Shown one piece after another: positions 1 through 49,567 of a DNA stretch of 49,567 nt. The stretch is taken from the NCBI GenBank assembly GCA_039589115.1, contig JBDHHZ010000011.1:1-49567 (forward strand), written 5' to 3'. A program made the translations under genes and the position numbers. Every line of letters starts with the position of its first letter. Positions within the stretch are counted from its first letter, which is position 1. The notes below the pieces were generated by a model, which saw only the letters and a list, made by a program, of their open reading frames with translations, did not search any database and had not been told where the DNA came from. The DNA comes from Gemmatimonadota bacterium (GTDB lineage: Bacteria > Gemmatimonadota > Gemmatimonadetes > Palauibacterales > KS3-K002).

Positions 1-113
1 TCGCGTACCATCTAGTGAAGTAGGCCGATCCTCTCGAAGCTCCGCAGTCTGCCATGACATCAAGCTTGACGAGTGCCGGGTGCGAGACTAGGGTGCAACC
101 GAATCGAGGTGCC

Positions 114-482
114 ATGCTAATCATCGTTGCCCATGGAAGCCGCGATCCGAAGTGGCGGGTTTCGGTCGAGAGCCTGACCGAATCGCTGCAGGCTGATCTC
201 GGCCCGGATAACCTGCGGCTCGCCTACATGGATGGTGGGCCTCCGACGCTCGATGACGTCGTGTCCGAGGCGGTCCAGACGGGAGTGACACGCATGCGAG
301 TGCTGCCGCTGTTCCTCGCCAACGAGGGGCATGTGGATCGCGACATTCGCCCCGTGGTCGATCAGCTGAGCAGCATCCATCGGTCTGTGGAAGTCGAGCT
401 ACTGCCCGCCGTGGGCCAGCACCGGTTGTTCCGGGAGCTGCTTGCCAAGATCGCCGAAGAGGAGTCCGAGTCTAACGCATGA
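114..482 (+). CDS. cbiX: Small CbiX/SirB-type sirohydrochlorin chelatase
   Basis: ORF 54..482. MLIIVAHGSRD and LPLFLANEGHVDRDI resemble the His-containing motifs of class II chelatases (CbiX/SirB). ATG at 114 follows GAGG. The stop overlaps the next start (ATGA at 479-482). A start at 54 cannot be excluded. Confidence 0.7.
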   Translation: MLIIVAHGSRDPKWRVSVESLTESLQADLGPDNLRLAYMDGGPPTLDDVVSEAVQTGVTRMRVLPLFLANEGHVDRDIRPVVDQLSSIHRSVEVELLPAVGQHRLFRELLAKIAEEESESNA

Positions 483-2002
483 CCACTGCACCCAGCATTC
501 CCCCAGGAAAGGTCTACTTGGTCGGCGCTGGTCCCGGCCATCCCGGCTTGATCACGTTGCGCGGCGTAGAGTGCCTGAAGCAAGCCGACGTGGTGTTGTA
601 CGACTACCTCGTCAACCCGATCGTGGTCGAGCATGCGTCCACATCGGCGGAGTTGGTGGGCCTGGGACATCACAAGATGGGCCGTGCCCTCTCCCCGAAG
701 GAGATCACCGCCCGGATGCTCGAGGAAGCCAGAAAGGGCCGCAGCGTCGTGCGACTGAAGGGTGGCGATCCATCGGTGTTCGGCCGCGGCGCCGAAGAAG
801 AGGAAGCGCTGCGCGCGGCCGGTATCTCCTACGAAATCGTACCCGGAATCACGGCCGGCCTCGCCGTCGCCGCCTACTGCGAGATTCCCATAACGCACCA
901 CGAGGAAGCTTCCGCGGTCGCGATGATCACCGGCCGGGAGCGCGACCATAAGGACGAGTCACACCTGGGCTGTGGACTGGCCGATTTCCCCGGCACGCTC
1001 ATCTACTACATGGGTGTGCGGAGCGCCGGCGAGTGGAGCCGGGCTCTGATCGAGCAGGGCAAACCGCCCGACACCCCGGTCGCGATCGTCCGTTGGTGCT
1101 CGCGGGCGCAGCAGCAGATGGTGCGGTGCACGCTGAGCACGGTACCGGAAGTCATCGAAGAACAAGATGTTGCACCGCCGGCCGTGTGCGTGGTCGGCTC
1201 GGTGGTCGATCGCGCTCCGCAGCTCTCATGGTTCGCGGCCCGCCCGTTGGCCAGCGCCCGCGTCTTGGTGACGGGATCGCCGGGTACCGCCGAGCCGCTG
1301 CGCGACGGGTTGGGCGAGTTGGGAGCGGAAGTGATAACGAGGCCTGCGATTCGCGTCACCGATCCGCCCGACTGGGGACCGGTCGACGCGGCACTGGAGC
1401 GGCTCGACGAGTATGACTGGCTGGTGTTCTCCAGCGCGAACGGAGTGGACTACCTGTTTCGGCGGCTGCGTGACCGTGGCGGTGACGTGCGCCGGCTAGG
1501 GCAGGTGAAGCTGGCGGCCATCGGCTCCGGCACGGCGGAGCGGTTGGCCCGCTACAGCCTGCAAGCCGACCTGGTGCCCGAGCAGTTCGTCGCCGAGTCG
1601 CTGGCCCAAGCCCTTGTGGCCGAGGCCGGAGGCCGCCGCTTCCTGCTAGCCCGGACGAACCGTGGCCGCCAGGTGTTGCCCACCGAGCTCGAGAGAGCAG
1701 GCGGCCATGTCGACCAGATCGTCGTCTACGGCAGCGTCGACGTGGAGGAGCCCGATCCAGCCATGGCAGCCGCGCTGTCGTCTGGAGAGATCGATTGGGT
1801 GTCGGTCACGAGCTCCGCGATAGCGCATGCCCTCGTCCGGCTCTACGGCGAAACCCTGCGGCAGGCTCGACTCGCGAGCATCGGTCCGCTGACATCTGCT
1901 ACGTTGCGCGAGCTCGGTTACGAGCCGGCGGTGGAGGCATCGCCGCACACTACAGCCGGTTTGATCGATGCGATCGTGAGCGGCGGCCTCACGAGAGGCT
2001 GA
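479..2002 (+). CDS. cobA-hemD: Bifunctional uroporphyrinogen-III C-methyltransferase / uroporphyrinogen-III synthase (CobA-HemD fusion)
   Basis: The N-terminal half has SUMT motifs (VYLVGAGPGHPGLITLRG, KGGDPSVFGRG). The C-terminal half (from about RVLVTGSPG) has HemD-like repeats (WLVFSSANGV, KLAAIGSGTAERL, WVSVTSSAIA). Translationally coupled to cbiX. Confidence 0.85.
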   Translation: MTTAPSIPPGKVYLVGAGPGHPGLITLRGVECLKQADVVLYDYLVNPIVVEHASTSAELVGLGHHKMGRALSPKEITARMLEEARKGRSVVRLKGGDPSVFGRGAEEEEALRAAGISYEIVPGITAGLAVAAYCEIPITHHEEASAVAMITGRERDHKDESHLGCGLADFPGTLIYYMGVRSAGEWSRALIEQGKPPDTPVAIVRWCSRAQQQMVRCTLSTVPEVIEEQDVAPPAVCVVGSVVDRAPQLSWFAARPLASARVLVTGSPGTAEPLRDGLGELGAEVITRPAIRVTDPPDWGPVDAALERLDEYDWLVFSSANGVDYLFRRLRDRGGDVRRLGQVKLAAIGSGTAERLARYSLQADLVPEQFVAESLAQALVAEAGGRRFLLARTNRGRQVLPTELERAGGHVDQIVVYGSVDVEEPDPAMAAALSSGEIDWVSVTSSAIAHALVRLYGETLRQARLASIGPLTSATLRELGYEPAVEASPHTTAGLIDAIVSGGLTRG

Positions 2003-2029
2003 CGCCGGCCTTCCTCACCCTCCTGCGGG

Positions 2030-2704
2030 TCACCCGGAGAGCGCGCGCCGCACCAGCGCGCCAACGCTGGTGCGCTCGAGCGATCCGTCTTCGTAGAGAG
2101 CGACGGGCCCCTCGTCGGAAAGCAGTTCCGACCGGTCTGCCAGGATCACCGCCTGCCCCACCTGACCCAGACACCAGACGGCCGTGCCCCGGACCTGAGG
2201 GTCAGGATCGTCCAGCGCCGACGCCACTGCCGTGTGGAGTTCCGTGAAGTAGTCTCCCGCAAGAGAGCCGAGTCGTCCTATGGCCCACAGGGCATCGGCC
2301 CTGAAATGGTCCAGGTCTTCCTCGGCCATGTTCGGGATGAGGAAGATGACGATGGGGACGTAGTCGGCAAACAGCTTCGGTTCGTGGCGAACGATCTCCG
2401 CCATCGCCGCCGGGGCATGCCAGCAGATGCCGCCGGACTCCTCACTGATCAGCCAATACAGGCGCCGCAAGTGCTCCCGCACGTAGTCGGGATCGAATTC
2501 GGAGACGCGCCGAGCCGCCACTCCCAACGCCTCGACCGCTCGCCAACCGATCTGCGGGTCCGCATCGTAGGTGAGCGACACGAGGCTTGCCAGGACGCGC
2601 CGCTTCTCGGCGGCCAGCTCGGCGATTCGCTCGAATTGCCCCTCGGCGAGCGCCTCGCGCAGGATTGTCTTGATAGGCACGTGCGCGCCTAGTGCATCTC
2701 CCAC
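2030..2704 (-). CDS. HEAT/armadillo-repeat protein of unknown function, last gene of a DsrMK-like module
   Basis: ORF 2030..2704. Helical-repeat composition with HEAT-like repeats (IGWRAVEALGV, ADALWAIGRLG, DPDPQVRGTAVWCLGQVG). The start overlaps the stop of the upstream HdrD-like gene. No catalytic motif recognised. Confidence 0.5.
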   Translation of the reverse strand: MGDALGAHVPIKTILREALAEGQFERIAELAAEKRRVLASLVSLTYDADPQIGWRAVEALGVAARRVSEFDPDYVREHLRRLYWLISEESGGICWHAPAAMAEIVRHEPKLFADYVPIVIFLIPNMAEEDLDHFRADALWAIGRLGSLAGDYFTELHTAVASALDDPDPQVRGTAVWCLGQVGQAVILADRSELLSDEGPVALYEDGSLERTSVGALVRRALSG

Positions 2705-4299
2705 TTGATGAACGGCTCTTTGACATCCACCATCGCGTTGACGATCAGCTCCACGAGACCGCCGTAGGTGATGTTGCTCTTCTCCAGAACGTCATAGTAC
2801 TGCAGCAGGTCGCGAAGCTGACCCTTGCAGTTGGAGCACGGCGCGCAGAGGTACTTCTTGACCTCCGGTCCCGGCTGGTCAGCGAACGCGTCGAGGATCT
2901 GCTTCATTTTCACTCGGCTGCCGACACTTATGCGCCAGTCCGCGAAGTTGTTGGGCGACATTACGGCGAACCCGCTTCCGCCGCCACAGCAGTAGTTGTC
3001 CACCCCGTGCGGTGTCATCTCCCGGAACTGCGGGCACAAGTACCGCAGGATACGCCGTTGTGGTTCCACGATCCCCAGGTTGCGGACGATGTTGCACGGG
3101 TCGTGTAGAGTCACCGGGAAGTCGTTCTTGGACGGGTCGAACTCGATCTTCCCACTGAATACGATCTCCTCCAGCAGCGGCAGGCAGCTCTCACGGGCCA
3201 CAGCCAAGTCACCCGTAAGGACACGATCCGAGATGGTCATCAAGGCCTTGTGCTGATGCCCGCACTCGCCGGCGACGATCTTGTTCACCTTAAGCTTCTT
3301 GGCCGCCTCGGCGTGCTTGACTGTCACGCGAGCCAGCTGGACGTCATCGTAGAACAGGCCGTAGTTGACACCGTCATAGCCAAGCCCATCCGAGGATAAG
3401 GTCCAATCGATGCCCGCCGCGTTCAGGATGATGGCAAATGCCCCGGGATTCTCGGGCCAGGCCAGAATCTCCCCGGCGTTGTGGATCAGCAGGACGTCCG
3501 CGCCTTCCTTGTCCCACGGGGTCTCCACCTTTATGCCCGTCTCGTCTTCCATGTCCTCGTCGATGAACTCGATGTTGTCCTTCACGACCACGGCGTTCAT
3601 GCCCGTTGACGAGCCCACCTCAAGCTGGAGAACGGTACCCTTCTCGTGCAGCTCCTTGGGAGCCCAACCCAGCTCCTGACTGAACAGCTTCCGCAACTCG
3701 CGACTGATCAGGCCGTTGTCGAGCCCGATGGGACAGGCTTGAGCGCAGCGCCGGCACAGCGTGCAGCGGTAGCAGAGCTCGTACAGCCGAGTGATAGTGG
3801 TCCAGTTGAGCTCGATGTCACCGTGGGTGAACCTGGCGAACAGCTTTCCACCCGGCTTGGCGTACTTGGCGACCAGCCTCCGCAATACCTCGGCGCGGTA
3901 GGTCGGCCGGTAGATCTCCTTGCGGCCGCTCGCCGTGAAGACGGGACATGCGTCGTTACAACTCTGACAGTTCACGCAGTAGTCCAGCGAGAGCAGCAGC
4001 GGCTGCAAGAACGTCCAGTTGTTGTTCTTCTCGAGCAACTTCTTCAGGCCGGCACGGAACTTCTCGACGTATTCCTCTTCCTCGGCTGCGTCCGTCGGCT
4101 TGGGGATACTCAACCCGATGACGCCGTCCAGGTTGCAGACAAGGCGCTCCTTGGTCTCGGGACTGAGCTCCTTCCAGGCCGGCTCGTGCTCAGGGTTATC
4201 GTAGGGAGGTGGGAGGGGCGCGAGGTCCTCGGGTCCCACGGGACACAGCACCTCGTCTCCCCGCTTGCTGATGTCTATCACGCGTAGCTTGGTGCTCAC
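2689..4299 (-). CDS. HdrD/DsrK-like CCG-domain iron-sulfur oxidoreductase (module a)
   Basis: ORF 2689..4371 trimmed to the GTG at 4299 (GAGGAG upstream; GTGA overlap with the stop of the membrane gene). Two 4Fe-4S motifs (CVNCQSCNDACP, CYRCTLCRRCAQACP) are followed by CCG-type Cys-rich motifs (HDPCNIVRN, NYCCGGGSG, CAPCSNC). Confidence 0.8.
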   Translation of the reverse strand: MSTKLRVIDISKRGDEVLCPVGPEDLAPLPPPYDNPEHEPAWKELSPETKERLVCNLDGVIGLSIPKPTDAAEEEEYVEKFRAGLKKLLEKNNNWTFLQPLLLSLDYCVNCQSCNDACPVFTASGRKEIYRPTYRAEVLRRLVAKYAKPGGKLFARFTHGDIELNWTTITRLYELCYRCTLCRRCAQACPIGLDNGLISRELRKLFSQELGWAPKELHEKGTVLQLEVGSSTGMNAVVVKDNIEFIDEDMEDETGIKVETPWDKEGADVLLIHNAGEILAWPENPGAFAIILNAAGIDWTLSSDGLGYDGVNYGLFYDDVQLARVTVKHAEAAKKLKVNKIVAGECGHQHKALMTISDRVLTGDLAVARESCLPLLEEIVFSGKIEFDPSKNDFPVTLHDPCNIVRNLGIVEPQRRILRYLCPQFREMTPHGVDNYCCGGGSGFAVMSPNNFADWRISVGSRVKMKQILDAFADQPGPEVKKYLCAPCSNCKGQLRDLLQYYDVLEKSNITYGGLVELIVNAMVDVKEPFIKWEMH

Positions 4300-5210
4300 G
4301 TCTTCATCTCCTCGGTTGCAACATCCACCCAGTTCTTTCTTCCGTCGGACTTCACGTGGGGCCCTGCCCACGTCACGGGCTGATTCAGGAGCCGGACGGC
4401 CTCCCGCTCCAGCCGCCCGCCCGCAGCCAGCGGCTCATCGTCCCAGCGGACCTGGTGGTACGTGAAGTACTTCGCAACGAAGTGCATCATCCGGCTGAAG
4501 GGCAGATAGGCCAGAAACAGCAGGGCCAGCAGAACATGCACGGCCAGTATGCCAGGAAGCACGACTGAAAAATCAGCGGTCAGCAGAGCTACGGCGAAAC
4601 CCGTTACCTGCCCGGCAAAAGCCTGCGAGGCCGCAAGGGCTAGCGCGCCGCTAGCGAACACGGCTAGCAGGAGGACCAGGTTGAACAGGGCCGCCGGTGT
4701 CGTATAGGCCCGGAGCCGCGGATCGGCGAAACGGCTGCCGAGCAGTCCCAGCGCCCCGATGCCGCCCAGCGCGAAGCCAACTCCGGCGAGCAGCGATACA
4801 GCATCGCGCCAGGCGCCCGAGCCCGCGCTCTCCACTCCGGCCAACTGCAGCCCGCCACCGAGCAGCAGCACGGCAGCGGCCGCTATCAACACGTACATGC
4901 CGATATGGAACGGGAAAGAGAACCACCACAGTCGGCGATTGTGCTCCCACACACTCTTGAGGAACACGATTTCCTGGAACATGAAGAACAACTCGTTGAG
5001 CCGGTCCTTCTCACGCGGCTTCGTCCACCACTCGTACTCCTCGAGGTACGAGCCGCCGTAATGGCTCTTGCCCTTCTCGTGTGGCACCGGGGCGAGCTCC
5101 CAGCGGAGATGCACCGGAAGCCTCGCTATCCTCAAAGTTCTGAGCACGAACGCCACAATGAACACCGCCAACAACGCCCACGACATCACTATCAGTATGG
5201 ATCCGGACAT
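4296..5210 (-). CDS. NarI/DsrM-like integral membrane cytochrome b subunit (module a)
   Basis: ORF 4296..5210. Multiple hydrophobic helices and a C-terminal YLPFSRMMHF motif, as in NarI/DsrM/HdrE-type quinol-interacting subunits. The start directly abuts the stop of the MerR-like gene (TAAATG). Confidence 0.7.
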   Translation of the reverse strand: MSGSILIVMSWALLAVFIVAFVLRTLRIARLPVHLRWELAPVPHEKGKSHYGGSYLEEYEWWTKPREKDRLNELFFMFQEIVFLKSVWEHNRRLWWFSFPFHIGMYVLIAAAAVLLLGGGLQLAGVESAGSGAWRDAVSLLAGVGFALGGIGALGLLGSRFADPRLRAYTTPAALFNLVLLLAVFASGALALAASQAFAGQVTGFAVALLTADFSVVLPGILAVHVLLALLFLAYLPFSRMMHFVAKYFTYHQVRWDDEPLAAGGRLEREAVRLLNQPVTWAGPHVKSDGRKNWVDVATEEMKT

Positions 5211-5732
5211 TTAAGCCTCTTCCTCCGTCGAGTATCTCTTCCGCTGCATGAGCTCCTGGATGGCTGCACCCGCATCCTGCACGTCGTTCTCGTCATGCAG
5301 CAGCTGTTTGATGTCTTCGGTGCACAACGAACCGAATCGGTACACGGCGCAACCCCGGCACTCGTTCCCCTGCGGGGCGCAGTCGAGGCCCTTGATCATC
5401 CAGCACGGCCGCGTGCTGTCCTCATAGGCGGGACAGCTCCTGCGGGTCTCCGCCGTGCACGGGAGTAGATCCCAGCACGGCAGCAGCGCCTGCACCCTGT
5501 GAATTCCCTCTATGTTGAGTCCTAGGTCCTGGATCAGATGCTGGATGTTACGGACGCGGCTGATGTCCTCATGCGAGAACAGGCGGTGGCCCGAGGGAGT
5601 GCGGTGGGCGATGATGAGGCCCTCGTTCTCGTATTTCCGCACGGCGGAAACGGAAAGCCCCACCCGTTGTGCCAGAACGCCGATGGAGATTAGCGGGTCT
5701 TCGATTTCGTGATGCGCTGGTGCGTCGGGCAC
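5211..5732 (-). CDS. MerR-family HTH regulator with C-terminal 8-Cys domain
   Basis: The N-terminus ISIGVLAQRVGLSVSAVRKYENEGLI..HR..SGHRLF is a MerR-type HTH. The C-terminal stretch PCWDLLPCTAETRRSCPAYEDSTRPCWMIKGLDCAPQGNECRGCAVYRFGSLC holds 8 Cys in about 55 aa. Confidence 0.75.
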   Translation of the reverse strand: MPDAPAHHEIEDPLISIGVLAQRVGLSVSAVRKYENEGLIIAHRTPSGHRLFSHEDISRVRNIQHLIQDLGLNIEGIHRVQALLPCWDLLPCTAETRRSCPAYEDSTRPCWMIKGLDCAPQGNECRGCAVYRFGSLCTEDIKQLLHDENDVQDAGAAIQELMQRKRYSTEEEA

Positions 5733-5784
5733 AAAAAAAGCCCTTCCGGTGCCAAGTGAGATGAACCGGTTAGGGCTACAGGAA

Positions 5785-5804
5785 TCTACAATAAACGGTG
5801 TAGA
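5785..5804. promoter_or_regulatory. Perfect 6-8-6 palindrome TCTACA-N8-TGTAGA upstream of the MerR-like gene (candidate operator)
   Basis: Read directly in the AT-richer intergenic region 5733-5932, about 55-70 bp upstream of the MerR-like start codon. An additional CTACA copy lies at 5776-5780. No promoter hexamers confidently assigned. Confidence 0.25.
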
Positions 5805-5932
5805 AAATCTATACCCAAAGCTGCGGATAGTCTTTATTGACCAAGTAGAACAGAATGGGAGGCCCGGGCCGCAAGGCCTTGTGCTGTAAAGAGATACGGA
5901 GGCGACAACTCGGAGCTACCCGGAGCCCGACC

Positions 5933-6325
5933 TCAGCCGATCAGCTCTCTGACCTTGCGCACCAACTGCTCAGCGTCGACGGGCTTGCTGATGTACCCCT
6001 CGGGTGGGGGGACCTGTCGGCGGCTGGAGATGAACCTTTCGAACTCTTCGGAGATGCCTGTGATGATGATGACGGGAACGCTCTTGAGTCGTTCGTCTTC
6101 CTTCAGCTTCCGATAGACGGCCACGCCGGACTTCTCGGGCATGGAGATGTCGAGTGCGACGAGGTCGGGCACATCCTGCTCGAGCGCCGCGATGGCTTCG
6201 ACGCCATCATTGGCGGTCGTGGTCATGAAGCCGTTGTCCTGCAACACGGTGGTGAGATACTCCCGAGCATCGGGATCATCATCCACGACCAGAACGGTCT
6301 TGGCGTCGTCAGTCATTATCCGCAT
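5933..6325 (-). CDS. Stand-alone response-regulator receiver protein
   Basis: ORF 5933..6466 trimmed to MRIMTDDAKTVLVVDDD (ATG at 6325; ATG at 6316 also possible). REC motifs present: VVDDD, LVALDISMP, IIITG, SKPV. The start overlaps the 3' end of the upstream kinase gene. Confidence 0.85.
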   Translation of the reverse strand: MRIMTDDAKTVLVVDDDPDAREYLTTVLQDNGFMTTTANDGVEAIAALEQDVPDLVALDISMPEKSGVAVYRKLKEDERLKSVPVIIITGISEEFERFISSRRQVPPPEGYISKPVDAEQLVRKVRELIG

Positions 6326-7769
6326 CCATTTCAGACGTGTTGGATTCCTCCGACTCCTGCGTCGGAGGCCGCTTGCGGGGCAGCTTAACGATGAACCGCG
6401 TTCCGGCACCGGAGTCCGACTCCAGTTCGATGGTGCCGCCGTGAGAACGCGCGATGCGATCGGCAACGAAGAGCCCCAGCCCGGTGCCCTCCATTCCCTT
6501 TGAGGAGAAGAACATCGTGAATGCCTTCTCCCGGGTTTCCTGGTCCATCCCGATGCCGTTGTCCTCGACTTCGTACTGGACGACGTCGGGGAGTCCCTGA
6601 AGCCGCACGGCTACGATGTGTTCGGGCTTCTTCCCGTCCAGCCGGCAGGCGTCCAGGGAGTTCTCGACCAGGTTCACAAGTAGCGAACGGACCGCCTGCG
6701 CATCACCCTCGAAGTCGCCGGCGGCCGTGTCGAGCTCGGTGGTCAGCTGTATCCCCTGATCTTTGGCCCGCGACTCCATGAGACCGCAAACATCCTGGGC
6801 GACTTCCATGGCGGACAGGCGCTCCCACATGGGGACGCGATCCTTCGCATAGTAGAGGATGTCCGAGACCATGCTCTGGATGCGGGCGACGTTTCGATGG
6901 ACCGTCGCCCAGCCCTTGTCGATGCGCGTCCGATCCTCTTTAGCGAACCCGGAATCGACAAGATACATGCCGCCGGCCAGCCCGTTGAGCAGACCTTTCA
7001 GGCCGTGCGACACCGAACCGACCAACAGGCCCAGCGACGTGAGGCGGTCCTCCAGCTCGCGGACCTGGGTGATGTTGGCGCTCATCTCCATCACGCCGGT
7101 GATTCGACCCTGCCGATCTCGGATGGGAGCGGCCGTCACGAGCACGTTCTGGTGCCGGCCATCGAGCGACGTGACCACCTCTTCCCGAGTATGCGGCTCG
7201 CCGTCCTCGAAGGTCTCCTGGACCGGGCAGGGGACACACGGTTCTGAGCGATGCTTGTAGATCTCGAAGCACTTGCGGCCGAGGCAGTCACCGAAGTCTT
7301 CCTGGAAGGCGCGGTTGGCCTCCACGATGTTCAAGTCGAGGTCTTGAATCGAGATGTAACAGGGCACCACGTCGAACAGGAGGTGGTAGCGACGTTGGCT
7401 CCGCCGCAGTTGACGCTCCAGGTCCCTCATGTCGGTGATGTCGGTGGACATCTCCATGACGGCCACGACCTTGCCGCTCTCGTCGCGGATCGGCGTGGCG
7501 TCTACCAGCACCGAGATCTCCCGCCCGTCCAGGCTCGTGACTCGCTCTTTGCTGCGGTGGCTCTGCCCATCGTGGAACGCTTCGGCGACCGGACAAGTCT
7601 CACACCGCTCGGAGCGCTGCTTGTAGACCTGATAGCAGAACCGGCCGTCGATATCGCCGAAATCCGTCCGGAATCGCGCGTTCGCATCGATGATCCGGAA
7701 GTCGCGGTCCTGCACCGTGAGGTAGCACGGCAGCGTGTCGAAATAGACTTGGTAGTCGTTATTCATCAC
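6309..7769 (-). CDS. Cytoplasmic PAS-PAS sensor histidine kinase, each PAS with 4 conserved Cys
   Basis: No TM segment seen. Two PAS-like repeats carry the same Cys pattern (LPCYL..RFCYQVYKQRSERCETCP and VPCYI..RKCFEIYKHRSEPCVPCP). H-box SVSHGLKG, N-box LVENSLDAC, G-boxes DNGIGMD and GTGLGL. Confidence 0.85.
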   Translation of the reverse strand: MMNNDYQVYFDTLPCYLTVQDRDFRIIDANARFRTDFGDIDGRFCYQVYKQRSERCETCPVAEAFHDGQSHRSKERVTSLDGREISVLVDATPIRDESGKVVAVMEMSTDITDMRDLERQLRRSQRRYHLLFDVVPCYISIQDLDLNIVEANRAFQEDFGDCLGRKCFEIYKHRSEPCVPCPVQETFEDGEPHTREEVVTSLDGRHQNVLVTAAPIRDRQGRITGVMEMSANITQVRELEDRLTSLGLLVGSVSHGLKGLLNGLAGGMYLVDSGFAKEDRTRIDKGWATVHRNVARIQSMVSDILYYAKDRVPMWERLSAMEVAQDVCGLMESRAKDQGIQLTTELDTAAGDFEGDAQAVRSLLVNLVENSLDACRLDGKKPEHIVAVRLQGLPDVVQYEVEDNGIGMDQETREKAFTMFFSSKGMEGTGLGLFVADRIARSHGGTIELESDSGAGTRFIVKLPRKRPPTQESEESNTSEMDADND

Positions 7770-7829
7770 GAATCCCGAGCAGATGTTGTCCCGCGCGCTA
7801 CCCCATTCTTCACTACCTCACCAAGAACT

Positions 7830-9605
7830 TCAAGGCGTGCTCTCATCTCCGGCTGCTGACTCGTCGTGGGCCAGCTCCAGGATCCTGCGAACCGTGCTCA
7901 CGAGGGCCTCTTCGGTAACCGGCTTGTCCATATAGCCCTCGGGCTTCCTGACGGAGCGGTCATAGATCAGCTTGCGCAGCTCGGGTCTACCGGTGATCAC
8001 GCAGACCTTCAAGCTCTCAAGCTCCGGATCCTTGCGCAGAATCTCGTACACCTCGCCGACGTTTCTGCCGGGCATTTCGAGGTCGAGCGTCAACAGGTCT
8101 GGCTTCTCGCTACAGGCCATCGCCAGGGCCTCGTCGCCATTAGTGGCCCGCAGCACCGTGGCACCGTTATCCTCGAAGACCGTCGCCAGGTACTCGAGCT
8201 GATCGGGCTCGTCGTCGGCTACTAGCAATGTACGGCCGGCCAGCGGCAGCGCCTCGGCAACCACCTCTACCACCTCCTCGACTGGAATCGCCACCTTCGG
8301 CTCGATAACGAGGGCGTTCGCCACCAGGTTGACCAGCTGCGAAACCTCGATACCCAACTCGTAGTGCCTGATAACGTCAGTCAGGCCGTCGACACAGTTG
8401 TGACACGACGTGACGACGATCTCGGCGCCGGTCTCCTTCAGCTGGTTCGCCTTGATGACGCCCGACTTGAGCCGCCGCCCCGTGTACTCCGACATCGACA
8501 TAGCACCACCACCGCCCGTGCAACAGTAGTTCTCGGCGCGGTTCGGATACATCTCGCGAAAGTCGCTACACACCAACTGGAGCAGCTCGCGGGGCTCCTC
8601 GAACAGGCCGCAACTGCGGCCCATGTTGCAGGAGTCGTGATAAGTGACGGGCCTGGAGTTGCGGCTCTTGTCCACCTTGATCCGCCCTTCCTTGATGTAG
8701 CGGAGCATGGTGAAGATAGAACTCTCCATTACGAAAGGCACGTCGTACTTGGCCCAGTTGGGGCCCTCGCAGCGAGTCGATCGGTAGCCGTGGCCGCACT
8801 CCGAAATGACGAGCTGCTTTCCGCGAAGCTCGACCACCTTCTCGTACAGCCGCTGGGCGACGGAGCCGCCCAGATCGTCGTCGCCGGAGAACAGCCCGAA
8901 GTTGGTCATGTCCCAGCCCTCGCTGGCCATGGTCCACTTCTCTCCGGCCATGTGGAAGATCTTGGCCGCGTCCGCGATGGTGCGCGGGTCGTACTTCACC
9001 TCGCGCGGGTTGATGGAGTAGACCACATCGCAGTCGAACTGGTCGATCGGAATATCGGCCTCCGGGTCGTCCAGCTCGTCCTGCATCTCCTCCGCCATCC
9101 ACTCGAGCGTGTCTAGGTACTCCTCTTTGAGCACGCCCATCTGGTTGCCTATCTCCCACTGGTCCTTGCTGACGACGGCCACGCCTTCGGGCATGACCCC
9201 GACCGAGACAAGGAGACCCCGCGCCATCCGGTTGAACGTGGCCAAATCGACGCCCATCGGGCAGTTCAGGGAGCAACGCCGGCAATTGGTGCACTTGCCG
9301 AACACGGTATCCTTCAATTCCTCCAATTCCTCATCGGTCCAGACGCTGCCGGCCTTCACCCACCAGGGGAACACCCGACCCGTCCAATCGAAATGGCGCT
9401 TGAACAGCTTGCGGACCAGGTCGCCTTTGTATGCGGGGGCATAGGTCGGGTCGCCGGGATTGGCCAGGACGTAGTGACAGGACTCGGTACACAGGCCGCA
9501 GTGCACACAGGCCAGCAGCGAGCCCGCCATCTGCCGGTTCAGCTTCTGGCCCATCCGCTCGAGGACCTTCTCAGCCTTCAGGGATCTAGTATTCGCGTTG
9601 CTCAT
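7830..9605 (-). CDS. HdrD/DsrK-like CCG-domain iron-sulfur protein fused to a C-terminal receiver (REC) domain (module b)
   Basis: The N-terminal part has 2x4Fe-4S motifs (CVHCGLCTESCH, CTNCRRCSLNCPMG) and CCG motifs (YHDSCNMGRSCG, NYCCTGGGGA, TSCHNC). The last ~125 aa (about 7833-8210) form a complete REC: LLVADDEPD, LLTLDLEMPG, VCVITG, MDKPV. Confidence 0.8.
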   Translation of the reverse strand: MSNANTRSLKAEKVLERMGQKLNRQMAGSLLACVHCGLCTESCHYVLANPGDPTYAPAYKGDLVRKLFKRHFDWTGRVFPWWVKAGSVWTDEELEELKDTVFGKCTNCRRCSLNCPMGVDLATFNRMARGLLVSVGVMPEGVAVVSKDQWEIGNQMGVLKEEYLDTLEWMAEEMQDELDDPEADIPIDQFDCDVVYSINPREVKYDPRTIADAAKIFHMAGEKWTMASEGWDMTNFGLFSGDDDLGGSVAQRLYEKVVELRGKQLVISECGHGYRSTRCEGPNWAKYDVPFVMESSIFTMLRYIKEGRIKVDKSRNSRPVTYHDSCNMGRSCGLFEEPRELLQLVCSDFREMYPNRAENYCCTGGGGAMSMSEYTGRRLKSGVIKANQLKETGAEIVVTSCHNCVDGLTDVIRHYELGIEVSQLVNLVANALVIEPKVAIPVEEVVEVVAEALPLAGRTLLVADDEPDQLEYLATVFEDNGATVLRATNGDEALAMACSEKPDLLTLDLEMPGRNVGEVYEILRKDPELESLKVCVITGRPELRKLIYDRSVRKPEGYMDKPVTEEALVSTVRRILELAHDESAAGDESTP

Positions 9606-9644
9606 CGGGTCGTCTTCCCTTTCCGTCGGCGTGTGCTCGCCAAC

Positions 9645-10313
9645 CTATCCACGCCGGACCGGGTATACTCCCCGGTAACCCATGGTTTTGCCCAGGTAAT
9701 AGCGCGTGAAGGGGTAGTAGAGGTAGTGGGATATCTTGCTGAACGGCACATAGACCAGGAAGAAGGCCGTCAGGATGAAATAGCCCAGCAGGTGCCACTC
9801 GCCGCCGGCGATCTGGTTCGGCACCGCCAGCACCGCGAAGAAGAACCACGTCGTCAGCAGCACCAGCGAGAAGTAGTCGTCCGGCGAGCTGATCGCACGC
9901 ATATACGGACTGCCGACCCGCCGGATGATTCTGATCACCCCGACCAGGAAGGCCGCGCCGATCACGATCTGCAGGATCAGCACGACGGCTCGACTCTCGA
10001 GCAGGCCCGGCCAGTACGGGATGACGAACGATAGGGCGATGGCGGCGGTCACCCCGATGTGGAACGCCGCGAACTGGACATAGATCAAGTAGTGCCGTCG
10101 TGTGCTCTCCATCGCCCAGGGCATGGCGATATTCGCCCAAGAATACAGGATGCCCTTGGCCGGGGTGGTGTTCGGCGGACCGGTCGCCGCCTGGCGCTCG
10201 CCGCCGGCCTTGAAGCCGAAGAGCCATAGGATGCGGATCGTATAGACCAGGGCCATGAATCCCAGGGCGACCTCTTGCAGCGTATGCTCGGAGAAGTGTA
10301 GCAGCTCGCTCAT
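9645..10313 (-). CDS. NarI/DsrM-like integral membrane cytochrome b subunit (module b)
   Basis: Hydrophobic multi-helix protein ending in VYVPFSKISHYLYYPF, comparable to the YFPFSKLAHM of the canonical DsrM in this window. The start overlaps the macro-domain stop (ATGA). Confidence 0.7.
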   Translation of the reverse strand: MSELLHFSEHTLQEVALGFMALVYTIRILWLFGFKAGGERQAATGPPNTTPAKGILYSWANIAMPWAMESTRRHYLIYVQFAAFHIGVTAAIALSFVIPYWPGLLESRAVVLILQIVIGAAFLVGVIRIIRRVGSPYMRAISSPDDYFSLVLLTTWFFFAVLAVPNQIAGGEWHLLGYFILTAFFLVYVPFSKISHYLYYPFTRYYLGKTMGYRGVYPVRRG

Positions 10314-10852
10314 GGCGTATTCTCTATTTGGGCCTTGAAAGCGTCGTATTGGCTAGTGTCCAACACGCAGATGACGACTTCCTTGATTGCGGTCTCACCC
10401 TCCAAGTGACCCCTGATCACTTCGAGCATCACCCGGGCACAAAGACCCGGCGCGATCCCGTAATACCCCGCACCCATAGCCGGAAAGGCGATCCGCCCGA
10501 CAGCTATCTCCTCGGCGCGTTTCAGGGAGTTGAGAACCGTCGTTCGCAGCTTGCCTTGCGTATCCTCTTCCTGAAACCGGGGGCCGACTGCGTGGATGAT
10601 GTGCTGGGCTTTGAGGTTCCCTGCCGCGGAGACCACAGCCTCGCCGTTTGCGACCGGGCCCAGCTGCTCCAGTTCCTTCTGGACCGTGGGCCCGCCTCGC
10701 ACGGAGATCGCCCCTCCGAATCCCGTACCGAGAGCCAGATCGGGCTGGGCGTAGAACACGAAGGCGTCAACGTCGAGGTCTGTGATGTCGTCTTTGATGA
10801 GGCGTAAGACGCTCTGATTTATCTGTAAGCCCTCCTCAACTGCCTTGGTCAC
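10310..10852 (-). CDS. Macro-domain protein (ADP-ribose binding / de-ADP-ribosylating family)
   Basis: ORF 10310..10891 trimmed to the GTG at 10852, which follows a strong SD (GGGAGGG, 4-nt spacer). Macro-like motifs: LIKDDITDLDVDAFV, GFGGAI, IIHAVGPRF, IAFPAMGAGYYG. Confidence 0.7.
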   Translation of the reverse strand: MTKAVEEGLQINQSVLRLIKDDITDLDVDAFVFYAQPDLALGTGFGGAISVRGGPTVQKELEQLGPVANGEAVVSAAGNLKAQHIIHAVGPRFQEEDTQGKLRTTVLNSLKRAEEIAVGRIAFPAMGAGYYGIAPGLCARVMLEVIRGHLEGETAIKEVVICVLDTSQYDAFKAQIENTP

Positions 10853-10968
10853 TGCGCCCTCCCTTTTGCTTTGCGGAGTCCAACCTCGCACCGTATGCCT
10901 TCGAGACCCTCCGACTTCCCCGAATCACCTTCGAAACTCTCCGACCGGCGTTCTCCGGGTTCCACATC

Positions 10969-11616
10969 TCATCCATAGAACGGCAAGCCCGCCACCCGGC
11001 ACGCCCCCCGCCGATACCCGGCCGGAAATAGCTCTCGCAGCTCATCGAGGCTCAGGTCGTTGGCGGAGCAAGCCTCGTAGACTGTCGGGAGCATTCGGTT
11101 GGCGACGTAGTAGTCGCGCAAGTAACGCACGATCTGCAGGTGCCTCTCCGTCGTCACGACCGGCGGTTCCCTCTGCGACATGGCCAGCTCGACGAAGTCT
11201 TCATCCCACTCCTCGAAGTTCTCGAGGAATCCCAATTCGTCCAGTCCATAGCGCGGCTTTGCGGGAGGCGCAGTCTCGTACGTGAGCCAGTAGTTCGTCT
11301 CCCACATGAACTTGTAGTTGATGCCGGCGACCTTGCAGGCGCCCCGATGGTATCCGGTAGGAAACAGCGAGCGCAGCTCCGAGAGCCGCATGTGATTGTC
11401 CGCGCACGCCATGACGAGCACCGGCACGGTGTTCTCGTCGAGGAACTTGTGCCGCAGATAATTGATGAGCTGCCAGTGCCGTTCCGTGAGCCCCGACGCA
11501 ACCCCCACCAGCTTCGCCATTCCTTCGGCGAAGTCCTCTTCCCACTGCTCCGGCGGGTCCAAGAACCCGTAGGCGTCCAGCTGGTAGGTCTTGCCCTTGA
11601 ACGCTACTGAACTCAT
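10969..11616 (-). CDS. Tandem (two-domain) DsrC/TusE-like protein lacking the C-terminal CysA
   Basis: Two DsrC-family repeats in one 215-aa ORF. Repeat 1 ends ...LFPTGYHRGACKVAGINYKF and repeat 2 ends ...LFPAGYRRGACRVAGLPFYG-stop. Both keep the GAC(K/R)VAG position (CysB) but lack the terminal PKPTGCV arm of the canonical DsrC at 27754..28071. Confidence 0.8.
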   Translation of the reverse strand: MSSVAFKGKTYQLDAYGFLDPPEQWEEDFAEGMAKLVGVASGLTERHWQLINYLRHKFLDENTVPVLVMACADNHMRLSELRSLFPTGYHRGACKVAGINYKFMWETNYWLTYETAPPAKPRYGLDELGFLENFEEWDEDFVELAMSQREPPVVTTERHLQIVRYLRDYYVANRMLPTVYEACSANDLSLDELRELFPAGYRRGACRVAGLPFYG

Positions 11617-11631
11617 TTGTTGCTACCTATC

Positions 11632-11654
11632 TTGAAGTCAAACGGCGACTTCAA
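11632..11654. promoter_or_regulatory. Inverted repeat TTGAAGTC-N7-GACTTCAA between the regulator gene and the tandem dsrC-like gene
   Basis: 8-bp perfect arms read directly. Lies 16-38 nt upstream of the tandem DsrC-like start codon and about 40 nt downstream of the regulator stop. Could be an RNA hairpin or a protein-binding palindrome; no U-tract follows. Confidence 0.3.
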
Positions 11655-11692
11655 AGAAGGTCTGAAGGCCACATCAACCGGTGGCTTGCGGC

Positions 11693-12484
11693 CTATGCAG
11701 CGTCGCCCGCCGCTCTGCGACTGGCGCCCGCAACGCTATCGACTAGCTGTTCGATCTGCTCTGCCGTCAGAGGGGCACTCAGGGTGGGCGCGGAGAGTTG
11801 CCCTACGACCTCTTCGTCCACCGCACGACGTGCCACAAAGACCTTCACCCCGGGAATTCGGTCATCCCGGATGATGGACTCCAACAGGCTGCCGTCGCTC
11901 ACCTCAGGCAGCTCGCTATCCAGCACCACCACGGCGGGGCGAAACGTCCCGATCAGCGTGGAGCTTTCATACCCAGATCGGGCGAACTGCAGGGAGACCC
12001 TGTCCGCGTCCGTGTCTTTCTCGAGCCGGCGGGTCAATGCCTCGTCCCGAGTGATCACCAAAACGGTCATCGCCATGCCGTGACAGGCCCTATAAAACGG
12101 GCAGTCCAAGCAATCAGTCTTGCAGAAGTCATGCCTGTGCCCGGCCTCCCTCCCCAGTTCGGCCAGCCTGTAGCAGTACTGTGCCCGGGCCTGGTAGACC
12201 AGGCAATTCCGGCAGCTTTCGGGTGGAGCGCCCGGCTGCCCGAAGTACTCCCAACAGCGCTGTGGGACTCCATCCCCGTTCCCTCGATCGGCGGTCGCGC
12301 CAACAGGATCCTCGCCGTTCGAGTCGCAAAGACCCAGGGCAGTACAGGCCTCTCGAGAGACCCGGTAGTGTCCACCGGCGGTGCGGGTCGCCGGCAGCCT
12401 GCCCTTCTTGATCCACTTCAGCACGGCGTCTGGTGTGACGCCGCAGAGCTTGGCCACCTCGCCTGTACTGAGCATAGAACCCAT
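11693..12484 (-). CDS. Excisionase/MerR-superfamily HTH regulator with central 8-Cys domain and C-terminal receiver-like domain (paralogue 1)
   Basis: ORF 11693..12553 trimmed to ATG 12484 (MGSMLSTGEVAKLCGVTPDAVLKWIKKGRL..GGHYRV); the trim is supported by the putative promoter at 12544-12572. Cys block RCWEYF..SCRNCLVYQ..YCY..FCKTDCLDCPFYRAC. Receiver-like tail VLVITRDE..VVVLDSE. Confidence 0.7.
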   Translation of the reverse strand: MGSMLSTGEVAKLCGVTPDAVLKWIKKGRLPATRTAGGHYRVSREACTALGLCDSNGEDPVGATADRGNGDGVPQRCWEYFGQPGAPPESCRNCLVYQARAQYCYRLAELGREAGHRHDFCKTDCLDCPFYRACHGMAMTVLVITRDEALTRRLEKDTDADRVSLQFARSGYESSTLIGTFRPAVVVLDSELPEVSDGSLLESIIRDDRIPGVKVFVARRAVDEEVVGQLSAPTLSAPLTAEQIEQLVDSVAGASRRAAGDAA

Positions 12485-12543
12485 AATGCAAATTCGATGG
12501 TTTATGGATTTTCTTGACATCTCGCATAAATCGCCTGCTGAGA

Positions 12544-12572
12544 ATTCTACCAAAATTTGGCGGTTCTGTCAA
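12544..12572 (-). promoter_or_regulatory. Putative sigma70-type promoter for regulator paralogue 1 (TTGACA-N17-TAGAAT)
   Basis: The minus strand reads TTGACA (12572-12567), a 17-nt spacer, then TAGAAT (12549-12544). This sits about 60 bp upstream of the ATG at 12484. The -35 is embedded in the 9-bp repeat TTCTTGACA, which recurs inverted at 12511-12519. Confidence 0.4.
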
Positions 12573-12697
12573 GAACAGTTCGCGTTCCAGACGGGGTCTG
12601 GGTCGGCGATTTCCTAGATGTTACTTAATGATACTCGTTCTCGACTGAGCTGGTCTTCGGTTCGAGGGCACCTCAAATTTTTGCGTTTTCTTGCTCA

Positions 12698-12726
12698 TTG
12701 ACTCCTGAGAGCCGCGTATGTATTTT
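12698..12726 (+). promoter_or_regulatory. Putative sigma70-type promoter for regulator paralogue 2 (TTGACT-N17-TATTTT)
   Basis: TTGACT at 12698-12703, a 17-nt spacer, TATTTT at 12721-12726, about 55 bp upstream of the ATG at 12781. Preceded by TTTTCTTG (12686-12693), a motif shared with the divergent promoter. Confidence 0.35.
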
Positions 12727-12780
12727 ATGCAATCAGGGTGGTCGGGAAATGCGGTACCCCATAAAAGCCATACCTGCGCC

Positions 12781-13590
12781 ATGAAGCAGCAGAAAGACGG
12801 TACCTGGCTAACCACCGGGCAAGCTGCCAGGCTTTGCTCGGTCACTTCCGATACTGTCCTCAAGTGGATAAAGAAGGGGTCGCTCAAGGCCGTGCGCACG
12901 GCGGGCGGCCACTATCGCATCAGACGCCAGGAGCTCGCACCCCTCCTCACGTTAGGCCGGACCTCGCGGATTTTCCCGGACAGGACGAGCAGCGCGCCGC
13001 AGCAGTTGCGGTGTTGGGAGTACTTCAGCCGCGGAGGCGCCATCAGGGAAGAATGCGAGGCGTGCGCGGTCTACCGCGCGCGGGCTTCGCGGTGCTTCCG
13101 GATGGCGACGATGGGACCTGACATCGGCCACGCTCGTCAATTCTGCCAGACATCCTGCGACGATTGTGTCTACTTCCAGCGGCTGAGCGGACAGCCGACA
13201 AAGGTGCTCGTTGTCACGTCGGACTCTGATCTCGTTCAGCGGCTGAAGAGTCATGAGTCAGAGGGGATGGAGTTGCGCTTCGCGCGGAACGCCTACGAAG
13301 CCTCGGCTGTGGTGCAGGCTTTCCTGCCGGGCTTCGCGGTGGTCGACCAGGACGCGTTTCCGGGCGGTGACTACGGACTGCTGGAGAACCTGGCGAACGA
13401 CCCCCGCCTTCCGGGTCTGAAGATCATCGTAGCGGTGCAGCGCGGTGAGGATCAGCGACTGGGCAACTTACAGGATGGACATTTCGTATCTCGAGTGATT
13501 GAAAAGCCGTTCGGTTCGGAGGAGATCGCGGCCGTGATCGACGGTTTTCCGGTGGGATCGGTTGAGATGGAGAGATTGGGCAACGTCTGA
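12781..13590 (+). CDS. Excisionase/MerR-superfamily HTH regulator with central 7-Cys domain and C-terminal receiver-like domain (paralogue 2)
   Basis: ORF 12718..13590 trimmed to ATG 12781 (MKQQKDGTWLTTGQAARLCSVTSDTVLKWIKKGSL..GGHYRI). Cys block RCWEYF..ECEACAVYR..RCF..FCQTSCDDCVYFQ. Receiver-like tail VLVVTSDSD..FAVVDQD..EKPF. Confidence 0.7.
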   Translation: MKQQKDGTWLTTGQAARLCSVTSDTVLKWIKKGSLKAVRTAGGHYRIRRQELAPLLTLGRTSRIFPDRTSSAPQQLRCWEYFSRGGAIREECEACAVYRARASRCFRMATMGPDIGHARQFCQTSCDDCVYFQRLSGQPTKVLVVTSDSDLVQRLKSHESEGMELRFARNAYEASAVVQAFLPGFAVVDQDAFPGGDYGLLENLANDPRLPGLKIIVAVQRGEDQRLGNLQDGHFVSRVIEKPFGSEEIAAVIDGFPVGSVEMERLGNV

Positions 13591-13604
13591 CAACGGGGGT
13601 AACA

Positions 13605-13922
13605 GTGAGCCCAGTGAATCGGGAAGTTTTAGAAGCCAGTAGCGATGAGGACGGGTTCCTCAAGGCTATGGCGAACTGGGATCGAGCGACGGCCGAGACC
13701 CTCGCCGAGCTGCACAATATCGGTGAGCTCACGGACGAGCACTGGATGGTGATCGAGTTCGTGCAAGAGTATTACGCGACCTACGGCACAGGGCCGCCGG
13801 TGGTGAAGGTGCACAAGGAGACCGGGCTGACGTCGGAAGAGATCTGCCAGCTGTTCCCTTGCGGCATGGTGAAGGGGGCATACCGGCTAGCCGGACTCCC
13901 ACGCCCGCCCGGCTGCGCCTGA
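13605..13922 (+). CDS. DsrC/TusE-like protein with CysA only (CysB replaced by Tyr, extra Cys upstream)
   Basis: 105-aa DsrC-family ORF with a GTG start. The C-terminus LFPCGMVKGAYRLAGLPRPPGCA compares with the canonical LFPSGPAKGACKVAGLPKPTGCV at 27754..28071. Confidence 0.8.
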   Translation: MSPVNREVLEASSDEDGFLKAMANWDRATAETLAELHNIGELTDEHWMVIEFVQEYYATYGTGPPVVKVHKETGLTSEEICQLFPCGMVKGAYRLAGLPRPPGCA

Positions 13923-13961
13923 GCGCCGAGTGGTAGTGACGCCACTCTAGAAAGGAACGAC

Positions 13962-14681
13962 ATGGACTTCGTGAGTTTGATGTTGGGCGGAATTCTGCCC
14001 TACGTAGCGGTCGCGGTGTTCATCGTGGCCATGGCCTACCGCATCTATACGTGGAAGAGACTCGCGGCGCCCTCGATGACGCTGTTCCCGGCGCCGGCCG
14101 ATGAGAAAGCCAACAGGCGAAACGTGGTCAAAGAGGCCCTGCTGTTCCGGAGCTTGTTCGGAGGCGACCGGCTGCTGTGGGGATTCGCTTGGATGTTCCA
14201 CGCGGTGTTGGCTTTGATCGTTCTGGGGCACTTTCGCGTCTTCACGAACGTGGACGGGACCCTGATGACGATGGGGATGAGCGAAGGGGCAATCCAGGCC
14301 ATGTCCGGCGGCGCGGGTGGAGCAGCCGGTGTGGTGATACTGGTCGCGACGATTCTGTTGTTAGTTCGGAGGTTGGCGCTGCCGCGCGTCCGCGAGGTCA
14401 CGGGTTCGGCCGACTATCTCGCCCTGCTGCTGATCGCGGCCATCATCGTGACCGGCAACATGATGCGGTTCGGGGCCGAGCACTTCGACCTAACCCTGAC
14501 GCGGCAGTACTTCGCCAGTCTGGCGACCTTCGGGGGTGTCATGGATGAGGCCGCCTTGCAGAACAACGTGTTCGTAGTCCACATGAGCCTGGCGTTCCTG
14601 CTGATCATGATCATCCCATTCAGCAAGATCCTCCATTTCGGCGGGATCTTCTTCACGCATCAGCTCATCCGGAAGCATTGA
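13962..14681 (+). CDS. NarI/DsrM-like integral membrane cytochrome b subunit (module c)
   Basis: Hydrophobic multi-helix protein with a C-terminal IIPFSKILHFGGIFF motif as in DsrM/NarI-type subunits. Directly followed by an HdrD-like gene. Confidence 0.7.
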   Translation: MDFVSLMLGGILPYVAVAVFIVAMAYRIYTWKRLAAPSMTLFPAPADEKANRRNVVKEALLFRSLFGGDRLLWGFAWMFHAVLALIVLGHFRVFTNVDGTLMTMGMSEGAIQAMSGGAGGAAGVVILVATILLLVRRLALPRVREVTGSADYLALLLIAAIIVTGNMMRFGAEHFDLTLTRQYFASLATFGGVMDEAALQNNVFVVHMSLAFLLIMIIPFSKILHFGGIFFTHQLIRKH

Positions 14682-14694
14682 GGCGGAGGCGAGG

Positions 14695-16026
14695 ATGTCC
14701 GAAAACAATGTGAAAGAGCAAGTTGTCGACTCTATCAATGCCATCAAAGATGGCCCCCGTGCGATGCGGATGTATATGGAGATGTGCGTCAAGTGCGGGA
14801 CGTGCGCATCGGTCTGCCCGGTGTACTACGGCAAGAGCGAGAAGCGCTACAACCCAGCGGAGCGCACCGACCTGATCCGCCGCATCTACCGCAAGTACAA
14901 CACGCTCAGTGGGAAGTTGTTCGGGAGGTTCGCCGGAGCGGAGGACTTCGACCCGGCGGACATCGATGACTGGCAGACGATCTTCTACGAGTGCACCGGT
15001 TGCCGCCGCTGCGCCATGTTCTGCCCTTTCGGTATCGATCACTCGGTCATCACGCGGAAGGGCCGCGCGATCCTGGACAAGGTCGGTATGACGCCTGAGA
15101 CGATGGCGAGAGTGGTTCAGGTCTCGCTAGAGACGGGGAACACGGACGGCGCCGGGGAGGCGGCGTTCCGGGCAGCGATCGACTTCCTCGAAGAGGAGAT
15201 GAACGACGAGCACGGCATCGACATCAAGATTCCGATCGACGCGAAAGGCGCGGAGTACTTCTATGTCCCACCCTCCGGCGATGTGCTTGTCAACCCGGAG
15301 GCCACGATGGGCGTCGCCAAGGTGTTCCACGCCCTTGGGATGGCGGACCGCTGGACCATGAGCTCCAAGTGCTTCGACGGGGCCAACTACGGGCTGTTCA
15401 CCGGTAACGACGGCGACATGAAGGCCGATAACAAGCTCTATGTGGAGGAAGCCAAGGAGCTAGGCACCAAGGTCATGTTGATGGGCGAGTGCGGCCACGC
15501 GTATCGGATCATGAAGATGATGATGGAGAAGACCGGCTGGTGGGGTGAGCTGCCCTTCGAGATCGTCAACTGCATGGAATGGACCGCCGATCACATCAGG
15601 AACGGCCAGCTCGAGTTCGACAAGTCCCAGAACCAACAGCCCGTCACCTACCACGACCCGTGCAACTTCGGACGTTCTTGTGGCATCACCGAGGAGCCGC
15701 GGGTCATTCTAGAGGCCTCTTGCGCCGACTTCCGAGAGATGCATCCCAACCGCGGCGAGAACTGGTGCTGCGGCGGCGGCGGTGGGCTGTCGGCGATGGA
15801 CGATATCATAGAGTTCCGGATGGAGATCTCCGGTACGAAGAAGCTGGAGCAGATCCGCGAGACCGGGGCCACCTATGTGTCCACCGCCTGCTCCAACTGC
15901 AAGCGCCAGCTGACGCAGTTGCTCGAGCATCACGAGGAGCAGATCGAGGTCGGGGGCGTTCACGACATGCTCTCCCGCTCGATTCTCATCAACGGGAAGG
16001 CCGCGGAAAGGGAGGAGTACGTGTAG
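14695..16026 (+). CDS. HdrD/DsrK-like CCG-domain iron-sulfur oxidoreductase (module c)
   Basis: 2x4Fe-4S motifs (CVKCGTCASVCP, CTGCRRCAMFCPFG) plus CCG motifs (YHDPCNFGRSCG, NWCCGGGGG, TACSNCKRQL). Confidence 0.8.
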   Translation: MSENNVKEQVVDSINAIKDGPRAMRMYMEMCVKCGTCASVCPVYYGKSEKRYNPAERTDLIRRIYRKYNTLSGKLFGRFAGAEDFDPADIDDWQTIFYECTGCRRCAMFCPFGIDHSVITRKGRAILDKVGMTPETMARVVQVSLETGNTDGAGEAAFRAAIDFLEEEMNDEHGIDIKIPIDAKGAEYFYVPPSGDVLVNPEATMGVAKVFHALGMADRWTMSSKCFDGANYGLFTGNDGDMKADNKLYVEEAKELGTKVMLMGECGHAYRIMKMMMEKTGWWGELPFEIVNCMEWTADHIRNGQLEFDKSQNQQPVTYHDPCNFGRSCGITEEPRVILEASCADFREMHPNRGENWCCGGGGGLSAMDDIIEFRMEISGTKKLEQIRETGATYVSTACSNCKRQLTQLLEHHEEQIEVGGVHDMLSRSILINGKAAEREEYV

Positions 16027-16052
16027 TAGCGAGCCCCGACCGGGAGTAGGAG

Positions 16053-16090
16053 AAAGGGGTGGCGCCCGACGGGCGCCGCCCCTTTGCTTT
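16053..16090 (+). terminator. Rho-independent terminator downstream of the module c HdrD-like gene
   Basis: AAAGGGGTGGCGCCC-gac-GGGCGCCGCCCCTTT forms a 15-bp stem (one G-U pair) with a 3-nt loop, followed by TTTGCTTT. It starts 27 nt after the stop codon. The A-tract on the left arm would allow bidirectional function. Confidence 0.65.
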
Positions 16091-16108
16091 GCTAGACTGG
16101 TCCGGAAG

Positions 16109-16270
16109 AACAGCCGACAGCCGACATTCGATATTCGACCTCCGAGTACTGCCCGACGATCGACTTTCGACTCCCGACTCTCGACGGTGGGACGTTGAGC
16201 GTCGGAAGTCGAACGTCGGTTGTTGGGCAGTACTCGAATGTTGGCTGTCGGTTGTCGGCTGTCGGCTGTT
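16109..16270. repeat. About 160-bp imperfect palindromic element built from CCGAC-type short repeats
   Basis: The outer 18-bp arms are perfect inverted copies (AACAGCCGACAGCCGACA at 16109-16126; TGTCGGCTGTCGGCTGTT at 16253-16270). An inner 11-bp pair is GAGTACTGCCC (16144-16154) / GGGCAGTACTC (16225-16235). Further imperfect pairing extends to the centre near 16190. Located between convergent genes. Confidence 0.7.
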
Positions 16271-16285
16271 GAGTAGGACGCGAGA

Positions 16286-17668
16286 CTACCGCTGCCTTCT
16301 GAAGCGGACCGCCGCCTGGATGAGTGCCGGCGCCCAGCTTTCGGTGCCCAAAGCGTGCACGTGCGTGTAGCACGCCAGCACATTGCGATGGCACAGTCCA
16401 TCCCTTTCGCCGTCGAAGCCATGTCCACGATGCACGCGGAAGGCGAAGGCGAGGTCGTCCGCAGACGACTGCATGTAGGTGTAGTGGAACTCGTGCCCTC
16501 GTAGGGCATCGCCAACCGCATAGAAGGGATTGCTCTCGACCGTCTCGAGCACGGTGTAGCCGTGTCCCTGTGGCTTGGCGCGGAATGCGAAGACCGCGGG
16601 CAGTGCGGCCACCATCGGGTACTCCTTCCCTTCGAACAGGAGCTTCTCACCCAGATAGACGGTGCCGCCGCACTCGGCATACACCGGTAGTCCCCCCTCG
16701 ATCGAGCGGCGCAGCGAGTCGAGGAACGGTCGGTTCTCAGCCAACGCGGGGGCCAACGTCTCCGGGAAGCCGCCGCCGAGGTAGAGCGCATCGACCTCCG
16801 GCAGTGCCGCGTCGCGAATCGGCGAGATCTCTATCAAGCGCGCTCCAAGCCGTTCCAGGGCCTCGAGGTTCTCGGGGTAGTAGAACTGAAACGCCTCATC
16901 CCGGAACACGCCGATCCGTGCCACCTCCGTCTTCGGTTCCTCGTCGCCGGCCGAGATCCGGGCAAGCGGCTCGAGGGCCGGGGCCTGGAGGGCGATGTTC
17001 CACAACGCCTCCAGGTCGAGGTATCGCTCGGCCACGCCGGCGGCACCCTCTATGGCGTCCGCAAGTCCGCCGTGCTCCTGGGGTGGCACGAGGCCAAGAT
17101 GCCTCTCCGGAAAGAACTGTTCGGGAATCCGTGGGACCGCACCGAGCACGGGCGTTCCGCAGGTACTCTCGATGGCTTCGCGCAGCACGGACTCGTGGCG
17201 CGGGCCGGCCACCTGGTTCAGGATCACTCCCTGGAGTAGGACCTGTGGATCGAGCCGCTGACATCCCAGGACGAGGGCGGCGACGGTGCGTGTCGCCTTG
17301 GCGCAGTCAATGCAAAGAACGACCGGAGCCTGCAGCAGCTTAGCGAGCTCGGCCGAGCTGTAGCTGCCCTGCGCGTCCATGCCGTCGAACAGGCCGCGGT
17401 TGCCCTCGATGACGGCCACATCGGCTTCGGCGGTCGACCCGATGAAGGAATGCAGCGCGGCGTGGGGGGACATGAGGAAGAGATCGAGATTCCGGCAGGG
17501 CTGGTCCGCAGCCAGAGACAGCCAGGCCGCGTCGATGTAGTCTGGCCCCTTCTTGAAGGGGGCCACGCGATGGCCACCCTTCCGCCAGGCCGCCAGGAGT
17601 CCCAGGGATATGAGCGTCTTGCCGCTGCCCCCGCGCAGGCCGGCGATCAAAACGCGGGGGCTACTCAT
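16286..17668 (-). CDS. dsrN: Cobyrinic acid a,c-diamide synthase family protein, DsrN-type siroheme amidase
   Basis: N-terminal P-loop-like LIAGLRGGSGKT and C-terminal glutamine amidotransferase-like region (YAECGG), as in the CbiA/CobB family. Position at the end of the dsr operon matches DsrN. Confidence 0.8.
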   Translation of the reverse strand: MSSPRVLIAGLRGGSGKTLISLGLLAAWRKGGHRVAPFKKGPDYIDAAWLSLAADQPCRNLDLFLMSPHAALHSFIGSTAEADVAVIEGNRGLFDGMDAQGSYSSAELAKLLQAPVVLCIDCAKATRTVAALVLGCQRLDPQVLLQGVILNQVAGPRHESVLREAIESTCGTPVLGAVPRIPEQFFPERHLGLVPPQEHGGLADAIEGAAGVAERYLDLEALWNIALQAPALEPLARISAGDEEPKTEVARIGVFRDEAFQFYYPENLEALERLGARLIEISPIRDAALPEVDALYLGGGFPETLAPALAENRPFLDSLRRSIEGGLPVYAECGGTVYLGEKLLFEGKEYPMVAALPAVFAFRAKPQGHGYTVLETVESNPFYAVGDALRGHEFHYTYMQSSADDLAFAFRVHRGHGFDGERDGLCHRNVLACYTHVHALGTESWAPALIQAAVRFRRQR

Positions 17669-17672
17669 GCGG

Positions 17673-19355
17673 TTACGCCATTTCGATGAAGCCGCACGGA
17701 CATATCTCCGCGCACTTCTCGCAGCCCGTACAGTTCTGCATCTTGAACGAGTAGAGCACGCCCTTCTCGAACGGCTTGTCGATCGCCTGGTCCTGGCAAT
17801 ACATCCAGCACTTCTCGCAGTCGAAGCAGTAGCCGCAGCTCATACAGCGCTGCGCTTCCACGATCACCTTGTCCTGGGTGAATCCCAGGTTGACCTCGAG
17901 GTCCACCGCATCCATCCGCTTGTCGACGTCGATGGCGGTGGGCTCTCCGCGCTCCTGCTTATCGTAGTGGTCCAGGAGCATCTTATCGGTCCGGATGACC
18001 AGCATGTGATCGGGCTCGGCGGCGATACCGGTGAACTTACGGTCGATCGCTTCGGCCGCCCGGCGCCCGTGCCCGACCGCCGTGGTGACCAGGTCGAGCT
18101 GGGTGACGTCGCCGCCCGCCCAGATGCCGTCGACTTTTGTGGCCCCTTCGTCATCCACACGAATCCAATCCCTGCCCTCGATCAGCATCTCGAAGCCACC
18201 GAAGTCCGGCTCCTGGCTGACCGCGGAGATGATCGCACTGGCAGGGATCTCGAATCCCGATCCCTCTATGGGTACAGGCCGACGGCGGCCTGAAGCGTCG
18301 GGCTCACCCAACTCCATGCGGATGGCGGTCATGGCGACCACCCGGCCGTTCTCTTTCCTGAAGCCGACCGGTGCGGCCAGAAACTCTATAACGATCCCCT
18401 CGTTGATCGCCTCGTCTATCTCCTCCTCGATCGCTGGCATCTCCTTGCGGGTGCGGCGGTAGAGAATCGTCACGTTGGCGCCGAGGCGCTTGCAGATCCG
18501 CGCGGCGTCGATAGCCGTATCGCCGCCGCCAACCACTATCGCCACCACGTCTTTACCCAGCTCCAGCTTCTCACCGTGGTGGAAGCGACTGAGGAAATCC
18601 ACACCGGAGAACACGTTGGGGGCATCCTCACCCTCGACTCCAAGGCTGACTCCCTGCTGGGCGCCGAGAGCGACATAGACGGCTTCGTAAGACTTCTGAA
18701 GCTCTGCCAGGTCCGTCTCCTTGCCGACCTTCACGCCGCACTTCAGCTCCACGCCCACGTCGACGATCTTCTGGATCTCGGCGTCGAGTACCGACTCGGG
18801 TAGCCGATAGCCCGGGATGCCGTAGCGCAGCATTCCCCCCGGCTTCTCCAGCGCCTCTAGCACCGTCACGCCGTAGCCCCGCCGGGCCAGCTGGTAGGCG
18901 CAAGAGAGGCCGCTGGGTCCGCCGCCGACCACGGCGATCTTCTGCGGCTTCTTCTCATCGCTCAGCGTCTTGAGCGCGAGGCCCTTTTCGATGCCGTAGT
19001 CGCCGATCGCCCGCTCGACTTTGTTGATGTTGACCGCGCCCTCCAGCTCCTTCCGGTTGCACTCGGTCTCGCAAGGCGCCGGGCAGACACGGCCGCACAC
19101 CGAAGGAAAGGGGCTGGTGTCCGTGTAGATATGCCAGGCTTCCTCGAGAGCCTGGTCCGGCGATTTCTCCAGCCGTTCCGCCTGAGCGATAGTCGTCAGG
19201 AACTTGCGGATCCGGTTACCGCTAGGACAGGTATCGTGACACGGCGGCTTCTTCTCTACGTGCTTGGGTCGCAAAGTCGACTGCGAGGCGCCGGCGGAGA
19301 AACCCCTCGTCCCGAAGCTCTTCTTTTTCTTCTTCTTAACCTTCTTCACAGCCAT
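17673..19355 (-). CDS. dsrL: DsrL, GltD-like NAD(P)H oxidoreductase with C-terminal ferredoxin domain
   Basis: N-terminal Fe-S motif CGRVCPAPCETECN and two dinucleotide folds (VVGGGPSGLSCA, VVGGGDTAIDAA) with ILYRRTRKEMPA. C-terminal 2x4Fe-4S (CMSCGYCFDCEKC, CTGCEKCAEICPCG). Sits between dsrD and dsrN. Confidence 0.8.
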   Translation of the reverse strand: MAVKKVKKKKKKSFGTRGFSAGASQSTLRPKHVEKKPPCHDTCPSGNRIRKFLTTIAQAERLEKSPDQALEEAWHIYTDTSPFPSVCGRVCPAPCETECNRKELEGAVNINKVERAIGDYGIEKGLALKTLSDEKKPQKIAVVGGGPSGLSCAYQLARRGYGVTVLEALEKPGGMLRYGIPGYRLPESVLDAEIQKIVDVGVELKCGVKVGKETDLAELQKSYEAVYVALGAQQGVSLGVEGEDAPNVFSGVDFLSRFHHGEKLELGKDVVAIVVGGGDTAIDAARICKRLGANVTILYRRTRKEMPAIEEEIDEAINEGIVIEFLAAPVGFRKENGRVVAMTAIRMELGEPDASGRRRPVPIEGSGFEIPASAIISAVSQEPDFGGFEMLIEGRDWIRVDDEGATKVDGIWAGGDVTQLDLVTTAVGHGRRAAEAIDRKFTGIAAEPDHMLVIRTDKMLLDHYDKQERGEPTAIDVDKRMDAVDLEVNLGFTQDKVIVEAQRCMSCGYCFDCEKCWMYCQDQAIDKPFEKGVLYSFKMQNCTGCEKCAEICPCGFIEMA

Positions 19356-19484
19356 AGGTCACCCCGCGCGCCGCGTTGTCAAACGCTGGTTGCTGCCAAG
19401 CGCATTCGCCTGGCCGAAAAGGCAGTGAACGCGCGCCCCGGCCACCGTTGCCGACCGGAGCGCGGTCCCGTTCCGCTGCCGCTC

Positions 19485-19739
19485 TTAGCCGCCGCCTTCG
19501 GCAGCCCCCTCATCTGGTGGAACTTCGATGAAGCTGCCGCCGAAGTACGTGTAGACGCACCTTCCGGAATCCATCAAGGTGCGAATAGCGGCCTTGCAAG
19601 CCTTCTTGTCGACTTCGCCTTCACCGAACTTCTGGATCATCGCCTTGGTCAGATCGCCGGCCTTGAACTTCTTCTTGCCCTGGTACTCGGCGACCAGATC
19701 GTACATGGCGTCCGCGATTTGTTCAGTCGTGACGGCCAT
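19485..19739 (-). CDS. dsrD: DsrD-like small protein
   Basis: 84-aa ORF starting 10 nt after the dsrB stop, the canonical dsrD position. KKKF..GDLTK...VDKK...L.DSG..VYTYFGGS resembles the DsrD winged-helix pattern recalled from Desulfovibrio. Confidence 0.7.
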   Translation of the reverse strand: MAVTTEQIADAMYDLVAEYQGKKKFKAGDLTKAMIQKFGEGEVDKKACKAAIRTLMDSGRCVYTYFGGSFIEVPPDEGAAEGGG

Positions 19740-19749
19740 CGCGCGCCTC

Positions 19750-20826
19750 CTATTGGTGTCTCAGATGCGTGGACCGCTTGTAAGTGAGGCCCGCGTGCTT
19801 AAAGTCGTCGATATGCTCCTTCTGGAACTCGATACCCGCCATCTTGAAGAAGCGGGGCCAGCCGATACGCTCGATGAACTCGCCCATCCGCTCGTACTTG
19901 CGGGCGTGCTTGACCCAGATCTCGACTATGTTCCGAACCGACTCGACCACCTCCGGCCAGCGGGGTGGAGTGTTCGGCAGGAACGGGATCGCCAGCTTTG
20001 AGAACCTGGGCTCCGAGCGAGCATTGGAGACCTTCCCTCCGACCCAGATGGATACACCGTCGTTGAGCGGGTCGGCCATCGGCATCGACGGGCACACCGT
20101 GAAGCAGTTCCCGCAGAACATGCACAGGTCCTCTTCCAGATCGACGGAGCTCTTGCCCTCGACAGTCGTCGGCCGGATTGCCGCAGTGGGGCATGAGGCG
20201 ATCACGTTGGGGATCTCGCACACCTTGTTGAGGTTGTCGTGCACGATCTTCGGCGGCCTGCGGTGGATGCCGAGGATCGCGATGTCGGAGCAGTGCACCG
20301 CGCCGCACATGTTGAGGCAGCAGGCCAGGGCGATCCGCAGCTTGCCGGGCACTTCCTGCCCGGTGAAGTAGCCGCAGAGATCGTCCATCACGGCTTTCAC
20401 GATCCCAGAAGCGTCCGTCGCCGCTGAGTGGCAGTGCACCCAGCCCTGGGTGTGGACGATGTTCGAGATGGCGTTGCCGATGCCGCCCACCGGGTGGCCG
20501 ATTTTATCGAGGTCCTTGATCAGCGGGTCGATCTTCGATTCGTCCGTTAGCAGGAACTCGACGTTGTTGCGGCTCGTGAACCGCAGGAAGCCATCGCAAT
20601 ACTTGTCCGCCAGGTCCGCGAAGTCGCGAATCCTGTCCACACCCAGCAAGCGAGGCGAGCTGGCGCGCACCGTATAGAGCTTGTCGCCGGACTCGCCGAC
20701 GTGGACCATCACGCCGGGCTTGATGATCTCGTGGTAGTCCCACTTCCCGTAATTGTCCTTTATCACAGGCGGCAGGAACTTCTCGTAGTTCGGAGGCCCG
20801 ATATCGGTCAGTCTTTCCGTTGCCAT
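19750..20826 (-). CDS. dsrB: Dissimilatory sulfite reductase beta subunit
   Basis: N-terminus ..[25 protein letters not shown]. Siroheme/Fe-S Cys motifs ([26 protein letters not shown]) and a ferredoxin insert ([12 protein letters not shown]). Follows dsrA. Confidence 0.95.
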
Positions 20827-20889
20827 GTCTCAATCTCCCGAAAGAGTGCTATTCTGTCACTGGTCCGCAAGTTGCACCGGCCAGTCGCT

Positions 20890-22098
20890 TTATTCCTCTT
20901 CCTCGTCCTCTTCCTCGAAGTATTCCTCGTAGAAGACGTAGGGGTTCTCTCTGGGGTGGGCGATCATCTCGGGGATGGGCTCCACCTCGATGGCCTCCAG
21001 GAAGTTGCCGAGCCCGATGCGCTGCATGAGCTCGCCGGTCCGCTCCCGGTTCTTGCCGTGCTCGCCCCAGAAGTCCCAAATGCGCTCAATCAGGTCCTTG
21101 AGCTCCTCGTAAGGCGGTTCGAGCTTCATGAACGGCACGATCACCGATGAGAGCAGCGCGCCCTCGACGATCGGCGCCTTGGAGCCCAGCAGAATTGTGG
21201 CACCGCGGTCCACACCAGGCTTGAGAGCCTTAGGCATCGCGTTGATGCAGTGCATGCACTTCACACAGTTCTCATCGTCGATCTCGAGCTTCTTCCCGTC
21301 CCACTCGATGCACTTCGTGGGACAGTTGCCGCAGATATCCCTCTGGATGTCGAGTCCCGCGTCGGCAGCGGCCCTCACCTCGGCCTGATTGATCCGGATC
21401 TGATCGCGCCAGGTCCCGATGATCGACATGTCGGCGCGCGCGACCGACGCCACGCAGTCGTTGGGACAGCCCGAACATTTGATCTTGAACTTGTACGGGA
21501 ACGCAGGACGGTGCAGCTCATCCTGGAACGTCTGCGTGAGATCGTTGGTGAGGTGCAGCGTGTCGAAACACGCCCATTCGCACCGCGCAGGACCCACGCA
21601 GCAGCTCGGCGTGCGCATGTCCGAACCAGAGCCGCCCAGATCGAAGTCATTCGCGGTGAGCTCCGCGAACGTGGGCTCGAGCTCGTCCGTGGTCGTTCCG
21701 AGCAGGATGATATCACCTGTGGACCCGTGCATATTGGTGAGCCCGGACCCATGGCGTTCCCAGATATCGCAGATCGTCCGTAGAGCGTCGGACGTGTAGA
21801 ACCAGCCGCTGGGCATGTTGACGCGCAGCGTGTGGAAGTGAGCGATATTGGGGAAATCCTCCTGCAAGTCGCTATAGCGGCCGATTACGCCTCCGCCATA
21901 CCCCATGACACCTACGATGCCGCCGTGCTTCCAGTGGCCGAGCTTCTCGTCGTAGGACCTCTCCAACAGCCCAAGAAGGTCCTCGCACATCTTGTTCTTC
22001 TTGGCCATGTCCTTGATCTGCGTTACGAAACTGGGCCACGGTCCCTTCTCAAGCTCGTCCAGCATCGGGGTACCGTTCTTGCCTGAATCTGCCATCAT
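20890..22098 (-). CDS. dsrA: Dissimilatory sulfite reductase alpha subunit
   Basis: ORF 20890..22119 trimmed to the ATG at 22098 (AAAGGAG SD upstream). [17 protein letters not shown] is a typical DsrA N-terminus. Cys motifs [43 protein letters not shown]. Acidic C-terminal tail EEEDEEEE. Confidence 0.95.
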
Positions 22099-22144
22099 TA
22101 GCTCCTTTCGGACGGGCATGATGCCGCTTCCGTTGCCCTTCTGG

Positions 22145-23305
22145 TCAGGTGACTTCCAGCCGTTCCCTGACGTTGACTACCATCTTATATAGAACCGTTA
22201 ACACGAAGAAACCAAGTGCATAGACACCGATGGTGATCGCGATCTCGGGAGCCGTCGGCGCGTATTCGGTTATCTCTCCCAGCGGCGCGGGAATGAACCC
22301 CGCCACGACCATCGCCAGGCCCTTCTCGATCCAAATAGCGAGGATCACCGCGGCACAGACGAGCGCCAGAAGCTTCTCGTGCCTGCGGACCCTCGGTATC
22401 ATGAGGAGCACCACTGCGCAGGCCGTGAGCGCCGCACCGATCCACATCCAGGGGACGAGGGCGGCCTGTCCCTCGAGCCCGACGAAGAGGTACTCGAAGG
22501 TGTGCAAGTGGTGCGGCATGTCGCTGTAGAGGCCGGTGAACAACTCCACGAGGACGAAGAACAGGTTGATCACCAGGGCATAGGCGACGATCGTGACGAG
22601 CTTCTGAATCGCCTCCCAACCCGGGTCGAACTTGGTGAAACGGCGCAGGATCAGGGCCAGCAGGATCAACAGACTGGGACCGGATGCGAACGCCGAGGCC
22701 AGGAATCGGGGTGCCAGGATAGCCGTCATCCAGAACGGCCTGGCTTCCAGGCCCGAGTAGAGGAAGGCGGTGACGGTATGGATGCTGACCGCCCACGGAA
22801 TCGACAGGTATATGAGCGGTTTCACCCACTTGGGCGGCGCACCTCCCTTGCGTTCGGCCTCGAAGGTCACGGCCCCGATGATCAGGTTGAGCACCAGGTA
22901 GCCGGTCAGCACCAGCATGTCCCAGAACATCACCGAGTTGGGAGACGGGTGCAGGATGATGTTCGCGACGCGCGCCGGCTGGCCCATGTCGACAACGATG
23001 AACAGGCTGCACATGAGCACCGCCGCCACGGCCAGGAACTCGCCGAGGATCACCATCCTGCCGAACGCCCTGTAATTGTGTAGGTAGTAGGGCAGGACTA
23101 CCATCACTGCTGAGGCCGCCACGCCGACCAGGAAGGTGAACTGTGAGATGTAGAGCCCCCAGGTCACGTCCTGGCTCATCCCGGTGATGTACAGGCCTTC
23201 GCTCAACTGCCGGCCGTAGGCCGCCATGCCGATCACGATGAGCAGCGCCCAGATTCCCAGGAGGATCCAGTATCGTCTGCCTCCGCGGAACGCATCCTGG
23301 AGCAT
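22145..23305 (-). CDS. dsrP: DsrP, NrfD/PsrC-like integral membrane quinone-interacting subunit
   Basis: 386-aa polytopic membrane protein directly downstream of dsrO and upstream of dsrA. NrfD-family-like hydrophobic profile. Confidence 0.85.
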
Positions 23306-23335
23306 TACGGTCTCCCGTTTCCGTGCGGGACAGCT

Positions 23336-24128
23336 CTAGACGACGTAGTAGACGTTGGGACCGGTCCCAAGGTTCACTCTCCTACTGATCGTGTGTTTCT
23401 CGCCGAGGATCCGGTTGACCTCAGAATCCGGCTCCCCCAAATCACCGAAGGTCAGCGCTCCCGCGCCGCCCGGCACCGCGTTCGCGGCTTCCACGCAAGC
23501 CGGCTCGAGCCCATCGCGCAGCCGCTCCGCGCAGAAGTTGCACTTCTCCACCACCCCTTTGGCACGCGTGGGATAGTCCGACAGCATCTCTCCGTTCGCG
23601 CCGGTCCTGACGAACCCACGCGGATCTCTCCAGTTGAAGCTCCTCGACCCGTACGGACACGCCGCCATGCAGTAGCGACAGCCGATGCAGCGGTGCTGGT
23701 CCATCATCACAAGACCATCCGACTCGCGCTTCCAGGTGGCCTGGGTCGGGCAGACCCGGACGCAGGGTGGATTCGTGCAGTGGTTGCACAGCACGAGCAC
23801 CGGCATCTCCTGCACCTCGGCCGGGCTGTGCTCGTGAACCTGATCGGGAAAGACATGCTTGTATTCTTCATCCCAGATCCAGTCGATCTTCGGGGATCTC
23901 GGGCACGTTGTGTTCGCGGTGGCAGGCCTCGACGCAGGCGGCGCGCACTCGCTCGTCCAGGCACTTCTCCATGTCGACCACCATGGCCAACTGGCTCGAG
24001 GACTGTACTTCCGGGTCGGAGGCGTGCTGAGTGGTCGCGAAGGCGCCGCGCACGAGCGGAAGGCCGCAGCCCACACCCAGCGCTGCCAGTCCGACCTCTT
24101 TCAGAAACGTCCTTCGGTCCTCGCTCAT
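23336..24128 (-). pseudogene. dsrO: DsrO (periplasmic Tat-exported ferredoxin-like subunit) interrupted by a 1-nt frameshift
   Basis: The N-terminal part (ORF 23868..24128) has a Tat signal (RRTFLK) and first Fe-S region ending ..CVEACHREHNVPEIP. The remainder continues in another frame (ORF 23336..24076, from ..KIDWIWDEEYKH with CNHCTNPPCVRVCP, CIGCRYCMAACP, CNFCAERL). The frames switch at the G4 run 23892-23895 (C4 on the coding strand). Confidence 0.8.
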
Positions 24129-24131
24129 CGG

Positions 24132-24512
24132 TCAGAGATCCTCGGGCTCTATGTGGCAGCTCCAGCAGCGCGGTGCGACGTTGGAATAGTCGTGGCACCG
24201 GGTGCAGAACGCCTCACGGTTGTCGTGACAGTCCATGCAGGTCCCCGTGAGGCTAATGCTGTAGGTCTCACCTGATGTCGACGTGTACTCAGTCTCTCCC
24301 TCGCGGACCACCGCGTTGCGCCACTGGTTCAGCAGCTCCATGTGCCGCGCGCTCATGTACTCGGTGTCTTCGACGCACTGCGTCTCGTCCTCGGGCAGCT
24401 CGAGCTCGGGGCGGCCAGCCTCATCAGCCGCTACCAGCGTCTGCCACATGGGGAACGCCGCCAGGATCAGAACGGCGGCCAAGCCTGTCAGGGCCTTCGC
24501 TCTATCACCCAT
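24132..24512 (-). CDS. dsrJ: DsrJ, membrane-anchored periplasmic trihaem cytochrome c
   Basis: ORF 24132..24539 trimmed to MGDRAKALTGLAAVLILAAF (ATG 24512, overlaps the dsrK stop). Three CXXCH motifs: CMDCH, CTRCH, CWSCH. Confidence 0.85.
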   Translation of the reverse strand: MGDRAKALTGLAAVLILAAFPMWQTLVAADEAGRPELELPEDETQCVEDTEYMSARHMELLNQWRNAVVREGETEYTSTSGETYSISLTGTCMDCHDNREAFCTRCHDYSNVAPRCWSCHIEPEDL

Positions 24513-26172
24513 TGCCGGCGACCTCCACCACCTCGCCATGCTCCTCGACCTCCGCCATGCCCGGGATCGGCTCCAGTCGCAGGTTGTGCGTGCGCTTCTT
24601 CTCGCCTTTGAAGATCATCGCGTTGGCCACGAGCTCGCTGATGCCGGTCACTTCGACACCCGGCGCCCAATAGTCACAGACCGTCACGAGGGTCGCCCGG
24701 TCGATGGCACACATCGCGGCGAGCTGGTTGACGCCGTGCTGCTCCTGCACGTGTCGCACGGCGCTGCCTCTGGGCAGGCCGCCGCGCAATCGCATCTCCA
24801 TGTTCTCGTCTGTTCCCAGCCCTGCACCGCCACCGCAGCAAAACGTCTGTTCGCGGATGGTGTTCTCCGGCATCTCGTAGAAGTTGTTGCAAGCGCTCCG
24901 TATTACGTACCGCGGCTCCTCCAGGATGCCCATGCCGCGGGCTGTGTTGCAGGAGTCATGGAACGAGACGCGAAGGTGATCGTTCCTCGACGGATCGAGC
25001 TTCAGCTTGCCGTGGCGAATCGCGTCGGCCAGGAACTCCATGATATGAACGACCTTGGTGGACCGGGCATTCTCGAATACCGTACCGGTGAGCGGTGAGC
25101 TGGGCACCTCCAGGAAGTCGGCGGGCCCAGTCATGGTGCTCATGTACTGGTTGATCACCCTCCACATGTGCCCGCATTCACCGCCCAGGATCCACTTGAC
25201 ACCGAGGCGCTCGGCCTCGGCGTAGATCTTGGCATTCAGGCGCTTCATCGCCTCGTGGGACGTGAACAGCCCGAAGTTCCCTCCGTCGGATGCGTAGGTG
25301 CTCCAGGTGTAGTCGATCCCCAGCTCGTGGAACAGCAGCATGTAGGACATGCAGGTGTAGATGCCGGGAGCGGCGACGAAATCACCCGACGGCGTGAAGA
25401 ACAGGATCTCGGCGCCCTTCTTGTTGATCGGGATGTCGATGCTGATGCCCGTGGCCTCCTCGATGTCCTCCGCCATGAACTCCAGGGTGTCCTTGAGGCC
25501 GTGGGGCTGGATACCGAGATGGTTGCCGAACCGATAGCAGTTGGCCACCGGCTCGATGACCCAGTTGACGTAGAGGCCGAGCAGACCCAGCAGCTCCCTG
25601 CCCATCATGGTGATCTCGGCCGTATCGATCCCGTACGGACAGAAGACCGAGCAGCGCCGGCACTCGGTGCACTGGAAGAAGTAGTAGAACCACTCCTTTA
25701 TGACATCGGGTGTGAGCTCGCGGCCTCCCGCCAGCTTCCCGAACACCTTACCCAGCGCCGTGAAGTCCCTTCGATAGATGGACCGTAACAGCTCGGCCCG
25801 TAGCACCGGCATGTTCTTGGGATCGCCGCTGCCGATGAAGAAGTGGCACTTGTCGGAACAGGCACCGCACCGGACACAGATGTCCATGAAGACCTTGAAG
25901 GTGCGGTACTTGCCCAGCCGCTCCGCCATCCCGTCAAGGACGATCTCTTTCCAGTTCTCCGGGAGCTGCCAGTCCTCGTCGGTGACGGCCCAGTCCCTCG
26001 CGTACGGCAGATCGAGGACCCGGAGTTTCTTGGCCTTGCCCGGGTAGATGTAGGTGCCCGGCCTGAAGTCGACCGGCGTGTTCATCCACGGCGTCCCGGG
26101 CGGGCGCCAATCCAGCTTCAACAGCTCTTCCTGCTTGTAGTACGCCGCTTCGTCCGGTTTTGGTGTCTTCAT
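24505..26172 (-). CDS. dsrK: DsrK, catalytic HdrD-like CCG iron-sulfur subunit of DsrMKJOP
   Basis: CVRCGACSDKCHF and CTECRRCSVFCPYG ferredoxin motifs; CCG motifs FHDSCNTARGMG and FCCGGGAGLG. The start overlaps the dsrM stop (ATGA). Confidence 0.9.
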   Translation of the reverse strand: MKTPKPDEAAYYKQEELLKLDWRPPGTPWMNTPVDFRPGTYIYPGKAKKLRVLDLPYARDWAVTDEDWQLPENWKEIVLDGMAERLGKYRTFKVFMDICVRCGACSDKCHFFIGSGDPKNMPVLRAELLRSIYRRDFTALGKVFGKLAGGRELTPDVIKEWFYYFFQCTECRRCSVFCPYGIDTAEITMMGRELLGLLGLYVNWVIEPVANCYRFGNHLGIQPHGLKDTLEFMAEDIEEATGISIDIPINKKGAEILFFTPSGDFVAAPGIYTCMSYMLLFHELGIDYTWSTYASDGGNFGLFTSHEAMKRLNAKIYAEAERLGVKWILGGECGHMWRVINQYMSTMTGPADFLEVPSSPLTGTVFENARSTKVVHIMEFLADAIRHGKLKLDPSRNDHLRVSFHDSCNTARGMGILEEPRYVIRSACNNFYEMPENTIREQTFCCGGGAGLGTDENMEMRLRGGLPRGSAVRHVQEQHGVNQLAAMCAIDRATLVTVCDYWAPGVEVTGISELVANAMIFKGEKKRTHNLRLEPIPGMAEVEEHGEVVEVAGNG

Positions 26173-27155
26173 TGCCGCTCCACAGGAATCCCAGCCCGCT
26201 TCATTTTGTCCCTGAGTTCGTCCTCGTACTCCTCGTACGTATGCACCTTAACCGGGTAGTCCCAGGGGTTGAGGTGTCGCACCGCTCGGTTGCTGTTCGC
26301 CATGTTCCTGGTCGGACTCAAGAAGACACCCGCCATATGGGCCAGCTTGCTGAACGGGAAATAGGCCAGCAACACGCAGACCAGGAACAGGTGGCCGTAG
26401 AACAGAGGGCTGATCGTATCGGGCACCACCGGCGCGAAACGCGCCAGCCCGAGCGCCAGCTCTTTTACACTCGCGATGTCCGTCTTGGCCAAGTGCCGCA
26501 GCCAGAACCCACTGATACCGATCCCCAACAGCAGGAACAGCGCGAAGTAGTCACCCAGCAGCGAGATGTACCGCACCTGGCCGATCGCGAGGCGTCTGTA
26601 AAGCAGGTAAATCGTGGCAACAACGAAGACGACTGACGTGATGAAGAAGACCGGCAGGCCTACCTCCATGAACCCGTCGGCCCTCTCCAGGACCGTCACG
26701 AAGAGGGGCACCGGGTTACTGAGTAGCCGCAGATGCCTGATCAGAATGACCAGCAGCGACCAGTGCATGGCCAGCGCGGCGATCCACAGCCCCAGGTCAG
26801 TCGCATAGACCAACCTGCGCCCTTCGACCAGCTCCGTCTTCGTGTTCCTCAGCAACGAGCGAAAGAAGAGGACCTCCAGGGCCATTCTCCCGATCACCCA
26901 GAGCGTGTTGTGCGGGTTCTCCAGCTTCTGCTGCTCGAGCCAGCCGAGCGACTTATGCTGACCGCACGTCGTGGGGATGCGGAAGGGAACGGGAACGTTC
27001 GCCCAGCTCAGGACCCGGTGGATGAGTCCACCGACGAACAGCACCAGGGCCACGTAGGTGAGTAGGACGAACACCAACCCCGCGCCTGGCAACCCGCCGA
27101 GGGTTCCCAGCAGGAAGAGGCCGACCACAGCCAGCAAGGCGACCACCACGTTCAT
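26169..27155 (-). CDS. dsrM: DsrM, NarI-like dihaem cytochrome b membrane subunit
   Basis: 328-aa polytopic membrane protein with AYFPFSKLAHMAGVF. First gene of the dsrMKJOP block. Confidence 0.9.
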   Translation of the reverse strand: MNVVVALLAVVGLFLLGTLGGLPGAGLVFVLLTYVALVLFVGGLIHRVLSWANVPVPFRIPTTCGQHKSLGWLEQQKLENPHNTLWVIGRMALEVLFFRSLLRNTKTELVEGRRLVYATDLGLWIAALAMHWSLLVILIRHLRLLSNPVPLFVTVLERADGFMEVGLPVFFITSVVFVVATIYLLYRRLAIGQVRYISLLGDYFALFLLLGIGISGFWLRHLAKTDIASVKELALGLARFAPVVPDTISPLFYGHLFLVCVLLAYFPFSKLAHMAGVFLSPTRNMANSNRAVRHLNPWDYPVKVHTYEEYEDELRDKMKRAGIPVERQ

Positions 27156-27185
27156 CGGATACCCTCTCGCTGCACGTTCCCTCCT

Positions 27186-27728
27186 CTATCGCTCCGGCTT
27201 CGGACCGATCTGGACAAGCTGTGGGTCCGGATCCTGCCGGTTCACTTTGTCCACGATCCACGAGACCTGTCGCTTCACTTCGTTGACGCGAAGCTCGTAT
27301 ACCTGCTCACGGCAGCCGACGTAGATGTCGAACGCCTCGAGGGCGATCTGGTCGATCTGCGAGTCGAGCTCCGCCAGTTCCGAGGAGAACCGCGGATCCG
27401 CCGCCATCTCTCCCGCTGCCGCCCGAACGATCTCTCTCAAGCGGAGCACGAAACCGACAGCCTGGGAAGGAGCGAACTGCTGAACCGCTCTGATCCTCAT
27501 GATCTCATGCAGGTGCTCGCGTATCTCGCCCACGTCCGTATTGTCGAGCAGGACGTCGAGAATCCCCTGAGTACCTACACGCAGGCTGTGGCCCACAGGG
27601 TTTGCGAACGGGTCCCTCTCGCGCCCAAAAATAGCGGCCGAGTCCCCGGGGTACGTCGCCAGCACGCCCTCGAGCCAGTCCCGGGCGATGGCATCTCTCC
27701 TGTCCCGCAATAGCTGCCTGAGCGTCAC
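27186..27728 (-). CDS. dsrT: DsrT-like protein (RsbRD N-terminal-domain-like helical protein)
   Basis: ORF 27186..27815 trimmed to the GTG at 27728 (GGGAGA SD, 7-nt spacer), which removes the overlap with dsrC. Helical protein with DPFANPVGHSL. Position immediately upstream of dsrM matches dsrT in other dsr loci. Family assignment is from memory, not verified. Confidence 0.5.
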   Translation of the reverse strand: MTLRQLLRDRRDAIARDWLEGVLATYPGDSAAIFGRERDPFANPVGHSLRVGTQGILDVLLDNTDVGEIREHLHEIMRIRAVQQFAPSQAVGFVLRLREIVRAAAGEMAADPRFSSELAELDSQIDQIALEAFDIYVGCREQVYELRVNEVKRQVSWIVDKVNRQDPDPQLVQIGPKPER

Positions 27729-27753
27729 AGTCAGTTCTCCCGTGCCGCCGGAA

Positions 27754-28071
27754 TCACACACATCCGGTCGGCTTCGGCAGGCCGGCCACCTTGCAGGCCC
27801 CCTTTGCCGGCCCACTCGGGAACAGATCGTAGATCTCCTTCAGCTTGAAGCCCGTCTGCTTGCAGAGCTTGCGGATCATTGGCGCCATGCTGTACTCGAG
27901 GTAATACTCACGCAGGTAGTTGACGACCTTCCAATGGTCATCGGTCAGTTCGTCGACGCCTTCCGTCTTTGCCAGATCTGTGGCAACGCCCTGGTCCCAA
28001 GCATCGGGATCCTGGATGAACCCGTCTTCGTCGATCTCGATCTGCTTCCCGCCTAGTTCCTTCGTCTCCAT
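27754..28071 (-). CDS. dsrC: DsrC, canonical (both C-terminal arm cysteines present)
   Basis: 105 aa ending LFPSGPAKGACKVAGLPKPTGCV. CysB and the penultimate CysA are separated by 10 residues, as in functional DsrC. Confidence 0.95.
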   Translation of the reverse strand: METKELGGKQIEIDEDGFIQDPDAWDQGVATDLAKTEGVDELTDDHWKVVNYLREYYLEYSMAPMIRKLCKQTGFKLKEIYDLFPSGPAKGACKVAGLPKPTGCV

Positions 28072-28120
28072 CAGTATCCTCCGTTCCTGGGCCGCCGTAT
28101 CCTCATCGCATCATTGAGGG

Positions 28121-28513
28121 CTACACGAACTCGATATCCACCCGCGGTGGATGGCTGAACGACTCATGAATCGTACATTTTTCTGCTATGCGCTTTAGGA
28201 CCTCCCAGCGTTCTTCGGGCACCCCCTCGGGCAGTTCAACATCGACAACGATGGCACCCACGCGTTTGGGATCGTCCGCGAGCTCGAGTGTGAGATTGAC
28301 GCCGACATCGCCGTCGGTGTACCCGTGCCTATCGCAGTAGCCCTGCACCATCATCGCGATGCACGCCCCGAGCGATCCCGCAAGCAACTCCGCCGGCGAG
28401 GGGGCAGCATCCGTGCCCCCATCGCTCACGGACATGTCGCTCGCCACGGTGTGTCCGCGTACGTTGAACTCGAACACTAGCCCGCTCTTCCTGGTGACAG
28501 TGATCAGGTCCAT
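28121..28513 (-). CDS. OsmC/Ohr-family protein
   Basis: 130 aa with the OsmC-like core GGTDAAPSPAELLAGSLGACIAMMV and a second Cys in KCTIHESF. Confidence 0.75.
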   Translation of the reverse strand: MDLITVTRKSGLVFEFNVRGHTVASDMSVSDGGTDAAPSPAELLAGSLGACIAMMVQGYCDRHGYTDGDVGVNLTLELADDPKRVGAIVVDVELPEGVPEERWEVLKRIAEKCTIHESFSHPPRVDIEFV

Positions 28514-28536
28514 TCCATCGCCCTCACACTCGCTCT

Positions 28537-29802
28537 CTACTTCTTCTTGGCCTTCCCCGTTGCCGCACCGTGCAGCTTGACTTCCACCTTCTCATCAAGA
28601 CCCGCATAGTACTCGCGCAAGATCGCGACGACCTCGGGCTTGCTGAACTCCGGCGGAACCGGCTTGCCTTCAGACAGCATCTTGCGCAGCATCGTTCCGG
28701 ACAGCAGGAGCCGGGCTCCTGATACATAGTTGCCATCCTCATCCAGGACGGCCTTGTCTTCGTGCGGCGAGGTCTTCATTGAAGCCATCTCGCCGAGTTT
28801 GTAGTCGTAGAAGGTCCAATCCATCTTGAGTGGCTGAGTTCCCAGCGCGCCCTTTGGAACCTCGTCGAAGATCTCCTGCGCGTCGAAAGGCCCGTAGTAA
28901 TCACCGACACCGGCGTGGTCTCTTCCCACGATCAGGTGGCTGCAGCCGTAGTTCTGGCGGAACACCGCGTGCAGCAGTGCCTCCCGCGGGCCGGCGTAAC
29001 GCATGTCCAGCGGGTAACCACCCATGACGACCCGCTCCGGCCTGAAGTAGTTCTGGACCAGCGCGTCAATGCAACGCACCCTCACATCCGCCGGGATGTC
29101 ACCCGGTTTCAGCTCGCCCAGGAGCTGGTGGATGTAGACTCCGTCCGTGACCTCAATGGCGACCTTTGCCAGATAGGCGTGGGAGTTGTGCATCGGGTTG
29201 CGGAGCTGAAGTGCCGCGACCGAGCTCCAGCCGCGTTCGGCGAAGAGCGCTCGGGCTTCCGCCGGGCGTTGATAGATTCCCGGGAAGTCTCCAGGGAAGA
29301 AGCTCTCGCTCAAGACCTTGATGGGCCCACCCAAGTTCACGTCCTTCTGAGCCACCACCATCGCCACACCGGGGTGCTCCGGATCGGTGGTCCTAAAGAC
29401 TTCCTTGCACTCGAGCTCCTTGTCGATGGTGTACTTCTCGTTGACCGTCATGATGGCCATCGCAGTGCCACGCTCTTCATCGACCAGGGCCACATCTTCA
29501 CCGGTTGCGATGGCCTCGGCGTCTTCCTTTGTGACCGATACGGTCACCGGGATGGGCCAGAACACGCCGTCCGTCATCTGCATGTCCTTGACCACACCTT
29601 TCCAGTCCGCTTCGCCCATGAAGCCATCCAGGGGCGTGAACCCTCCAATCCCCATCATGATGGCGTCGCCCGTCTCGCGTGACGTGATGGGGATTTTGCG
29701 AAGCGTCTCGGCGCGCTTCTGCTCCTCGTTCAATTCCCCACCCTCGAGCAGCAACGGCTTCAGCTGCTGCTCTTTTCCATGCGGCTTAACCAGCTTTGAC
29801 AT
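28537..29802 (-). CDS. sat: Sulfate adenylyltransferase (ATP sulfurylase)
   Basis: Motifs [13 protein letters not shown] and GRDHAGVG, with an N-terminal PUA-like region. 421 aa. Confidence 0.95.
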
Positions 29803-29888
29803 CTCTCTGCCCTCTGTAAGGGTTTGTTGGTTGTTTCTTCTATCGTGTCCAGAGGGATCCGGCTTCCTGCGATCCCCCGTGCTGAATC

Positions 29889-31145
29889 TCAGTTATTGGC
29901 TGTGACCCCCTCCACGGCCGCTCGCGTTTCAGCTTCTAGCTGGCCGCTCCCGACCAATCTAGCCGGCGCGCGCGCACCGTTCGTTCGCCCCGTGTGCTCC
30001 GCGTACACCATTGCCGTGGTTCGGTAGAGCAAGTGGGCGAACTTGGAGTACGGCAGATACACCAGGAGCTGGAACACTAAGACCAGGTGTGCGAAGTAGA
30101 GCGCGTAGGCGACCGTCACAGCCGACTCAATCGTGGGGTCGATCGTGAACCGCAGTATCTCGATCGCGAACCCCGTCAGCGCTACGCCGAGCAGCAGCCA
30201 GATGAACATCCAGTCGAACGCCGTAGTCGTCTGCGCATCATTCGGGTCGCGCAACCGGTCGAGGATACCCTTCGCACATCCGAAGACCAGCAGCACGCCG
30301 CCGACGTTGGCTAGGATCTTCATGGGATGCGCCAAGTCGAACGGATACAGGGATTCGACTCCCATATAGGGAAGCACGTATAGGTCGAGCACGGCCCAGA
30401 TCGTGACGACGTAGAGCGCCATGAATCCGTAGAAGGCCGCCAGGTGCGTGATCCGACGTGAAGGCCGGGCGCTGCACTTGGCGAACCTATTATGGACAAA
30501 TATCGACACGACGGTCCGAACGATGCTCTTGACCACCCCGACAGGCGGAGACAGCGAACCGTACAGGCCATCGGCTTCTTTCATCGCTCGCCATAACCGC
30601 ACGATCCCCACCACGGCCGCCACGAACGCAAGGACGGTGAAGAACGCGAAGAAAACGATGAGCAACCAGTGCGGGAAGAACTCGGCATAAAAGCCGTGGG
30701 GCTCGCCGAAGCTCAGCGCGCCCTCTATGGGATCGCGGACCATCAGCGCCAGGGCGAGCAGCGCCGCCGTGAGCAACATCAGCGGCGGCTGGAGCTTAGC
30801 GTTGTTCACCCAGCGGCCGAGGAACTTGGGCACGGCGAAGTGCCGCACCGCCTGCTGGCGGACCGCCGCCAGCACATCGCCCGGGCGCGCGCCGCGCGGG
30901 CACCTGAGCGAGCAGTCGTTGCACTGGTGACAGAGCCAGACGTCGGGGTCCGCCACGAGCCGGTCCTTCAATCCCCACTGGGCCCAGATCATCTCCTTGC
31001 GTGGGAAGGGCCGATCGTCAGGAGCCAGCTCGCAGATTACCGAGCAGGTGGCGCACTGGTAGCACTTCTTCAGATCGCCACCACCTGATGCGATAATCTC
31101 TTTTACAAACTCTCTGTCCGGTACCAGCAAGCAGGATTCGGCCAT
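29889..31145 (-). CDS. qmoC: QmoC, HdrC-like ferredoxin domain fused to HdrE/NarI-like membrane cytochrome b
   Basis: ORF 29889..31361 trimmed to ATG 31145 ([10 protein letters not shown]..), which removes the overlap with qmo[12 protein letters not shown] and [12 protein letters not shown] motifs are followed by hydrophobic helices ending [13 protein letters not shown]. Confidence 0.85.
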
Positions 31146-31159
31146 CCTCACCACGCTCC

Positions 31160-33409
31160 CTAGAACCCTTTGAACGGGTTCAGCCCAATCTCGTCGATCT
31201 GCTCTGCGAATTCGTTGATGATTTGCGGTAGCTTCTCGAAGTCGGAGATGGGAAGTTGCTCCAAGCGGACGCGTTCCTCTTCCAAGGCGAGCTGCTTGAG
31301 CTTCTCGCGGATGTTCTCGCTCCGCGTCTCCATCAGCTCGCTGCCGCGAATAAAGTGACACTGGTAGTCGTCACCCGACTTGCAGCCGACGAGCAGGATG
31401 CCGTCGAAGCCGGCGGACAGGGCGTCGGCCACCCAGACCGTGTTGACCGACCCCAGGCAGCGGACCGGGACGAACCTGATGAAGGCGCTGTGCTGGATGC
31501 GCTTGAGCCCGGCGACGTCGAGGGCCGGATAGGCGTCGTTCTCACACAGCAGTCCGAGCAGGCGGGGCTTCTCCTCGAACTCGTCGGGGATCTCCACCGC
31601 CTTGATCATCGCGGAGATGATCTCGACCGAGTAGTCCTTGAACGAGATGATCCGCTCGGGGCAGCAGCCAAGGCAGATACCGCAGCGGCGGCAGCGGGTG
31701 GTGTTGACCAGTGGCGTGCCCTTCTCATCCTCGTTTAGCGTTCCGAACGGACACTCCTCGGTACAGCGCTTGCACTGTGTGCAGCGCTGCATGAAGAAGT
31801 CCGGGTAGGAAGTGTCGCCCCAGCGGGGATGGACCGCCTGGCCGCTGCTCGTCAGCTCGAGGCTCTGAATCGCCTTTAGCGCCGCGCCGGCGCCGTCTTC
31901 CATACTGACGAGCGAATCGTTCGGCGCCCGTACACAGCCGGCCGCGTAGATGCCGGTGCGCCGGGTCTCGTACGGGAAGCAGATGAAGTGTGAGTCTGGG
32001 AAGTCATACTTCAAGACCGGCAGGTCCGGGCCTTGCCGATAGTCCAGATTCAGAATGGCGGTTCCTTCGAGGTGCTGGAGTTCCTCGGCCGTTACCTTCG
32101 CCGCTTCCAGTTGCGCGCCCGCTTCACCCTTCTCGATTAGCGCCTTGGCGTCGGTGAGCTTCCGGATGCCCTCACCGTCGGCCGCCGCCGGCACCATGCC
32201 GGTCGCCAGGACCACGAGGTCCGCCTCGATGCGGATCCGGTCTCCCAACAGGGTGTTCTCGGCCTCCACCTGCAGGTTTCCGTCGCCGACTTCTTCGACG
32301 CCGAGTACGTCGGCTTTGGTGAAGAAGATGCTCGGATCGTCCTGGGCGCTGCGGTAGAATTCCTCGTACTGTCCCGGAGTGCGGATGTCCTTGTACAGCA
32401 CGTAAGCCTCTGCCTCGGAGTCGAGCTGCCGAGCCACCAGGGCCTGCTTGATCGTCACGCGACAGCAAACGGCCGAGCAGTAAGGCAGGTGGTTCTCGTC
32501 GCGCGAGCCGGCGCACTGGACGAAGGCGATCCGGCGGGCCGGCTTACCGTCGCTGGGCCGTGTGATCGCACCAGCGGCGATCAGTTCCTCCATCTCCACG
32601 TTGGTGATGACGTTGGGACTGCGGCCGTAGCCCAGGTGGTCAAGCCGCGAGGCGTCGTACGGCTTCCAGCCGGTGGCCTGGACGATGGCGCCGACGCGGA
32701 ACTCCGCGCTCGAGCCGTTGGCCTTGAGCGAGACGTCGAACTGGCCGGGCTGGCCCGTGATCCGCTCGATCGTCGCACTGGTGTGGACGCTGATCCGCTC
32801 GTTGCCCTCGATCTCGGCGATGCGCCCGCTGAGGTCGACCGGTTCGAGCTCCCGATACGGAGGGTTGAGGGGGAACCGCCAGCCACACTTGCCCGCAAAA
32901 CCGCCCAGTTGCGGTTCCTTCTCCACCAAGACGACGTCGTAGCCGGCGCCGGCGGCATCCAACGCCGCCGCCATCCCGGTCACGCCGCCACCCACGACCA
33001 GGAGCGTCTTGTCGATGTCGGCCTCGAACGGTTCCGGCATTTCTGCCTTCTTCGCCCGAGCGATGCCCATGCGCAGGTAATCGGCGCCGAGCATCTGGGT
33101 GTCTTCGTCGTTCGGCTCGTGGCTCCAGACCACGTGCTCGCGCAGGTTGACCCGCTCCGTTCGGCACCCGTCGAAGGTGAAGTCGTCGGTCTTGAATCGG
33201 GGCGAGCACGCGGCGACGACCAGCGCGTTCGCGCCCTGCTCGATGTCCGCCTTGATCAGCTCGAGACCCGCATCGCCGCAGAGGCATTCGTGGTCGCGAC
33301 AGAGGTCGACCTCGCACTCCCCGGTAGCAACTTCACTCAGCGCCTCGACATCTAGCGATCCGCCGATCTCACAGCCATGGCATATGTAGACGGCTACTTT
33401 CTTCTCCAC
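31160..33409 (-). CDS. qmoB: QmoB, HdrA-like flavoprotein with C-terminal MvhD-like domain
   Basis: GTG start. FAD fold VVGGGVTGMAAA; ferredoxin motifs CTQCKRCTEECP and CRRCGICLGCCP. C-terminal VRCLGSVN..LLVGCKSGDDYQCHF is typical of MvhD-type domains. Confidence 0.9.
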   Translation of the reverse strand: MEKKVAVYICHGCEIGGSLDVEALSEVATGECEVDLCRDHECLCGDAGLELIKADIEQGANALVVAACSPRFKTDDFTFDGCRTERVNLREHVVWSHEPNDEDTQMLGADYLRMGIARAKKAEMPEPFEADIDKTLLVVGGGVTGMAAALDAAGAGYDVVLVEKEPQLGGFAGKCGWRFPLNPPYRELEPVDLSGRIAEIEGNERISVHTSATIERITGQPGQFDVSLKANGSSAEFRVGAIVQATGWKPYDASRLDHLGYGRSPNVITNVEMEELIAAGAITRPSDGKPARRIAFVQCAGSRDENHLPYCSAVCCRVTIKQALVARQLDSEAEAYVLYKDIRTPGQYEEFYRSAQDDPSIFFTKADVLGVEEVGDGNLQVEAENTLLGDRIRIEADLVVLATGMVPAAADGEGIRKLTDAKALIEKGEAGAQLEAAKVTAEELQHLEGTAILNLDYRQGPDLPVLKYDFPDSHFICFPYETRRTGIYAAGCVRAPNDSLVSMEDGAGAALKAIQSLELTSSGQAVHPRWGDTSYPDFFMQRCTQCKRCTEECPFGTLNEDEKGTPLVNTTRCRRCGICLGCCPERIISFKDYSVEIISAMIKAVEIPDEFEEKPRLLGLLCENDAYPALDVAGLKRIQHSAFIRFVPVRCLGSVNTVWVADALSAGFDGILLVGCKSGDDYQCHFIRGSELMETRSENIREKLKQLALEEERVRLEQLPISDFEKLPQIINEFAEQIDEIGLNPFKGF

Positions 33410-33412
33410 CCT

Positions 33413-34678
33413 TTACTCCCCGCAGCTTTTGAGAGCCTTCATGGCGACGCCGGTGGCGTCTCGCACGCATGTGGCCACATCCGTGGGGCGCTTGGCACAT
33501 CCGGCGGCCAGCAGCCCCGCTTGCTCCTGCTCGCTGGTCAGAAATCCGAACTCGTCGGTCCGCAGACCGCCGTCCACCTGCACATCACCAGCGTCGGCCG
33601 GTACCAGGCCGGTCGCCAGCACGACGAGGTCGACCTTCTGTCTCACACGCTCGGTCGTGAGCGTGTCTTCTGCCTCGACTTCCAGGTATCCAGAAGCATC
33701 CTCGGTGATCTTCGCCACCTTGCCCTTGATCAGGCTGAGCTTCTCGTCCTTCTCGGTCGCGGCGAAGAAATCCTCCAGCCGGCCCGGCGCGCGGATGTCT
33801 ATATAGAAGACATAGATCTGCGCTTCCGGGTATTGCTCGCGGACGTAGCGTGCCTGCTTGAGAGAGCCCAGGCAGCAGACCCCGGAGCAGTGTTTCAGGT
33901 AGTCCTCGTCGCGCGAGCCGGCGCACTGCACGAACGCAATGCTGTCGATTCCCTTCCCGTCGGAAGGCCTCTGGATCTTCCCGCCCGTCGGCCCGTTGCC
34001 CGAGGCCAGGCGCTCCATCATGAGATTCGTGATCACGTTGGGATACACCCCGAATCCCAGGTTCTCGATCTTCTCCGCGGCGAACGGGCTCCAGCCCGTC
34101 GCCCAGATCACCGCCTGAACCTCCAGCTCGATCGTCTCGGGCTGCATTTCGAGGTCGATCGCATCGTACGGGCACGCCGGAACGCATTTCGCGCATTCGC
34201 TACCCGGACACACGCTGCCGTCGATCACGAACTGCATGGGGTGAGCCATCTCGAACGGCAGATAGACCGCCTTCGTCACACTCATACCGCAGTTGAACTC
34301 GTCGGAGCGCTCCACCGGGCAGGCTTCGACGCAAGCTCCGCACGCCGTGCACTTTGCGTTCACATAACGCGGGGTACGCTGGATCGTGGCTTTGTAGTCA
34401 CCGGGTCCGCCCGTGATCTTCTCGACCTGTGACAGCGTCAGGCACCGAATGCGTGGGCTCGTTCTGATGCGACGGAAGTTGATCTCCAGGCCGCAGGTCG
34501 GTGGGCAGAGCTTCGGGAAGTACTGGCTCATCTGTGCCACGCGGCCGCCGAGGTAGGGGTTCTTCTCGACCAGAACCACCTCACAGCCCGCTTCGGAGGC
34601 TTCTATGGCGGCGGTGATGCCGCTAATGCCTCCGCCGATCACGAGGACGCTTCCCCGCTTCCCGTTTCCGCTCATCAT
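33413..34678 (-). CDS. qmoA: QmoA, HdrA-like flavoprotein
   Basis: VIGGGISGITAA FAD fold; CTACGACVEACP and CAKCVPACP ferredoxin motifs; CAGSRD. The start overlaps the stop of the upstream Cys-cluster gene. Confidence 0.9.
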   Translation of the reverse strand: MMSGNGKRGSVLVIGGGISGITAAIEASEAGCEVVLVEKNPYLGGRVAQMSQYFPKLCPPTCGLEINFRRIRTSPRIRCLTLSQVEKITGGPGDYKATIQRTPRYVNAKCTACGACVEACPVERSDEFNCGMSVTKAVYLPFEMAHPMQFVIDGSVCPGSECAKCVPACPYDAIDLEMQPETIELEVQAVIWATGWSPFAAEKIENLGFGVYPNVITNLMMERLASGNGPTGGKIQRPSDGKGIDSIAFVQCAGSRDEDYLKHCSGVCCLGSLKQARYVREQYPEAQIYVFYIDIRAPGRLEDFFAATEKDEKLSLIKGKVAKITEDASGYLEVEAEDTLTTERVRQKVDLVVLATGLVPADAGDVQVDGGLRTDEFGFLTSEQEQAGLLAAGCAKRPTDVATCVRDATGVAMKALKSCGE

Positions 34679-35568
34679 GTATCCTCGTCGCGGGCCGTGG
34701 CCGGCTTTCCGCTGAACACTTCCCTCTTGTCGACGCTGCCCTTGAACGCATCGACGACCTCCGGCCTGGCCCTTACGGTCGGCTCGCCGAATAGGCTGAA
34801 CCGCAGCCAGAGGAACGCGAAGCGCAACAGCGCCTCGTCGTCGTTGCGCATCTCTTCCACGAAGTCCTCATCCACATCAAACCGCTGCAGCAGCGTGCTG
34901 TCGAACACGAACTCCCTGAACTTGTCCAGGTCGTAGGCCGCGGTGAACAGCATGTGCATCTTCGGTGGGGAGAGGACCCCGCCATCCTCGAAGAACGAGT
35001 GGAGCGTCAGTTCCTTGAACGCTTCACCCCACTCGTCGTATTCATCGATACCCTGGTCGTCGAGGAATTCGCGAATCGTCCACTCGTGCGACTCGCCGAA
35101 CCCTTTACAGCCCTCTTCCTGCAGGAGGAAGTAGAAGCGGTCCCCTCGCCAGCCGTCCGGGGTGTCCTTCTGAGCCGCCAGCCCCAGGGGGTACATACGG
35201 CAGGGCCACGGCCGGTCGGAGTAGATGCCGCAGCCGCCTTCCGTCAAGAACGGACAGGTTTTGACCTCCCCGTCATTCATGCGCATCATGACTACGGGAG
35301 TCTTCATGTCCTTCTGGACGGGGAGCAGCGCGTACTTGTCGAGGAACTCGCTGGACGTCATGCCCAGGCGTCGCTTCATGCGCAGGACGTCGTAAGGGGA
35401 CAGGAAGATGTTCACGTCACTGCAGCACTTATTGAAACAGGAGACGCCTGGGTGACACGCGAACTTGAACGTGTCGTCCGGGCCCAGTCTGGGGTGATCT
35501 GTCAGGATCTTCTCTTCTAGTTGGCCACGCGGGTCCTCGATGACCGGGGGTTTCTTCTCGTCGGTCAT
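34675..35568 (-). CDS. YkgJ/UPF0153-type Cys-cluster protein with ~150-aa C-terminal extension, inserted between aprA and qmoA
   Basis: FACHPGVSCFNKCCSDVNIFL..CPFLTEGGCGIYSDRPWPCRMYP matches the CxxCxxCC zinc/iron-chelating family pattern. ATGA-type overlaps with both neighbours. Confidence 0.65.
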   Translation of the reverse strand: MTDEKKPPVIEDPRGQLEEKILTDHPRLGPDDTFKFACHPGVSCFNKCCSDVNIFLSPYDVLRMKRRLGMTSSEFLDKYALLPVQKDMKTPVVMMRMNDGEVKTCPFLTEGGCGIYSDRPWPCRMYPLGLAAQKDTPDGWRGDRFYFLLQEEGCKGFGESHEWTIREFLDDQGIDEYDEWGEAFKELTLHSFFEDGGVLSPPKMHMLFTAAYDLDKFREFVFDSTLLQRFDVDEDFVEEMRNDDEALLRFAFLWLRFSLFGEPTVRARPEVVDAFKGSVDKREVFSGKPATARDEDT

Positions 35569-35849
35569 TCGTCCTCTCCTTCCTCATCCTCCACGATCAT
35601 CTCCCGCGTCGCGGAGTCCGACCAGACCGGAATCATCGACGAGACACCGGTGGTGGGATTGACCATGTATCGGTACGACGCATGTTGGCTGAACTGCTGC
35701 TCCATCCACGCCCATCCCTCCTGGTAGTACGAGCAGTCGTCGTTGAAGCAGACGAAGAGGAATTCCTCGATCCACGTGGCGGCGTCCGGGACAAGCCATT
35801 TCTTGAGACGGGCGCCACAATGTGCGCAGGTTCGGGATGCTTCAGACAT
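35565..35849 (-). CDS. Small 4-Cys (zinc-ribbon-like) protein with acidic tail
   Basis: ORF 35565..35939 trimmed to ATG 35849 (GAGGAG SD, 4-nt spacer). MSEASRTCAHCGARL..FVCFNDDCSYY gives CxxC...Cx4C. Ends EDEEGEDE. The stop overlaps the next start. Confidence 0.45.
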   Translation of the reverse strand: MSEASRTCAHCGARLKKWLVPDAATWIEEFLFVCFNDDCSYYQEGWAWMEQQFSQHASYRYMVNPTTGVSSMIPVWSDSATREMIVEDEEGEDE

Positions 35850-35964
35850 CGGGCTCCTCGATCCGTCTCGGACTGCCGGGGTGACCATAGAGCGGTCGAT
35901 CACCACACCGGTGTGGCGTAAGGAAACAGCGCTTGACATAGGACGAGCCTGGGAATGAGGAGCG

Positions 35965-36007
35965 CCCGGATCTTCGAGCGTCGCGATGCGACGCTCGAAG
36001 ATCCGGG
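35965..36007 (-). terminator. Perfect 20-bp stem / 3-nt loop hairpin immediately downstream of aprA (partial terminator or mRNA-stabilising element)
   Basis: CCCGGATCTTCGAGCGTCGC-gat-GCGACGCTCGAAGATCCGGG read directly. It begins 13 nt after the aprA stop (36021). No U-tract follows on the minus strand, so classical intrinsic termination is uncertain. Confidence 0.5.
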
Positions 36008-36020
36008 AACTCGTGAATCA

Positions 36021-37913
36021 CTAACTCGCGATGTACTTGACGGGCTTCTTCATCATCGTCCACTCGCCCGTGTCCTTGTCGTACGTGCAGTTGCAAAAGG
36101 CAAGCCAGTTCTTGTTGTCCATGCTCGGCTTGTCCGTGCGGAAGTAGTAGCCCGGCCAGCGGGTCTCCTCCCGGAACAAGATGGAGCGCATGTGGGCATC
36201 CGCCTGGAACATGCGGTGGACGTTCTCCCAGCAGCGCATCAGCTCGTGCAGGTCCTTTGCGGCCAGTTTGTCGGCATCCTCCCTCAAGAAGGTCAGCAGC
36301 TCCATTCCCTTCTCGAGGAGCTTGTCGCTGGTCTTGAACTGACTGGACACGCCACCCGCGTACTCGTCCATGATCTTCTGCAAGCGGTACATGAACTGCG
36401 TAGGACGGATGTAGTTGGGGTTGATGTCCGGGTCAGTGGTCTGAGCACTATGCTCCTCGAAGGTGGCCAAGGGCTTGAGGATCTCGGCCGTTAGCGCGTC
36501 GACCTGGGCCTGATCCACCTTGGGCGCCTCGTTGTTGTCGACGATATAGGAGATCGCGGCCTTAGCTGCGATGCGCCCTTCGGCGTGTGAGCCGGATGAG
36601 AACTTGTGGCTCGAGGCTCCGGAGGCGTCGCCGGCGGCGAACATGCCGCTTACCGTGGTCATGTGCGGGTAGCCCCAGAAGTACTCGTCCTTGGTCTCGG
36701 CGGTCTGCAGGTCTTCCGGACCGGAGAGCCAGGCGCCGGACGCGCCGGAGTGCGACCCGATGAAGTACGGGTCACAGGCCATGATCTCGGAGGCCTTCTT
36801 CTCGGGCTCGACGTTCGTGGCGGCCCAGAGGATCGCCTGCGAGATCGTCATGTCGAGGAAGTCCTCCCAAGCCTCGGCCTCCAGCTCCTTCAGCTTCTTC
36901 TTCGCCGCCTTCTCGTCGGGCGCTGTGTCGGCGATCTTCTTGATCGCTTCGGCGGTCTGCATATAGATCGGGCTCTTGCCGTCCGCCACGTCCAGCATCA
37001 TCAGCCAGTTGCGAATATTGGCGGGCCGCGGCTTCACCTTGCCGTAGGGCTCCCACTTGTCCAGCTCGCCGGCGTTCTCCTGCATGTAGTTGCCACCCTC
37101 GGCGTTGGTCGCGATGGCCTTGAAGAGCAGGAACCACGCGCCCACCGGGCCGTAGGCGTCCTTGAAACGTACGGGGATGAAGCGGACTTCCTGGCAGGTC
37201 ATCTCGGCGCCGCCGTAGATGGTGAAGAAGGCGCTGGCGCCGGAATTGAACGGTGGGTACCAGGAGCGGCCGAAGCCCTCACCGGTCGAACGCGGCTTGA
37301 ACACGTGCACCGCGCCGCCCATGGCGACCATCGTGGCCTTCGCCTTGAACACGTACATCTTGTTTTCCCTGACGCTGAATCCGATGGCGCCTACGCACTT
37401 ATCGCCATCCACCAGCGGATGCGTGATGAACACGCGCTCGAAGTACTCGCCGCCGGCCTCTGCCAGTGCGTTCTTCGCGGCCTCAGCAACGATGACCTTG
37501 TAGGACTCGCCGTTGATCATCAACTGCCAGCGGCCCTCGTGGACGTACTTGCCGTCCTTGTCCTTCCAAATCGGCAGGCCCCACTTCTCGAACAGGTGGA
37601 CACTCGAATCCACGTGGCGCGCGATGCTGACCACGAGGTCCTCGCGGGTGATGCCCATGAGGTCGTTGCGGACGTAGTCGACGTAGTCCTTCAGCGTGTT
37701 GTTGCCGCTGTTCAGGTCCACGTACTGGTTGATGGCCGACAGCCCCATGGCGACCGCACCCGAGCGGTCCATGGCAGCCTTGTCGACCACGGTAACCTTC
37801 AACCCCTGCTTCTTCGCCCAGTAGGACGCTTCGACCGCCGCGCCGCAAGCGGCCATTCCGCCGCCGCAGATCAGCAGATCGGTCTCAACCGTTACGGTCT
37901 CGAAATCCGGCAT
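36021..37913 (-). CDS. aprA: Adenylylsulfate (APS) reductase alpha subunit
   Basis: 630 aa. FAD fold DLLICGGGMAACGAA; fumarate-reductase/succinate-dehydrogenase-like flavoprotein with AprA-typical length. Follows aprB. Confidence 0.95.
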   Translation of the reverse strand: MPDFETVTVETDLLICGGGMAACGAAVEASYWAKKQGLKVTVVDKAAMDRSGAVAMGLSAINQYVDLNSGNNTLKDYVDYVRNDLMGITREDLVVSIARHVDSSVHLFEKWGLPIWKDKDGKYVHEGRWQLMINGESYKVIVAEAAKNALAEAGGEYFERVFITHPLVDGDKCVGAIGFSVRENKMYVFKAKATMVAMGGAVHVFKPRSTGEGFGRSWYPPFNSGASAFFTIYGGAEMTCQEVRFIPVRFKDAYGPVGAWFLLFKAIATNAEGGNYMQENAGELDKWEPYGKVKPRPANIRNWLMMLDVADGKSPIYMQTAEAIKKIADTAPDEKAAKKKLKELEAEAWEDFLDMTISQAILWAATNVEPEKKASEIMACDPYFIGSHSGASGAWLSGPEDLQTAETKDEYFWGYPHMTTVSGMFAAGDASGASSHKFSSGSHAEGRIAAKAAISYIVDNNEAPKVDQAQVDALTAEILKPLATFEEHSAQTTDPDINPNYIRPTQFMYRLQKIMDEYAGGVSSQFKTSDKLLEKGMELLTFLREDADKLAAKDLHELMRCWENVHRMFQADAHMRSILFREETRWPGYYFRTDKPSMDNKNWLAFCNCTYDKDTGEWTMMKKPVKYIAS

Positions 37914-37965
37914 TTTTGCATATCTCCCTTGATGTTCGTCGTCTGAAGAGATCAGGAATCCCCGA

Positions 37966-38433
37966 CTACAGCGTCGGTATCTTGTCCAACTTGACCGGAC
38001 CTAGCTCGGTGTTCAGGCCGGCCGGCTCGCACATCAGCGTCGGGCTCTTCAGGTCGTCGTCGCCGGTCGGATAGTGATCGAACGGCTGTGCCTTGCCTTC
38101 GTCGACACCCCTGCGGATCGGGAACTTGAACCGCTTCGGCTTGATCTCCTTGCTGCGGAACTGCAGGGTCCACATGATGTCCTCACTGCTGCGCAGCGCC
38201 GTCACGCTCGCGCCCAGCGGAATGAAGTCCTGGTAACCGCGCACCTCGATCGCCTGGGTCGGGCAGATCTTCACGCAGCTGTAGCACTCCCAGCACATCT
38301 GCGGATCCTGGTTGAAAGCCTTCATGGCCTCCTTGTCCAAGACCATGAGATCGTTCGGGCAAATGTGCTGGCAGGCGGTCTTGTCTAGCGCCTTGCACCC
38401 GTCACACTTGTCCGCAATCACGTAACTCGGCAT
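37966..38433 (-). CDS. aprB: Adenylylsulfate (APS) reductase beta subunit
   Basis: MPSYVIADKCDGCKALDKTACQHICPNDLM and CWECYSCVKICPTQAI (2x4Fe-4S), plus the AprB-type C-terminal tail. Confidence 0.95.
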   Translation of the reverse strand: MPSYVIADKCDGCKALDKTACQHICPNDLMVLDKEAMKAFNQDPQMCWECYSCVKICPTQAIEVRGYQDFIPLGASVTALRSSEDIMWTLQFRSKEIKPKRFKFPIRRGVDEGKAQPFDHYPTGDDDLKSPTLMCEPAGLNTELGPVKLDKIPTL

Positions 38434-38607
38434 CTCCGCGCCTCCTGGTCGAATTGTACGTAATCGGACACCCCTACAAAGCTATCGCCGCACGTCCGCG
38501 GGTAGCTTCCCCCTGGCTGGAAGCGCGTCACTGCTGCGGACGCTTCGCCTACGGCCGGTCTTTCCCTGATGTTCCGGGACCGCGCCAGGGCTCTAACAAG
38601 TCTGTGC

Positions 38608-38654
38608 GATTTTAATCACGATTGGGGCTGGCTTCCGAGATTTTTGTCACGATT
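38608..38654. promoter_or_regulatory. Two 16-nt direct repeats (GATTTTAATCACGATT / GATTTTTGTCACGATT) in the AT-richer region upstream of aprB
   Basis: 14/16 identical, start-to-start spacing 31 bp, 175-221 bp upstream of the aprB start inside the 344-bp intergenic region 38434-38777. Candidate transcription-factor sites; no regulator assigned. Confidence 0.3.
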
Positions 38655-38777
38655 AAGATGGCAAGGTATTTCCTCCGGCGCAAGACCGGCTAGACCGGGC
38701 AGGAAAGGTCCCAGTATTTGGAGCCTATTTGGGGGGTGCGCGGCCCTCGAAGGGCAGTGAGTCTCCGCGGTACGCGC

Positions 38778-40985
38778 CTAGGAACCGGCCAGCGAGCGCA
38801 GGCGATTCTCGATCGACTCCTCCGCCTCCTCTACAGCGCGGAGGAAGTGCGGTCGGGAGCGCATCGCTTCGGCGAAGGCGGCCACCGCCAGGTCGAGATC
38901 CTCCGCGGTCCAGAGTGTGAGACCGGGCGGCGTCTCCCTGCTGCTGATCGAGCCGAACGTATTGAAGTCGACCACTCGGAGGGGCCGCTCGGCGAAATCC
39001 CGCAAGCCGCTGAGCGTCTCGACATCGAGGACGGGTTCCTCGTAGTCGATGCCGAAGTACACGAAGTCCGCATCCGCGATCGCACGAGTGACGCCGGCCT
39101 CCGAGTATGACTGGACACGTAGGCGTTTCCCGTGACCGATGGCGCCGCGCAGCAGCTTCAGCTGGCCATGGTGCCCTCTGTGCACCAGCGTCATCTGGTT
39201 CTTGGGTACGTCGAAGTGGTCGGACAGCGCGGCCAGGATCGAACGCGAGGTGGCCGATCCGCCAATCACCACGTGGCGACACTCGTCCATGTGGGCGCCG
39301 TCCACCTCATGGACCCGTGTGAGGGCAGCCAGACAGAAACCGGGGCTGAAGCGGCTCCACGTGGTCTCGGCCCGCACATCGTGCGACAGCGCCACCGCGC
39401 TCTTCACCAGACAGGTCGCACGAGGGCCTGCGGTTCCGGCGCGCTCCGCCATCCGGCACGCCGTCTGCAGCTGCGCTACCACATCGCTGTCTCCGGGCAA
39501 CGCACTGTTGAGGCCGGCTGCGGTACGCATCATATGATGCCAAGCGTCGATGCCGAACAGCGTGTTCAACTCGAGCCCTTCGGGCTCGGCACCGTACAGC
39601 CGGCCGCGTATCTGCTCCACAGCGCGCTTACGAGCGGCCAGGTCGCCTGGATCCGCGAGCCATCCGTAGAACTCGATTCGCTGACAGGTATTCCAGACGA
39701 ACGCCTCGCGAGCGTCCGGCAGTTCCCGCACCCAGTCCAGGAACGCGAGGACCTCCTTGCGGGTCTTCCTCACCTTCCCGAAGGCGCGCGGATGGCTGTA
39801 CCTCATGTGTGGGCCGCGGCCCGAACGGACCCCACCCTCGAACGAGACGCCGATCATCACCAGCGACTCGGGTTCGCCGTCGCAGACCTCCGACTCCGGC
39901 TTCGGTCTCAGCAGTGGAATCGGCGCCGCCCGATCCGGCGTCATCGGACGTGGCCCGCGAAGTACCAGATTCCTCAGAGCTGCGATGAACGGCTCGGAAG
40001 CGTTCAGCGCCGGGCACAGGTGGAGGTGGCCGCCGCCGGCCTCGAAGGCCTCCCGGCATACCAGACCGATCTCTCCCAGCGTCTCCATGCCATCGACGGG
40101 TGAGGTGATCGGGCAGATTAGCACCTTCTTCTCACCCGCCGCGGCAAGCTCGGCAAGCCTCTCCCGGATGTCGGGGCGGAGCGACCGAACAGGAGCGGGG
40201 CGAGGCTGGTAGGCCAGAGAGGTCCGCTCCATCGGCCAGCCCAGCCGGTCGGCGACCAGCCTGACCGTCCGTCTCACCTGCCCGGCATAGAGGGATCCCC
40301 CGTGAGCCCTGGAGGCCGGTTGGTCGTGCGCGCAGAACACCAGGTGCGTGTCGTCCGGCCACAGATTTCGCGACGCCGCGTAGTCGGCGAGGGTTCGGGC
40401 CTGCGCCTTCACGTACCCCACGTCGTCATACCACGTGGAACGCAACGCCACATTGATGTGCTGCCCCGTGTGTCTGAGGACTCGGTGCAGCTCGCGCATG
40501 ATGGTGCCGGACGTGGCACGATTGAACTGCGGATGCATCGGCACGACCACAAGGTCGTCGATGCCGTCCGCCTCCACCTGGCTCATGACCTCGGCGACCG
40601 CTGGCTGGCCATAGCGCTTTGCCACGTAGACGGTCCAGCCTTCGGGCAGCGCGGTGGCGAGGGCCGAGGCCTGATCCGATATGATGACCGCCAACGGAGC
40701 CCCGCGAACATCCCAGATCTGGCGGTACAGGTCGGCCGAGCGAGGTGCCAGGCGCGCGGCGCGAGACCGGCCGAGGACCTTGTGAAGCCACCTCAGCCCC
40801 AGAGGCCACTTGACGACCGAAGAGTCGGTGAAGGACTCCGCCAGGAACTCGCGCACCGACCCAACGTCTGGCCCATCGGGTGTTCCCAGACCGATCAGCA
40901 CGACGCCCCGGCGCCGCCGAGCCGGCGACGAGCGGTCGCCGCGCGATGACGGCACAGATGATTCGGAGTTGGCTAGCTGCCCCAA
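38778..40985 (-). CDS. Fusion protein: ferrochelatase-like N-terminal half + glutamyl-tRNA reductase-like C-terminal half
   Basis: Continuous 735-aa ORF. The N-terminal half is ferrochelatase-like (VVLIGLGTPDGPD..VREFL, VVVPMHPQF, LVFCAHDQP). The C-terminal half is GluTR-like (LVMIGVSF.., WNTCQRIEFYGW with catalytic-type Cys, MMRTAAGLNSALPGDSDVVAQL, Rossmann-like VVIGGSATS). Junction near 39900-39950. Confidence 0.7.
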   Translation of the reverse strand: MGQLANSESSVPSSRGDRSSPARRRRGVVLIGLGTPDGPDVGSVREFLAESFTDSSVVKWPLGLRWLHKVLGRSRAARLAPRSADLYRQIWDVRGAPLAVIISDQASALATALPEGWTVYVAKRYGQPAVAEVMSQVEADGIDDLVVVPMHPQFNRATSGTIMRELHRVLRHTGQHINVALRSTWYDDVGYVKAQARTLADYAASRNLWPDDTHLVFCAHDQPASRAHGGSLYAGQVRRTVRLVADRLGWPMERTSLAYQPRPAPVRSLRPDIRERLAELAAAGEKKVLICPITSPVDGMETLGEIGLVCREAFEAGGGHLHLCPALNASEPFIAALRNLVLRGPRPMTPDRAAPIPLLRPKPESEVCDGEPESLVMIGVSFEGGVRSGRGPHMRYSHPRAFGKVRKTRKEVLAFLDWVRELPDAREAFVWNTCQRIEFYGWLADPGDLAARKRAVEQIRGRLYGAEPEGLELNTLFGIDAWHHMMRTAAGLNSALPGDSDVVAQLQTACRMAERAGTAGPRATCLVKSAVALSHDVRAETTWSRFSPGFCLAALTRVHEVDGAHMDECRHVVIGGSATSRSILAALSDHFDVPKNQMTLVHRGHHGQLKLLRGAIGHGKRLRVQSYSEAGVTRAIADADFVYFGIDYEEPVLDVETLSGLRDFAERPLRVVDFNTFGSISSRETPPGLTLWTAEDLDLAVAAFAEAMRSRPHFLRAVEEAEESIENRLRSLAGS

Positions 40986-41029
40986 GCCCTGATCCCCCGC
41001 GTCACACCCTGATAATCTCTAATGGAAGC

Positions 41030-41536
41030 TCACGGCTGGGGCCCGAACCTGCCTTCCTGGCCGATGAGATCCGCGATCTGGTCGCGTGTGCGCCTCGCTA
41101 GCGCTGGATCGCGGCCGCCGGTGAAGACGGCGATCGTGACGTCGTCGCCTTCCAGTAGGGCACCGAAGATCACCTGTGAGCGCTCGGCCGATGAGGCGTC
41201 GCACGCCAGTACACGGTTTTGGACTGCAGCCTGGATGACGGCCGCGTTTCGCTCATCGTCATCCGTGGCGGCGACGGCGAAGAATGCACCGCCCACATGC
41301 TCCTCGCGGAAGGAGTCCCGCACCCAGCGGACGCGGCCGGCGTCGATCTGCTCGGCCAACTCGTCTGTGACCGCAGGTGAGACCACCGTCACGACTGCCC
41401 CGGCACGCGTGAGGGTGACGGCCTTGCGAGTCCCAACGCTTCCGCCACCGACGACCAGGCAGTTCTTGCTCCGGACGTCGAGTCCTACCGGAAGGAAGCG
41501 GGTTGTGTCCGAGGGATCGCTGGTCATGTCCTCCAA
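41030..41536 (-). CDS. sirC: Precorrin-2 dehydrogenase / siroheme synthase N-terminal-domain protein (SirC/Met8-like)
   Basis: FLPVGLDVRSKNCLVVGGGSVGTRKAVTLTRAGAVVTVVSP is the typical NAD-binding N-terminus of CysG(N)/SirC. 168 aa. Confidence 0.8.
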   Translation of the reverse strand: MEDMTSDPSDTTRFLPVGLDVRSKNCLVVGGGSVGTRKAVTLTRAGAVVTVVSPAVTDELAEQIDAGRVRWVRDSFREEHVGGAFFAVAATDDDERNAAVIQAAVQNRVLACDASSAERSQVIFGALLEGDDVTIAVFTGGRDPALARRTRDQIADLIGQEGRFGPQP

Positions 41537-41557
41537 GACCTCATCGACTGTCTCGGT

Positions 41558-42010
41558 TCAGTGCCCGACGCTCAGAATCCCGCTCGCCGCAAGCGCCAGG
41601 ATCAAGACCTCCAGTAGGGCCATGGCCACGTAGGCCTTCTCCTTCTTCCTGATCAGCGTTGGGACGATTCCCAGGAAGCAGACTATGGTCACTCCGGAAA
41701 GCAGGGCGATTCCTAAGAAGTTAAGATAGTCTCCCTTTCCAAGCACTGACAGCCAGGACCATCCTGATACGGGGTGCTCCCGGTGCAAATGGTCATTGTT
41801 TGTTGCTTCCAGGTACTCCTGGACGCTCATCGTCCAGTAATCGGGCAGTTGTTCCACGGGTATGGCCGGCTGGACGATGCCGGAGGTGTAGAGGGCAAAG
41901 GTCACGAATAGAAGCGCCAGCCCAGTGTACATGCCGGCCTGGAGGATCTTGGCGTAGAGCAGCTGTTCCTCGTCTGCGCTCGGGCAGTCTGCTTCGCCAT
42001 TCATGTCCAT
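41558..42010 (-). CDS. Small membrane protein, DUF1634-like partner of the TauE/SafE permease
   Basis: 150 aa with about 3-4 hydrophobic helices, immediately downstream of the TSUP-type permease gene, the usual DUF81/DUF1634 pairing. Family assignment from memory. Confidence 0.5.
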   Translation of the reverse strand: MDMNGEADCPSADEEQLLYAKILQAGMYTGLALLFVTFALYTSGIVQPAIPVEQLPDYWTMSVQEYLEATNNDHLHREHPVSGWSWLSVLGKGDYLNFLGIALLSGVTIVCFLGIVPTLIRKKEKAYVAMALLEVLILALAASGILSVGH

Positions 42011-42025
42011 GTCTACCCTCGTTCC

Positions 42026-43087
42026 CTACACGATAAACGGGAGGCCCAGTCCCTTGGTAAGGGCCTTGGCCCCGGCGAATAGCAGCAGGCCGATCACGAT
42101 CCAGCGAACGAATCCCGGCCTCGCTATCCGCAGGATCCGTACACCGATGAACGAACCCAACATGATGCCAACCAGTGACGGCACGACCATCATCGGGATC
42201 ACGGCACCTCTGTTGATATAGATCCAGGCCGCCGATGTATCCGTGATGGATAGGAGGAACTTGCTGGTTGCGACGCTGACCTTGAGCGGCGCACCCATGA
42301 CCAGGTTCAGAACCGGAATGTTGGCCCAGCCCGCACCCAGTCCGAACATCCCCGCCATGACGCCAATCACGATGAACAGGAGCAGGCCGGGCACGGTCCG
42401 GTGCACCTTCCAGTTGATCGTCTGTCCCATGCTGGCCTCTGTGTACACACCGCAGATCCGCAGGGCCGAGGAAACGCGATCCGCCTCCTTGACCTCCGGG
42501 AACACGGACTTCTTCGCCGCGATCATCAGGGCTACGATCCCCAGGATGGTTGCCCCAAGCGCCGTCTGGATGATGTGCGTCGGTAGAGCGAGGCCGATCA
42601 TCGCACCCACGATCGCGCAGCTCGAGGCGATCAAGGCCACCGGCATCGCCAGGCGAAGGCTTGCCAGGTTCATCTTCAGGAAACCCGGCCCGGCGGCGAG
42701 GGCGCCGCTCAGAGCTACCAGAAGGCCGCAGCCACGAACGAAGTCAATGTGAAAGGGGAAGAAACCGCTGACGATCGGAACGTAGAGAACCCCTCCGCCC
42801 ACACCGCCCAGGGCCGCGAGAATCCCCATGACGAACGTGAGTACGAACAGGATGAGCGGCCACACCCACCAGGCCGTCGTGCTGCTGGCAATCGCAGCCG
42901 TCGTCAGCTCGCTCGCTTGGATGACTGTTGGGTGGAACAGCAGGATGAGGCCGAGCAGCGCGATGATACGGCCGAGCGAAGCAAGAGCGCGCACTCTCCC
43001 GGGGCAGCGGTCCGATCCGACGACCCATAGCGATCCTGGGATGCCCAACCCTCTTACTCCTCGCTCCTCTTCCCTCGATACGAGCAC
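42026..43087 (-). CDS. TauE/SafE (TSUP, DUF81) family anion exporter-like permease
   Basis: Polytopic membrane protein with repeated glycine-rich helices (LGGVGGGVLYVPI, GLGAGWANIPVL). The ORF starts with a GTG abutting the upstream stop; the true start is uncertain. Confidence 0.7.
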   Translation of the reverse strand: MLVSREEERGVRGLGIPGSLWVVGSDRCPGRVRALASLGRIIALLGLILLFHPTVIQASELTTAAIASSTTAWWVWPLILFVLTFVMGILAALGGVGGGVLYVPIVSGFFPFHIDFVRGCGLLVALSGALAAGPGFLKMNLASLRLAMPVALIASSCAIVGAMIGLALPTHIIQTALGATILGIVALMIAAKKSVFPEVKEADRVSSALRICGVYTEASMGQTINWKVHRTVPGLLLFIVIGVMAGMFGLGAGWANIPVLNLVMGAPLKVSVATSKFLLSITDTSAAWIYINRGAVIPMMVVPSLVGIMLGSFIGVRILRIARPGFVRWIVIGLLLFAGAKALTKGLGLPFIV

Positions 43088-43906
43088 CTAGGGATACGGG
43101 TCAAACCACTCAACCTTCAGGCGAACCTCCTCAACGCCCGGTACGGAGCGGGCGATCTCCGCGATCTGATCCCCCATCCGGCCGGACGACAGGGCGGGGG
43201 CACTGCCAGATACGTCTACTACTCCGCCTTTCCCCTCGATCTGGAGATCGAGAGAGCGGGTCTCGCGTGCGCTCGCCAGAGCGACCTTGACCCGACACGC
43301 CAAGCGGAAATCAATGAGCTTCGCCTTTACTTCGTCCGTGATGGCAAAGTCCGGCTGCTCTACCGTCGTTGCCACTATGTCGCACGCGGAGGGTATCGAC
43401 AGCGTCTGCAGGTTGATCACCATGTCGTACAACGCCGGGTCCTCGATATCTTCACCGTACACCATCTTGACCCAGCGTGCCCGCACTGCGTCCACATGCC
43501 GTATGTACTGCTCCGCCGACGTCGGGTCCAACTCTTCACTTTCCACCAGCATACGCACTCGCACGCCCATCGGGGCAATCAGGCGCACCCGCAGGACACC
43601 AGGAAGTCCCGCCAGGAGTATTTGGCCCGCACGCCCGTGGTAGACTAACTCTCCACCGACGACGTGCTCCGCCAGGGCTGCCTGTAATGTCGCGATGAAC
43701 ATCCGGCGTGCCGACGCATGCCGATCCCACAATCTCGGTGTGCGCTCGAACTCTTGACTCAGATCCTCCTCCGATACATCCAGCTCGGCAGCCGCTTCCC
43801 GAATGACTTCCCGCGCAACGAGGGGATACTGAAGCCGCTCGGCAAGGCATTCCGCCAACGCCTGCCCGCCGCTCTTCGTGCCTCGACAAACGCTGATGAT
43901 TGCCAC
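43088..43906 (-). CDS. Cytidylate-kinase-like family protein with C-terminal BON-like domain
   Basis: MAIISVCRGTKSGGQALAECLAERLQYPLV resembles the AAA/cytidylate_kin2-type N-terminus. The C-terminal GVVDVSGSAP..IARSVPGVEEVRLKV is BON-like. Confidence 0.6.
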   Translation of the reverse strand: MAIISVCRGTKSGGQALAECLAERLQYPLVAREVIREAAAELDVSEEDLSQEFERTPRLWDRHASARRMFIATLQAALAEHVVGGELVYHGRAGQILLAGLPGVLRVRLIAPMGVRVRMLVESEELDPTSAEQYIRHVDAVRARWVKMVYGEDIEDPALYDMVINLQTLSIPSACDIVATTVEQPDFAITDEVKAKLIDFRLACRVKVALASARETRSLDLQIEGKGGVVDVSGSAPALSSGRMGDQIAEIARSVPGVEEVRLKVEWFDPYP

Positions 43907-43909
43907 GCC

Positions 43910-44557
43910 TCAGTCTTCTCCTAGCTGCTGGAGCTGCTCACGGCACGCGGTCGCAAAGGCTTCAAGCTTTCTCTTCACGTCGGCCGTTACCTCGAACTGC
44001 GGCTGTGCCGCTGCTTGTCCAATGATCCTGCACGCCGTCTCGAGGGAGATGGACCGCAGGTTGACCGTCACATCGTACAACGACGGATCCTCGACGTCGG
44101 CCCCGTACATAAGCTTGACCCAGCGCCGGCGGTCTTCGTCCACGTTGTGGATGTACTCCTCGGCCGCCTTTCGGCTCATGCGGTGTTGCGGCTCCATCAA
44201 TGCCTGGGCTCGCATGTCCAGTGGAGCGATGAGCCGCGCAGATAGCACGCCGGGAACGTCTCGCAGGAGGAATTGCCCGGCCAGGCCGTGGTAGACCAGA
44301 CTACCGGTCACACAGTGCTCGGCCAGGGCGGCCTTCACCGCGAGCAGGTATGTCTTGCGCTCCTGCGTCAGTCGAGCCCACCGAGACGGAGGAGACTCTA
44401 GCTTGCCGCTCAGATCCTCCACCGCCACCCCCAGCTTCCTGGCGGCCTCTTGGAGGATCTCGCGCCCGACGCAGGGGTACCCGAGCATACTTGCCAGGCA
44501 ATCAGCCGTGACCCGGCCTCCGCTCAGAGTTCCACGCGAAATCGTGATAATCGGCAC
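43910..44557 (-). CDS. Cytidylate-kinase-like family protein (paralogue of 43088..43906)
   Basis: MPIITISRGTLSGGRVTADCLASMLGYPCV, and colinear similarity to the downstream paralogue (LVYHG.AGQ.LL..VPGVL..RLIAP). Confidence 0.6.
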   Translation of the reverse strand: MPIITISRGTLSGGRVTADCLASMLGYPCVGREILQEAARKLGVAVEDLSGKLESPPSRWARLTQERKTYLLAVKAALAEHCVTGSLVYHGLAGQFLLRDVPGVLSARLIAPLDMRAQALMEPQHRMSRKAAEEYIHNVDEDRRRWVKLMYGADVEDPSLYDVTVNLRSISLETACRIIGQAAAQPQFEVTADVKRKLEAFATACREQLQQLGED

Positions 44558-44717
44558 AGTTGATTCCTTTCGGCTGCTGCTGCCAGTGTAGCTCTGCAGC
44601 GTGCCGTGTCAAGCTGCGCGGAGTTGTGGTCTACGCGATTAGTGGAGAAAGGCCCTTCAATATTGTATCTTGCGGTGGCCGCACGTCTCGTGAGAGCCCA
44701 CACGTGGACCATGAGTC

Positions 44718-45368
44718 ATGAGCACGACTGAAAACCGAGAAGCAGCATTCATAGGCAAGATCACCGCCAGCGCCACGCATGAACTCCGCAACGTTCTGGC
44801 AATCGTCAAGGAATCTGCGGGTCTGATCGAAGACATAGTCAGTGCATCCGATCAGCTTGGGTCATCAAGCCCGGACAGATTGATGCGGACGGTCGGTCGA
44901 ATCAAAGCTCAGGTCAAGCGCGGAGCGGAACTGCTCACGAGCCTCAATCGATTCGCCCATAGCCTGGATCATGCCGAGGAAGAGATCGACCTCAATGAGG
45001 CGGTTCAGCATGTTTCGTTTCTGTGCCGGCGGATTGCCAGACAGGGGAAGCACGTCGTACAGGCACAGCCCGTGAACGATGACCTGACGGTGTTGGCCAA
45101 CTCGCTGCGGCTACAGATGGCTCTATATGAGGCCGTCGAGTGCTGTTTGGAGCAGCTGCCAGATGGTGGCACGTTGAACCTCCATCCGGTTCGGCATGGA
45201 GATCGACCGTCGTTCGAGTTCAACGGCGCGGTAGGCGGTGAGGCGGTTTCGCTCGCCCCAACCGAGGCCGCGGCCTGGAGCCGGCTAGCGGCGGTTCTCG
45301 ATGACCTGGGTGCTTCGGTTGAGAAAGTCGAAGCAGCGCAGGGTTTTCGGCTCGTCCTCTCGGGGTGA
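44718..45368 (+). CDS. Soluble histidine-kinase-like protein with H-box but degenerate ATPase domain
   Basis: ITASATHELRNVLAIV is a HisKA-type H-box. The C-terminal half lacks recognisable N/G1/G2 boxes. First gene of the plus-strand signalling cluster. Confidence 0.5.
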   Translation: MSTTENREAAFIGKITASATHELRNVLAIVKESAGLIEDIVSASDQLGSSSPDRLMRTVGRIKAQVKRGAELLTSLNRFAHSLDHAEEEIDLNEAVQHVSFLCRRIARQGKHVVQAQPVNDDLTVLANSLRLQMALYEAVECCLEQLPDGGTLNLHPVRHGDRPSFEFNGAVGGEAVSLAPTEAAAWSRLAAVLDDLGASVEKVEAAQGFRLVLSG

Positions 45369-45392
45369 CGTAAGCTAGGTGGTAGGGAGGCT

Positions 45393-46319
45393 GTGATGAG
45401 TAAGATCAAGGTGCTACTCGTCGATGACGAAGAAGCCTATGTGAAAACGTTGGCTGAGCGTATGGAAATGCGCGACGTCGGCAGTCGAGTGGCCTTGAGC
45501 GGCGAGCAGGCGCTGCAGATGCTGGAGGACGAGCCACCCGACGTGATGGTTCTCGACCTCCGCATGCCGGGCATCGACGGGATGGAGGTGTTGGAGCGGG
45601 TCAAGCAGAAGCATCCCCACATAGAAGTAATCATCCTCACCGGGCACGGCTCGGATAGAGAGGAGAAAGAGGCCCGCAGGCTGGGAGCATTCGAGTACCT
45701 GCAGAAGCCGGCGGATACGAAACACCTCTTGAAGACGGTCAGGGCCGCTTGGAAAAAGAGCTTGCAGGCCGCCGCCGAATTTATCAAGGACTCGCAGGAA
45801 GAATTTGACAGGAGCATGACCGCGGCAGCCTTCGCCGAGGCGGGCGCGCCCGAGATGGCCAGGGAAACGATGCAGGAGTCCTCTACCCGACAGGCCGACG
45901 AAGCTCACGAGCCCACCGCCGGCGCGACCGACACCTCCGCTCAGGCGCTCAAGGTTCTTTTCGTCGATGACGAAGAGGACTTCGTGCGCACCATGGCAGA
46001 GAGAATGGAGATGCGCGAGGTCGGCAGCGAGGTGGCTTTGGACGGGCAGCAAGCGCTGCAGATGCTCGAGGACGAGGTTCCAGACGTCATGGTTCTCGAC
46101 CTCCGTATGCCGGGCATCGACGGGTTGGAGGTATTGCGGCGCGTCAAGAAGATGTATCCCCAGATGGAAGTGATCATCATGACCGGCCACGGGTCGGAGG
46201 TGGACGAAGCAGAGGCCCGCCGGTTGGGAGCGTTCGACTACCTGCGGAAGCCGGTCGACATCAATGACCTCATGGAGGCTGTTAGGAACGCTGGTCGTGC
46301 GGGCCGGGAAGTGGAGTAG
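45393..46319 (+). CDS. Tandem receiver (REC-REC) response regulator without output domain
   Basis: Two complete REC domains (VLLVDDEE..VMVLDLRMPGIDG..IILTGHG..LQKP and VLFVDDEE..VMVLDLRMPGIDG..IIMTGHG..LRKP) joined by a ~65-aa linker. Confidence 0.85.
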   Translation: MMSKIKVLLVDDEEAYVKTLAERMEMRDVGSRVALSGEQALQMLEDEPPDVMVLDLRMPGIDGMEVLERVKQKHPHIEVIILTGHGSDREEKEARRLGAFEYLQKPADTKHLLKTVRAAWKKSLQAAAEFIKDSQEEFDRSMTAAAFAEAGAPEMARETMQESSTRQADEAHEPTAGATDTSAQALKVLFVDDEEDFVRTMAERMEMREVGSEVALDGQQALQMLEDEVPDVMVLDLRMPGIDGLEVLRRVKKMYPQMEVIIMTGHGSEVDEAEARRLGAFDYLRKPVDINDLMEAVRNAGRAGREVE

Positions 46320-46359
46320 GGAGTGGGAATAGCGGGATTCTGCTGAGTCAATATCGGTC

Positions 46360-48120
46360 ATGGCGGACGAAGTGAGGCAGAGAAGCTTAGTGGAGGAAGA
46401 TCAGGACCAGCTGATCTCGAGGCGGCGCTATCGGAAGATGATTCTCGTGGCGGTGCTTTCGGTTTCAGCCGTTGCCGTGGTTCCGCTCCTCATTATGTCG
46501 GGTATCACCTACCACCAGTATCAAGAGGCATTCCGTACAGAACTGACTCGTCCCATGCTGCGATTCGCCGCGGCCGGGAAGCAGTCGATCGAGGCATACC
46601 TCTCTGAGCGGCTATCGGCTCTCGCCATGATGGCGCGGGAGAGATCGTTCAGGGAGCTTCGCGACACGGGGAGGCTGGGCTCGGCGCTCGCCAGCTTGAA
46701 TCAGACCTTTGGCGGAGTGATCGACCTCGGCCTGATCGACGAGGAGGGCACACAGGTTGCCTATACCGGACCGAGGGAACCGGGTGCCGTCAGCTACGCG
46801 AACGAGCCGTGGTTCCGAGAGGTCAGCACCCGCGGCGCGTATGTGAGCGACGTGTTCCTGGGGTACCGAGGCCTCCCCCACATCATTGTCGCGATCCAGC
46901 AAAATGACCCGGAGGGAAATCGGTACGTCTTACGTGCCACGATCGATACTGACGCATTCCACTGGTTAGTGCGCGCTCGCACAGCTCGCCGTCCGGAGCT
47001 GGATCCGGTTTGTAGTAGATGCCATTCGCTGGGGGTCCAGCCATTCAGCGACGCATTCATCGTCAACCGCGAGGGTGTCCTGCAAAGCTCCTCGCGGCTG
47101 TACGGTGACGTGCTGGAGCGCACCCCCTTGCCGGCACTCCCGCGCAGCAGTCAGGCGGAGCTTGTCGATTTAGTGGACGAGCAGGGAGAGCCGTTGATCG
47201 TCAGCTACGCGCAGATCGATCGATCGCCATTCACGCTGGTGGTGTTGAGTCCTCGAGTCGCGCTGCACGCGGGCTGGCTGCCGCTGCGCCGCGACCTGCT
47301 GGTATTCCCAGCGATCAGTGTCGCGCTGATCCTGGCAGTGGTCGTCTGGGGCTCGATCTACGCGGTGAGCCGCGTTCGCGAGGCAGACGCAAAGCGGGCG
47401 GCGCTCTACCACAAGATAGAGTACACCAACAAGATGGCCGCTATCGGGCGTCTGGGTGCCGGTGTGGCTCACGAGATCAACAACCCGCTCTCGATCATCA
47501 CCCAGAACGCGGGGCTGCTCAAGGATCTGATCACGCTGCCCGAGGAGTTACCCTCGAGGGAGAAGCTGACCCCACTCGTGAATACGGTTCTTAACGCGGC
47601 TGAGCGCTGTGGTGGGATCACGCACCGTCTCCTGGGTTTCGCCAGGCACATGGAAGTGCAATGGGAAACCATCGATCTCGGTGTGCTGCTCAGAGAGGTC
47701 CTGGAGTTTCTTGGAAAGGAAGCCAGCTACCGAGACATTCACATCGAATTCAAGTATCCCGATGCACCGCCTCCCGTCGTCAGCGACAGGGGGCAGTTGC
47801 AGCAGGTGTTCCTGAACATCATCAACAATGCCTTTGCCGCAGTCGAGGATGGTGGCCGGATCGAGTTAGGGATCGAACAAGTTGGGGACGACGCGGTGGC
47901 GGTCACTATCGCGGATGATGGCGTGGGCATCCCTGAGGAGCACCTGGGGCACATCTTCGATCCGTTCTTCACGACCAAGAAGGGTGCGGGGACGGGCCTC
48001 GGTCTCTCCATTACGTACGGAATCGTGCAGAAACTGGGTGGGCAAATCAGCGTGGAGAGCAAGGTGGGTGAAGGCACCCGTTTCACAGTCACACTGCCGT
48101 TACGTCGCGCGCACGCCTAG
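46360..48120 (+). CDS. Membrane sensor histidine kinase with extracytoplasmic Cache-like domain containing a CXXCH motif
   Basis: TM1 (ILVAVLSVSAVAVVPLLIMSGI), a ~250-aa loop, TM2 (LLVFPAISVALILAVVVWGSIYAV). H-box GVAHEINNPL, N-box IINNAFAA, G-boxes DDGVGIP and GTGLGL. CSRCH is encoded at 47011-47025 within the loop. Confidence 0.85.
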   Translation: MADEVRQRSLVEEDQDQLISRRRYRKMILVAVLSVSAVAVVPLLIMSGITYHQYQEAFRTELTRPMLRFAAAGKQSIEAYLSERLSALAMMARERSFRELRDTGRLGSALASLNQTFGGVIDLGLIDEEGTQVAYTGPREPGAVSYANEPWFREVSTRGAYVSDVFLGYRGLPHIIVAIQQNDPEGNRYVLRATIDTDAFHWLVRARTARRPELDPVCSRCHSLGVQPFSDAFIVNREGVLQSSSRLYGDVLERTPLPALPRSSQAELVDLVDEQGEPLIVSYAQIDRSPFTLVVLSPRVALHAGWLPLRRDLLVFPAISVALILAVVVWGSIYAVSRVREADAKRAALYHKIEYTNKMAAIGRLGAGVAHEINNPLSIITQNAGLLKDLITLPEELPSREKLTPLVNTVLNAAERCGGITHRLLGFARHMEVQWETIDLGVLLREVLEFLGKEASYRDIHIEFKYPDAPPPVVSDRGQLQQVFLNIINNAFAAVEDGGRIELGIEQVGDDAVAVTIADDGVGIPEEHLGHIFDPFFTTKKGAGTGLGLSITYGIVQKLGGQISVESKVGEGTRFTVTLPLRRAHA

Positions 48121-48129
48121 GAGCGGCAT

Positions 48130-48510
48130 ATGGACCCCTTACGTGTTCTGATCGTGGACGATGAAGCAGAGCTGGTCAGCGCCCTAGAGGAGCGTCTGAA
48201 CCTACGGGGGTTCCAGGCCAGTGGTGTGACCACCGGCGCCGAGGCGCTCTCGTTAGTTGCGGAGATGCCGTTCGACGTGGTGCTGCTGGACTTGAAGATG
48301 CCGGGGCTCGGCGGGCTGGAGGTCATCAGGAGGATCAAAGCGGAGCAGCCGGACTTGCAGGTGATCCTGCTGACGGGTTGGGGCTCTGAGGAGGACGCCG
48401 AGAAGGGGAAGCAACTCGGAGCCTACGACTACCTCATGAAGCCTGTGAAGATCAGCGATTTAGTACGGGTCCTGCTCTCCGCTTGCGCCCGGGAGGAGGA
48501 GGAAGAATGA
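48130..48510 (+). CDS. Stand-alone response-regulator receiver protein
   Basis: VLIVDDEAE, VVLLDLKMPGLGG, ILLTGWG, LMKPV. Confidence 0.85.
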   Translation: MDPLRVLIVDDEAELVSALEERLNLRGFQASGVTTGAEALSLVAEMPFDVVLLDLKMPGLGGLEVIRRIKAEQPDLQVILLTGWGSEEDAEKGKQLGAYDYLMKPVKISDLVRVLLSACAREEEEE

Positions 48511-48938
48511 GCGAGAGCACTGTCCTGCTCGTCGATGACGAGGAGGAGTTCGTCGATGTCCTGGCCGAACGGCTGGAAGCGCGCGGTCTCACGGTGGACA
48601 CGGCGGCGAACGGCGAGCTGGCGCTGGAGAAAGCTGGGAAGCGGCCGTTCGATGCCATCGTGCTGGATATGGCCATGCCGGGGATGGACGGCATCCAGAC
48701 TCTGAAAGGGCTTCTCAAGATCAACCCGGACCTCCAGGTCATTTTGCTGACCGGCCGCGCGACTCTGGGCCAGGCAGTGGAGGCGATGAAGCTGGGGGCG
48801 CTGGATTTTCTGGAGAAACCGGTGGACATCGAAACGCTGGTGGCGAAAATCGAGGAGGCGGCAACTAAGAGGTCGTCACTCAAAGACAAGCGCATCGAGG
48901 ACAAGTTGTCGGACATCATGCGAAAGAAGGGCTGGTAA
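48507..48938 (+). CDS. Stand-alone response-regulator receiver protein
   Basis: ORF 48483..48938 trimmed to ATG 48507 (ATGA overlap with the previous stop). VLLVDDEEE, AIVLDMAMPGMDG, ILLTGRA, LEKPV. Confidence 0.85.
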   Translation: MSESTVLLVDDEEEFVDVLAERLEARGLTVDTAANGELALEKAGKRPFDAIVLDMAMPGMDGIQTLKGLLKINPDLQVILLTGRATLGQAVEAMKLGALDFLEKPVDIETLVAKIEEAATKRSSLKDKRIEDKLSDIMRKKGW

Positions 48939-48952
48939 AGAACGTGGAAGGC

Positions 48953-49471
48953 ATGAGGCGCGTCAAAGAAGTCATGATTCCCGTGGAGCAGTACCCCTCG
49001 GTACGAGACAACGCCACCCTGCGAGAAGCGGTCGCGAAGATCGAGGAGGCACAGCTGGAGGTCGAACGGCGCAAGTCTCTGCCTCGCGTACTCCTGGTGT
49101 TCGATGAGATCAACGTGCTGGTCGGGACCGTTCGGCGCAGGGACATCATGCGGGGGTTGGAGCCAAAGTACTTGCTGAGCAAGCCACTGGAGTACAAGAA
49201 GAAGCTGTTTGACGTAGACGTCGATCCCAATCTGGCGGAGCTCTCCTACGATCGGGTCGTACGAGGGATCAGGGAGCAGGCGAATAGGCGAGTCAGCGAC
49301 GTGATGCTTCCGATCGCAGCGATCCTCGACGCCGAGGATCACGTCATGAAGGCGGTCCAGGCGATGGTCGCTCTAGATGTGAACCTGATTCCTGTGCTTC
49401 AGGAGGGGAGGCTCGTGGGGGTCGTGCGGTCGGTCGACGTGTTTCACGACCTGGCCCAACTGGTGAGATAG
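48953..49471 (+). CDS. CBS-domain pair protein
   Basis: VKEVMIPVEQYPSV..ATLREAV and VSDVMLPIAAIL..DHVMKAVQAM..NLIPVLQEGRLVGVVRSVDV are two CBS-like repeats. ATG at 48953; a GTG at 48944 is also possible. Confidence 0.7.
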   Translation: MRRVKEVMIPVEQYPSVRDNATLREAVAKIEEAQLEVERRKSLPRVLLVFDEINVLVGTVRRRDIMRGLEPKYLLSKPLEYKKKLFDVDVDPNLAELSYDRVVRGIREQANRRVSDVMLPIAAILDAEDHVMKAVQAMVALDVNLIPVLQEGRLVGVVRSVDVFHDLAQLVR

Positions 49472-49473
49472 TC

Positions 49474-49495
49474 GTGGCCTCCTCTGGGAGGCCGC
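49474..49495 (+). terminator. Weak hairpin after the CBS gene
   Basis: GTGGCCTCC-tctg-GGAGGCCGC (7-9 bp stem) directly after the stop codon. No T-tract follows, so the call is low confidence. Confidence 0.25.
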
Positions 49496-49567
49496 TCGCG
49501 AGGTCGTCGCTACCATGACCGATGAGGCGTTGTCCGAGAGAGTGACAGCCATGGCCGGCACCGGTCC

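Follow-up and report, generated by a model that had tools for sequence, protein, structure and literature searches.

A natural fusion of ferrochelatase and glutamyl-tRNA reductase domains in uncultured Planctomycetota and Gemmatimonadota

Most bacteria, archaea and plants control tetrapyrrole synthesis at glutamyl-tRNA reductase (GluTR), and the end-product feedback that acts on this enzyme is understood only partly. In plants, heme feedback on GluTR requires a separate heme-binding partner, GBP (PMC6597238). At the other end of the heme pathway, the sole ferrochelatase fusion mentioned in a 2026 review is the HemH-HemQ (CpfC-ChdC) protein of Cutibacterium acnes (PMC13564367). Here we describe a 735-residue protein that joins a ferrochelatase domain to a GluTR-like domain, encoded in a stretch of 49,567 nucleotides from a Gemmatimonadota bacterium that was analysed as a whole and is called the window below. 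The original prediction, made from this DNA alone, knew of no described fusion of this kind, and the literature that we searched agrees, as neither the 2026 Chem Rev heme review nor the dsr comparative-genomics papers nor any other source in it mentions a ferrochelatase-GluTR fusion. The fusion is a conserved, so far undescribed family, known only from uncultured Planctomycetota and Gemmatimonadota. Our main reading, to which we assign a probability of roughly 65%, is that the protein combines a protoporphyrin-type ferrochelatase with a short-form GluTR, and that this heme-operon gene was recruited to a dsr/siroheme island, where its ferrochelatase half has been released.

Table 1. Coordinates of the fused ORF, its parts and the neighbouring genes in the window.
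Feature	Coordinates	Strand	Basis
Whole fused ORF, 735 aa	38778..40985	-	ORF listing; TTG start, internal stops absent
Ferrochelatase (HemH/PpfC-type class II chelatase) domain, aa 26-343	39957..40910	-	Pfam, NCBIfam, Foldseek, motif survey, dN/dS
Linker, Pro/Arg-rich, aa 344-374 (~30 residues)	39864..39956	-	AlphaFold pLDDT, alignment
GluTR catalytic domain, aa 375-545	39351..39863	-	Pfam GlutR_N, 1gpj and 4n7r alignments, family-invariant columns
Divergent Rossmann-like (NADPH-domain-like) fold, aa 546-693	38907..39350	-	Secondary structure, Foldseek, motif comparison
Two C-terminal helices, aa 694-735, matching the start of the GluTR 'spinal' helix	38781..38906	-	1gpj/4n7r alignment, AlphaFold
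Short sirC-like precorrin-2 dehydrogenase, 168 aa	41030..41536	-	NAD_binding_7 and cysG_Nterm matches; synteny
150-aa membrane partner of the TauE/SafE permease	41558..42010	-	Profile search; synteny
TauE/SafE-family permease	42026..43087	-	Profile match; synteny
Feature found just upstream of sirC-fusion in relatives	16286..17668	-	Synteny
Small CbiX-type chelatase	114..482 (ORF from 54, conserved part from 114)	+	tblastn, ORF, Pfam CbiX
cobA-hemD fusion (uroporphyrinogen-III methyltransferase and synthase)	479..2002	+	TP_methylase and HEM4 matches

The reading frame runs through both halves with no stop between them, as originally predicted, and the four strings quoted in that prediction (VVVPMHPQF, LVFCAHDQP, NTCQRIEFYGW and AAGLNSALPGDSDVVAQL) are all found in the translation. 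A Shine-Dalgarno-like GGGGGA run lies 9-14 nt 5' of the start codon, and the stop codon occupies 38778-38780. In an AlphaFold2 model computed from an alignment of 62 homologues, mean pLDDT is 87 and drops below 50 only at residues 1-21 and 362-367; the domain-domain interface is modelled without confidence (pTM 0.54). Adjacent hemH and hemA-like genes might in principle have been merged during sequencing or assembly if a stop codon had been overlooked or the frame had shifted near 39850-40000, and the low-complexity, poorly modelled linker is the one feature that speaks for such an artefact. Against it, the Pfam families PF00762 and PF05201 occur together in 82 of 82 homologues (protein clusters, with identity down to 35-38%), and 72 fusion loci are present in GTDB species representatives, all of them metagenome-assembled genomes (MAGs) of Planctomycetota or Gemmatimonadota, so that the architecture recurs across many studies, many assemblers and two phyla. 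The junction is also spanned without gaps or indels, at 39733-39985 and 39815-40147, by contigs from two independent metagenomes, which are short (160-330 nt), derive from related strains and make for thin read evidence, and the linker has a dN/dS below 1 within the window clade. The identical sequence was absent from the public sequencing runs searched, where at most 18% of its words matched. Because the fused ORF recurs and the contigs of other metagenomes are gap-free, we reject the artefact, to which we leave a negligible chance; the two domains truly belong to one encoded protein, which is a natural fusion.

Both domain assignments of the original prediction held up, as Pfam Ferrochelatase and GlutR_N match the window protein above their cut-offs and structure comparison with AlphaFold and Foldseek identifies each half. 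Specifically, PF00762 matches residues 26-342 (E = 4.4e-65, 220 bits against a cut-off of 27; model positions 2-314 of 317), and the N-terminal half passes the equivalog threshold of the NCBIfam hemH model TIGR00109 (182 bits against 124.6). Its model has the two-lobe fold of class II chelatases, with ten-residue blocks mostly above a pLDDT of 85, and is matched by Foldseek to human ferrochelatase (FECH, 1hrk; E = 2e-20, TM 0.78, rmsd 2.5-2.9). The window copy keeps the catalytic histidine and glutamate as His220 (codon 40326-40328, in CAHDQP) and Glu301 (in DGMETLGEI), which we take to be H183 and E264 of the Bacillus subtilis enzyme and H263 and E343 of the human enzyme. The invariant cleft motif Q-S-x8-W, presumably Q221, S222 and W230 in B. 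subtilis, reads Y-Q260-P261-R-P-A-P-V-R-S268-L-R-P in the window; the glutamine is kept, and proline and serine replace the motif's serine and tryptophan, respectively. This double loss is common to the whole window clade, and the motif is intact in the Planctomycetota members. Within the window clade dN/dS of this half is 0.19-0.31, and the value of about 0.23 for the window copy indicates purifying selection. Since the histidine and glutamate are kept and the half is under purifying selection, it may have remained enzymatically active and need not be a relic. Most likely it is either a ferrochelatase of reduced activity or a module that binds tetrapyrroles or gives structural support to the GluTR half.

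The GluTR half, which had been predicted to start at about residue 355, begins somewhat later, with its fold entering at about residues 372-375 (strand SLVMIGVSF). GlutR_N (PF05201) matches residues 407-541 (E = 4e-17, 62.8 bits against a cut-off of 27), and Foldseek aligns this half with the Arabidopsis and Methanopyrus kandleri GluTR structures over about 365 columns (E = 1e-16). A shikimate dehydrogenase-type protein was also considered for this half and rejected, as its sole partial match had an E value of 0.0028 and GluTR was better by both sequence and fold. The catalytic-domain residues T433, C434 (codon 39684-39686), R436, E438, H484 and S494, presumably the counterparts of E. coli T49, C50, R52, E54, H99 and S109, are all present; histidine at position 484 is nearly invariant, and the other five residues are invariant, in 62 sequences. 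At the positions that we take to match E. coli E114 and Q116, the window protein has D499 and D501, and both columns hold D or E across the family; six of these eight key residues are thus identical to E. coli and one is conservatively replaced. The invariant columns of the 62-sequence alignment fall almost all in this half. No other part of the protein is conserved as well, and its dN/dS in the window clade is 0.15-0.24.

The remainder of the GluTR half departs from the canonical enzymes. A Rossmann-like segment had been predicted, and the fold is present, as its beta-alpha arrangement aligns to 5yjl and 1gpj, but the GxGxxG motif is not: the dinucleotide loop reads G575-G-S577-A-T579-S (GGSATS) as against the canonical GAGEMG. 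H602-R603 (HRG) stands at the canonical N-R-T position and D673-F-N675 at that of D-I-A-x-P-R. Two further domains whose presence had been proposed for checking were not recovered: Shikimate_DH (PF01488) has no match in the window protein and only sub-threshold matches in relatives (16.9-22.6 bits; cut-off 24.3), and the GluTR dimerisation domain (PF00745) has none in the window protein or any scanned relative. The C-terminus of the fusion corresponds to about residue 328 of M. kandleri 1gpj, before any dimerisation domain. The hemA equivalog model TIGR01035 is covered at positions 18-277 of 416 and scores 64.8 bits, below its cut-off of 209.55, and canonical GluTRs are separated from the fusion by a clear score gap at 25-33% identity. 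With the dimerisation domain missing, the motifs altered to GGSATS and HRG, and D/E in the places of E114 and Q116, the protein may use its cofactor and recognise tRNA differently from canonical GluTR, and its reductase activity is putative.

About 35 Planctomycetota loci share the gene order fusion-hemN-hemE-hemY-hemB and have hemL-hemC-(hemD) next to it. In L003, hemL lies directly 3' of the fusion, and hemN, hemL and hemY there exceed their NCBIfam equivalog cut-offs. Protoporphyrin-type heme operons of Planctomycetota are thus the setting of the intact ferrochelatase domain. A separate hemA or hemH was not detected in the 8-10 kb flanks of 88 loci, where blastp with E. coli HemA as the query matched fusion ORFs only; a second, canonical hemA or hemH may lie outside these flanks. 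Therefore, the Planctomycetota fusion most likely supplies both ends of the pathway, i.e. the committed entry reaction (conversion of Glu-tRNA into glutamate-1-semialdehyde, passed to HemL) and iron insertion.

The surroundings in Gemmatimonadota are different, and here a genomic tie of the fusion to siroheme and Dsr genes, implied in the original prediction, is supported. The sirC gene is immediately upstream of the fusion in the window and, with the exception of L068, in all Gemmatimonadota relatives for which the upstream flank could be recovered together with the fused gene, and dsrN, cbiX and cobA-hemD share the island. The permease and its membrane partner (41558..43087) lie just upstream of sirC-fusion in relatives, and, again in relatives, cobA-hemD directly follows fusion-cbiX. 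In one Gemmatimonadota locus, L021, the order is dsr-sirC-fusion-hemB, and hemC and hemL are close by; near the fusion in the window there is no hemL, hemB or hemC. A promoter and terminator scan returned one promoter-like site, at 44612-44585 on the minus strand, and no terminator-like site, which is a weak hint of one transcription unit from about 44557 to 38778. At the far end of the window, the CbiX-type gene is directly upstream of cobA-hemD and overlaps its start by 4 nt; its product is 58% identical to the CbiX that adjoins the fusion in L002 (tblastn) and scores 71.7 bits with Pfam CbiX (PF01903), so it is likely the island's sirohydrochlorin ferrochelatase. An argument that the island has no sirB or cbiX, and that HemH must then be the siroheme chelatase, was discarded once tblastn had found this gene.

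Across the family the two halves have fared differently. Pfam Ferrochelatase scores are 304-320 bits in Planctomycetota, 220 in the window and 172, 101, 75 and 48 in sister clades, and the domain is absent in two relatives (L056 and L066), while GlutR_N scores hold at 59-79 bits across the whole range. Mean pairwise identities of the ferrochelatase and GluTR halves are 0.61 and 0.49 in the intact type, 0.39 and 0.58 in the decayed type and 0.76 and 0.78 in the window clade. In sister clades the histidine, glutamate and cleft motifs are lost, or the whole domain is deleted, with the operon intact; decayed halves persist as domains of 220-340 residues in most Gemmatimonadota. In Gemmatimonadota, strong conservation is confined to the GluTR half, and the ferrochelatase half passes from intact to decayed to deleted. 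A neighbour-joining tree, which carries no support values and is used as an indication only, places the fusion family in one clade with the Gemmatimonadota type nested inside, and short standalone GluTR-like proteins form its sister clade.

In the explanation that we favour, an N-terminal protoporphyrin-type ferrochelatase is joined by the linker to a 'short-form' GluTR consisting of the catalytic and divergent Rossmann-like domains. In Planctomycetota this gene heads a protoporphyrin-dependent heme operon and would provide its first committed and last steps. In the Gemmatimonadota lineage it has been taken into a dsr/siroheme island, in the order tauE-x-sirC-fusion with cbiX, cobA-hemD and dsrN as further members of the island. 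Selection there maintains the GluTR half, which would serve tetrapyrrole entry for the siroheme or siroamide of DsrAB and for the heme of the Dsr/Qmo membrane complexes. The ferrochelatase half would be undergoing release from its original role across this lineage: constraint persists in the window clade, decay is heavy in sister clades, and two relatives have no such domain. In the window it would not act as the sirohydrochlorin chelatase. The sequence data show the build of the protein, its family, its gene neighbourhoods, the kept residues and the selection on them, whereas the enzymatic activities and any feedback coupling are predictions.

That last point runs against the original prediction, which had suggested that the chelatase half could serve DsrAB siroheme. 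A stronger version of this proposal, in which the half has SirB function and GluTR is fused to it so that siroheme demand controls pathway entry, draws on the adjacency of sirC, probably in the same operon, on the shortness of that SirC, which is without the chelatase-associated C-terminal part, and on the altered cleft of the window clade, which with its retained histidine and glutamate and purifying selection could reflect a change of substrate. However, the window has its own CbiX beside cobA-hemD, and sirohydrochlorin chelation by the fusion is therefore unlikely. In addition, sister genomes carry cbiX right after a fusion whose ferrochelatase half has lost its catalytic residues or been deleted from an intact operon, L056 retains the window-like order tauE-sirC-GluTR-apr with no ferrochelatase domain, the intact form of the domain sits in the heme operons of Planctomycetota, and the fusion scores 12.7 bits with the CbiX/SirB profile (PF01903), below the cut-off of 22. 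Taken together, these observations make a SirB-like role quite improbable. Doubt could also be directed at the other half. It might descend from GluTR yet act on a different substrate or with a different cofactor, or survive as an inactive relic, and the genomes would then make ALA with a canonical HemA encoded elsewhere. The low hemA equivalog score, the distance from canonical GluTRs, the changed Rossmann motifs and the absent dimerisation domain are all compatible with this, but neither the thioester cysteine nor the Thr, Arg, Glu and Ser that bind glutamate vary, this half is the best conserved portion of the protein, and the fusion holds the hemA position beside hemL in otherwise complete heme operons. 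We consider this reading unlikely.

A further possibility is that the ferrochelatase-derived domain mainly senses bound tetrapyrroles or serves as a scaffold, and so gates or stabilises the attached GluTR, with its own catalysis secondary or lost in Gemmatimonadota. Such an arrangement would amount to covalent end-product feedback and might substitute for the missing dimerisation domain, which is absent from every fused member; GluTR is a known control point whose heme feedback in plants uses a separate protein (PMC6597238), decayed ferrochelatase halves are retained in most Gemmatimonadota, and the half of the window clade is under purifying selection despite the loss of canonical cleft residues. 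On the other side, binding and allostery are putative, the modelled interface carries no confidence, and the GluTR half can apparently work alone, because L056 and L066 lack the domain and the sister clade consists of standalone proteins. A coupling of end product to pathway entry is a plausible hypothesis, but a domain that acts chiefly as sensor or scaffold seems to us rather unlikely. In its most far-reaching and equally doubtful form, this idea would make the domain a built-in tetrapyrrole sensor gating GluTR, a pseudo-enzyme in sulfur-metabolising Gemmatimonadota where entry would be matched to the siroheme demand of DsrAB, and the short-form GluTR a distinct mechanistic class. We retain the recruitment of a heme-operon gene, followed by release of its ferrochelatase half, as the preferred reading.

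With the last and first heme enzymes in one natural protein, product feedback or scaffolding can be tested in a simple system. The ferrochelatase half also provides a graded natural series, from intact through motif-altered but constrained to decayed and deleted, which shows the release of a catalytic domain when an operon is re-used for the siroheme branch that supplies dissimilatory sulfite reductase. NCBI records annotate the fusion genes as 'ferrochelatase' only, and pathway reconstructions from these MAGs would therefore wrongly call hemA missing and, in the decayed forms, hemH present.

Compared with canonical HemH/PpfC enzymes (human FECH 1hrk and proteobacterial HemH), the fusion shares the fold, the hemH threshold and the catalytic histidine and glutamate, and its Planctomycetota members have the full FSAHGLPxSY, QSRxGPxxWLxP and DCLETLEEI motifs. 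It differs in being fused to a GluTR, in having no C-terminal [2Fe-2S] extension and, in the window copy, in Pro261 and Ser268 of the cleft motif and AHD in place of AHG. With canonical HemA (M. kandleri 1gpj, Arabidopsis 4n7r/5yjl and E. coli) it has in common the catalytic-domain fold, the TCxRxE and H..R...GL.S motifs, a Rossmann-type domain that follows and, in relatives, an adjoining hemL gene. It differs in having neither the dimerisation domain nor the long spinal helix, in its GGSxTS loop, HR for NRT and DFN for D-I-A-x-P-R, and in not passing TIGR01035. The C. acnes HemH-HemQ protein is likewise a ferrochelatase naturally fused to another heme-pathway enzyme, but its partner, coproheme decarboxylase, performs the next step of the coproporphyrin pathway, whereas here the partner is the pathway's first enzyme and the ferrochelatase resembles the protoporphyrin type more. 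CysG and cobA-hemD, one copy of which is present in the window, also place several tetrapyrrole steps on one polypeptide; those are consecutive steps of one branch, whereas the fusion unites the entry step with a terminal step of another branch. The plant GluTR-GBP pair is a functional analogy, in that a tetrapyrrole-binding module is attached to GluTR at the control point (PMC6597238), although GBP is a separate, unrelated and non-covalent partner and the regulatory role of the fusion is putative.

The original prediction placed ferrochelatase-like and glutamyl-tRNA reductase (GluTR)-like domains in one uninterrupted 735-aa ORF. This reading is borne out: the strings quoted for it all occur in the window translation, the gene occupies a single frame with a GGGGGA run close upstream of its start, and Pfam, AlphaFold2 and Foldseek support both halves. 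The N-terminal half matches the Pfam Ferrochelatase profile at residues 26-342 (E = 4.4e-65) and exceeds the NCBIfam hemH equivalog cut-off (182 vs. 124.6 bits). Of the GluTR domains predicted for the C-terminal half, GlutR_N is present at residues 407-541 (E = 4e-17), whereas the dimerization domain gave no Pfam match in the window fusion or in the relatives scanned; the hemA equivalog score is below cut-off (64.8 vs. 209.55 bits), with model positions 18-277 of 416 matched. Both halves are modelled with confidence by AlphaFold2 from 62 family members (mean pLDDT 87, pTM 0.54), pLDDT falling below 50 only at residues 1-21 and 362-367. By Foldseek, the N-half resembles human ferrochelatase (E = 2e-20, TM 0.78) and the C-half resembles GluTR of Arabidopsis and Methanopyrus (E ~1e-16, ~365 columns). 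The C-half comprises a GluTR catalytic domain followed by a Rossmann-like domain; because the fusion already ends at the equivalent of about M. kandleri residue 328, a dimerization domain is lacking. Both halves belong to, or derive from, well-known enzyme families: the N-half has the profile, fold and His/Glu pair of a ferrochelatase but not its cleft motif, and the C-half has the GluTR active site but non-canonical cofactor motifs.

Among 5.8 billion proteins searched, 82 relatives were recovered with identities down to 38%, and all 82 have both Pfam domains. In a GTDB scan using one genome per species, the fusion was found at 72 loci, exclusively in metagenome-assembled genomes (MAGs) and never in a cultured strain; the MAGs belong to Planctomycetota (mostly Phycisphaerae) or Gemmatimonadota. 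The exact window sequence occurs in no public sequencing run; the junction stretches 39733-39985 and 39815-40147 are spanned indel-free by short contigs of related, non-identical strains from marine-sediment and cold-seep metagenomes. The recurrent fused family and these contigs rule out an assembly or sequencing artefact. NCBI annotates the relatives as ‘ferrochelatase’, and JGI sometimes as ‘protoheme ferro-lyase/glutamyl-tRNA reductase’. In two Planctomycetota MAGs a radical-SAM HemN is appended as well, placing three heme-pathway enzymes on a single polypeptide of ~1240-1270 aa.

In the 62-sequence alignment nearly all invariant columns lie within the GluTR half (T433, C434, R436, E438, R487, T488, G491, L492, S494, P497, Q505, G575, S577, T579, D673, F674 and N675 among others), the ferrochelatase half contributing only D188, L215 and W250. 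Active-site residues were mapped by alignment to 1gpj and 4n7r; T433, C434, R436, E438, H484 and S494 are the equivalents of E. coli T49, C50, R52, E54, H99 and S109, and the positions corresponding to E114 and Q116 are occupied by D/E. The family has a GGSxTS dinucleotide loop, HR-G in place of NRT, and D-F-N in place of D-I-A-x-P-R. A full-library phmmer search gave 66 family matches at E <=1e-30 and then a clean gap, canonical GluTRs scoring 57-77 bits at 25-33% identity. In a neighbor-joining tree (no support values), standalone GluTR-like proteins of 353-378 aa (P0162, P0163, P0166, P0203 and P0219; ~26% identity, motif STCNRFE) form a small sister clade that shares HR and DFN and has a G-S-G-x-T loop. 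The short-form GluTR therefore seems to be older than the fusion.

The ORFs of 88 loci were labelled by blastp against proteins of Pfam-labelled loci. In Planctomycetota the order fusion-hemN-hemE-hemY-hemB recurs at ~35 loci, usually with hemL-hemC-(hemD) alongside; in one (L003) hemL directly follows the fusion. Because the reference HemN, HemL and HemY exceed their NCBIfam equivalog cut-offs (466 vs. 325, 565 vs. 527 and 262 vs. 98 bits, respectively), this pathway is protoporphyrin-dependent. No second hemA- or hemH-like ORF was detected by blastp in the 8-10 kb flanking each side of these loci, with an E. coli HemA sequence as the hemA detector, and the fusion fills both vacant positions. 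The Gemmatimonadota neighborhood differs yet is equally conserved: dsrMKJOP-dsrAB-(84-aa dsrD-like)-dsrL-dsrN-(tauE-150 aa)-sirC-fusion-cbiX-cobA/hemD. At L021 both contexts are combined (dsr...sirC-fusion-hemB plus hemC and hemL). The window carries the Gemmatimonadota island in rearranged form (sat, qmoABC, aprBA, dsr genes, dsrN), in which cbiX and cobA-hemD, directly after the fusion in relatives, lie ~37 kb away at the island’s other end. The 84-aa ORF between dsrB and a dsrL-like gene has no NCBIfam match, matches in position an 81-85-aa ORF of all Gemmatimonadota relatives, and is probably dsrD; its co-occurrence with a DsrL-like gene bears on the reductive versus oxidative direction of Dsr. 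Additional features are listed in the table.

Features of the window and of related loci
Feature	Sequence	Position	Strand	Remarks
Fused HemH-GluTR ORF	window	38778-40985	-	735 codons, TTG start
tauE-x-sirC-fusion	window	43087-38778	-	
CbiX-type small chelatase	window	54-482 (conserved part from 114)	+	4-nt overlap with cobA-hemD start
cobA-hemD (uroporphyrinogen-III methyltransferase + synthase)	window	479-2002	+	
dsrM/dsrK-like pairs (NarI-like + Fer4/CCG)	window	2689-5210; 13962-16026; 24505-27155	-; +; -	three separate pairs, two beside MerR-type regulators
PAS histidine kinase	window	6309-7769		adjoins next entry
HdrD/DsrK-like protein (Fer4_8 + CCG), C-terminal receiver domain	window	7830-9605	-	looks like an unusual redox-enzyme/response-regulator fusion; also at L008 edge
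Tandem DsrC	window	10969-11616	-	215 aa, two DsrC-like stretches
84-aa ORF	window	19485-19739	-	
CxxCxxCC (PF03692) protein + small Ogr/Delta-type zinc finger	window	34675-35939	-	between aprA and qmoA
Two tandem cytidylate-kinase-like (PF13189) paralogues	window	43088-44557	-	one with BON domain; upstream of tauE; also with dsr/siroheme cluster in L007, L008
Promoter-like site	window	44612-44585		by PF13189 paralogues
HemH-GluTR-HemN	L006/L028; L051	9332-13141; 5714-9421		then hemE, hemY
dsrA-dsrB-dsrL-dsrN directly upstream of fusion	L055 (MAG labelled Phycisphaeraceae)	1790-10169		dsr link not Gemmatimonadota-only, or bin mixed
aprB (115 aa) after fusion, without aprA	L001/L015 (complete MAG CP070812.1)	12658-13003		then unrelated genes; apr operon seems lost, sirC-fusion retained
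Overlapping broken ORFs over dsrL, dsrN, fusion, cobA-hemD	L077	2013-11837		looks like long-read frameshift noise, not biology
Standalone short GluTR-like gene, 395 aa	L056	7689-8873		GlutR_N only; tauE-sirC-x-apr neighbors
Standalone short GluTR-like gene, 405 aa	L066	7857-9071		GlutR_N only; x-cbiX-cobA/hemD neighbors

The ferrochelatase half is graded among these lineages. In Planctomycetota it has the standard Gram-negative motifs FSAHGLPVSY, YQSRxGPxxWLxP and DCLETLEEI (304-320 bits). The window clade retains the His (CAH[G/D]QP) and Glu (DGxETLGEI), but its cleft reads Q-P-R-P-A-P-V-R-S where Q-S...W is expected (220 bits in the window copy). Other Gemmatimonadota have lost all three, often together with 60-100 N-terminal residues (172, 101, 75 and 48 bits), and in two (L056, with window-like synteny and 69% identity to the window C-half, and L066) the half has been deleted from a fusion-type neighborhood. 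Mean pairwise identities of the ferrochelatase and GluTR halves are 0.61/0.49 in the intact type, 0.76/0.78 in the window clade and 0.39/0.58 in the decayed type. Nei-Gojobori dN/dS in the window clade is 0.19-0.31 and 0.15-0.24 for the two halves, respectively; purifying selection therefore still acts on the window N-half, which is no relic. This half is about equally likely to be a ferrochelatase of reduced activity or to serve as a structural or tetrapyrrole-binding module. The original prediction raised instead the possibility that it chelates sirohydrochlorin for DsrAB siroheme. Gene neighborhood does link the fusion to siroheme and Dsr (sirC, cbiX, cobA-hemD, dsrN and dsr synteny), but sirohydrochlorin chelation by the N-half is unlikely, since the window encodes a dedicated CbiX, as do relatives next to their fusion gene, since sister lineages with the same operon have a decayed or missing N-half, and since the intact N-half is a component of protoporphyrin operons.

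From the observed anatomy, recurrence, synteny, residue conservation and selection, we infer the enzymatic activities as follows. Cys434 of the C-half would take up the glutamyl group of Glu-tRNA as a thioester, which a nicotinamide cofactor in the divergent Rossmann domain would reduce to glutamate-1-semialdehyde for HemL. The Planctomycetota N-half would be the pathway’s protoporphyrin ferrochelatase. In Gemmatimonadota the gene may have been co-opted to feed siroheme/siroamide synthesis (cobA-hemD, sirC, cbiX, dsrN) with tetrapyrrole precursors and to provide heme for the Dsr/Qmo complexes, ferrochelatase activity presumably becoming dispensable. GluTR is the known control point of tetrapyrrole synthesis. 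In plants its feedback requires a separate heme-binding partner (PMC6597238). A feedback role for the fusion is an attractive possibility.

Full-text literature searches turned up no description of a ferrochelatase-GluTR fusion, in line with the original prediction, and the dsr comparative-genomics and archaeal heme-pathway papers examined do not mention one. New here are the domain architecture and an undescribed short-form GluTR subfamily. The closest described precedent is HemH-HemQ of C. acnes, the sole ferrochelatase fusion in a 2026 review (PMC13564367).
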